Source: Magallana gigas
Taxonomy: Eukaryota
NCBI RefSeq assembly: GCF_963853765.1
Contig: NC_088853.1
Location: 22,258,001 to 22,322,000 of the forward strand
Length of the DNA: 64,000 bases
Reading direction: 5' to 3'
Shown here: positions 1 to 64,000 of the stretch, one piece after another
How positions within the stretch are numbered: the first letter of the stretch is position 1
Layout of the letters: each line of letters begins with the position of its first letter
Made by a program: the position numbers and the translations under genes
Notes under the pieces: generated by a model
Databases searched by the model: none
The model's input: the letters and a program-made list of their open reading frames with translations, nothing else
Told to the model about the DNA's origin: nothing

Positions 1-2942
1 AAATTGGAAATTTCATTGCCGTCAAACTTTGCTTTCTTAAATTCTTTGACTAAATTCAAATTTCCTTCATAACAGGCAACTTGCAGAGTTGAAATAAATT
101 CATTGCATATATTGACATCGGCACCCGCGTCTATCAGTTCCTTAACTACGTGAATATGAGCTTTATAGCAGGCAACTATAAGCGGTGTTTTATCTTCCTC
201 CGTGATATTGACAGCAGCCCCACGTTTGATCATTTCTTTAACATCTTCTAAATGTCCACGAAAACACTCAACTATAAATGATCTTTCGTTTGTGTTATTC
301 AGATCGACTTTTGACTCCATTTCGATTAACCTTTTGGTTATACTCAAATGGCTCCAATAACAGGGAAAGTTAAGTGTAGTTTTATCTTTATCATTTGGAT
401 CGATTTGAGCACCTGCTTTAACCAGCAATTTCAAAATATCAAAATAACCGCCATCACATGCAGCAATAAGCGGTGTTTTTCCTTCATGTCTTTTGTTTAC
501 CTCAACCCCCGATGATATCAGCTCTTTGACTATGCTAAAATGCCCCTTTTTACATGCAGCTAATAGCGGTGATTCAGAGTTCAAAGAAATATTGAGATCA
601 AGACCTGTTGTTATCAATTTTTCAACAATGCACAAATGATTTTCTTTGCAAGCATTTATTATGGGGGCGTTCAGATTGATATCAGCTCCTGCTTTTATCA
701 GCTCTTCAACTATAAGTGCGTGTCCTTCCTGACATGCAGACTGTAATGGTGAAATTAAAACACTTTTTTTATTGACACTAGCACCCAATTTCAATAATTC
801 TCTTACTGTGCTTTGCTGTCCATTTTCACACGCAGCTATTAAAGGTGTTTCAAAGTCTACGCACATATTGATATTAGCTCCAGCTTCTAACAGTGCCATG
901 ACAATATCTAGATATCCATATTTGCAAGCAATAATTAATGGATTTTTTTCAAAGTATACCATGCCTGAAGGCCAAACCCTGTTATTGAGAGCGTCTGTAT
1001 TGACATGTTTGAGTAATATTTGCACAGTATCAAGATCGCCAGAATAACAACCGAGACAAAGCAGGCGACATTGCTCAACAAAAAATGGTTCATCATACGT
1101 GTCACAAATTATGTCACTATTTGAGTCACTATCTATAAAACTAGCTTCATCATCATCTTGGTCACTGCAACTACTGTTAACGTTATTATCAATGTTTGTC
1201 TGGTTTATAAATGAATAACTTTGGTGGTGTTCATTGTAGCAACTGAGAAACAGGTCATTAATGTTTCCATTTGTTTGAATCATTTGATCTAAAATATACT
1301 GAAGAATTTTATAATGTCCAAAAAGAATAACCCATTGTATTCCCTTGAGACAGCTCATATAAGGATATAATCTGCCATGCCTACGTTCGATGATTGTATC
1401 ATTTATGAGAAAATCATATTCAAACATGCTCAATCTTGCGTGTTTCTTTTCCTCATCACCATATTTTTTAGGTTTATATTTCCATGCATCTACTTCAGAG
1501 GTGTTATTTAGCTCAGATATAAGTAACGTGTATAAATCATTATACGACTTCTTGTTCAATAATGTAATGAACTTTTGAAACACAGATGCAGTTTTCAAAG
1601 CTTCGTTACCGAACACGTCATAAAATTCGCCATTATATACGTCTTTGAACAGACGATCAGCTAGCATTGAATATTGGGGCTCATGCAGTTTTATACTTAA
1701 GTCGATGATAGTCTCACTTTCATGACTTGTTTGGATGCGTTTTTTATCTTCACTTTCTTTATCTTCTTCGCATTCTTCCTCTCTTTTCCTTTTTCTAGAG
1801 TTATCTTTATCTAGTTTGACATAACTAGCAATGTACTTACTACTCGCGTATTGCAAAATCAGTTCTGGATATTTACGACCAAAATGATATGCGATAATTT
1901 CAAACATGGAGTCGTGAATAAAAGTAAATTCATCGTCATTTTTCTTTGTGTAGGTTCCCTTCATTTCTGACAAGGCATTGATCAATTGAAAGTTATCTGT
2001 TGTAGATGGCACTTTACATGTTCTTAGAATGCTGCATTTCATCTCAGCAAACGAATTGTCTTCCATTGTCTCCTTAGCTGCATTATTGCCATTATCTAAC
2101 ATTTTTTCTGACAGTTTGTTTTTATTAGCCATAAGTAAAACTAACGAGACATACTGGTGCTTGTTATGTATTCTCAGTGAGTCCAATTCCTTCAGGATAC
2201 ATTCAATAGGTGATATGAAAAAAGAATTTCCATAAACTTTCAACTTCGGTTCGCTTGAAAAGAGTTTACATAAAAGAGGGAACATGCTTGAGGATGATGC
2301 CAAATTGTCCGAGGTCAAAAAATCTCTATCTAAAGAATATTTTTCAAGTAATTCTTGTTTGTCGTCATCGTTTAATGTGTTTTCTTTACTTTGTAAAAGA
2401 ACCGTATTCTTTCCTTTAACCAGAACACAGTCGGATACCAATTCATTTCTAAAAACTGCCTCACGACACGTCACAAGGGTTTTCGTTTTTCGATTGATTG
2501 GATCTTTAAGTCTTTCGCTGTATTTATTAATCATATGAAGTTCGTGTTCGTTTACTCCAAAAACTCCAAGGACATCATCGATTACAAACAACTGTGGAAT
2601 GTTTTGGTTACTATAATCTTCAATCTTGTTTATTTCCTTGATTGGAAAAATTTCATACCCTTCCTTTTGCAGTATTAGAGCAATATGACGGGCTGTTGCC
2701 GTTTTACCGGAGCCTGGAACACCGACAAACGTTACGTATGGTTGTGATCTGACTTGCTCTAGCATCACTGGGAAGTTGTGGGTTTCTAAAAACACTCTGT
2801 CATCCTCTTTCCACTTTGAAATATCCCTTTCATATAAAGCTGAAAAACAAAACCATGTGACTTGCTATTATTAATCAATGTACTGAAGTATTAAAAGCCG
2901 AGCTCTTTTGGTGTGTCTATGCTTATTGTGTAGTAAAGACTG

Positions 2943-3000
<58 letters not shown>

Positions 3001-3992
3001 GGTTTTAATGTCGACAAAACGTCAGAGAGCGAGCGACCAAATTTTGTAAGCGGCTATAAACAAAAATATGTCTGTCTGTAGAAAAAAGTTCAAGAGTTGC
3101 TGACTTGAATTTTGCAACAAGCGTTATATATTTGATCCCATTTCTTCCACGCGCAGCAAAGTAGTTCATAACAATTCCTGCGCATTGTATGTGTCCAAAA
3201 TGCATATTTTTGTTTTTAAAACACGTTATTGATAAGAAAACTAAATAGGATTGACAAATTCTCTCGAAATTAAAAGAAAAACAAAATGCCAACACTTTTG
3301 ACATAGCATGGCTCATTGTGTAACTATTTGGTTTATCGGAAGCTTTTACTTTGACGCTCTTTGTTTTTGTGTTTACTTTTGAAGTTGTGCTATTTATAGT
3401 AACATTGGCAATTTACCTGCCTACAGCCAGGACTTTCAGCGGAGCCCGGCTAAAAATCAAAGCTCAAATCGCAGTAATTTACACCGTAATTTAAATCTCA
3501 ATTTAAAATACGTGTCTTTAAAGAAAACACTTTGGCAATTAAAAAAACTCATTTCAAAAAGGTGATGCTTGATACATCTTATACAGCTATACGTTATGAA
3601 ATTCTGATTTAAAAGTTGTTCCACGGGGGTGTTAAAGAAGCATGTGGAAAAACTAGCGTCGTATTCTTACTGTTATACTCAAAATCGTGAGATCCATTAA
3701 TCGTTTTGAATCAGATCAACTAAGTATCATCCTTTGAAAGAGATATCAATGCAATGAAATCAAATAGTACATTACTGCCACATCGGTGCATTTATTAACA
3801 GCAAATAAATAAATAGCTTACGTATATGCCTTAACCTAAAATGACACTACCCTGCGGTTTCCACAAAACAATAAACATATCAAGTGAATGCAAACCATCT
3901 CAGTTTTATCACAAATGCTGATTGAATCCTACCTTTTCTTTAATTAAAACGTTATATTAATCATCTTGTTTAAAAAAAACAAAAAAATTTCA

Positions 3993-4082
<90 letters not shown>

Positions 4083-5535
4083 TTTGATACTGACTGACTA
4101 CAAATAAGTGTTTTGTTTTTCCTGAGGACTATCAAATGACATACTTATTTTTTTCACAAAAACGCATGTACAAGATGCCTATAACTTTGTCCAAATTAAC
4201 TCATTTAAACTTAAAATTACTAATTTCACATTTCATATACTCTTTAAAAATCTTCGCTTAACACATATTTACTATCAATGTTTTGTTTTGTTTTTGTTTC
4301 TTTTTTTTGCTATTCAATTGTAATCGTTTTCTCCCTATTTGAGCAAATTGCGATGAGGCCATTATGTTTTGTTCCAGACACAACAATGTGACGTCAATAT
4401 TCATAGGGCAACTATCCTTATTTTACAAAATTGCAAGGGGCAGTTACTCCAGATTTTTAAAGAATTTATAGCATGTGGTTTCTGTATTTGAAAATATGAA
4501 ATGTCGAAATGAGTAGGGGAAGCGTCGATCAATAATGGCCATATTGCCTAATATTAATTCTCAGTGAACTAACAAAGAGATATATGAGGAAATCACGTGC
4601 TATGTTTAAACCAACAAAAGTGTGACATTTCAGTCTGAGGGAAAAATAATATATATATATATAAGGTACATGCTACTAACATTGTATTTTTATGCTATGT
4701 TATTTGTTAAAATATAATTTCAAAAAATTTCAAAAACGAATATTGCATTTGTATTAGAGTAAAAAAATGGTTACCTTTTACATTCTCGGGAACACATCTT
4801 TTTTCAATTCTTTTTGTTCTCTCTGTTTATGAAAAAGAATTATAGTGAATACTTTGTGTATCTTTTTTTAAAAACGAGCTTATATGTCTCTAGTTAGATG
4901 CAAAAGTATCATTTTAAGTATATTTTAGTAAAATAGCTACCTGAAATATCATGAATTTTTGTATCCAAATTCTGCAACTCTTTGATGTATTTAGATTCCT
5001 GTTCAGGATCCATAGAGCATTTTGTGATCTTAACAACTGCGTTCTGATAAATGGTTGATATGCGTAGGTACTTTTCCAAATCCTGAATAATGCTGGAAAT
5101 TTCTAGAACTTTCTTATTAAAATCGGTGTCGGAAATAAATATATCTGTACAATGCCCGTACTTGTTTCTTATCAAACGAATTCTTTCAATGTTTGCTGAC
5201 ACACTCCTGTCACATGGGATTGGTTCATTTCCCCATTGTTTTGCATGTGGTGAAATGTTCGATATATTTCGCAAAAGAAAAAAGAGTAAAGTTATATCAA
5301 AGTCTGAGTAGTTTCCATTGTGTATGACCCTTTCTTGTTCTTTGGTAATTGGAGGTTGTTTCCGTTTTTGTAAATTAGCTAAATGTGTCGTTACCTTCTG
5401 TGACAGTGTTGACGGGGGGATCTCTTTCTTGAGAACATCACAAAGAAAATCTGTACAAGGACCCAATATAATGCGGGCTACACGAGCAAGGTTGGTGGTT
5501 TCCCGCGTTGATGCATACTTTGAGTTAGCCATCAT
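1..5535 (-). CDS. HEPN (DZIP3-like) - nSTAND3-type NTPase - ankyrin repeat protein, 3' end outside window; exons complement(4941..5535, 4775..4822, <1..2839), >1160 aa
   Basis: Hand translation gives one open frame across three GT-AG, phase-1 junctions. Exon 1: STRETTNLARVARIILGPC...DFDITLLFFLLRN...IERIRLIRNKYGH (DZIP3-type HEPN). 48-nt exon: ERTKRIEKRCVPENVK. Exon 3: Walker A GVPGSGKT, Walker B LFVIDD, sensor TCR, FPLLCKLF, FIHDS, then ~10 ankyrin repeats (e.g. TPLIAACENG, SPLQSACQEGH, TPLIVACYKAH). Missing from the ORF track because it has no stop inside the window. Confidence 0.93.
3622..3860. mobile_element. Diverged one-ended fragment of the TIR element family at 42833-43780, inside the HEPN-STAND gene intron
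   Basis: CACGGGGGTGTTAAAGAAGCATGTGGA resembles the TIR at 42833/43780; the following ~210 bp align by eye with the reverse complement of 43530-43755. Confidence 0.75.
3996..4079. repeat. (AT)n microsatellite
   Basis: Uninterrupted AT dinucleotide run. Confidence 0.98.
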
Positions 5536-7284
5536 TTATAAATCCCAGTACCATTTGTTCTGTAATTAAAAAGGGTTAACGTATTGGATCGTATCTTTTG
5601 TTAATTAGAATTAAGTGTGCTGCATGTATAATTTTCCTTTTTTTTCTCACAAATAGTTTGGAATAATAAGGCAAAAATGAAATTAAATTTATCATTCATT
5701 TTCATATAATTTTTCCGATACTTTTATAGATATAGTTCAGGGGCTAGTCAAGTATTATTTGCAGGACTTGAATTTTGATCTCTTATTTATTTCATTTTTT
5801 AGTCTTACAAATTCAAAATGGTAAGAGAAAATATGTTGTTTAAAAAAATCATCAGCCTTAAATTGAAGGAAAAAATAACATTGTATTTTAATTTGTATAA
5901 TATTTCTCATAGAAACGTTGAATGATTTATTAATTATTTGGCAACGACTCTGGCTTATTTATAAAACAGTGTGACAGATATCTGGCTTCGTGAAGGTAGG
6001 AATGGTTTTAGTCTATTTGATATCCCTAAATAACATTTCTTTTCTGTCCCATCATAATATGATATTGTATTGGTTTTAATGCCTGTCTGCTAATTCTGTC
6101 TGCCAACAATTATTAATTAACCTTTTTAAGTAAGACTTAAATAAACAAATATTACATATGCCGCAATTGTTGTTACCCATGCATTTAAAACTAATTCGCC
6201 ATATTTCCCAAAGAAAATTTATACTCTCCTTTGTTTTTTATCTTTGTCTATAGAAAACAATTTAACCGAAGTTCGTTTACTGATGGCATCAACGTACATT
6301 TGTAGCAGTAGACCCGATGATAGGATACAACCTCTTGTTTCTTTAGGATATAATTCAAAATTTCTTTGTATGGATTAACAACAAAATTTGATTCATAAAC
6401 ATATAATTTTAGATATAGGAGACGTTAAGAACTTTTTAGATTTTATTTTAAGTATGGATCGAAAATGTATGGTTTACAAACAAACGTTCTGGAGACATTG
6501 TTTTATACAAGAATTTCATACAAAAACTATAAAATATTTTAATGCGAGAAAATTGAAAAGATTGAGCATGATTGTTTGAAATTATGCAGTTATATTTTAT
6601 CAAAATAAGCTAATCTGTTTGATTTTTTTTTAATTTAACAACAAAAGAAAGAATGTGTCGTTTATTAACCCACCTATTTGAAATTCATGCTTTCATTCAT
6701 TCTTTATGGAAAACAACCGTTTTAATCCTTTGAATCAATGTGTGATTTAAAGAATTGCTTCATTTTACTTCGGATGTCTTTTTTTAGTTTAAGATTTGGC
6801 TTTGAATAATATTGTTGATTTATATTTTTAAGAGAGTTGCATGCAATTTAATTTCTATTCTGCAAGAGCATTGATTTAACATGAACAATGGTTTATAAAA
6901 ACAGTTCATATATTTACGTGTTACAAAAGACTGCAGAGCTGTTTATTAAAACTCGCTGTGTAATTATCATGTTTTACGTAGAAACTTGAATTCTATAAAC
7001 ACCCTATAGAAGGGGCCAAACAATGCAAACAAATACAAGTTAGATCATTCTTGCATGTGTGACTTTAAATCAAGTCAATATTTGATATAGCGAATTACTA
7101 GAACATTTAAATTACACTTTACAATTTCATCAAAATCGAATATTATGACTGAATTGCGACTTCTATTATATTTTGAGACTAATAGATATCTTTTCATACA
7201 TGTATAATGTTTCCCTATCACAGTTTTATTAGTTTTATTATGAAATTGTATTTAGATAAAGTGGGTTGATAGCCAACAGTGCTC

Positions 7285-7398
7285 AAACTCAAAAGTCCAT
7301 AACACGGACCACTACAAAATCAAAAGCAGGATTAGGCGCTATAGAGAAGTGAGCATCTCCTGCTGAAAAGTAACACCCACCGTGTGTCTTATGTCGTA
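7285..7398 (-). mobile_element. Inverted, diverged copy of the retroelement-like structured motif at 9225-9623
   Basis: Reverse complement TACGACATAAGACACACGGTGGGTGTTACTTTTCAGCAGGAGATGCTCACTTCTC...GGTCCGTGTT aligns to 9225-9330. Confidence 0.75.
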
Positions 7399-7872
7399 AA
7401 TAATAGTTATAATATTAATAGACTATTAATAGTTATCAACACTTTACTTAGATGAACATGTTTTTGAGTAAAGCTGACACTTTATCTAAGGAAATACAAT
7501 TATGTTATGAATCAACAAGAAAATTACTTACCTTTTTACATTCAAGGCCTCTAGCGCACTATGTTACATTAAAAATATATTCACGCCCTGTTTATTTTTC
7601 TCGTTACCTGGCAAAAACTTAATCGTGATCGTCCCATAATTAAACCTTTGAGCATTTCTTTTAGCTTGATTAAGCAGTGCAAAAAAACTTAAATGGCCAA
7701 TTTATGAAATGAAAGCGCTGCATTCATGTTATTAACAATGCAGCGTATAACCCTCGGTCATATCAACCAGTGTCAAGTTCTTTACCTTTTTTTTTTTTTT
7801 TTTACTTTGTTGATTGTGCTCTCAGATTATCTCCTCAATTATTATATGGAAGAAAAATATCTGAACAAAATA

Positions 7873-8046
7873 CAGTAAAACACAGTTATAGCGAACACGC
7901 TTATAATGAATTGACGGTTACAGCAAAGTGATTGCTATTCCCCGTGACTATATAACATGTTCTAAACTTGACGAATACAACGAATTACGCTTATAACGAA
8001 GCAAAATCGCCCGTCCCTGACGCTTCGTTATAACCGTGTTTTACTG
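7873..8046. mobile_element. 174-bp MITE, Tc1/mariner-type (TA target duplication)
   Basis: 23-bp TIRs CAGTAAAACAC(A/G)GTTATA(G/A)CGAA with 21/23 match; TA at 7871-72 and 8047-48. Confidence 0.9.
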
Positions 8047-8176
8047 TATGTTTTTATCACTATGAATATCTGACAAATGTTAAAAAAATACTGCCAACTT
8101 ATTTATTACAATGTTGGGCTGATTTGTAAATACTAAAATATGAAAGTCAACAATGTTCTAAAACTGGTTAACTGTA

Positions 8177-8921
8177 CTGGCCCTGTACCAGTTATCGGCT
8201 ATAATTTTACGTTTTCTTTTCGTGTTTCCTTTTTTCGGAAAGATATATTGGAATAAAACTTTTCATACTTTAAATTGTGAACTCTTTATGTATCCATCGG
8301 TTAGATTACATCATCATTTAGAACCCAAAACATATCGTTTCTGTGCTTTTTAGCTCGCCCCGAATTTGCCGAGGTTTTATGATTTACTGCACCAGTTATC
8401 GGCTTCGTGATAATAACATAGTATAATCCTTGTACATGTTGATTTTATATTCCGCAAAGTGTAAATTAAATTATGTTCCTTGCGGGGTCAGCCTATAGGT
8501 CGTAGGGGTTATTATACGTAAACAAAACTCATAAAATTATTCGTTTATTATCATACGGTAATACACAAAACCTTACGCTAATCAATTCATAATTATACAA
8601 TCAAGCGTTACACTGCGCCATAAATCTCTCTGAATATAGTGAGTTCCTTTTGTTTATAAATGTTATATGTAATGATATAATTACGTATCACAAAGAGGTC
8701 ATATTCTATTTTTAACTTATTACGGCACTTCCCCCACAGCTGAAGTGCAAAGATGTAAATCAGCGGTAAACAATGATCGTTAAAGCTCATGTTTAAAACA
8801 TATTGAAGAAAGTTTTCAAGCAAACTTACTTTTCTTTATTCGAAACAGACGAATGAATTAAAAAATCTTGGATATTTGCGTGCCATTAACTGGTCTTAGC
8901 CGATAACTGGTACAGTACCAG
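8177..8921. mobile_element. 745-bp non-autonomous TIR element flanked by TA
   Basis: Ends CTGGCCCTGTACCAGTTATCGGCTA and TAGCCGATAACTGGTACAGTACCAG are inverted repeats (23/25); TA on both sides; internal partial TIR copy near 8388-8406. Confidence 0.85.
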
Positions 8922-9224
8922 TAGATTTTTTTAATGATAATTTGTTTTTAAAAAATACATGAAAAGCAGCTTTATTTTTGACTTGTTCTATCTAAAATAC
9001 ATCATATGATTCTGGGTTTCAATTCATCGGACCTTGGGATCATCATACTCACTACAGGTATGTCGATATAAGGGTGTATGGTTAACTTGGCGTTTCTCCA
9101 ATTTTGTCAATTGACTACAAATCAAACATCCTTTTGTCATTCTTGTTGGGCAGTCTCCATTAATTAATGTAAGACCATAATGAACACCTAATTGTCTACG
9201 GACTTTTCCGGGGGTTTTCCCCGA

Positions 9225-9623
9225 TTACGACAAAGAGCACACGGGGAGTGTGACCGTTCAGCAGAGGATGCTCACTCCTCCTTGGCACCTGATCCTACCT
9301 TCAATGTATTGGAGGTCCGTATTGTTGGCTTTATTTTTTATGTTTTTATTTTGACCATCACAGACAAACCAAATCATCAACTATTTATTTTATTCCATAT
9401 TATTACATTTTTTCCATTTTTACATTTACCTCGATTATAACATGCCCAATTGTGGCAAAAAGCATACGGCGGGTGCGACCGGTTAGCAGAGGATGCTCAC
9501 TCCTCCTAGGCACCTGACCCTACCTCTATTTTTTTTTAGGTCCGTGTTGCTCTGCTTTGAATTTGTAATTTTTTATGGATTTTCGAGAAGGTTGACGGTT
9601 TGTTATTGTCATTTTTTTTTCAT
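9225..9623 (+). mobile_element. Two tandem copies of a ~110-nt retroelement 3'-end-like motif (possibly Penelope-like)
   Basis: CACGGxGGGTGTGACCGGTCAGCAGAGGATGCTCACTCCTCCTAGGCACCTGATCCTACCT...GGTCCGTGTT at 9225-9330 and 9455-9560. The repetition is seen directly; the family assignment is recalled resemblance to bivalve repeats, not a search result. Confidence 0.6.
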
Positions 9624-10230
9624 AATGATGTAAACGCATCAGCATTTTTCATTAACAGCTGATCTGGATAAAATTGATACATGGGCTTCCACATGATCTG
9701 TCGATTTCAAAAAGAAAATATCGCTCACTGTCAATTTAGAAATAAATCCAGTAATTTACAAGCTAACATTTTTAATCAACATTTAAGTGACATTTCAACT
9801 TGTAATAATTGTGGTCACACATGTGAAAACAATCTTCATTTTTTCCTTGCTTGTCCAGCTTACTTAATCACAAGACATTGCTCATTAACAGTATTCGAAA
9901 TAATACAAGAAAACAAAATGACGCAAGCGTCAAATGGGCCGCAAAAAATATAATTGTTGTATGAATCATTGATTGTTTATATAAAAATACACACACCACA
10001 AAGAAGAAAAAAATGAATTGGTAGTACTAATGTTTATGGTAAATTTCAATATATATCTTCTGCAACATGTTTTGAGTTTGACATTTAAGTATCATATAAA
10101 GAATCGAGTTTGTTACTGTAAGCATTTCTAACGGTAATTGTATGATCATTGCCATGGTATGAAGTGATGGAGAACACATTGATTTGTACTCTATTCTAAT
10201 ACAAAGTTCAACAATTCTGACTTCAAACCA
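9620..10230 (+). mobile_element. Internally deleted non-LTR retrotransposon (CR1/L2-group) ORF2 remnant
   Basis: Frame at 9661 reads DLDKIDTWAST*SVDF (post-YADD RT motif), followed directly by HCQFRN...TCNNCGHTCENNLHFFLACPAY (C-terminal Cys/His module of LINE ORF2). Confidence 0.75.
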
Positions 10231-10496
10231 TATTTATTATGTGTTGCATTGTATTGAATTAAAACGTACTGCATTAGTTTATGTGAATTCAAGGGACGAC
10301 ATAAATAATAGAATTATTTTAAAGGTACATGTAAGATCATATGCTCATTCGGTAGAAAATGCACAATTTTAAAATAAAAAAATAAGCCGGATAATGGAAT
10401 TATAAATCTTAATTTCATTTCAGTTCATGAAGATAATCATGGTTATTTAATTTTTATGTTTTCAAAAGTATTAAAAATAACAAAGGCCAGCTCAAA

Positions 10497-11082
10497 GAAC
10501 TATATATGATATTAGTCAAATCTGGCCCCCATAATTGGCTATTTTTAAAATGATTTAGCTACAATAATTTGTTGGGTTATTTTATAAAAGAGTTGACATA
10601 AAATACGTTTTTCACCTATTTATTTGATTTATATGCACTCACTGGCAAAATATGACGTCATAAGTGATGCTATTTTTAGAATTCAATCAAAATCAGTCAA
10701 AAATGGACATTTAACTTATCTTTTTCGAATGGGAAATATAGAGCGACTCTTTAAACAAGAACGAACTTTTTGTCACTTATAAGTATTGGAGAGATACATC
10801 TTTGGTGAAAATATTTTGTTTGTTCAAGCAGTCGCTCAATGTTTCCTTAAAGAAAAACTGCTTAAAAACAAGCCGTTTTATGCTCATAATGAGAGAATGG
10901 TGGGAAAAGGTTAAATTTTGATGTCATATTTCTAAACTTTGGGCACTTAAATCAAAATAAAAATTATGAAAAAACTTCAAATGTATATTTGTACAAATAA
11001 AACAAAGAATTACAGGAAAATGACAATGTTCATTAAATTAAATTTTAAGGGGGCCATTTTTGGCTTAAACCATACATAGTCC
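10497..11082. mobile_element. 586-bp MITE with imperfect 33-bp TIRs
   Basis: Left GAACTATATATGATATTAGTCAAATCTGGCCCC vs reverse complement of right end GGACTATGTATGGTTTAAGCCAAAAATGGCCCC (about 25/33); no clear target duplication. Confidence 0.7.
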
Positions 11083-11398
11083 TTTTCAGGTCAATTCCAA
11101 TTTTCAGATCTTTCATATTTTTCCGAAAATTATTGATATGGATGTCATTTCAACATATTTTTCGATCACTTTTCACATTAAAATATGATAAATACACACA
11201 CGAAGTGATTTCATTAGACGCATATCATTTATAGAAAATTTCGTGTCATCCATGTCTTTATTAATTCAGGTTTATAGTACGTATATCCCGGATTCCGATA
11301 CATTGTTTTGAAAAGAATGAAAAACTCTTAAATTTTCCAAATAGAAATAATATGTAGCCTCGATAAAAATGTTCCTTACACTATGACCTACTTCACAT

Positions 11399-11697
11399 TC
11401 AGGCAGGTAGCATCGTTTTTGAAAGTGGGAGGGGGGGGGGGCAGACTCATCTTAAAAATCTTGACAAGCCAAAAAAACGGGGGGGGGGGGGGGGGTCGCT
11501 TCTTTCTAAAATCCTAAAAATCCTTAACCGGGGGAGGGGTACCTTTAACTTTAATTTCAGCGTCTCCTTATTTTCAATTCAATTTTTTACATGGTTCCAT
11601 AAAAGTGGGGAGGGGCAACTCCATGTTAATTCAATTTTTTCTATGTAGGCCCCCTGCCCCCCCCCCCCCCCCCACCCTTACAATGCTATGTGCCTGA
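11399..11697. mobile_element. Poly-G/poly-C MITE
   Basis: Short TIRs CAGGCAGGTAGCAT / ATGCTATGTGCCTG enclosing G-runs near the left end and a C-run near the right end. Confidence 0.6.
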
Positions 11698-11879
11698 CAT
11701 TTACGAGATAAACAAAAAATATGTAATTTTTTAAGGCATAAAACATGCAAACGTGCAAATATACTTTTAATCCTCAAAAAAAGGCATAATATTCTACACA
11801 AAAAAATATCCTACAGAAACTCAGTTAATAATATCTTAATGTATATCAAATAACGGACTGCCTTCTGGCGGCCCATAAT

Positions 11880-24530: not shown

Positions 24531-25270
24531 GTAAGTAAGATTTGCTATAGCTGGACTTCTTTTTTCAATCGTGGGTCTACTTGTACATGTATGTATACAC
24601 ACTTGTAAGTTCAATTATTGGGTCACTGTTTAAAACTAGTATATTAGGGTAGTGTTAATTTTATTTTGTTATTTGTGTTCATTGTTCATTAATTGAAAAG
24701 TTAATCAACTGATGTTACATTAATTCATTTTTTTTATATCTAACTTTTTCTAACAACTTTTATTGCTCCTTAATCTAAAACATGTTGTTATGAGACAAAA
24801 TTGATAATTACTTCAGACTGTTTGGCGATCGGATGAGCGGTCAGGCATTTTAATTGTTGAAAGCAAGTATTATAGATTATAAACTATTTATTTTTTATTA
24901 ATATTTCGAACAGAATAAATTGTACTGTTATCAATTCTGTAGAAGTACAATTCATTTATAATTTTTTAAAAATTTTGGCAAGTCTTTTATTCAATTTCAA
25001 AATGTGGAATATTTCAGTATTTTTTTTTTCGTAAGTAAATACATGTGTTTGTTAGCATTGCTTTAATTTTTAAGCAGAAAAATGTATTATAATATAGTTT
25101 GTACAACGAGGTAACAAACCATTCGGGTATTTGGCAATATTACAAGGGATTATGGGTTCAAAATGTGAAGCGATGATATTTCATTTATTCCAAAAGTAAA
25201 AATTTTCATTTAAAAAGACATGTGGACTTATGAGTCCAAGTAAAAGTGAAAAAATGAAAATTCCAATTAA

Positions 25271-26023
25271 GGAGGCCGACTTTAGTTTGCATTGCGCATG
25301 TTTTTGCACATTCTAATATAATACAGTTGATTTATACTTCTTATGAATTTTTTTCGATATCATTTATAAAATCGAACACAATAAACAAAATACAGATAAA
25401 AATATTTAGATTTTTAAAGGAAATTCTTATTTTTAACACGATTTTTTACGTTGTGCGGTAGGGGAGCATTGCCATTGCGCTTTTATGACGTTATGATAAA
25501 ATGAAGCTTTGTAGGAGTACGTTATAAGAAATAACATAAAAGAAAAAGTAAAAATTGTACGCTGTTGAAATTTTATATACAGAATGATGCTATCCTCGAG
25601 GATATTTTCCTCATTTTTGGAATGAATCCATTATACCAATCATCATTCGTGATGATCCAAATATATAGCAAAATTTGCCGCATTTTAATATTTTGAGATG
25701 GCCCCCACTAAAAACCAGACGGTAGAATTTTGTGTTTTTTACATATAAGGTAGGACATGATATTACTAATCATATATAACAATTTGAGAAAAAAAGCTAT
25801 TGTAGTATTTTTTAAAACTGCTTTGATGTGCGGAAAATGACAGTTTCCTATATATTCCTATAGTAAATGTACCTCTATTTTGAGATGGTCCCTAAAATGA
25901 ACCAGACGGTCGATTTTTATGAACCTTCGCAAATAAACTAGAATTGGTTTAAATTACATATGGTTAAAAAATAAAGAGTTATGCTATTGTAGTTTTTCCG
26001 CAAAAAAACCCAAATCGGCCTCC
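25271..26023. mobile_element. 753-bp Kolobok-like MITE with TTAA target duplication in intron 1 of TM2 gene A
   Basis: TTAA-GGAGGCCGACTT...AAATCGGCCTCC-TTAA; the paralogous position in unit B (~32716-32719) has a single TTAA. GG...CC termini with TTAA fit Kolobok rather than piggyBac. Confidence 0.93.
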
Positions 26024-26412
26024 TTAAGCTTTATTTCATATCTATTGATATTTAAACTTATAAAATCAGCAAGTTTTGGCGCTGAATTTAGTGTATATAA
26101 ATTGCACGAAGCTTTACAACAGAGCATTATACATTTAGAAAAATTCTATAAAAATAAGAAATTTGCACAACATTAGGCAGGTACCCAAAATATGAAAAAA
26201 CGTTTGAAAATTTCGAGGTTTTTCCTATAGTAAGTGGCAGCTTTTACGTGCGTGACCCATGTTTGAACCTACTTATGGAATATATTATTTCAAATAGTAA
26301 CGTGGGTTCTACCTACATAAAAATTGCACTGAAAAGGGGCCTATTCTCTATAGCTTCAGTGCACTTGCCCATTTTTTATGAAATACGAGTCACCATGCTT
26401 GTAAATACTCTA

Positions 26413-26470
<58 letters not shown>

Positions 26471-26522
26471 AAACGCGTTTTAATCATAGCATTCAAAGTT
26501 TGTATGTCTGCATTTCAATAGA

Positions 26523-29080
26523 ATGTCTACTGAAAAAGAAACACTACAACGGCGTAGCCAGCCGGTACCAGGGGGACAACAAGCCCCACCAGCCCCACCA
26601 GCTCAGCCCCCATCGGGCTTCCCACCCCACTCACAGGGCGCTAATCCAAACGAGCACATGCCGCCGCCATTACACGGGGCTAACCTTCCATCACAACCAC
26701 AGAACCTACCACAAGGTGGCTATCAACAACAGCCGCAATATATATACCCACAAGTACCACAATACGTTTTGCCCCAGAACCCTTCGTTGTCACAGCAACC
26801 ACCTACGGGATACATTCGTTACAATCTTAACCACCCAGTTATGTTTTGTCCGACGCCAGCTCCACAGAAATCCATTTTAGAGGCGTATATGCTACTGATT
26901 GTGCTAGGCTTATTCGGAGGACACCATTTCTACCTTAGACGTCCTGTATGGGGTATTTTGTACCTTTTTTCCTTCGGATTACTTGGCGCAGGATGGCTGA
27001 TTGATATTTTTAGACTTCCGGTCTTGGTATCACGATGTAATAACGACGCTTCACAACAAAACCCAAACCTAGCTAAGAAAAAGCATTTAGATGACGCATA
27101 TGTGCTCTGGTTTCCAGGCGGTTTTCTAGGTAGGTTTTATTTTAGACAATAGTGTAAGTCATGACTATAGATTTGTTTTACTTTAAAAAGCAATACCATA
27201 TTAAATGGATAAAATATTAATGGGTAAAATACATAAGAAAAATATTCAATAATCTAATAGGAGTAGGCGAGAAGGCATTATATTTACAAGCATAGTAGAT
27301 GGGAAGATAGTATTCTGATAGTAAATTGATTTGATTTATTTTTTGTCAATTAAGTAACGCGATAACAGCGTTAAAATCCTTCTTTTTCTATTCAGGTCTT
27401 CATCATTTCTACTTGAATAACATTGGCCTTGGAGTTCTATATTTGTTTACTTTCGGACTCCTCGGTGTTGGTTGGTTAATTGATGCCTGTCTGATGCCAT
27501 ACCATGTTAAGAAAGCCAACTCAAACATTCCAGATTCAATTGAGAAAAGCGCAGCCGCAACTTGCATCCTAGCTGTTTCTCCTGCGGGACTTCTCGGGGC
27601 TCATCATTACTATTTAAATAGAATCGGGTTCGGGCTTCTGTATACTTTCACTTTCGGTATTTTCGGTGTTGGTTACATTGTTGATTGGTTTCGTTTCCCA
27701 ATCTTACTCGAGCGCTATAACAAAAGTAAAGAAATTGGTCACACTTCTTACAAAAACCTTGATGACGCCTATCTTCTCTGGTTTCCACTCGGACTCCTCG
27801 GGTTTCATCATTTCTACCTAAACAGACCTGTTTGGGGGCTTCTGTACATGTTTACCTTCGGTTTGTTCGGCATTGGGTGGCTGATTGATTTTTGCCGGAT
27901 GTGTAAGTTGGTTGTTAATTGTAACAAAGATATTGTTGAACGAGTGCATCTAACCCGGAATAATCGGAGTGTTGCTTATCCCAACTATATTCCAGGACAG
28001 TATTATGGCAACATGCCGACATCAACAGGTAAGAAAATAAATGTGCATGTTACAAATCGTAATTTTCATCCAATCCACGAAAAGTGATGCTCACAAATAT
28101 TGACGAAACCACAGTATAAACCCTTTCATAAACATGTATAAAACCCATTTTCAGTTTATACATTTATTGCCGTCTTTAAATGCTACGAACTAGTCTATGT
28201 TATCCAAAATATTTCTTCAAGAATGAAAAGATTTCTTTTTGTATTCTATGTTTTACATATTTTAATGGCTTCCCTATCTTAAATCAAGTTGGAGGTCACG
28301 TGCCGGTCAGCTACGGTCAGTTTGGTCCTTGTCCACCGGGATATTCCAACCCAAATCCGGGGATATATCCAACACAACAAAACGGTGAGTTGACAAAAAC
28401 AATAGGTAAATGAAAACAAAATCACTGTTAACAAACATTTTAAGAAAATTGCGAGCATCAAAATGAAGTCGTCGCTAATAGACATTGGCTTTAAGTATCT
28501 GAAATTTACTTAATCGGGAAGATTAAGTGAAATTATCAAAATTAAAAAAAATATGTTGATTGTGTCTTTAAGACAAAGTGTCATGCATGATTTAGGTTCA
28601 TCCTAATTAGGTACTTATGTATGAAGTTATTTTCAAGGTTATGTAAAACTGAAAAGGTACAAAAACTAATTCTTGCAGTCAATATTTAGCAAAACCTTTA
28701 TCTATTTGAGCTGATATTCTACCAATACATACTCATGTAAGAGTATCTTTTTCAGTTTATAAGTAAATCTTTCAACAGTGGATAAAAAGGCGAATACATG
28801 TTAATGTACATATGATTACCGCTAAACTAAGAACGTTTATAGTCCTATATTTCATTCAATTATCTCAACACATCATATTTTTCTTTAAATCTTCTTAAAA
28901 GAGAACAGAAACAAAGGGAAAACACTCTCACTTTGATTGATATATTTTTGAACAGCACATTCAAATATCACATTTAAATATGTTATATTGTCCTTTTTAA
29001 CAGGATATGGTGCAGTTCATGGAATGAATGACCAACCCCCTCCATACGAGGCCGCGTCCATTCCTACCAAAGGTCACTAG
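26523..29080 (+). CDS. Four-TM2-domain membrane protein, copy A; exons join(26523..27129, 27396..28028, 28289..28384, 29004..29080), 470 aa
   Basis: P/Q-rich N-terminus; four repeats of AY.L....G..G.HH(F/Y)YL.....G.LY..(S/T)FG..G.G(W/Y)..D (TM2 pattern); P/G/Y-rich tail with PPGY and PPPY. All introns GT-AG, phase 1; total 1413 nt. Confidence 0.93.
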
Positions 29081-30170
29081 TTCAAAGGTCAAGGTCGCGA
29101 TATAATGGCCTTTATGCAATCGACGTCACTAGCGTCCAAAGTTTGTTTTGGAATTTGTTACAGGTGTATTTGATATTTCTAGGATAAAGAAAGTGTCTGA
29201 ACTTTCTAGTGTGGGAACTTTGTATAATGCATACATCAGCTTTTCTAGCTATATCCGATGTTGAAACTCATTTTATCATCATTTAAAATTATGATTGACG
29301 GACCTGTTGTATTATAGCATGGCTTGTTCAAATTGCTACAAATATGTCTGAGCTAGAAGATAAATATAGCATAGACTTACTTTAAAAAGAAACCTGTTTT
29401 AGAATAAATTGATGTTTTAAAATAGTTTTAATGCATGTTTTTTAAGTACAATAACGATTATATAGCCTATCTGTATGTTACATGTACATTTCGGTTGATA
29501 ATAAAATTGGTTTGTTGTGTTTAATTTACATACTTGTCAGTGTCCTTTAAATATAGGCCTGATATATCTTTACAGCTATATATATATATATATATATATA
29601 TGGATAATTATGCAAATGTCATAATTTCCTAAAGAAGAGATTACTTCCTCAAGTTTTGATAAAGTGGGTTTTATTATCCATGTCATTTTAGTCTTATTGC
29701 CGCCGAATTTACAGAAACCCCTTATGTTCACCGGTTACAGTTTATTCTATTACCCCAACGAAGGAGCCCTTATGCAAGTACATATATATGCAATACTGAA
29801 ATCTGATTGGTTAAGACGCCGTTGATAATCCGTTCTATTACCCCCAGCGTTCGCAACGCACTTAGCAACAGGTAACACAACGAATTGCTACATGAGCGTA
29901 AATTATGCGCATATAGTTCGCCATAGAATTCACTTCATTACTTTATAAAAGCAAAAAAGTGTTCTTTAAATTTAAGACATCCAGTAAAATAAAATAAATT
30001 GTGCCTGTTTATATGTTTAGATGGGTAAGAGTTGAAATTGACTCCCTGAGAAAACCAATGTCAACCGGCGGTACAGAACAGGCACTATTTATACAATACC
30101 TGTGACAGGTGCGTGGTTTGATTTCAAAATTCATTATAAATCGAAAATTCATCTACTTTAGATGAACATG

Positions 30171-30349
30171 CATAAGAGTCGGAAGCGAACGGGCGGGCTA
30201 GACCCCCCCCCCCCTCCTCCCCCATGTAAAGTTATACATAACCATAACCAAAGACCGTTCGGTTTTTGTTTTTTGGGGGGTTTTTTGGTCGAGATTTTTA
30301 ACAAGACTAGAATCCCCCCATACTTTCAATTTTTTTTCCGACGCCACTG
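30171..30349. mobile_element. Poly-G/C MITE (..GTCGGAA / TTCCGAC.. ends); copies at 36462-36639, 56032-56195, 56555-56737
   Basis: Shared short TIRs and G/C homopolymer interiors. Confidence 0.7.
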
Positions 30350-30905
30350 ATATGTATCAACAACACAGTGTGCTTTGGAATATTAGAAAATAGCGGGAAT
30401 TATTTTTATAAACAATTTTTGAAGAAAGAAAAAATAAAACTGAATGTTTAAAATCAGTCATCAATTTGAACTTCTTCTTTTTTTGAGTGAAAACACGATT
30501 GACACAAAAGAGTTCTGTAATTTAAAAATTTTGTCATTTAATCTTTTTCTTATTCATATTTTGTCTACGTTAAAAGTTTTAGAAATAAAGTTTTCTTGCT
30601 TGATAGGCTAATAATATTCACTTTTAATGAAAAGAAAGCAAACAATATGTTCAATGTATATTGTTCCGTCATCTGTTATCTCACAAACTTTGACCATGAA
30701 GCAATGTTATGGTTCTCACTGTTCAAACGTGAATCAGGCTGATACAAATTACTATTAGTCATTTTGACGATATATTCATAGATACATAGATAATGAAGCA
30801 AGTAGATAGCACTTTGTTACAAAAATAAATGTTGACATTTAACCTAATATTTAACAAAATGCTTTAAATCATAACTGACTAATAAAATTATATGGTACTA
30901 GATAA

Positions 30906-31126
30906 CTTTCAGGGTTATTTTCGCCCCGTGTAATTTTTGCCCCGTGTAATTTTCGCCTTTCTACACTTGCCAACAGTTTCCCCCAGTCTTGAATTCGCCC
31001 AGCTATTGGTGTTAAAAAAAATAGAATAGGACACATTGGAATTCGCGTACTCGTAAAATCGCTCAGTGACAACGAGGGCAAAAGGAACGGAAAATAAAAC
31101 GTGGGCGAATATTTCCCTGTATACAG
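30906..31126. mobile_element. MITE with CTGTATACAGGG...TTCGCCC ends, left end decayed; copy at 37196-37416
   Basis: Right end GGGCGAATATTTCCCTGTATACAG inverted relative to left CTTTCAGGGTTATTTTCGCCC; internal CGCCCCGTGTAATTTT repeats. Confidence 0.6.
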
Positions 31127-33189
31127 TTATACATTCATAAGTACATGAAAGACATATGTTTTGCCTAGGACTAGAATGTCTCGAAGTCATTGAATGAATC
31201 GCGTCACGTGACTGCCTTAAATTTCTTTACACGGCGGGCGTCAAAATTTATACGGCAACATGGCGGACGTAACGTTATTTGAGCTGATTTTTTACACAAA
31301 CGTTCAAACATACCTTTCATTCTTAAGCCCCAAAATATTTAGAGTGACCCCCTTTGCCCGTGACGTAAAAAAACGATCTTATATATACAACTGCATCCAG
31401 GTTTGCACAGAAATGTGTAGTGTTGGTAGAGTCTATAGAAGGCTCGGCTCCGCCTTGCCTTCTATGGACTTTACTGACCCCACAAATTTCTGTAAACAGT
31501 CAGTAACAGACCTGATAAGTAATAATGTTGTGTTATCACAATATCAGTGTGGTTTGGCACTATTTTTTTTGAAGTAAGGGCTGGGCCACGAGTCATCATT
31601 CATAGGAATGTTATTTGTAAAACTATACCACAAAGCTTTGCCAAAGATGGCAATTTTGCAATTTTAAAATAAAATCATTCAAATCCAACGAAATCCCAGA
31701 TACGCTATATTAAATATCAAACCAACGAATATACACAAACATTTAAATAACTCTCAACCGAACGATCCGCTCCAGTATTGGATCTCATCACCTGACTGTG
31801 TCGAGTGTCTAAAAATAGACTGTAAACAAAACTATGTCAATATCACGAGTTGGTGACCGAAATCCCGGCGTCTAAGATCAATAGAACCGAACCAATTGTG
31901 ACGTAACGGATCTTGTGACTCCGGTTCTTTGAATAAAACACCTGTGTTTTTGCTGTATGTCTGTCTGTCAGTATCGGATATTAGCCAGGTAAGTAAGATT
32001 TGCTGTATAGCTGGACTTCTTTTGTATTCGTGGGTATATCTGTACATGTATGTAAACACACAAGTTCAATTATTGGGTCACTGTTTGAAACTTGTATATT
32101 AGGGTTGTGTTTAATTTTATTTTGCAATTCTTGTTCATTAATTGAAAAATTAATCAACTGATGTTACATTCATTCATTTGTTTTTTTATATTAAACTTTT
32201 TCTAACAACTTTTATTGCTCCTATATCTATTACATTCAAATGTTAATACATGTTATTATAAGACAAAATTGAATATAACTTCAGACTTAATGAGTGGTGA
32301 AGGAATGAGCGGTCAGGCATTTTAATTGTTCACGCTTATAAATTATATATATTTTTTTATATTTCGAAGAGAATGAATTGTTCTGTTATCAGTTCTGTAG
32401 AAGTACAAATCATTTATAATTTTAAATTTCGGTAAGTCTTTTATCATGTTTCAAAATGTGGAATATTTCAATATATTTTTCGTAAGTAAATATATGTGTT
32501 AGCATTATTTTAATTATTAAGCAGAAAAATGTATTATAATATAGTTTGTATAACGAGGTAACAAAATCATTCGGGTATTTGGCAATATTATAAGGGTTAT
32601 GTGTTAAAAATGTGAAGCAATGATATTTCATTTATTCCAAAAGTAAACATTTTCATTTATAAGGACATGTGCACTTATGAGTCCAAGTAAAAAGTGAAAA
32701 AAATGAAAATTCAAATTAAGCATTATTTTATTTTTATAAATATTCAAACTAAAAGAATCAACAAGTTTTAGCGCTGAATTTAGTGTATAAAAATAGCACG
32801 AAGCTTTAAAACATAGTACGAGTCAGCCGACATTTGTGATTCTATAAAGTAAATCGAGGACAGGTATTCATTTCAAAGTAACTGTTTACTGTCAGACTAA
32901 TCGTGTACAAACTTGTGGAAAAGACAAAAGACGCATTATACATTTAGAAAACTCCTGTGAAAAAAAGTTTGCACAACATTAGGCAGGTACCCAGCATATA
33001 AAAAAACCGTATAAAAAATTCGATGCAGCTTTTACGTGCGTGACCCATGTTTGAACCCACTTATGGAATAAATTATTTCAAATAGTAACGTGGGTTATAC
33101 CTACATAAAAATTGCACTGAAAAGGGGCTCGTTCTCTACAGCTTAAGTGCACTTGCTTTTTCATATGAAATAAGAGTCAACATGCATGT

Positions 33190-33253
<64 letters not shown>

Positions 33254-33305
33254 AAACGCGTTTTAATCATAGCATTCAAAGTTTGTATGTCTGCATTTTA
33301 ATAGA

Positions 33306-35371
33306 ATGTCTACTGAAAAAGAAACACTACAACGGCGTAGCCAGCCGGTACCAGGGGGACAAGAAGCCCCACCAGCCCAGCCCCCATCGGAATTCACACC
33401 CAACCCACAGGGCGCTAATCCAAACGGGCACCTGCCGCCACCATTACACGGGGCTGACCTTCCATCACAACCACAGAACCTACCACAAGGTGGCTATCAA
33501 CAACAGCCACAATATATATACCCACAAGTACCACAATACGTTTTGCCCCAGAACCCTTCGTTGTCACAGCAACCACCTACGGGATACATTCGTTACAATC
33601 TTAACCATCCAGTTATGTTTTGTTCGATTTTTTTTGTCAATTAAGTAACGCGATAACAGCGTTAAAATCCTTCTTTTTCTATTCAGGTCTTCATCATTTC
33701 TACTTGAATAACATTGGCCTTGGAGTTCTATATTTTTTTACTTTCGGACTCCTCGGTGTTGGTTGGTTAATTGATGCCTGTCTGATGCCATACCATGTTA
33801 AGAAAGCCAACTCAAACATTCCAGATTCAATTGAGAAAAGCGCAGCCGCAACTTGCATCCTAGCTGTTTCTCCTGCGGGACTTCTCGGGGCTCATCATTA
33901 CTATTTAAATAGAACCGGGTTCGGGCTTCTGTATACTTTCACTTTTGGTATTTTCGGTATTGGTTACATTGTTGATTGGTTTCGTTTCCCAATCTTACTC
34001 GAGCGCTATAACAAAAGTAAAGAAATTGGTCACACTTCTTACAAAAACCTTGATGACGCCTATCTCCTCTGGTTTCCACTCGGACTCCTCGGGTTTCATC
34101 ATTTCTACCTAAACAGACCTGTTTGGGGGCTTCTGTACATGTTTACCTTCGGTTTGCTCGGCATTGGGTGGCTGATTGATTTATGCCGGATGTGTAAGTT
34201 GGTTGTTAATTGTAACAAAGATATTGTTGAACGAGTGCATCTTACCCGGAATAATCGGAGTGTAGCTAATCCCAACTATATTCCAGGACAGTATTATGGC
34301 AACATGCCGACATCAACAGGTAAGAAAATAAATGTGCATGTTACAAATCGTAATTTTCATCCAATCCACGAAAAGTGATGCTCACAAATATTGACGAAAC
34401 CACAGTATAAACCCTTTCATAAACATATATAAAACCCATTTTCAGTTTATACATTTATTGCCGTGTTTAAATGCTACGAACTAGTCTATGTTATCCAAAA
34501 TATTTCTTCAAGAATGAAAAGATTTCTTTTTGTATTCTATGTTTTACATATTTTAATGGCTTCCTTATCTTAAATCAAGTTGGAGGCCACGTGCCGGTCA
34601 GCTACGGTCAGTTTGGTCCTTGTCCACCGGGATATTCCAACCCAAATCCGGGGATATATCCAACACAACAAAACGGTGAGTTGACAAAAACAATAGGTAA
34701 ATGAAAACAAAATCACTGTTAACAAACATTTTAAGAAAATTGCGAGCATCAAAATGAAGTCGTCGCTAATAGACATTGGCTTTAAGTATCTGAAATTTAC
34801 TTAATCGGGAAGATTAAGTGAAATTATCAAAATTAAAAAAAATATGTTGATTGTGTCTTTAAGACAAAGTGTCATGCATGATTTAGGTTCATCCTAATTA
34901 GGTACTTATGTATGAAGTTATTTTCAAGGTTATGTAAAACTGAAAAGGTACAAAAACTAATTCTTGCAGTCAATATTTAGCAAAACCTTTATCTATTTGA
35001 GCTGATATTCTACCAATACATACTCATGTAAGAGTATCTTTTTCAGTTTATAAGTAAATCTTTCAACAGTGGATAAAAAGGCGAATACATGTTAATGTAC
35101 ATATGATTACCGCTAAACTAAGAACGTTTATAGTCCTATATTTCATTCAATTATCTCAACACATCATATTTTTCTTTAAATCTTCTTAAAAGAGAACAGA
35201 AACAAAGGGAAAACACTCTCACTTTGATTGATATATTTTTGAACAGCACATTCAAATATCACATTTAAATATGTTATATTGTCCTTTTTAACAGGATATG
35301 GTGCAGTTCATGGAATGAATGACCAACCCCCTCCATACGAGGCCGCGTCCATTCCTACCAAAGGTCACTAG
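33306..35371 (+). pseudogene. TM2 gene copy B with internal deletion; segments 33306..33627 (fused to an intron remnant), 33687..34319, 34580..34675, 35295..35371
   Basis: Relative to copy A, ~26854-27334 is missing (first TM2 repeat, half of the second and the splice donor). As assembled, the first frame stops at 33642-33644 (112 aa); the downstream exons are intact with no stops. Confidence 0.8.
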
Positions 35372-38300
35372 TTCAAAGGTCAAGGTCGCGATATAATGGC
35401 CTTTATGCAATCGACGTCACTAGCGTCCAAAGTTTGTTTTGGAATTTGTTACAGGTGTATTTGATATTTCTAGGATAAAGAAAGTGTCTGAACTTTCTAG
35501 TGTGGGAACTTTGTATAATGCATACATCAGCTTTTCTAGCTATATCCGATGTTGAAACTCATTTTATCATCATTTAAAATTATGATTGACGGACCTGTTG
35601 TATTATAGCATGGCTTGTTCAAATTGCTACAAATATGTCTGAGCTAGAAGATAAATATAGCATAGACTTACTTTAAAAAGAAACCTGTTTTAGAATAAAT
35701 TGATGTTTTAAAATAGTTTTAATGCATGTTTTTTAAGTACAATAACGATTATATAGCCTATCTGTATGTTACATGTACATTTCGGTTGATAATAAAATTG
35801 GTTTGTTGTGTTTAATTTACATACTTGTCAGTGTCCTTTAAATATAGGCCTGATATATCTTTACAGCTATATATATATATATATATATATATGGATAATT
35901 ATGCAAATGTCATAATTTCCTAAAGAAGAGATTACTTCCTCAAGTTTTGATAAAGTGGGTTTTATTATCCATGTCATTTTAGTCTTATTGCCGCCGAATT
36001 TACAGAAACCCCTTATGTTCACCGGTTACAGTTTATTCTATTACCCCAACGAAGGAGCCCTTATGCAAGTACATATATATGCAATACTGAAATCTGATTG
36101 GTTAAGACGCCGTTGATAATCCGTTCTATTACCCCCAGCGTTCGCAACGCACTTAGCAACAGGTAACACAACGAATTGCTACATGAGCGTAAATTATGCG
36201 CATATAGTTCGCCATAGAATTCACTTCATTACTTTATAAAAGCAAAAAAGTGTTCTTTAAATTTAAGACATCCAGTAAAATAAAATAAATTGTGCCTGTT
36301 TATATGTTTAGATGGGTAAGAGTTGAAATTGACTCCCTGAGAAAACCAATGTCAACCGGCGGTACAGAACAGGCACTATTTATACAATACCTGTGACAGG
36401 TGCGTGGTTTGATTTCAAAATTCATTATAAATCGAAAATTCATCTACTTTAGATGAACATGCATAAGAGTCGGAAGCGAACGGGCGGGCTAGACCCCCCC
36501 CCCCTCCTCCCCCATGTAAAGTTATACATAACCATAACCAAAGACCGTTCGGTTTTTGTTTTTTGGGGGGTTTTTTGGTCGAGATTTTTAACAAGACTAG
36601 AATCCCCCCATACTTTCAATTTTTTTTCCGACGCCACTGATATGTATCAACAACACAGTGTGCTTTGGAATATTAGAAAATAGCGGGAATTATTTTTATA
36701 AACAATTTTTGAAGAAAGAAAAAATAAAACTGAATGTTTAAAATCAGTCATCAATTTGAACTTCTTCTTTTTTTGAGTGAAAACACGATTGACACAAAAG
36801 AGTTCTGTAATTTAAAAATTTTGTCATTTAATCTTTTTCTTATTCATATTTTGTCTACGTTAAAAGTTTTAGAAATAAAGTTTTCTTGCTTGATAGGCTA
36901 ATAATATTCACTTTTAATGAAAAGAAAGCAAACAATATGTTCAATGTATATTGTTCCGTCATCTGTTATCTCACAAACTTTGACCATGAAGCAATGTTAT
37001 GGTTCTCACTGTTCAAACGTGAATCAGGCTGATACAAATTACTATTAGTCATTTTGACGATATATTCATAGATACATAGATAATGAAGCAAGTAGATAGC
37101 ACTTTGTTACAAAAATAAATGTTGACATTTAACCTAATATTTAACAAAATGCTTTAAATCATAACTGACTAATAAAATTATATGGTACTAGATAACTTTC
37201 AGGGTTATTTTCGCCCCGTGTAATTTTTGCCCCGTGTAATTTTCGCCTTTCTACACTTGCCAACAGTTTCCCCCAGTCTTGAATTCGCCCAGCTATTGGT
37301 GTTAAAAAAAATAGAATAGGACACATTGGAATTCGCGTACTCGTAAAATCGCTCAGTGACAACGAGGGCAAAAGGAACGGAAAATAAAACGTGGGCGAAT
37401 ATTTCCCTGTATACAGTTATACATTCATAAGTACATGAAAGACATATGTTTTGCCTAGGACTAGAATGTCTCGAAGTCATTGAATGAATCGCGTCACGTG
37501 ACTGCCTTAAATTTCTTTACACGGCGGGCGTCAAAATTTATACGGCAACATGGCGGACGTAACGTTATTTGAGCTGATTTTTTACACAAACGTTCAAACA
37601 TACCTTTCATTCTTAAGCCCCAAAATATTTAGAGTGACCCCCTTTGCCCGTGACGTAAAAAAACGATCTTATATATACAACTGCATCCAGGTTTGCACAG
37701 AAATGTGTAGTGTTGGTAGAGTCTATAGAAGGCTCGGCTCCGCCTTGCCTTCTATGGACTTTACTGACCCCACAAATTTCTGTAAACAGTCAGTAACAGA
37801 CCTGATAAGTAATAATGTTGTGTTATCACAATATCAGTGTGGTTTGGCACTATTTTTTTTGAAGTAAGGGCTGGGCCACGAGTCATCATTCATAGGAATG
37901 TTATTTGTAAAACTATACCACAAAGCTTTGCCAAAGATGGCAATTTTGCAGCTGCATAAGATGCTGCTTCGTGAAAAATAAAAGCGGCTATAAAATCTCC
38001 AAAAAAAAAATAAAAACGTATATTTTCTAGCATATTTGATTTTTTTTTAAAAATGCATAACCATATTGGCGCTGTAATAATTATCCAACATAGTGTTTTG
38101 TCATAAACTTTTTAAAAGAGATGTAGCTTACTAATGTTGTGCATTAATACACTTCGAACAAATAAAACAACACTTTCATATGAAAGAAAAATATTAGAAT
38201 ATCAAATGTAGCAAAGCAAATAGGTATATTTAATATTGGGTTTAAGTTAATCAAGAAGAAAAAGACGAGTAGAAGGAAAAAGAAAAACACATATTTATTA

Positions 38301-40020
38301 TATTTATATGTTGATAGAAAAACCAAATAATTGATCTTTTTATCACGAAAATGGAAATGGAGACAACCCCTGTATATGCAGCATATACATTATCCAAAAA
38401 AAAATGAGGAAAGATAATAGAAGAAGGGATAGTAAAATGGTTTGCATTAAACATTTCTTCACTATATTACATAACTAGATAAACTAACGAACGCACGTAC
38501 ATGTAATCAATAAATTAAAAAATGTAGCATTAATTGATAATTATGAAGTTTTTTTATTTTAATTTAAAGGATACTCGTTTACTTAAAAAAGGTGTTAATC
38601 AAAAAATGCGAACAGTATACCATTCACATCAGTATATAAACAAATACATGATAAAATAATAAATTTTAAATTAAGATATTCATTTTTCTTTTTTGATATT
38701 TAATTATGTCATCCTATAAATAGCATTTATAATCGTTTCCATCATTTGTTAATTTAAAAAAGTAATTCTTTGATATTTTATTTTGCATTGATACATGTAC
38801 CTTTCATAGAATGATTTTGCTTTTTTAAACGTTCATACAACAATTTAAAATAAGTATATGTAGGCATGTAGTTTAGTAGTACCTAAAAAATGGGCAAAAT
38901 TTTTCTTTGTATTTGAATTCATTAAAACTTATAATTGTAAGAGTTGTCTATGTGTACCTATCGTTATGCCAATTGATAAGGCAAGATAAATGTAACCGAT
39001 AAAAACTGAGTCATAAATTTTGACAATGATATACAGTCTATTTGAATGCACCGTATTGTAACGGTAAAACACACATGCATATGTCGCTACTGAACTGAAA
39101 TAAATTATGTTAATATGCTTCTTGTGTACTAAATAGTGTAATACACGTTCAATCTTATTTTTATTCAGAAATACATGTATATAACACTCTTTAACAATAT
39201 CTGATTAACCCGGATCAGGACAAACAGTTATAAATTATAACAAGCGAACAAATTCTAAAAAATGTTCCCCTTTGTACGTTTTTGTTTTTGAAATATCTAT
39301 CATCAACAAATGTTCAATCCTGATTTATACTTTATTAGACATATATGCTATTTTCCATGTGCACACCCTCGCAGAGTGGAGTGACAAAGTTGACATATAT
39401 CATGGGTGTTTTGAACTATTTTGGGTTTTAGCATGGTACATGCAACATATTTCATGAATTAAGGAAATATTGTTTTAGTATTTTATGAGGGATAAATATG
39501 CTGAGGACAAAGTGGCATTTTTGTTTCAGCGAAGGTACTGCGTTTCCAATAAACTAATTTCAATAATTGTTTCTAAATAAAATTCAACTGCTTTGCCTTT
39601 TATATAATAATTGTTATGTAGGTTATGTGTAATGATTTTTACAAAAATTAGCGTATTCTTAATGAAAAAAATTCAATATCTTTGTTTTTAATGGTGGAAC
39701 ATCTGAATTTCTTGTTTAAAAATTCCGTATCAATTAAATTCTTGAAAAAAAAGAGTTCATAGTTGGAGAAATAAAAGTTATGCAGTCAATTATTTTCTTA
39801 TGGATTTAATATTTCGTCTCGTAAAATATTTAATTTTAGGAAGATATCTCATCCATAAGGTGAACCATGATAAAAACAAAAGTGGTAAACACAATCTCAA
39901 AGCAAATAAGTTTGTTGAAAAAACCGTAAATAGGAGTTGCAAATATGCCATCTTTGCAATAAGATACTTATCTAGCTCAATTTTGATGATTGGTATTTTT
40001 GGCATCTATATCTTCTTAGA

Positions 40021-42343
40021 ATGAGCACCGAACTAGAAACTCAACAACAACACACCCAGCCGGGGCCTGATAGTCAACAAGCCACAACAGACCAGTTCCC
40101 GCCAGGCTTACCAGTCAATCCGCAAGGTGCTTATCCGAACGGGCACCTGTCGCCGCCATTACATGGGGCTCACCTTCCGGCACAATATGGCTACCAGCAA
40201 CAGCAACCGCAATATGGATACCCACAATACGTCTCGCCGACGAATTCGCCAGACTCCAAAAAACTTATGAGGGAATACGAGGGGAACAGCCACAATCACG
40301 CGGCTATGTGTCCAGAGCCGACGTCACGAATACGTGTTTCTCTCATTGAGGCTTACTTATTGATGATTGTCCTGGGCATTTTTGGAGCGCACCATTTTTA
40401 CCTTAAGCGCCCACGATGGGGACTCCTCTACCTTTTCACTTTTGGCTTGCTCGGCGCTGGATGGCTCATTGACATATTTAGACTTCCGGTCTTGGTTGCC
40501 CGATTTAATAACGAAGCTTCTCACCCAGATCCAAGCCTTGCCAAGAAAAAGCGTTTGGATGATGTTTATGTGTTGTGGTTTCCAGGTGGTCTTATAGGTA
40601 GGTTACATTATACTGTAACGGTGGAAAGCAGTACATGAATTATGAAATATTTAACTATAGTTGATAGAATATTAAAACTACACATAAAACTAATACATTT
40701 ACTCTGGTAAAGCTCCTTATCTTTCAATTTATTTTTCACCAGGGCTTCATCATTTCTACCTGAATAACACCAGGCTCGGAATTTTCTATCTCTGCTCATT
40801 CGGAATTTTCGGTATTGGTTGGTTAATTGATGCCTTTATAATGCCATACCATGTAAAAATCGCCAACTCTGATAGCCAGGATTCCACTGAAAAAAGATTT
40901 ACAACGACCTGCATCCTAGCTATTTCTCCTACGGGACTCTTCGGAGCTCATCATTACTATTTGAACCGATTTGGTTTTGGGCTTCTCTATACTTTCACTT
41001 TCGGGATTTTTGGCGTAGGATACATCGTGGATTGGTTTCGTTTTCCAGTTTTACTAAAGCGCTCTAACAAAGGCAGGACAATGCTCCACAGTACCCACAA
41101 ACACCTCGATGACGCTTACCTTCTCTGGTTTCCACTCGGATTCCTCGGGTTTCATCATTTCTACTTAAACAGGCGTGGCTGGGGACTACTGTACATGTAT
41201 ACTTTCGGTTTCCTTGGCATTGGGTGGCTCGTCGATCTTTGCCGGATGCGGACGTTGGTAGAAAATTGTAATAGAGACATTGACGAACGAGTGCATCTTA
41301 CCGGAAATAATATAGGTATACCTAACCCGAGCTTTAACATTGGGCAGTATTACGGTAACTTGCCAATAAGGACAGAAAAACATGCTTGTAAATAAATTCT
41401 ATCTAAATTACATGTCATTTAAAATTATGTATTGGAATAAAAAGCTAAAATACGCTATAGAATCGGTAAGATAAGTTCAAAGGGGGGTTTAGAGGTGGGC
41501 TTTTGTTTTCTTAATCAACAGTATTTAGCCTCATCGACCTAATTATTTTTCGTTTATTGTCAGTCGGGGGTCACGTGCCGCTCAACTACGGACAGACGGG
41601 TCCCTCTCCACCGGGATACTCCAACCCACATCCGGGTATTTATCAAACACAGCAGAACGGTGAGTTTGAATTACAAATTGACAACAGGGTACCAGAAACA
41701 GATTATAATTTTGTTTCACTGAATCAGATCATTGAAGTTAATATCAAAAAGATATTCAAACCCAAGAACAACGTAGAGAATTTAAGTAAGGTACATGTGG
41801 GAAGTCTGTTAATTTCACCTAGATATACACGGCGGATTTAAAATCTTTTTTTAAAAAGGCATTTACCGANNNNNNNNNNNNNNNNNNNNNNNNNNNNNNN
41901 NNNNNNNNNNNNNNNNNNNNNNNNNNNNNNNNNNNNNNNNNNNNNNNNNNNNNNNNNNNNNNNNNNNNNNNNNNNNNNNNNNNNNNNNNNNNNNNNNNNN
42001 NNNNNNNNNNNNNNTCTTGGAATTTTCATTTAGCTACATGTATATAGGTCTGTGCATGTACAGGTACTGATAATGCACATAATAGTAAAATTGAGATGGT
42101 AATTAGTGATCATCTCATTTGCGTTATCACGAATTAACACCGCCATATAAGTACTTGGTTTTAATGAACGCGTTTTATTTAGCTTCTACAATGTAAATCA
42201 ATTTTCATCTTTAAACGTACATATCTTCTCTACGTGGTAACTTAAATACCTTTGATTTTTTAACAGGATATGGTTCTGTTCCTGGAATGAATGACCAACC
42301 CCCTCCATACGAGGCCGCGTCAGTTCCTACCAAAGGTCACTAG
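40021..42343 (+). CDS. Four-TM2-domain membrane protein, divergent copy C; exons join(40021..40597, 40743..41387, 41564..41659, 42267..42343)
   Basis: Same exon phases, four HH(F/Y)YL TM2 repeats, 96-nt and 77-nt terminal exons identical in size to copy A, PPGY and PPPY retained; frame open throughout. Confidence 0.92.
41870..42014. other. Assembly gap (145 N) in the last intron of TM2 copy C
   Basis: Run of N. Confidence 1.
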
Positions 42344-42832
42344 TTCAAAGGTTAAGGTCATGGTGATTTGATCGTTATACATCCAAACGTTACAGTTGTC
42401 AGTGATATATTTAAAGTACAAGTTATTTATAAATTATGAAAGTAACTGTTATCTTATCCGTATGTTATTGTTGTTAACCAAATGTTTTATTACACTGTTT
42501 TATGCATTATTATTTAAAGCACGCAATTGAAGCTGAATAATAAAAAGTTTAACTCGTGCGTTTTGTACGTGAAACTTTCAAGACTATATTTAAAATTACT
42601 GACAAGAAAAACATAAAAGGTCCACTAGATTTAGGAAGTGTATATTATAATTGTTCGTATTCTGTCAATTTACACCATTGTCTTTAGTTTTTACCTATTA
42701 AGATTTCACTTGATGTAAACAAAATTAAATTAAGCTTGGTTTTTATTTTGATACGAAGATACGAAACTTTTGGTTTGTTAAAACTTTGAAGGTTAAAATA
42801 GCTACTGATAATTCATAAGTAAAATACAATTA

Positions 42833-43780
42833 CGCGGGGGTGTTAAGGAAGCATATGGAATCTGAGTTACATGTAATTCCGTGAAATCACAAATCTTAAT
42901 TATTATGTACATATTCAAATATATAAGCAACGAAACGTAGATCAAAAACAAATAAAGAATACTGAAGACAATTTTTTTCCAGAAATTAGTTTGTATTACG
43001 TAGATTTACACATTGATGACGTCATGACTAAAAGTTGAATGTCGTGTGAATTTGATCGGAAAGCATTGTAAACATATTCAAAATATAACTAATCTAAGAA
43101 CTCTAATAAAGTATTGTGGTGTGATTTCTTGAGAATTGAACATAAGAATACTGGAGGAGATGTTAGTTTAATCAATCATTCGCTAAAAGGTATGTAAATT
43201 TGCTTTTATTTCTCGGCCAGGCTTTCCTCTGTCGTTGTTTACGATATAAAAATCCAACTAGAACAACACTACCCCGTATATATTGAACTTGAAATTTTAT
43301 ACGTATCGTTAGTTTGATCAATGCTTAAATTGAAAAGTGCTGCTAGAATCACAGGTTGTGTGTTGTTTTGATGCATTTTGCCGTTTTTCGTGCAAACTAT
43401 ATAAAAGTTGGGAAGGTTTTACGAGAACTGGATTAATAACTTTTTAATGAGGAAAAACATAGGATTCTAGCAGCGGTTTTGATTAAACTGAGATGTTTTG
43501 CTTTCAATTGGTATAATTATTTTATTTTTTAAACCGCGGGGTAGTGTTGTTCTATCTCATTTTATGTTAAGGAATATACGTAAGCTATTTATAGTTGTCA
43601 CGTGATAATGCAGCGATGTGGCAGTAATGTTCTACCCGATTTTATTGCACTGACATCTATTTTAAAGGATAATACTAAGTTTTTGATCTTATTCAAAATA
43701 ATTATTTAATTTCACGATTTTGAATATAACAGTCAAAATAAGACGCTAAATTGTCCATATGCTTCCTTAACACCCCCGCG
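42833..43780. mobile_element. 948-bp non-autonomous DNA transposon with perfect 27-bp TIRs and TA target duplication
   Basis: TA-CGCGGGGGTGTTAAGGAAGCATATGGA...TCCATATGCTTCCTTAACACCCCCGCG-TA. Confidence 0.93.
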
Positions 43781-46700
43781 TATCTGAAAATTGTGTTCTA
43801 GTATCCTTCATGCTAGCTGCTGATCTGTAGCCCTACGGTTGTACCGTAGAGCTATAGTATATTGTAAACTCGGTTTAATATATTTAACTATCATATGGGC
43901 CGAACTTAAAAAGAAAAGTTCAATGCTTACGAATTCAATCGCGTTTTTTTTATTTGATTAGTTATACAACAAAACGATATATTTCTGTATGGTATTTATT
44001 TTTGAATGATCCCTCTGGGAAGTTATAATCACGTGATGCAATTCTGAATCATTTTTGCAAAGATAGCTTTGAAATCGATTTCAACAAGAAATATGAAAAA
44101 TGCAAAACCTTTTACATACCTCTAGCACTACCATCCTATATCAACTTACTTGTAATGTTTGCGTTCATACCCCTATAAACACTATGATTTTTGCTAAACA
44201 TTTTTATACTTTAAATATCAAAACTCAAAAATGGACAGTAGACTTACCAAGTTAAATTTTTTATTATAATAAGTAGTATTCTTTGACAAATATGACTTTA
44301 CATGATCCATGATACGCAAGAAGCATAATGGATAATTATAAAGAATTAATTATCATCCACGGCAGAAACCTCTTGAATTACACTTAATTATGAACAGTGT
44401 GATATTCTAAAAAAAAAATAAGCAGTTCAAATTTCAGATTTACCATCTGGAATTTTTTTCATATTGTTCAAGTGACAGGATAAGGATAAAGAGCTAATTA
44501 CAAAGAGGGAATTTGGGTCATTTTAAATAGTTCAGGTTTGATTTGCTTCAGGGCCAAACAAAACCAGTCCTGATGAAATTTGTTACTGCGGTATTTATAA
44601 TCAGAATTATCATATTAAAATCGGTAATGAAAATTCTACGTGCATTTAATATCATAAAAAGATTATATCCTCATTTGTTGAGTAGAATTTGTCGTAACTT
44701 ACATCGACAATTCTTATGTTTCTGAGATTATTTAGCCAAAGTGCTTGATTTCTGACCCTTCATTTATCATTAGTTATTGGGTTGATACCCAAACCTTTGA
44801 ACTACTTTATATGCAGGCAAATTCTTCGTCAGAGGCCATAAGGCAATATTACTCTAAAAAAATTTAGCCAAATATTTTGCAAATGGAAAAAATTAATATC
44901 CTCAAACTAATTTATGATGTGTTATATTTTCCCTATTAATCATGTTTTATCGTTTTAGCTAACACTTATGCTTTAGGTTTAGCTGTCCCTGAGTTGCATT
45001 AGTACACTATTGCACATGGTTATCAAGCCTTTGGTCGTCTATATACTCTTTCAATTAATAAGATATGCATGTATCATATTCCATATCAAAATAAGTTTTT
45101 GAATATCAAAATAAATGCTTATTCAGCGTGATATAGGCAATCAACAATACTTTGGTCTTTTAAAAATATTTACCGTTAGTATTTTTTTCCCAGTCAAATG
45201 GTCCAGCGCCAGGATATTTACACAAGTACACCTTTAAAAGGATGACCAAAAATACTGAAAACGGACCTAGTAAGTTTTTTTTAATTTTTTAGTCCACGTT
45301 TGTGAAATCATATTTAGGTATGCAAATGTTTTGATCAACAAAATTATTGCAAATATAATAATAATTCTGTTTCAATAATATCCGCGGATGAAAATGAAAA
45401 GCGATCCAAACGTTCTAACAGACAAAAGGTACAACCAGACACTCGAATATACATTTATGGAAGATGCAATGAAAACAAAATAGATATGTTGTAGTTTTCA
45501 TGAATATCTAATAGTATAGGCGGCATGTTTTCTTGTGTATGAGATGTGTAATATTGCCTGTATATTAGTAATAATTTATCTGATATATTGATTGTTAAAT
45601 AACTTTGAGACGTTGCTTTTGCTGAGTACATACACAAATATTTACACTTACCGAGCATGATTCCTTCTATTTCTTACGGAAACTTATGCTATTTCATAAC
45701 TCTATAGAACTTGACAGGACTGAGAACTACACACCACGTCTAAGGATTGGTCGAAACCTACAGCGACCTAAGAAAAATCACTGTCTGCACGAAATAATCA
45801 TGACCATGTCAGACTCAAATTCCCATAGGAGATAATGTGGCTGTTTCTTTTAGATAACATACTGATACACACTAACAGTCATTTAGTAAATTCAACTTAC
45901 TTTTAAGATATTTTATATTTTTTCTTACTTTTTACAATTAATTTATTAGTTTGTTAAAAGAGGGATGTAAACATAAACAATTTTAAAATGATTTCTTTGA
46001 TGATTTATGCGGGTTTTGAAGATAGCCATCATTGCAGAATTATTTTTCTTTTTTTTGCAAAGTCGCTACCATCATATCCCGCATGAATTACCAAAGAAAG
46101 CATTTTACTGGTTTACTATTTCCTAGTTTATTTTGTCATGTTATCTGTACTCATCGGACTCCGTTAAAAATTCTGAATGTCTGAAATTTATACATGCCGG
46201 AAGTATAATGAAGATCTTTACACCTTTAAATGTTTTGACGTGTGGAAGCTAATATGATGCAATTTTAAAAGTTTTTTTATGATTAACAAAAGCTGTCCAT
46301 TGAATAACAGATCGGTGATTTTTTTTTATTTCATTTCATTTTAAGATATACTTTAGCTCTGCGAGACAAAGTGAAAGCTACATTAATATTTAACTGTTAA
46401 TTTAAGATTTATTCTTCAGATATGGGTCATAATAAATTATGAGTTATTCGAGTTTTTTTATGAGCGTTATTTGATGAGCCGAAAGAGATGATGTTGTTAG
46501 GTATGGGGAATAGATAAAATGATATGGCTAGCTATCAGAATTCAATTACGTCCAATGAATTGTGTGAAAAGTATTAGTTGATACTGCTTAATTATACCTT
46601 TTCCATTGAGATTTTAAAAATGATTCTTCTTGCAGATGCATTTTATTGATTTGGAATGTATCAACATGAGAAGTACATAATCACAAATGATTGAATCATG

Positions 46701-49700
46701 GAATCTATGATATTTAGTACATGTATCTACTAAAGGTGAAACATATCTGGTACTTGGTAATTATCCTTGAATAGAAGGTGTAAGTTTTTAAAAATATTTG
46801 GTTGATCATAATCAATATTTAAAAGCAATTTCTGATTGACATGACAATGTATTATTATTATCTCTTAAAATGCATTCTAAAGGATCTTGTACTTCTACTC
46901 TGTCCCGAGTTTTTGCTTCCATCATTTTTTGCTTGATATTTCGATAATCATAAATACCTTTGTGATCAAACCACGTTCATCCGCTAATATGAAAAATGTC
47001 CAGATTATCTGTTTTAAAACGCTCCTTCTACCGGTTCAGGTTTCAATACACATCCAAAAATAGAAAGACTACGGGATTTTGCATTGCATTAGCCATTAAT
47101 AAGCCCGGATGATAACATTGAAAAATTGCGCGAGGTATCCCGAGTACTTCAAAATGAAGAGAAGATGTAAACATTTCCCATTATAAATCTCCGTAAGAAA
47201 TTTGTTTTCGTTCCTGTGAACTATTATGAGTAAAAAATGATAATTGTTCAATGAAGATATCTTGGATATTTTCCCCCTTTATCGATCTCAACTGTATTGT
47301 ATTTCTTTCACATGTATATGTATTTTTATTAGAAATAATCAAAAAAGGATGGAAGCAATAACATGGGACAGACTATTGTTATAATCTATGAGCATTGTGG
47401 GTAGTGTGTGTATTGTGACTGCATACAGTACCTACACTAGTATGTACAATACGTATGTGTATACTACACTGTACTAATAAGTGTAATGATACGTGCGTAT
47501 TCCACGTACATGTTTTGACGCTGTTTTTACAAAATTGTCTTGCATGCTATGGACTTTATGTTATAATATTGTTTTGTCTGTCATTTGATTTCCTTTTGAC
47601 TGTATGCCAACATAGTGATATCAATAAACCATGAAATTAGATTGAATTTATTTGAACATATTTTATTGTATGAAAAAAGAAATAGGAACAAGAGTTATGT
47701 ACAATCATGTCTACTAGTAATTTGTACTTTTTGAAGAAAATAAATAAATTTGTAACGATTTTCGCCAGGTCATAGATATTTTTGTAATCAAAATTTAAAA
47801 ATTATAATGAAATGACTAAAAAATGACCAAAAATCTATGCACTGAAATAGATTGTAAAAATTTGCAAATTATTTTCTAATATCAAACTTTTTTTTTAAGA
47901 TTGTAAAATATATACATGTACCTAAAATATCTGTGTGCCTGTTTATATGATAAAGTAGGGTTTTTTTCAAAAAATTGTACTTTTGAAGGTTGAAATTTAA
48001 TTTTATATGAATATAATTAAATATTTACTTTGAAGTTCTGTATATTTCTTCATATGTTTTCATTGAAAATCTCTGACATTCAGTTTTCAATAGACCAATC
48101 CACACTTTACAAAAGTGATGTCCCTTGATCGCCATATTTAGGGTTTCTCACAGAAGATCTTAAAGTAGTTTAAAGATAGTTAAAAGGTTTATGACTTTGT
48201 CATTTTGTGGTAGTGTTGATTTTGCGTGTGTTTGTTTATTAAATCAAAAGATCAATATGTGTGTTTAAATAAAATAAAATATGTGTTCATGTTCATGTTG
48301 TTTTCATCAAATCATCATTTCATACTATATTCATCTTCTTCTATTGCATGTTACTATTAATAACTAAACGACCTGATCGACGAGACAGTTGTATGTAAAA
48401 ATATCAACGCATTTGATTGGCCTAGCCACTTTGACGGATCGTGCATTTTATAAAAACCAGTTAACAGGTTCTGAGAGTGACCAGACCAGTTACGGCTCAG
48501 GGCGTAGGCAGAGCATATTCTAGCCACTTACGTACATATAAATAGTTTCATACAGAACGCACAGTAAGTAGTTTTTATCTCCTACTAATATTTCCTCTTT
48601 TGAATGAGTGAATGAATGAATATTTTTATAGTCTGCCTTACGTATATATTAATTTAGTATTCTGATAATTTTACTTTATAAATAATGAAAACGTAATGTT
48701 GAAGTTTACTTGTAACGCTGTATTCTATCCTCTAATATTTCATGTACTTTTTAATTGAAATACGGCACTGTTCCAGGTACTGTATATGTGACAGCTACAT
48801 TGCCCAGATATAGTTAGATTAGATTCAGCTCGATTCCATAAATCGGTACGATATCCTTAGATATGCACATTATTACATTTATATTATATGTAATTCTAGA
48901 GAACTATTTTATAGCCAATTATAGCAAGTAACTGAGTATAAAGTTGCTGATATCCATTTTAAATTATCAAGTTCAATAACATAAACGTAATTATTTTATT
49001 ACCAATGTTAGAGGCTGTGGGACTGTGTGTTTTACTTATATAACAAATACATGTTAGCGTGCAAATGAAATTATTGTTTGTCATATTGTATATTAATATT
49101 TATGTTGATTATTGTAGGGCTGATCCCATATATAATATAGTCCTGGGGTCAGGCAATAAAGTGAGATAACCCACAACCGGACTTGTTTTCCTTTATAAAA
49201 CACCGGCTACAATTTGACAATAAAATTCCCTTTTTCTTGTGTATTTTGATTGCCCCAGGATGAGGCAACCCACACATCGAAGGAATAAATCAAAATTAAA
49301 GAGATTTTAACACAGGACGCCCAAATATTTGGTAGCATAAAGAAGGAACAAGTTGCTGTCCTTTAAAAAAGGACTGCAATACGTGGACCAAATGCATGAG
49401 TTTCCAACGAAAACGTAAAAGCCTTAAGATTATCAGATATTCCACCGACTCTAGCCGCCTACTTTTAACCACTATAAATTTGTATAGCCCTGACTTTTCA
49501 TCTCAGAATTTAAAGGGTTCATACTTCTAAAATAATTATGATCTATATCAATGAAGATTGCATGTAAAGTATCAGGCATTCGGCGAGTTCTACTATTTGC
49601 GCACACATTACGCTTCGCACTACTTTGTTAGCTATGCAGTAACAGCTTTGTGTAAATTGATTTCATATTTTGATGCATTTTTCTTGAGATCTTAACTTTT

Positions 49701-50712
49701 ATAGAGTGACATAATTATTCAATCATCTATTATATACAGACACAAAATTATCCAATCATACTTAAATGCTTAAAAAAAATTTTAATCGGGAAGTACTCTA
49801 GCCTCGCCTTACGGCCTACTATAAAAGTTAAGTTAAGCTACATGTGTATTTGGAAAACAACAAAACATTGCAAATTATGCTATTTGATGCCTGTTGTAGT
49901 TTCGGCATAACATCAACTTATTTCATAATAATGATAGTTCATATCAAATGCTGATGATTTCTTTCAAAGGAATTCTTTGTTTCTGTACTGTTTACCGAAA
50001 ACTTTACATTTACAGCGCCTTTGAACTTATATGTGCATATGGCATGGAATCCCGATCCCGATTCAGATAAACGCGTGCTAGCCTGGTTCCCTGAGCTACT
50101 CATTACGTACGTACAGGAACCAGGCTAGCTAATGCGCAGGCTGAATTTTTCCCATAGCATCCGGTTTAATCTCGCTTATATATTTTCTGCGTGGACCTCA
50201 GGGTCCACGCAAAAAGTTTATTTTTTTCCCTTTTGACCTTTGGGTTGACCCCGGGGAACAACTGGATTAGATTAGTTCTGTAACTCGTCAAACCTGATCA
50301 CGGCTTATGAACACAATTAAACGTCCAAAGGCATTTGGAATATTTATTATTGTACGATGAAATGAAATGTTCAAATGTACAAAACCAATTAGTACTTCTG
50401 AGATATAACCGTTGAATCATATCTTTTCATTAAAAGTTTTCTTGACAAAGTTTCTGGCACTATAGAATCATTTTTAAACGGAGCTCGGACTTTGAGTAGT
50501 TTTGTCAAACAGCAATATGACGTAGTCATGTCTATTTCATTGCTGGCCACTCAGCCATGGCTCATTGAAATCAACAAGATTTGTCTGGTCTGGGTTTTGA
50601 GGTGAGATTACGTAATCTTTGTATATTTCACTTGAAACCAGCGTTGTTTTTAATTTGTTTTGACACACGTAAAAGATAGTTACATCCTACTGAAAGTCCA
50701 AGATCTTGGTAA

Positions 50713-51052
50713 GGTGGCTCACTACAACGTGAAATATTTTCTCAAATCTGCAGAAAATAACTTGATTATGATAGATATCATAATGGATTCTAATGGGCAA
50801 AATATGTGCAATTTTGGATGAAAAATTACATTTTTAAATGCATTTTTAAATGCAATTAACATGAAGAAAATCTCCAGGCGGATTCGAACTCACGATCTGC
50901 GGTTCAGAAGCCCAATACTTTAACCACTGAGATAAGACAATACACAACCCAATTGAACGATATAAACAGTTTTTAAAATTATTAAAACATTTAAATCGCC
51001 ATCTTGTGACGTAGTGTCTTAAAAAGTATAAGTGTAGGTGTAGTGGGGTACC
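50713..51052. mobile_element. 340-bp Kolobok-like MITE containing a tRNA-like segment (50871-50935, minus strand)
   Basis: GTAA-GGTGGCTCACTACA...TGTAGTGGGGTACC-TTAA; internal minus-strand CTCAGTGGTTAAAG (A-box-like) and GTTCGAATCC (B box). Confidence 0.7.
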
Positions 51053-51227
51053 TTAAAATGGTTCGATTTTTAGCCACAGAAGCGAACTTAATAACATAAT
51101 TTAAACCTGTTCCATGTATCATTTAAAATCCTGACAAAGAGCGTATATAATGGCTAAAAAGCGACGACACACATACATTTCAATGAAAAAATCAATTTTT
51201 GCCAACTGGCGAACTTTGTAATCATGC

Positions 51228-51231
<4 letters not shown>

Positions 51232-51309
<78 letters not shown>
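51232..51309. repeat. (TA)n microsatellite
   Basis: Uninterrupted TA run. Confidence 0.98.
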
Positions 51310-51313
<4 letters not shown>

Positions 51314-52123
51314 ATGGACTCGAAAGCCGTCCCATGATATTATAATTTTAATTTAATGAAAAATTGATGCACTGTTTTATCCGAGGATATAAATATGCTG
51401 TGCTATGAGACTAAAGAATACAATCAGTGATCACAGCTCAGTTATATAAAATCAGTACCTAAATTTCGGAAATTACATAGCGTCAGATACTTATACTAGT
51501 ATCTATTTTTACCAAAAGGTACTTTCCATTCAAGCACTGGTAAAACGAAATAATTTGAAAAGCGGTTATACCTCTTTGACTTGTTTCTGACAGTATTTAC
51601 ATCTACATTGTAGAGTTGCCTCGCCCTTGTTTCTTATGTTTAATCACATTAACATGACGTTAACCACAATGTTTTGTATAAACATTGATTGTTAAAATAC
51701 ATAAAGAAAGAAATAGCTGATATGACCACCGCTTCAATGTTGTTTTAAATATCCGTTGACAGTTTAGAAAAAGGCCCCTAAATTGCGATTGAAAAGAAAA
51801 ATGTGAGGTATAAACATGAGGATTTGTTATTGCATAATTATGATGATTCCATATAGAATATTTTTGATTTAGACTGCAATCTGATTGTACATAGCGAATA
51901 TAGAAAAACAATGAGCAGATCGTGGATCTGATTTTAATCAGATTGTTTTAGACTAGCTGCATATAGCAATAAAATTTAATTTTAAGATAATACGGTATCA
52001 TAAATAACAATGGAAAAGAACTTCAAACTTCATTTGTTCATGATCATCAAATATACATATATCCCTGAGTAAATGTCAAATTTTTTTGTTGAAATGCATT
52101 AAAAATCACACGCACCGATATGC

Positions 52124-53251
52124 TCACGCTTTCTTGCTACAATTTTTCAAATTCCACGCTTCATGCAACATTTTAGGGGTCAGTCGGTGTGACGTCACTA
52201 ACTTTTTCGATTGGTACTCACATCCGATTTTCTGGAGGGCGGCGTGAAATCCCGGCAGGTGCGTGGCGTTTAACCCGAGTCTATTCAAACACAGAGACAC
52301 ATACACGTCCTCTAGATAAATGAACGGGACGTCCTTAGAGACTTTATACACTTTCTCCACGACGTTCATACTAGTCACGTAACCCGTACCGGAACAATAT
52401 GGCGGATACAACTTATTGGGGTACATTTCGTAGGTCACTGACCACTTTTCGGTTTTGGACCTGATTGGCTCGCGGCTGAGGTTACAGTATCCCCCGATAC
52501 CTTTCTCTAGCACAGAACTATATTTCGTCACTGCATCCTTCAAGGAATTCAAATTCACAAACATGTCGTCATCTGTTTTCATGAAGAATTTGGCGACCTT
52601 GCACTTGAGACTTGCCCACTTGAAGGCCATCATTGTTTTCAAGGTCAAATTATTATAACTATCTACGAAGTCTTCTTGAATGATGTCACGATAGGTGGCG
52701 CTCTCCGTTTCCAAGGCAACCTGATCCGCGTTGTTTGACGTCGCCCCGAGCAGGAAGGCGTACCTGACGTCACCTGTATTCGATCTCGTATGCGTCAGCC
52801 ATGTTTCTCGGAGCGCCTTCCTCCTGGCTGTGTTTACATGAGTTGTAGAAATGAGCACGATGACCTTGACATCTCTTTTATCGGCCCCGACACTGCATAT
52901 TTCCTCGTTATCCAAAATATAAGTGTAATGATGCGGAAAGCACGAATCGCACACATCCGGGCGTTTAGACACTAACGTCCGGTTTTGTGCGGAAATCCAA
53001 TCGGTTTTGACGATGTTAATCGAATGGGTTGGCGCTTTAGTGGCAAGATTGGAAGTCTGGAAATAAAGCACACGTTTTATATCCGTGTTGACGGTCTTGA
53101 CGATGGGGACTAAACTTTTCAGGTTGTTGTTGATGTACATCAGGTGCATTAAAAGAAGAACTGAGGACGTGGCAAGAACGTAAACAAAGTTCAACATCCC
53201 ACACGGTGTACAGAAAAAACGCCTCAAACGGCGCCACAAATTGAACGCCAT
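52124..53251 (-). CDS. Beta-1,3-galactosyltransferase 1-like (GT31 / Galactosyl_T), single coding exon, 375 aa
   Basis: N-terminal type II anchor (LNFVYVLATSSVLLLMHLMYI), RRKALRETW, DIIQEDFVDSYNNLTLKT, FMKTDDDMFV (DxD), YPPYCSGTGYV, EDVYVSLC. Strong acceptor CCTTTTTTCATTACAG places the exon start at 53321, so non-coding exon(s) lie upstream. Confidence 0.95.
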   Translation of the reverse strand: MAFNLWRRLRRFFCTPCGMLNFVYVLATSSVLLLMHLMYINNNLKSLVPIVKTVNTDIKRVLYFQTSNLATKAPTHSINIVKTDWISAQNRTLVSKRPDVCDSCFPHHYTYILDNEEICSVGADKRDVKVIVLISTTHVNTARRKALRETWLTHTRSNTGDVRYAFLLGATSNNADQVALETESATYRDIIQEDFVDSYNNLTLKTMMAFKWASLKCKVAKFFMKTDDDMFVNLNSLKDAVTKYSSVLEKGIGGYCNLSREPIRSKTEKWSVTYEMYPNKLYPPYCSGTGYVTSMNVVEKVYKVSKDVPFIYLEDVYVSLCLNRLGLNATHLPGFHAALQKIGCEYQSKKLVTSHRLTPKMLHEAWNLKNCSKKA

Positions 53252-54278
53252 GTTTTTACTTTCGTCAGCTTAGAACATCCATTGCGTCATGGAGGAGATG
53301 TTTTACTAACCAGGACATCGGCTGTAATGAAAAAAGGATAGAGTGTTAAATAATTTTCCTTCCTTTTTCCGGTTGTATATAAGTGGCGGATGTACCGATT
53401 GTAAGTTGTAACAAGGGAAGGGGGGGGGGCAGTTATCACTGAATTGTATACTCTTCTTCTTAACATAAAACAATAATAACCAACGTTTAAAACTCAACGA
53501 CAAAATTAAAAAGGCATAACCATTTAAAAATAAACGTTAGAATCTAGGTCTGAAATAACAAAAGCTGGTTTTATGGTTGTTAATACACACATATTTAGCT
53601 CTCCATTATACATATTATACATGTACCATGTTGCACAATGCACAGGAATCTATAGATCTACATTGTAAGTATTAAAAGATTTTTTTGACGTCAGGACCCT
53701 GCGAAAAAGTAATATTCTGAGGAAAACTTAAACGGAAGAACTCATCTTCAATTTAATTTCATTTAAAAAGGAAGTGTTTCTAATTTAGCGATATTTGCAT
53801 TAGTATGGTATGTATAAGTACTGTCTTGTGTACTTACTTAGAACGTACTACATTTTGTAGTGACTCCTCATTTAACAGCTAGCGAGCCCTTCCAATTCAT
53901 CTAGTCATCGATGACACGTGAAATCTCCAGTTACATCTTCAGATCCAAAATCCTTAAGTGAGAGAAAAAAATGTTGTTTATGTTTCCTCCAATACAACGC
54001 CACTGAATTAATTTTAAATGTGTTAAGTGCATGTACATGACTAAGAAGGGAGTACAAAGTACTAGGAAATGGGATGACATACATCGATTCACGTCACTTG
54101 ACACGGAAGAAACTTATAATGTACAACACCGGTTGGGTATCTTAATTTTAATTAATTCACTAAAAGCAAACAATTTAGATTTAGTGATATACATGTAAGC
54201 GTTTTTATAAGGAAACGAATTTACAAGGAAATGAATCACTTAAGAAAATGTTTTTTTAGGGCTGGAGAGTATTTGTAT

Positions 54279-54335
<57 letters not shown>

Positions 54336-54529
54336 TCCGAGTTTTACCGGAAAGGCCGGAGAAGTTTCGGTTGATTTTGCGATTGACCTGTAATTTGGAC
54401 ATGTATTGAAACCTCGAGCTGCCCAAACCATACCGAAAAGCCAGGTAGTCAACAAATTATCCTTCAAAACTTTATCAAAATTTTTGATACGATGTCTGAA
54501 GCCATAAAATTGTTCTTAATGGAGAGAAA

Positions 54530-54716
54530 AAAAGCAAATTTGAGTAGTTTCCTTTATATCGTTATACAGCGCTCTTCTTCTTAAGAAGATAAGTATACTC
54601 TAAAAATGGCCACTAAAAGCAAATTTGTTGACTTCGGAATTTGAGTAGTTTCCTTTATATCGTTATACAGCGCTCTTCTTCTTAAGAAGATAAGAATACT
54701 CTAAAAATGGCCACTA
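54530..54716. repeat. Near-perfect tandem duplication, period 101 bp
   Basis: TTTGAGTAGTTTCCTTTATATCGTTATACAGCGCTCTTCTTCTTAAGAAGATAAG(T/A)ATACTCTAAAAATGGCCACTA at 54539 and 54640. Confidence 0.95.
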
Positions 54717-55874
54717 CCATCCATTCCACTTAAATTAGCTGTGAAACCTTTAAGTGTTCCTTATATTGTCTGACTAATTTGATTTTCTTCCATTCTTTGT
54801 CATACATTTCTAATATTCCGCATTCGGAACTTCTCGTCTTAAGTGACTTACAATGTGCTACGTTCGCAAATTATCGCGCCTTTTCGGCAGAGCTAGGGAA
54901 AACACCTCCCTTTTCTACATAATGGTGTTAGTAGTTGTTACAATTTATCTCATTAAATGTCTAGACAAATCTACACATAGTTGTCTCTTCTGATGTATAT
55001 TTTAGGGATTAATATCAATGAATATAATCAAGTTTGGCTCAAATAACAGAAAATGATAAGTTGTTCTTAATTGTTAATTAGTAAGAGGAGGTGGGGGGTA
55101 ACATGGACGCCAACGAAAGGCCCGAGAGGTTGCGATTGGTTGCTATTGCCACGCTCAAGGCTTCGAATTAGTCTAAGGTGAACATCTGTTGTAGTTATAA
55201 ATTAGTAACCCGGATTATTTTTAAAATGGCTGAATCAGATGTTACATTATACCACGTACTCCAAAACCAACTCGAGACTGTCAAACACAAAAATTAGCTC
55301 GGGTCGCTTCACCTCTAAATATTTTATTCAGGGAGATAGTATTTCTTTAAAAAAATACATGATCAATACTTATTATCATTAGACTAACAACAGTGTAAAA
55401 AGTAAAAGGCAAAGACAGAACTTGAGATTTCAAGCGTATAAGATCGAAACTTATTATTTAAAAAAATTGTAAAAATGTTCTACCTTGCAGTCCGATTCAT
55501 TATTGTTACACGCAAAAACTGAACACAATCGAATGATTTCACATCAGTTTATTCCATGAGTGTATCAATGCGAGGTTGAACAAAGACTGACAGAATTTCT
55601 TATACAATATCTTTTAAATAGAAATTAAATGTCAAATTCCCACGGACGGGATGGAGGTTATTAAAAGTTAAAACAAAGATTAATGTGAAAATGCCTAGCC
55701 TGTTTATAATCTAAAATTTAATTGGAACCAAATATGCCAAGTCCCACAATTTAAGCGATAAGGTATGAAAGATAGCAGGGAGAACTGTCAAAGCCTCCCC
55801 CCATCCATAATTTACATCATTTGCTGACCTTACAAGAATTTGTAGAATTAAATTAAGCTCTTAACGTTAGCACT

Positions 55875-56778
55875 CTATGTTGATACACATGTATTCCCCC
55901 CGGAAGCGCCATTGATAAATATCAGAGTAAATGTCGAAACATTGCGACTATCTCTTTTGTCCTTAGCAGACTTGTTATTTACGTTTGGCGATCCTAAATC
56001 AGTGAGGCCAACATCAGACCCATATCATACCAAATGGCGTCGGAAGCAAATTGAAGGGGGGGGGGGGCTATAGCCAGACCTCTTCAAAACATTTTACAAG
56101 CAAATAAAAAAATGCTTATGTTATGTCTGAATCGGCAAAAATAAAAGTAGAGGAGGGGCTAAATGTAAGCCCCCCCCCCCGTTCCGACTCCTATGAGACC
56201 GGTCTAACATTTTATATCAACCTGTTACATGAAGTCCCACGGTATCGATACTTATAACCGATTTATAAATAAATGTAAGTATAAGGTCAAAACTTATTGT
56301 TAATTATATTATATTTATAGGGTAATAAAACAGCGTAAAAATCTTCTACCTTGCAGTCTGAGTAATTATCTTTTGTATGTTTGCTCATTATGTTGATACA
56401 CGGGTATTTTCCCCCGGAAGCGACATTGACAAATATGATACCAGAGTAAATTTGAAACATTGCGGCTATATCCGTACCTTTGTCCTTAGCAGACTTGTTA
56501 TTCACTTTTGGCAATCCTTAATCAGTGAGGCCGACATCAGACCGATATCATACCAAATGGCGTCGGAAGCAAATTGAAGGGGGGGGGGGGGGGCTAGACA
56601 TCTCCAAAACATTTTACAAGCAGATAAAAAAAATGCTTATGTTATGTCTGACTCGGCAAAAAAAGTTTGGGGGGGGGGGGGTGGGGGGCTTCATGTAAGC
56701 CATGTAGACACCCCCCCCCCCCCTCCTGGCTCCTATGAAACCGGTCTGACATTTGATATCAACCTGTTACATGAAGTC
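55875..56778. repeat. Diverged tandem duplication (period about 520 bp), each unit holding a poly-G MITE
   Basis: 55875-56237 aligns with 56386-56778. Confidence 0.85.
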
Positions 56779-58354
56779 TGATATTCTAGCTTTTTAACAG
56801 CCCAGTCAATCAATAAATAATTATTGAAATATACAGACAATGTTTTATTAAATTACGATAAACGAATATGCCAGTTGCAAAATCAATATTTGAAAAAAAA
56901 AACACCAGATAATTTTCAGCCCAAACAGCCGTCGAATTATATCTGGGGTTTTTTGTTGATTTGCTTCTTTTTTTTAGGGGGGGGGGGGGTATACAAAATA
57001 AATCCTTCATTAATAAGAGATACTGTCAGGGTTTAACTAGAATTTCGGATATGTAGAAACAAGACCCACCCCACTCTACTTAAAAATAGTAGATAGTCTG
57101 TGATCTTCAAAGCGCAGAGATTGTATAACGCAAGAACAAGATCTTTGATTACGAGTTCAGATTCCTTGTGTAAATAAGGTTCAAAACAAGCGGGAAAAGG
57201 ATCTTAAAACTGAACAATGGAGAGCAAATGAGGTCTGGAGTAGTCATGTTCATGCGTAATATTATTTGGAATTCCGATGGAAAATTAAAACTTTTAACCC
57301 TATAGCGAATGCAATAGGAATAAAGGAAATAACAAATTCATGATATACGAGTACATGAAAATCGGTAAATTAAAGTTTTTGTTTGTTTTGGGTGTCATTT
57401 TGTTTTTTGTTGTTGTTATTTTTATTTTATTTTTAGGGGGGGGTCGGGGTTGGGGGTTGTTTTGTTTTGTTGGGGTTTTTTTTGGGTATGTTTGGTTACT
57501 TTTTTGGGGGGTAGGGTTGTTGTTTTTTTGTTTGTTTTTTTTTTGGGGGGGGGGTGTTGCAGGTATTAGAAATATGTTCAGAACAGGGCCGTCAGTTTTT
57601 TTGTGTGGAAATATACCTAATATCGAAAAAGACTGCTAAATTATTTTTTTTATATCTCTTCTGTTAAATAAAATTGAACACTGAGTAAACTGTTTAGTTC
57701 AGCAGTGATAGCTCGCATGTTGATAAAAATCACAATTGTATATCTAATATTGATTTACGGCATCCGTTTTTTTTTTGTTTTTACTGAGTACTATTGCATA
57801 TATTTAAAAAAAAATCAGCCTTTAAATGTTATAGAATGTATTATGACCAAGCTGCAAAATGACATTTCCATCAACAGAAAAAGTTGACTACTTCTGGGGT
57901 CTTAATCGGGGGGGGGGGGGGGAGTGTCATGTCTTCAAGCACTTGTGGACACTTCGTACAAAGTCACTCAGCTGTGTCTAGAATGCATTCTAATTTGCTG
58001 CCATACAATGCAGTATTATGCGTCTTAGACCTGTCGTATCAATAGCTCAATGTATTCTTTCTTTAAAAAAGCGATCTGTCTGGAGAAAATATTCATGACT
58101 CTTAGTTTTTTATATAAATAGAATTTGAGACCGACTTGATTTTTTTCAAATTAATAAGAATCTAACCTCTCCCCATTACACAGCCAGCGATTAAAGAACA
58201 GCATTTTTTTGTAAAAACATTTTCTTTGATAAAAAAAAAATAATAACCTCGTCGTTTCAGAACATTATCACTGACGTTTGCCACTTCACAACAAAACCAG
58301 TCGGGTTTTTTTTCTGGTATCAAATGAATTTTCACAAATTATTGGCGAGATTCC

Positions 58355-58393
<39 letters not shown>

Positions 58394-58475
58394 CATTTTA
58401 CACTTTTGGTCTGTTTCTGAAATATATTCAACTAAAGTTCCCATGAGATGAAGTTTCATTCATTTCGTGACACAA

Positions 58476-58547
<72 letters not shown>

Positions 58548-58824
58548 AGTTTTGTTTAACAGGTCCATCTCTTTACATGTTTTAACACAATATCAATATG
58601 AAGCCAAACAATGTATCCAGCTCAGAAAATCGGGCACCTGCTACATCATGTAAAACCGACGGTGGCGACTTTAGACAATTAGCATTCAGCTGAGCACTGT
58701 TAAAGGACAAAAGTCCCCTAATCAGATGACCAGGGCTTTACATCCTTACCTTGTTTAAGAAGAATAAATGTCCAATCACCCGAAAACTTGTTCCTTATTT
58801 ATCAATAAGCGACCGTATTTTTTC

Positions 58825-58911
58825 GACACATTTCTTTGATAAAACAGAGCAAAGGTACCTATTGTCGGGACACATTTCTTTGATAAAACAGAGCAAAGGT
58901 ACCTATTGTCG
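58825..58911. repeat. Perfect 43-bp direct repeat, two copies, period 44
   Basis: GACACATTTCTTTGATAAAACAGAGCAAAGGTACCTATTGTCG twice. Confidence 0.95.
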
Positions 58912-59047
58912 TGGTTCTCAGTTGAAGTTGATGAGAATCAACCGCTGTACACAATTCGATCGATACCAGAGTCAGAGACCTGTTGCACTTCGGGAAAGAT
59001 TTATTATTAACGAGCAAGGCGTGTTACACAGGCTTAATCGATCAATA

Positions 59048-59092
<45 letters not shown>

Positions 59093-59672
59093 GATGGACA
59101 GAGAGAAAGAAGATTACCAAATTGTTTGTTCCCATTGTTGATGGAGTATGCAGCAGGTTAGAATTACCCTGAACTGCATATATATATATTGGGAGTTTAC
59201 GCATGCATGCACTTTCTACAGGGAGAGCCATTTTTTGAGAGGTTCAATTTACAAGTGACCTAAATCTCAAATCTAAAGATCGAAATTCATTGAATAAAGA
59301 ATGGTTCGCCTACGAAGTCGTTACAGGTATATTATCCTTTGCAATCGGTAGTCTAAAAGGAGATAATGAGACACGTGTTCCTATATTAGAGATACGAATT
59401 TCAGATTGTGATGGAACAAATTTACTCAAGATTGGTGACTGGCCTGACATTTATGATTTTATCTTTAAATCTTTTGACACTCAGGTCCCGAACGGAATGT
59501 CTTTAATTTGTGTTCTTTCATTGTTTACTAGATACAATACTACGTCGGACTGAAAAATTCATAGAGTGGGGGAGAGACAGAGGGATTTTGAAATAGAGAT
59601 TACAAAAATCGTATCGATAAATTATCAAACTGTGGCTCCACTGAGCACTGAGCTTCAAATATTCTTAAAAAT

Positions 59673-59732
<60 letters not shown>

Positions 59733-59871
59733 TCATGAGATAAAGAGAGAGAGAAAATGAGAGCAGGAGGAAATACTGGATGTCCAAGAGAAAATAAAGA
59801 AAAGACGCTGATTACATTTTTTATCGCCTTATCTGTATCTCACTTGAACCTTAAATTAGAATGAGCGCGTG

Positions 59872-59923
<52 letters not shown>

Positions 59924-64000: not shown

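Follow-up and report, generated by a model that had tools for sequence, protein, structure and literature searches.

A stretch of 64,000 nucleotides of Magallana gigas DNA (the window) carries, on its minus strand, an intact gene for a protein of three parts. A HEPN domain of the DZIP3 type stands at the N-terminus, a P-loop NTPase of the STAND class occupies the middle, and 20 ankyrin repeats form a solenoid at the C-terminus. We put at roughly 40% the probability that the family that includes this gene consists of true ligand-gated RNases, in which oligomerisation would assemble the DZIP3-type HEPN domains into an active endoRNase. Such proteins would be the functional counterparts, in invertebrates, of RNase L, of SAMD9 or of the HEPN-STAND proteins that defend bacteria, and hundreds of paralogues differing in their ankyrin repeats would act as a germline-encoded recognition repertoire in oysters. 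The gene was first noticed in a sequence-only reading, and that observation holds, with all of its features on the minus strand where they had been read.

Gene structure

The gene has three exons, at positions 5535-4941, 4822-4775 and 2839-1 of the window, and its frame stays open outside the window for another 942 nt, ending at a TAA stop codon (C1:22257058-22257060, minus strand). All 1474 codons are open, giving a protein of 1474 aa. The start codon (ATG, 5535-5533) is directly preceded by an in-frame TAA (5538-5536). Both introns keep canonical GT..AG splice sites, among them the GT donor of exon 1 (4940-4939) and the AG acceptor of the last exon (2841-2840). Coding exon 1 (4941..5535; 198 codons plus 1 base) holds the start codon and the HEPN domain, which a 48-nt micro-exon (4822-4775; 16 codons, ...RTKRIEKRCVPENVK) joins to the NTPase. 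The in-window part of the last exon (1..2839) encodes the NTPase, helical and winged-helix domains, a linker and the first ~11 ankyrin repeats; the open frame of the whole exon measures 1259 codons (L001:561-4337, minus strand). What had been described as one open spliced frame is indeed open throughout, with no premature stop in the 3' end that the reading had not seen. It is spliced from three exons rather than two, however, the micro-exon being present in RNA contigs.

HEPN domain

The N-terminal domain is of the DZIP3 type. Pfam places HEPN_DZIP3 (PF18738) within 4941..5535 on the minus strand (residues 43-183) at E 1e-21; the score is 77.6-77.8 bits against a cut-off of 27 bits, and profile positions 3-144 of 144 are covered. 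The domain contains the R-N-x3-H catalytic-type motif RNKYGH (5152..5169, minus strand, translation checked), in which R123, N124 and H128 are at least 90% conserved across a 73-sequence alignment. Among pearl-oyster DZIP3-like HEPN proteins, Rx4-6H is retained in 194 of 202 (PMC9646362).

The AF2 model of the domain is all-helical (pLDDT 92.7). Against the Swiss-Prot part of AFDB, its only significant matches are residues 376-585 of mouse and human DZIP3, with a TM by query of 0.66-0.70. The best match among solved structures is the HEPN domain of Csm6 (Z 7.9, rmsd 3.5, 112 aligned), which falls short of the noise bar that the tool sets for helical bundles; six further HEPN proteins in the top 50 also fall under that bar, with Z of at most 7.9. 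Foldseek found no match of the model in the PDB, and a sequence search returned no solved structure of a DZIP3-type HEPN.

The same architecture could instead carry a HEPN domain that is not a nuclease. It would then be an RNA- or nucleotide-binding or a homotypic assembly module, and the protein a scaffold, signalling hub or RNA sensor with its output via partners. Human DZIP3/hRUL138, which gives the family its name, is known as an E3 ligase of the RING type that binds RNA, and is not known to be an RNase. The isolated HEPN domain of sacsin is reported to bind RNA (PMC13669270), some HEPN families act non-catalytically once the motif is lost (Anantharaman et al. 2013, PMC3710099), and the literature searched contains no RNA-cleavage or other catalytic test of any DZIP3-type HEPN. 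However, 155/179 relatives, and this gene as well, retain R-N-x3-5-H together with the Asn that is usual in active HEPN RNases, and Anantharaman et al. call the motif of the DZIP3 HEPN family “mostly conserved” (PMC3710099). In a family that evolves fast, such conservation is difficult to account for if the domain is not catalytic. We consider a non-nuclease HEPN unlikely, if a serious candidate, and favor an RNase.

NTPase and ankyrin repeats

The central module is an nSTAND3 P-loop NTPase (PF20720; 2337..2792, minus strand, exon-3 residues 16-167), with a Pfam E of 1e-22 to 1.5e-22 and a score of 80.4-80.7 bits (cut-off 27.2) over positions 1-152 of the 155 in the profile. Its motifs, all on the minus strand, are strongly conserved across 48 homologues. 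In Walker A (GVPGSGKT, 2700..2723), G39, G42, S43, G44 and K45 are invariant; in Walker B (FVIDD, 2574..2588), D88 is invariant and D87 at least 90% conserved. The sensor-1 TCR (2463..2471), at the end of model strand E119-125, has an invariant R125, with T123 and C124 at least 90% conserved, and H308 is invariant in the MHD-like FIHD (1911..1922). In the AF2 model, FIHD directly follows the beta-hairpin E297-300/E303-306 of the predicted winged-helix domain and is followed by helix H309-322. The earlier description of RNKYGH, Walker A/B, sensor-1 TCR and FIHD as intact is thereby confirmed for every motif and position. The term nSTAND3 itself is absent from the papers listed for nSTAND in the literature searched, and from the text of PMC7159879.

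Ankyrin repeats 1 to ~11 of 20 lie at 1..1040 on the minus strand, with a 32-aa period and the consensus TPLIAACEEGHLDIVKELIKAGADVNQSDGNK; repeats 12-20 are encoded outside the window. Ank_2 scores 213.8 bits in the window and reaches E 2.3e-140 over the entire C-terminal part, and all three Pfam assignments are far above chance. The repeats, previously counted as ~10, are present: the window encodes about 11 of them, and the complete protein has 20.

The secondary-structure order in the AF2 model of the NTPase is NBD, helical domain and winged-helix domain. The model (residues 1-331) aligns with the NBD-HD1-WHD of the Dark apoptosome, residues 108-443 (Z 11.7-11.8, 276 aligned), and its Foldseek matches include NLRPs, Apaf-1, NOD2, NLRC4 and SAMD9. 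These models support an NBD-HD1-WHD fold of STAND type, with a further predicted helical domain; taken by itself, the NBD resembles classical AAA+ proteins to about the same degree (NSF, Rpt; Z about 12).

Apaf-1/Dark and the NLRs share with the oyster protein the order NBD-HD1-WHD(-HD2), Walker A/B, the sensor-1 Arg, a conserved WHD His and C-terminal repeats. They differ in having CARD, PYD or Death effectors and WD40 or LRR repeats, whereas the oyster protein has an enzyme-type domain and ankyrin repeats. Pfam assigns the oyster NTPase to neither NB-ARC nor NACHT. NACHT (PF05729) reaches 12.8 bits, where the cut-off is 26.7, and its match is confined to the P-loop; no LRR family matches at E up to 1. 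The label “NLR-like” therefore fits the layout, while identity as a NACHT/LRR NLR is rejected.

Expression and selection

A near-copy, 97% identical, lies 670 kb away at C1:21.59 Mb. Between the two, dN/dS is 0.55 overall, 0.13 in the NTPase and 0.29 in the HEPN domain, and 0.73-0.80 in the linker and C-terminal ankyrin repeats. Their differences within the ankyrin repeats are not enriched at variable positions (17 on 14 framework and 25 on 18 variable positions). RNA-library contigs from two studies (runs X1 and X8) contain the exon joints 4822|4941 and 2839|4775, each spanning a minus-strand GT..AG intron. At variant places, these spliced contigs carry the letters of the near-copy in 24/26 cases (X8) and 18/25 cases (X1). 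Reads on the exons are near zero in two poly-A RNA runs, each sampled at ~1 in 100, and this copy may therefore be silent or very weakly expressed.

On that basis the gene, as a member of a birth-and-death family, could be a duplicate that is silent or in decay, makes no functional contribution and has an open frame only because the duplication is recent. The origin of the spliced contigs and the scarcity of poly-A reads both point this way. The near-copy itself has GGA>TGA at codon 856 in the current assembly, several members of the local cluster are frameshifted or truncated, and a comparison with database proteins of comparable length returned none that is 100% identical. Set against this are the complete frame, the splice sites of both introns, the intact catalytic-type motifs and the low dN/dS of the enzymatic domains. 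Furthermore, the RNA evidence examined comprises just two contig sets and two thinly sampled read sets. We regard a silent duplicate as rather improbable, and continue to read the gene as encoding a candidate ligand-gated RNase.

An expanded family

HEPN_DZIP3 exons number at least 113 in the M. gigas genome, and nSTAND3 candidates at least 234. Intact and broken copies sit side by side in the local cluster, and exon relationships between family copies are mosaic. The cluster shows birth-and-death dynamics, as in fast-turnover immune families. Fusions of DZIP3-HEPN to ankyrin and NACHT, with an expansion in “the oyster”, were published in 2013 (Anantharaman et al. 2013, PMC3710099). DZIP3-type HEPN fusion proteins and their expansion in oysters were described again by Takeuchi et al. 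2022 (PMC9646362), and a cnidarian survey covers marine-invertebrate DZIP3/hRUL138-type HEPN fusions (PMC8260672). The gene therefore joins a family already known: it is a further member of a very large, oyster-expanded family recognized from comparative genomics. Oysters hold hundreds of HEPN-STAND-repeat genes, and the literature searched contains no bench test of any member of the HEPN-STAND-ankyrin family. The earlier claim that the architecture is common in bivalves and functionally uncharacterized agrees with that literature, and the genome counts also back its abundance in oysters.

A functional protein of this kind might have a housekeeping or stress role, for instance in proteostasis, transposon control or the regulated turnover of RNA, rather than sense pathogens. 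Ankyrin repeats are generic protein-binding modules, no ligand and no induction or infection-response data were linked to the gene, and transposable-element RNAs have been suggested among possible targets (Takeuchi et al., PMC9646362). Yet hundreds of copies, clusters of intact and broken members and mosaic exons are hallmarks of conflict genes rather than of housekeeping ones, and a bacterial candidate for phage defence is related to the NTPase core. We consider a non-immune role very improbable, and a ligand-gated RNase of innate immunity the better reading.

Comparison with known systems

Among the closest parallels are the published DZIP3/hRUL138-type fusions, which share with the oyster gene PF18738, its N-terminal place, a STAND-class NTPase with repeats, a retained Rx4-6H and lineage-specific clustered expansion. 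The published fusions combine NACHT with LRR, TPR or WD40 repeats, whereas the oyster gene combines nSTAND3 with ankyrin.

Avs and bacterial HEPN-STAND proteins have the order found in the oyster protein: effector, then STAND NTPase, then repeat sensor. For Avs, ligand recognition and tetramerisation were reportedly shown by Gao et al. in 2022. Bacterial HEPN-STAND proteins with an N-terminal HEPN effector do exist (Npun_F6454-type, PMC3710099 Table 1). In PADLOC, the NTPase core matches the phage-defence candidate PDC-S73 (E 9.5e-12), and the one other match is to mad8 (E 6e-4). None of the Avs models was matched, and membership of Avs (AVAST) is rejected. The predicted oyster sensor is ankyrin rather than TPR-like, and the oyster HEPN belongs to the animal DZIP3 family.

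RNase L combines ankyrin repeats with a KEN RNase domain and is activated by dimerisation upon ligand binding. KEN is classed within the HEPN superfamily (PMC3710099); RNase L and the oyster protein are thus both animal proteins that join ankyrin repeats with a HEPN-superfamily RNase domain, the RNase function of the oyster domain being predicted. The order is reversed in RNase L (ankyrin N-terminal, nuclease C-terminal), the switch is a pseudokinase rather than a STAND NTPase, and the nuclease is KEN rather than DZIP3-type. Identity with RNase L/Ire1 is rejected, with no KEN (Ribonuc_2-5A) Pfam match at E up to 1 anywhere in the protein. The description “analogue of RNase L” consequently stands as an analogy and does not extend to homology of the switch.

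Human SAMD9/SAMD9L are animal innate-immune proteins with a STAND-like P-loop NTPase and, on the N-terminal side, a nuclease that cleaves tRNA once activated (PMC10246899). SAMD9 structures match the oyster NTPase model in Foldseek only weakly (E 2e-4, TM 0.24), and no sequence relationship between SAMD9/SAMD9L and the oyster protein was detected. Their effector is an AlbA_2-type nuclease, not HEPN, and they have no ankyrin sensor.

Proposed mechanism

Of the ligand-gated RNase proposed from sequence, the parts borne out are the effector-NTPase-repeat order, the conserved catalytic-type motifs, the NBD-HD1-WHD fold and the abundance in oysters. RNase activity, a ligand, oligomerisation and an immune role are parts that we infer. 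A path from sensor through STAND oligomerisation to HEPN RNase is reasonable and somewhat probable, judging from the layout and from characterized STAND proteins. The ankyrin solenoid and an ADP-bound NTPase would keep a cytosolic protein off. A ligand on the ankyrin repeats would then allow nucleotide exchange and oligomerisation, and the oligomer would juxtapose the N-terminal HEPN domains, whose R-N-x3-H motifs would pair to form an RNase site. Cleavage of host and/or invader RNA might then lead to translational arrest or cell death.

Significance

By itself, this locus is nothing unusual within its family. It is of practical use as a complete and clearly bounded construct of 1474 aa, whose exon structure is verified via RNA-contig joints, mostly with near-copy letters. 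If the mechanism is true, it would be the first demonstration of catalysis in the DZIP3 HEPN family, provide a biochemical reference point for the human DZIP3 HEPN domain and link animal receptors to bacterial STAND defence proteins. Oysters live without adaptive immunity, and OsHV-1 and Vibrio cause mass mortalities among them. If its HEPN domain is an oligomerisation-activated RNase, this family would amount to a major effector arm of innate immunity in invertebrates that has been overlooked.

Gene structure and domain composition

The minus-strand gene at the start of the window encodes a complete HEPN-nSTAND3-ankyrin protein of 1474 amino acids. Coding exon 1 (5535-4941, minus strand), which encodes residues 1-198, opens with an ATG at 5535. 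This start codon is immediately preceded by an in-frame TAA (5538-5536), and therefore the N-terminus of the gene is complete. A 48-nt micro-exon (4822-4775) and a large last exon, which runs from 2839 out of the window, follow on the same strand, and both introns have GT..AG ends. We followed the 3' end through the 1500 bases preceding the window and found no premature stop: the frame remains open for a further 942 nt and then ends in a TAA. The open spliced frame of the sequence-only reading is thus intact to its terminus and comprises three exons, the micro-exon included. The plus-strand ORFs within 1-5535 all overlap exons or introns of the minus-strand gene, and none exceeds 91 amino acids; a scan of 1-8000 gave no match to an Rfam RNA family.

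The domain composition claimed from the sequence is confirmed and extended by the complete frame, the micro-exon, and a full count of 20 ankyrin repeats. The Pfam profiles suggested as a check all match: HEPN_DZIP3 in exon 1 (E 1e-21, 77.6 bits, cut-off 27), nSTAND3 at the start of the last exon (E 1e-22), and ankyrin repeats in the C-terminal part (Ank_2, E 2.3e-140). The named motifs are likewise all found on the minus strand where they had been placed, namely RNKYGH (5169-5152), Walker A GVPGSGKT (2723-2700), Walker B FVIDD (2588-2574), sensor 1 TCR (2471-2463), and the MHD-like FIHD (1922-1911). The ankyrin domain spans residues 815-1474, and its repeats have a period of 32 amino acids; about 11 lie within the window, close to the approximately 10 counted earlier.

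RNA evidence

Two RNA-library contig sets (X1 and X8) and two poly-A read sets were mapped on 1-5600. Contig joints at 2839|4775 and 4822|4941 read CT..AC on the plus strand, equivalent to GT..AG on the minus strand, and a single 4090-nt contig covers all three exons. Therefore, the exon model is correct, micro-exon included. We rejected these spliced contigs as transcripts of the window gene itself, since at variant places they carry the letters of a near-copy on the same chromosome (24/26 for X8 and 18/25 for X1) and fit that near-copy or a near-copy-like allele instead. The poly-A reads, which were sampled at about 1 in 100 and are too thin to decide, have near-zero depth on the exons. Taken with the near-copy letters of the contigs, this means that no transcript is assignable to the window's own copy. 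A 'Dzip3' gene reported as OsHV-1-induced in a single-nucleus atlas cannot be mapped to the window gene.

High RNA depth at about 2990-3200, within intron 2, was rejected as a feature of the gene because it coincides with a dispersed repeat. This repeat, probably a SINE- or MITE-like element, is about 210 bp long and has no Rfam match. The genome contains at least 768 candidate copies of it, 88-91% identical, and many of its RNA reads continue into sequence unrelated to it. Intron 2 also contains long (GA)n/(TC)n and (TA)n microsatellites (2939-3006 and 3966-4089), which were skipped as repeats in read mapping.

Near-copy and local gene cluster

The near-copy (C1:21586500-21596499) lies about 670 kb from the window and shows 96.8% identity over exons and introns alike. 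Differences that distinguish it from the window gene number 36 in the in-window part of exon 3 and 22 in exon 1. Its assembled sequence has a GGA>TGA change at codon 856, whereas the frame is uninterrupted in P0001, a public allele of it derived from transcripts. The near-copy may have arisen by genuine recent duplication; alternatively, the duplication may be polymorphic or haplotypic. Between the two copies, dN/dS is 0.29 for HEPN, 0.13 for the NTPase, 0.73 for the linker, and 0.80 for the C-terminal ankyrin repeats; dS is highly uneven. The ankyrin differences are proportionate over framework and variable repeat positions; as they are not concentrated at the variable positions, surface-directed diversification of the repeats is without support.

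We inspected seven further related loci at 21.07-22.26 Mb of the same chromosome. The large exon is intact in L012 and L013, four loci (L008, L009, L010, and L014) are frameshifted, stop-carrying, or truncated, and L011 consists of the HEPN exon only. L012 shares 88% protein identity with the window gene in the HEPN exon, but just 56% in the large exon. This mismatch indicates exon-level mosaicism and suggests gene conversion or shuffling of exons.

Genome-wide, at least 113 exons match HEPN_DZIP3, a single one of them with stops, and nSTAND3 candidates number at least 234. Proteins that combine HEPN_DZIP3, nSTAND3, and Ank are abundant among database relatives from C. gigas, C. angulata, Saccostrea, and Ostrea; identity to the window gene is only about 60% for the best named of them.

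Elsewhere in the window, TM2 domains (PF05154, E 1e-14 to 5e-36) are encoded by five or more open frames arrayed in tandem on the plus strand at 26248-41395, apparently a TM2-domain gene family that has expanded by local duplication. A one-exon open frame of 375 amino acids on the minus strand (52124-53251) has a beta-1,3-galactosyltransferase domain (PF01762, E 1e-52).

The NTPase has a STAND-like predicted fold

The AF2 model of the NTPase region has a pLDDT of 77, exceeding 85 over most of residues 1-340. Its strand order and helices are those of an NBD followed by a helical domain and a winged-helix domain; FIHD directly follows a beta-hairpin, and an additional confidently modelled helical domain precedes the ankyrin repeats. 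Foldseek matches include archaeal STAND-like ATPases, NLRP2/3/7/14, Apaf-1, NOD2, NLRC4, Dark, a wheat resistosome, and SAMD9. With a second structural aligner, residues 108-443 of Dark align on model residues 1-331 (Z 11.7-11.8, 271-276 aligned); NSF and proteasomal AAA+ proteins are equally close to the NBD and lid alone (Z about 12). A profile search of solved structures returned P-loop matches only (SRP54/FtsY), which are uninformative on clade. Aligned over the NTPase-helical region, 48 homologues share without exception the Gly, Ser, and Lys of Walker A, as well as D88 (Walker B), R125 (sensor 1), and H308 (FIHD) in exon-3 numbering.

The label "NLR-like" fits the protein in its layout only; it is not a NACHT-LRR NLR, since NACHT scores 12.8 bits in Pfam, under the cut-off of 26.7. 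The NTPase core (exon-3 residues 6-129, window about 2451-2822) matches PADLOC PDC-S73 (E 9.5e-12, profile positions 165-290 of 752), and no PADLOC Avs model matched it. The PDC-S73 match relates nSTAND3 to bacterial single-gene defence candidates, in which an N-terminal extension of about 165 amino acids is also present. The term nSTAND3 was not found in the papers listed by the literature searches on nSTAND, and is missing from the text of PMC7159879.

The HEPN domain belongs to the DZIP3 family

The HEPN model (pLDDT 92.7) has mouse and human DZIP3 residues 376-585 as its sole significant matches in the Swiss-Prot AFDB (E 4e-6, TM by query 0.66-0.70). Foldseek against the PDB gave no match at E <=0.001, and querying solved structures with the sequence of the HEPN exon gave chance-level SATB1 matches only and no solved relative. 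With an exhaustive aligner, the S. mutans Csm6 HEPN domain ranks top (Z 7.9, rmsd 3.5, 112 aligned), and the 50 best matches also include E. italicus Csm6, AbiF, HepS, a Cas13-type nuclease, Swt1, and LsoA; every one of these matches is below the tool's stated helical-bundle noise level. The predicted homodimer scored 0.29 against a mark of 0.32, a result that counts neither for nor against dimerisation.

When the HEPN exon was used as query for an exhaustive search, 1126 representative clusters matched at E <=0.001. R-N-x3-5-H is present in 155 of the 179 fetched relatives covering the motif, and Rx4-6H in 10 more. In a 73-sequence alignment, R123, N124, and H128 of RNKYGH are at least 90% conserved, as are R118, R120, D80, R89, and W101-G102.

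This family was defined as DZIP3/hRUL138 by Anantharaman et al. 2013 (PMC3710099), who listed the motif as mostly conserved, described fusions in animals to ankyrin, NACHT, CARD, Death, LRR, and TPR, and reported the family as expanded in Nematostella, 'the oyster', and Capsaspora. The same authors noted bacterial HEPN-STAND proteins and took RNase L as paradigm. The pearl oyster has >50 HEPN_DZIP3-NACHT genes, with Rx4-6H in 194/202 domains, and RNA degradation was proposed for their products (Takeuchi et al. 2022, PMC9646362). HEPN_DZIP3 is the most frequent NACHT partner domain in a cnidarian survey (PMC8260672), and SAMD9 already provides, in animals, a precedent for a STAND-like protein whose effector is an RNA nuclease (PMC10246899). 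The window gene thus belongs to an already known, uncharacterised kind of protein.

Proposed mechanism

The sequence-only reading proposed that ankyrin sensing drives STAND oligomerisation and thereby activates the HEPN RNase, as in RNase L. We consider this the interpretation that accounts for the anatomy most economically, with a probability of about 0.6, as a statement about the family; each of its functional steps is one that we infer. RNase activity of the predicted HEPN domain is itself a tentative proposition, to which we give slightly less than even odds. The protein belongs to none of the NACHT-LRR NLRs, Avs, and the RNase L family, and would resemble them, on paper, in its presumed working only. 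In the literature searched, we found no member of the DZIP3-HEPN family that had been tested biochemically or genetically. The window gene is chiefly of value as a clean construct with which this family could be put to a first functional test.

What the first reader, a model, noticed from the sequence alone, without database searches (positions are those of the whole stretch)
26523..42343. Tandem family of four-TM2-domain proteins with His-His motifs and two PPxY motifs
Seen: each intact copy (A, C) has four TM2 repeats, all with G.HH(F/Y)YL, a P/Q/Y-rich N-terminus without a signal peptide, and a tail with PPGY and PPPY, each on its own small exon and both conserved in the divergent copy C. 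Established: characterised animal TM2D1-3/almondex proteins have a single TM2 domain with a DRF motif and an N-terminal ectodomain and act in Notch/gamma-secretase biology; PPxY motifs recruit WW-domain Nedd4-family HECT ligases (as in Ndfip and LITAF). Inference: a distinct multi-pass class in which four HH pairs may form a metal or haem site, or a pore, at the membrane, with ubiquitin-ligase-controlled turnover, or which acts as a ligase adaptor. Local expansion suggests environmental or immune selection. Best candidate here for an undescribed system.
Basis: partly seen in the sequence, partly recalled or inferred. Interest (0 to 1): 0.75.

Follow-up and report, generated by a model that had tools for sequence, protein, structure and literature searches.

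The report
Oyster four-TM2 membrane proteins with PPxY tails
Three tandem oyster genes (two intact, one broken) encode eight-helix membrane proteins made of four TM2 hairpins with a tail of ubiquitin-ligase docking motifs; they belong to an old, widespread and unstudied invertebrate family and are not a local oddity.

Summary
Gene A (470 aa, spliced as predicted in RNA contigs) and gene C (453 aa, 94% identical to a C. gigas protein) each carry four Pfam TM2 domains, all with G.HH(F/Y)YL. Both have a P/Q-rich N-terminus with no hydrophobic start, and PPGY and PPPY on separate small phase-1 exons. Copy B lost TM2-1 and half of TM2-2 through a 486-bp deletion and is probably a pseudogene. The assembly gap lies inside intron 3 of C and does not touch the coding frame.

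The architecture is not local. Four TM2 domains plus C-terminal PPxY occur in molluscs, annelids, a brachiopod, echinoderms and hemichordates, all annotated as uncharacterised. PPxY is present in 63 of 70 tails, against 14 expected from composition. Some relatives carry a C-terminal RING domain in that position.

The HH pair sits where bacterial TM2 domains have HR and TM2D1-3 have DR. The oyster DNAJC22/Wurst gene also has HH.

Best reading: an N-in/C-in membrane protein whose cytosolic PY tail engages Nedd4-type ligases, either as adaptor or as regulated cargo. The metal or haem idea could not be tested, because no model coordinates were available. Immune selection has no support. The scan had not noted this TM2 family before.

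The parts
24499..24531 (+). 3' end of the 5' non-coding exon of gene A (donor CAG|GTAAGT); its start is not defined
   Evidence: Loose ends of RNA contigs at the acceptor just before the ATG match this stretch with 1-2 mismatches.
26523..27129 (+). Gene A coding exon 1: P/Q-rich N-terminus, TM2-1 and the first helix of TM2-2
   Evidence: ORF and Pfam TM2; RNA joint 27129/27396.
27396..28028 (+). Gene A exon 2: rest of TM2-2, TM2-3, TM2-4 and the start of the tail
   Evidence: Pfam TM2, 3 stretches; RNA joints on both sides.
28289..28384 (+). Gene A exon 3 (96 nt, phase 1-1) carrying PPGY (28333-28344)
   Evidence: RNA joint 28028/28289 and a loose end at 28385; P0260 has the same junction.
29004..29435 (+). 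Gene A exon 4: PPPY (29036-29047), stop codon at 29078-29080, 3' UTR to about 29435
   Evidence: RNA depth and loose ends.
31957..31989 (+). 5' non-coding exon copy belonging to B
33306..33644 (+). Copy B truncated exon 1. The 486-bp deletion, at a TTTTGTC microhomology, joins the N-terminal coding part to the end of intron 1, and the frame then stops.
33687..35371 (+). Copy B exons 2-4 (33687-34319, 34580-34675, 35295-35371). They are open, keep their splice sites and are 98-100% identical to A.
40021..40597 (+). Gene C coding exon 1
40743..41354 (+). Gene C exon 2. The A-type donor is lost (AG|AAAAA) and an upstream donor TACG|GTAAC is used.
   Evidence: C. gigas K1QNR0 has the same QYY|VGGH junction; XP_019918474 uses a donor further upstream.
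41564..41659 (+). Gene C exon 3 with PPGY (41608-41619)
41870..42014 (.). Assembly gap inside intron 3 of gene C; not coding
42267..42343 (+). Gene C exon 4 with PPPY (42299-42310) and the stop codon

Best explanation
A and C encode eight-helix integral membrane proteins built from four TM2 hairpins. Both disordered ends face the cytosol. The conserved C-terminal PPxY motifs dock WW domains of Nedd4-family HECT ligases. The protein therefore acts in ubiquitin-dependent sorting in the endosome/Golgi/plasma-membrane system, either as a membrane adaptor that brings a ligase to clients bound by the TM2 core (as Ndfip or Bsd2 do) or as cargo regulated by the ligase.

Shown here: the gene models, their transcription, the four TM2 domains, the conservation of HH and PPxY, the RING-for-PY replacement in relatives, and the presence of WW-HECT genes in the genome.

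Inferred: the topology, WW binding, the cellular compartment and the adaptor role.

The HH pairs then lie at the non-cytosolic membrane face. I read them as a titratable variant of the polar pair found at the TM2 hairpin turn (HR in bacteria, DR in TM2D1-3). The role of the HH pairs themselves is unknown.
For: - TM2 x4 and the gene models.
- The AF2 model of the C orthologue is confident in the core (pLDDT above 95, pTM 0.73), while the tail scores below 60, consistent with disorder.
- PPxY is in 63 of 70 four-TM2 tails against 14.2 expected from shuffled tails, and in 16 of 18 against 3.2 among representatives at 50% identity. The last motif lies a median of 14 aa from the C-terminus. It is seen in bivalves, gastropods, a chiton, an annelid, a brachiopod, hemichordates and a crinoid.
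- Five relatives have a C-terminal RING (PF13920) above the Pfam cut-off, and ctenophore relatives have one below the cut-off. Seven of the eight RING-type proteins lack PPxY.
- Topology: K+R counts are 5.1 in the hairpin loops against 19.5 on the linker/termini side, in 70 of 70 proteins. There is no hydrophobic N-terminal segment.
- The genome has at least three WW+HECT genes.
- Known animal TM2 proteins are tied to endosomal function and endocytosis (PMC10409296).
Against: - No binding was shown; the WW-tail co-fold gave no verdict.
- The topology is inferred only. K+R density per residue is actually higher in the short hairpin loops, and TM2D1-3 are drawn with the opposite hairpin orientation (PMC8714088).
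- Some family members lack PPxY, for example the Lytechinus and Styela proteins.
- PPxY tails are common among membrane proteins flagged in this genome, so the motif says little about the specific role of the TM2 core.
Confidence: 0.5

Rival explanations
1. The TM2 core is itself a metal- or haem-binding site, a pH sensor or a small pore. It would be built from the eight His at one membrane face and the four conserved helix-2 Asp at the other. The PY tail would only set its abundance, as Nedd4 does for ENaC or DMT1.
For: - HH is kept in 66, 52, 65 and 64 of 70 proteins in TM2-1 to TM2-4.
- Asp in W-L-I-D is nearly invariant, and so are the glycine-rich helix-2 positions.
- All four HH pairs must lie on the same membrane side because the hairpins are repeated.
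Against: - In the closest bacterial 2xTM2 proteins the second position is Arg, and in TM2D1-3 the pair is Asp-Arg. Within the family it is sometimes R, Q, L or N. This fits an interfacial polar pair better than an obligate ligand.
- There is no fold match to any solved transporter, channel or cytochrome.
- His geometry could not be measured.
Confidence: 0.2
2. The PPxY motifs are read by non-ligase WW proteins (Yorkie/YAP, Kibra, WWOX, MAGI). The protein would then be a membrane scaffold for signalling and not a ubiquitin-pathway component.
For: PPxY is the generic group-I WW ligand, and the genome has many WW loci that are not next to a HECT domain.
Against: The RING-for-PY replacement in relatives points specifically to ubiquitin ligation.
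Confidence: 0.1
3. The tail motifs are a by-product of a Pro/Tyr-rich, low-complexity tail and have no function; the genes are ordinary TM2 proteins of unknown role.
For: The tails are rich in P, G, Q and Y.
Against: Observed PPxY is about 7 times the shuffle expectation and sits at a preferred distance from the C-terminus across phyla.
Confidence: 0.05

Closest known systems
TM2D1, TM2D2, TM2D3/Almondex (animal single-TM2 proteins; Notch signalling, endosomal function)
   Same: They share the Pfam TM2 hairpin. A single hairpin of the model superposes on TM2D1/3 models at 0.8-1.6 A with 38-47% identity.
   Different: TM2D1-3 have a signal peptide, an N-terminal ectodomain, one TM2 domain near the C-terminus, a DRF motif and no PY tail (PMC8714088). 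Here there is no signal peptide, there are four TM2 domains, the motif is HH, both ends are cytosolic and disordered, and the tail carries PPxY. The oyster keeps three separate DRF-type loci. The family repeat HMM scores them at only 20-39 bits.
DNAJC22 / Drosophila Wurst (multi-pass TM2 protein with a C-terminal J domain; clathrin-mediated endocytosis)
   Same: It is the best reviewed structural neighbour (Foldseek E 0.04-0.3). The oyster orthologue's TM2 domain has GLHHFYLG and the same extended unit, including the R-x-P...N stretch after helix 2, and scores 52.6 bits. The overall logic is the same: a TM2 membrane core followed by a cytosolic C-terminal module that recruits a machine.
   Different: DNAJC22 has one recognisable TM2 domain, further unrelated helices and a J domain. 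A and C have four TM2 domains and no J domain. The TM-scores are low (about 0.2).
Ndfip1/2, yeast Bsd2 and other PY-motif membrane adaptors of Nedd4/Rsp5
   Same: Small multi-pass membrane proteins with cytosolic PPxY motifs in disordered Pro-rich ends; this is the proposed mode of action.
   Different: There is no sequence or domain relationship: Pfam finds only TM2. Here there are eight helices, against three, and the motifs are C-terminal. Binding is untested.
Bacterial 2xTM2 proteins (YozV-like, 'NINE protein')
   Same: They share the same extended repeat unit and score 45-72 bits per repeat against the family HMM, higher than TM2D1-3.
   Different: They have two repeats, HR in place of HH, and no P/Q/Y-rich ends or PPxY.

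Membership tests
Pfam TM2 domain superfamily (PF05154) | HMM match above the gathering score (27.9 bits) | tested here: met
   54.7-123 bits on the window's coding pieces; 179 bits with 4 stretches on P0260.
Pfam TM2 domain superfamily (PF05154) | A pair of transmembrane helices joined by a short linker | tested here: met
   The AF2 secondary structure shows four helix-turn-helix units at pLDDT above 90; hydropathy segments agree.
TM2D1-3 / Almondex | N-terminal signal sequence and ectodomain | tested here: not met
   The N-terminal 113 aa are P/Q-rich, with a maximum 12-aa hydropathy of -0.25. SignalP and DeepTMHMM were not available.
TM2D1-3 / Almondex | A single TM2 domain with a DRF motif | tested here: not met
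   There are four domains, all with HH. DRF-type genes lie elsewhere in the genome.
DNAJC22 / Wurst | C-terminal J domain | tested here: not met
   Pfam finds only TM2 in P0260. The J domain is found at the separate locus on C2 at 16.23 Mb.
Nedd4-family adaptors (functional class, e.g. Ndfip) | Conserved PPxY in a cytosolic segment | tested here: inconclusive
   The motif and its conservation are shown. The cytosolic location is inferred from K+R counts, the missing signal peptide and the RING fusions.
Nedd4-family adaptors (functional class, e.g. Ndfip) | Physical binding to WW domains and an effect on ligase activity | not testable with these tools
   The co-fold gave no verdict; this needs pull-down and ubiquitination assays.
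Membrane haem or metal proteins | His ligands converging on one site | not testable with these tools
   The structure tool returns no coordinates. Only the shared membrane side of the His pairs can be inferred.

The most novel reading that the evidence does not exclude
TM2 would be a general membrane-embedded module that couples a luminal or extracellular cue to a cytosolic effector. The cue would be pH or a metal, read by the ring of His pairs at the hairpin turns. The effector would be a Nedd4 ligase recruited by PY motifs, a fused RING, or Hsc70 recruited by the J domain in DNAJC22. On this reading the four-TM2 PY family would suggest a working model for the still obscure TM2D1-3 proteins of Notch and Alzheimer biology.
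Probability: 0.12. Interest if true: 0.7.

Novelty: new variant of a known kind. Interest (0 to 1): 0.45.

Why it matters
The function of the TM2 domain is unknown, even though TM2D3 is linked to Alzheimer's disease risk and all three TM2D genes are needed for Notch signalling. The literature I searched treats animals as having three TM2D genes plus DNAJC22.

This family is a further, widespread animal TM2 class. None of the 120 best named hits came from a vertebrate or an arthropod. Its tail ends either in PPxY motifs or, in some relatives, in a RING domain. That gives a concrete, testable link between the TM2 core and ubiquitin-dependent membrane trafficking.

It also shows that the TM2 hairpin is probably used in the opposite membrane orientation from TM2D1-3.

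Tried and rejected
- Co-folding of an oyster Nedd4-like WW domain (L025:213-326) with the tail of P0260 (residues 400-467) scored 0.08 and gave no verdict. It is evidence neither for nor against binding.
- Searches of solved structures found nothing: phmmer against PDB, Foldseek against PDB with best E of 5, and VIA-align wide with best Z of 4.8, which is at noise level.
- I wanted to measure His-His distances, but the model's coordinates are not exposed.
- Repeat-by-repeat orthology across phyla, scoring each repeat against A's repeats 1-4, was only partly consistent and is not used as evidence.
- Literature searches for 'TM2 domain' with PPxY, or with molluscs, returned nothing relevant.
- The search of earlier findings had nothing near this place and no note containing 'TM2'.
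- B as a functional three-TM2 gene was rejected. The only cryptic donor downstream of the deletion lies directly after the in-frame TAA.
- B as an assembly artefact could not be tested, because read laying was already used. I think it unlikely: the 5' part of B is only 87-89% identical to A, and no gap separates the copies.
Full report
**What is there**

The window is AT-rich animal DNA. It comes from a 564-Mb oyster-type genome, at position C1:22.258-22.322 Mb. Three tandem copies of one gene lie on the + strand.

**Gene A**

Gene A has four coding exons: 26523-27129, 27396-28028, 28289-28384 and 29004-29080. All introns are GT..AG and phase 1, and the product is 470 aa.

Public RNA contigs laid on 26300-29700 support this model. 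They show joints exactly at 27129/27396 and 28028/28289. Loose ends fit 28384/29004. Depth is exon-shaped, and the 3' UTR runs to about 29435. The few stranded raw reads agree with a + strand RNA.

A transcript-derived database protein, P0260 (467 aa, a cluster of 178 sequences), is 95.5% identical to A over its full length and has the same junctions.

Loose ends at the acceptor just before the ATG match a 5' non-coding exon that ends at about 24531. This exon lies outside the finding's coordinates. B has its own copy of it, ending at about 31989.

**Gene C**

Gene C has exons 40021-40597, 40743-41354, 41564-41659 and 42267-42343, and gives 453 aa. It is 65% identical to A and 94% identical to C. 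gigas XP_019918474.

The exon-2 donor used in A is destroyed in C (AG|AAAAA). An upstream TACG|GTAAC donor keeps phase 1. C. gigas K1QNR0 uses this same junction, while XP_019918474 uses a donor still further upstream.

**The assembly gap**

The gap at 41870-42014 lies inside intron 3 of C. That intron is 606 nt, against 619 nt in A. Exons 3 and 4 on either side are on the same strand, in the same order and in compatible phase. The protein across their junction equals the C. gigas proteins. The gap therefore does not affect the coding reading.

**Copy B**

B's 3' part (33630-37950) is 99.65% identical to A's 27339-31660. Its 5' part is only 87-89% identical to A.

At the boundary, a 486-bp stretch of A is missing between two TTTTGTC microhomologies. 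The lost stretch held TM2-1, the first helix of TM2-2 and most of intron 1. The frame then stops at 33644.

B's exons 2-4 remain open and keep their splice sites. No usable donor restores the frame, so B is most likely a pseudogene.

**The protein**

Pfam TM2 (PF05154) matches all coding pieces above the cut-off, and P0260 has four stretches.

- In A the motifs are [21 protein letters not shown] and GFHHFYL.
- Each helix 2 carries W-L-I-D or Y-I-V-D.
- PPGY lies on exon 3 and PPPY on exon 4.
- C has the same layout.
- The 113-aa N-terminus is rich in P (27 residues) and Q (18 residues). It has no hydrophobic segment, so no signal peptide is apparent.

An AlphaFold2 model of the C orthologue, built with 74 homologues, is confident: mean pLDDT 85 and pTM 0.73, with the core above 95. 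It shows four helix-turn-helix units, each second helix extending beyond the membrane, and a low-confidence tail, consistent with disorder.

No solved structure resembles the model.

**How widespread the family is**

An exhaustive HMMER search with exon 2 found 3,196 TM2 relatives, 111 of them at E below 1e-30.

Named full-length relatives come from these groups:
- bivalves, gastropods and a chiton;
- annelids and a brachiopod;
- sea urchins and crinoids;
- hemichordates and a tunicate;
- ctenophores and protist transcriptomes.

All are labelled 'uncharacterized' or 'TM2 domain-containing protein'. None of the 120 best named hits came from a vertebrate or an arthropod. C. elegans has a multi-TM2 entry, ZK858.5.

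In this genome, a paralogous trio lies 650 kb away on the same chromosome: an A-like copy at 93%, a C-like copy at 91% and a third type. Two more loci lie elsewhere. Three single-TM2 DRF-type loci (TM2D1-3) and a DNAJC22-like locus are separate.

**The HH pair**

Among 70 proteins with exactly four TM2 motifs, HH occurs in 66, 52, 65 and 64 of them in repeats 1 to 4. The exceptions are HR, HQ, HL, HN and QH.

The closest bacterial relatives are 2xTM2 proteins with the same extended repeat unit, and they have HR at this position. The oyster TM2D1-3 loci have DR.

The oyster DNAJC22/Wurst locus has GLHHFYLG. It consists of a TM2 exon at C2:16.228 Mb with a J-domain exon 2.2 kb downstream.

A repeat HMM built from the family scores the different groups as follows:

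| Group | Score (bits) |
|---|---|
| Oyster DNAJC22 TM2 | 52.6 |
| Oyster TM2D loci | 38.7, 22.6 and 20.1 |
| Bacterial repeats | 45-72 |

HH is therefore a lineage-specific version of a polar pair at the hairpin turn, shared with DNAJC22. It is not a unique invention of this family.

**The PY tail**

PPxY occurs in 63 of 70 C-terminal tails, against 14.2 expected after shuffling each tail. Total motifs are 110 against 16.1 expected. Among representatives at 50% identity it occurs in 16 of 18 against 3.2 expected. The last motif lies a median of 14 residues from the C-terminus.

The motif is seen from oysters to hemichordates and a crinoid.

Eight sampled relatives end in a RING-like finger in that position:
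- Five pass the Pfam cut-off for zf-C3HC4_3: P0056, P0121, P0145, P0168 and P0179.
- The three ctenophore-type proteins do not pass it: P0037 and P0045 score below the cut-off, and P0156 has no Pfam RING hit (regex only).
- Seven of the eight have no PPxY.

The C-terminal end of multi-TM2 proteins thus either is an E3 ligase or carries the docking motif for one. In DNAJC22 it is a J domain.

**Topology (inferred)**

Four indirect lines place both ends and the inter-domain linkers in the cytosol:
- the number of helices is even;
- relatives carry cytosolic-type C-terminal modules;
- there is no signal peptide;
- K+R counts are 19.5 on the linker/termini side against 5.1 in the hairpin loops, in 70 of 70 proteins.

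This puts all four HH turns at the luminal or outer membrane face. That orientation is the opposite of the one drawn for TM2D1-3, where the DRF loop is intracellular (PMC8714088). One caveat: the per-residue K+R density is higher in the short hairpin loops.

**Mechanism**

My best reading (confidence 0.5) is a membrane protein whose cytosolic PY tail engages Nedd4-family WW-HECT ligases. The genome has at least three such genes. The protein would act as an adaptor or as regulated cargo in ubiquitin-dependent sorting.

This agrees with what is known of other animal TM2 proteins. Human TM2D1-3 were hits in an endosomal-function screen, and Wurst/DNAJC22 acts in clathrin-mediated endocytosis (PMC10409296).

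A co-fold of an oyster WW domain with the tail gave no verdict, so binding remains an inference.

The His pairs are strongly conserved and lie on one membrane side. However, their position is filled by Arg or Asp-Arg in relatives, no fold match points to a transporter or cytochrome, and I could not measure their geometry. Nothing supports or refutes immune or environmental selection.

**Novelty**

The domain is known, and the proteins sit in databases under automatic names. I found no paper that describes this architecture. The literature speaks of three TM2D genes plus DNAJC22 (PMC8714088, PMC10409296).

I rate it a new variant of a known kind, of moderate interest. The PY/RING/J alternation behind a TM2 core is the most useful lead.

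Earlier notes of this scan list many other PPxY membrane proteins in this genome, but none mentions TM2.

Noticed in passing
G000:C1:21.61-21.66 Mb (L003, L005, L006): A second, paralogous trio of four-TM2 genes lies 650 kb away on the same chromosome: one A-like (93%), one C-like (91%, with a TAG near the end of exon 2) and a third type (about 60-69%). The cluster as a whole appears to have been duplicated.
   Followed up: partly
G000:C2:16227884-16230406 (L023:8884-9261, L024:1149-1406): The oyster DNAJC22/Wurst-like gene has an N-terminal TM2 domain of the HH type (GLHHFYLG) and a J-domain exon 2.2 kb downstream. The HH variant is therefore shared with a protein that vertebrates also have.
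   Followed up: partly
P0056, P0121, P0145, P0168, P0179; P0037/P0045 (ctenophores); P0176: Multi-TM2 relatives carry a C-terminal RING finger in place of PPxY, and one carries a class-3 lipase domain.
   Followed up: partly
window 4909-5535 (-): An open frame with a DZIP3/hRUL138-like HEPN domain (PF18738, E 1e-21).
   Followed up: no
window 21985-22353 (+), with 20978-21532 (+): A C1q-domain exon (PF00386, E 6e-23), preceded by an open frame with only a weak coiled-coil hit, below the Pfam cut-off. C1q-domain genes are known to be much expanded in oysters.
   Followed up: no
window 52124-53251 (-): A single-exon galactosyltransferase ORF (PF01762, E 1e-52, with a weaker Fringe-like match).
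   Followed up: no
window 24441-24449 and 31899-31907: A TGACGTAAC (CRE-like) element about 50 bp upstream of the sequence matched by the 5' non-coding exon. It is conserved between A and B although this block is only 87% identical.
   Followed up: no
window 28289-28384 and 41564-41659: The PPGY exon is 96 nt with phase 1 on both sides. Skipping it would keep the frame and remove one of the two PY motifs. No skipped form was seen in the four runs examined.
   Followed up: no
window 26405-26474 and about 33140-33230: A long (CT)n microsatellite lies just upstream of the start codon of both A and B, inside the 5' intron.
   Followed up: no
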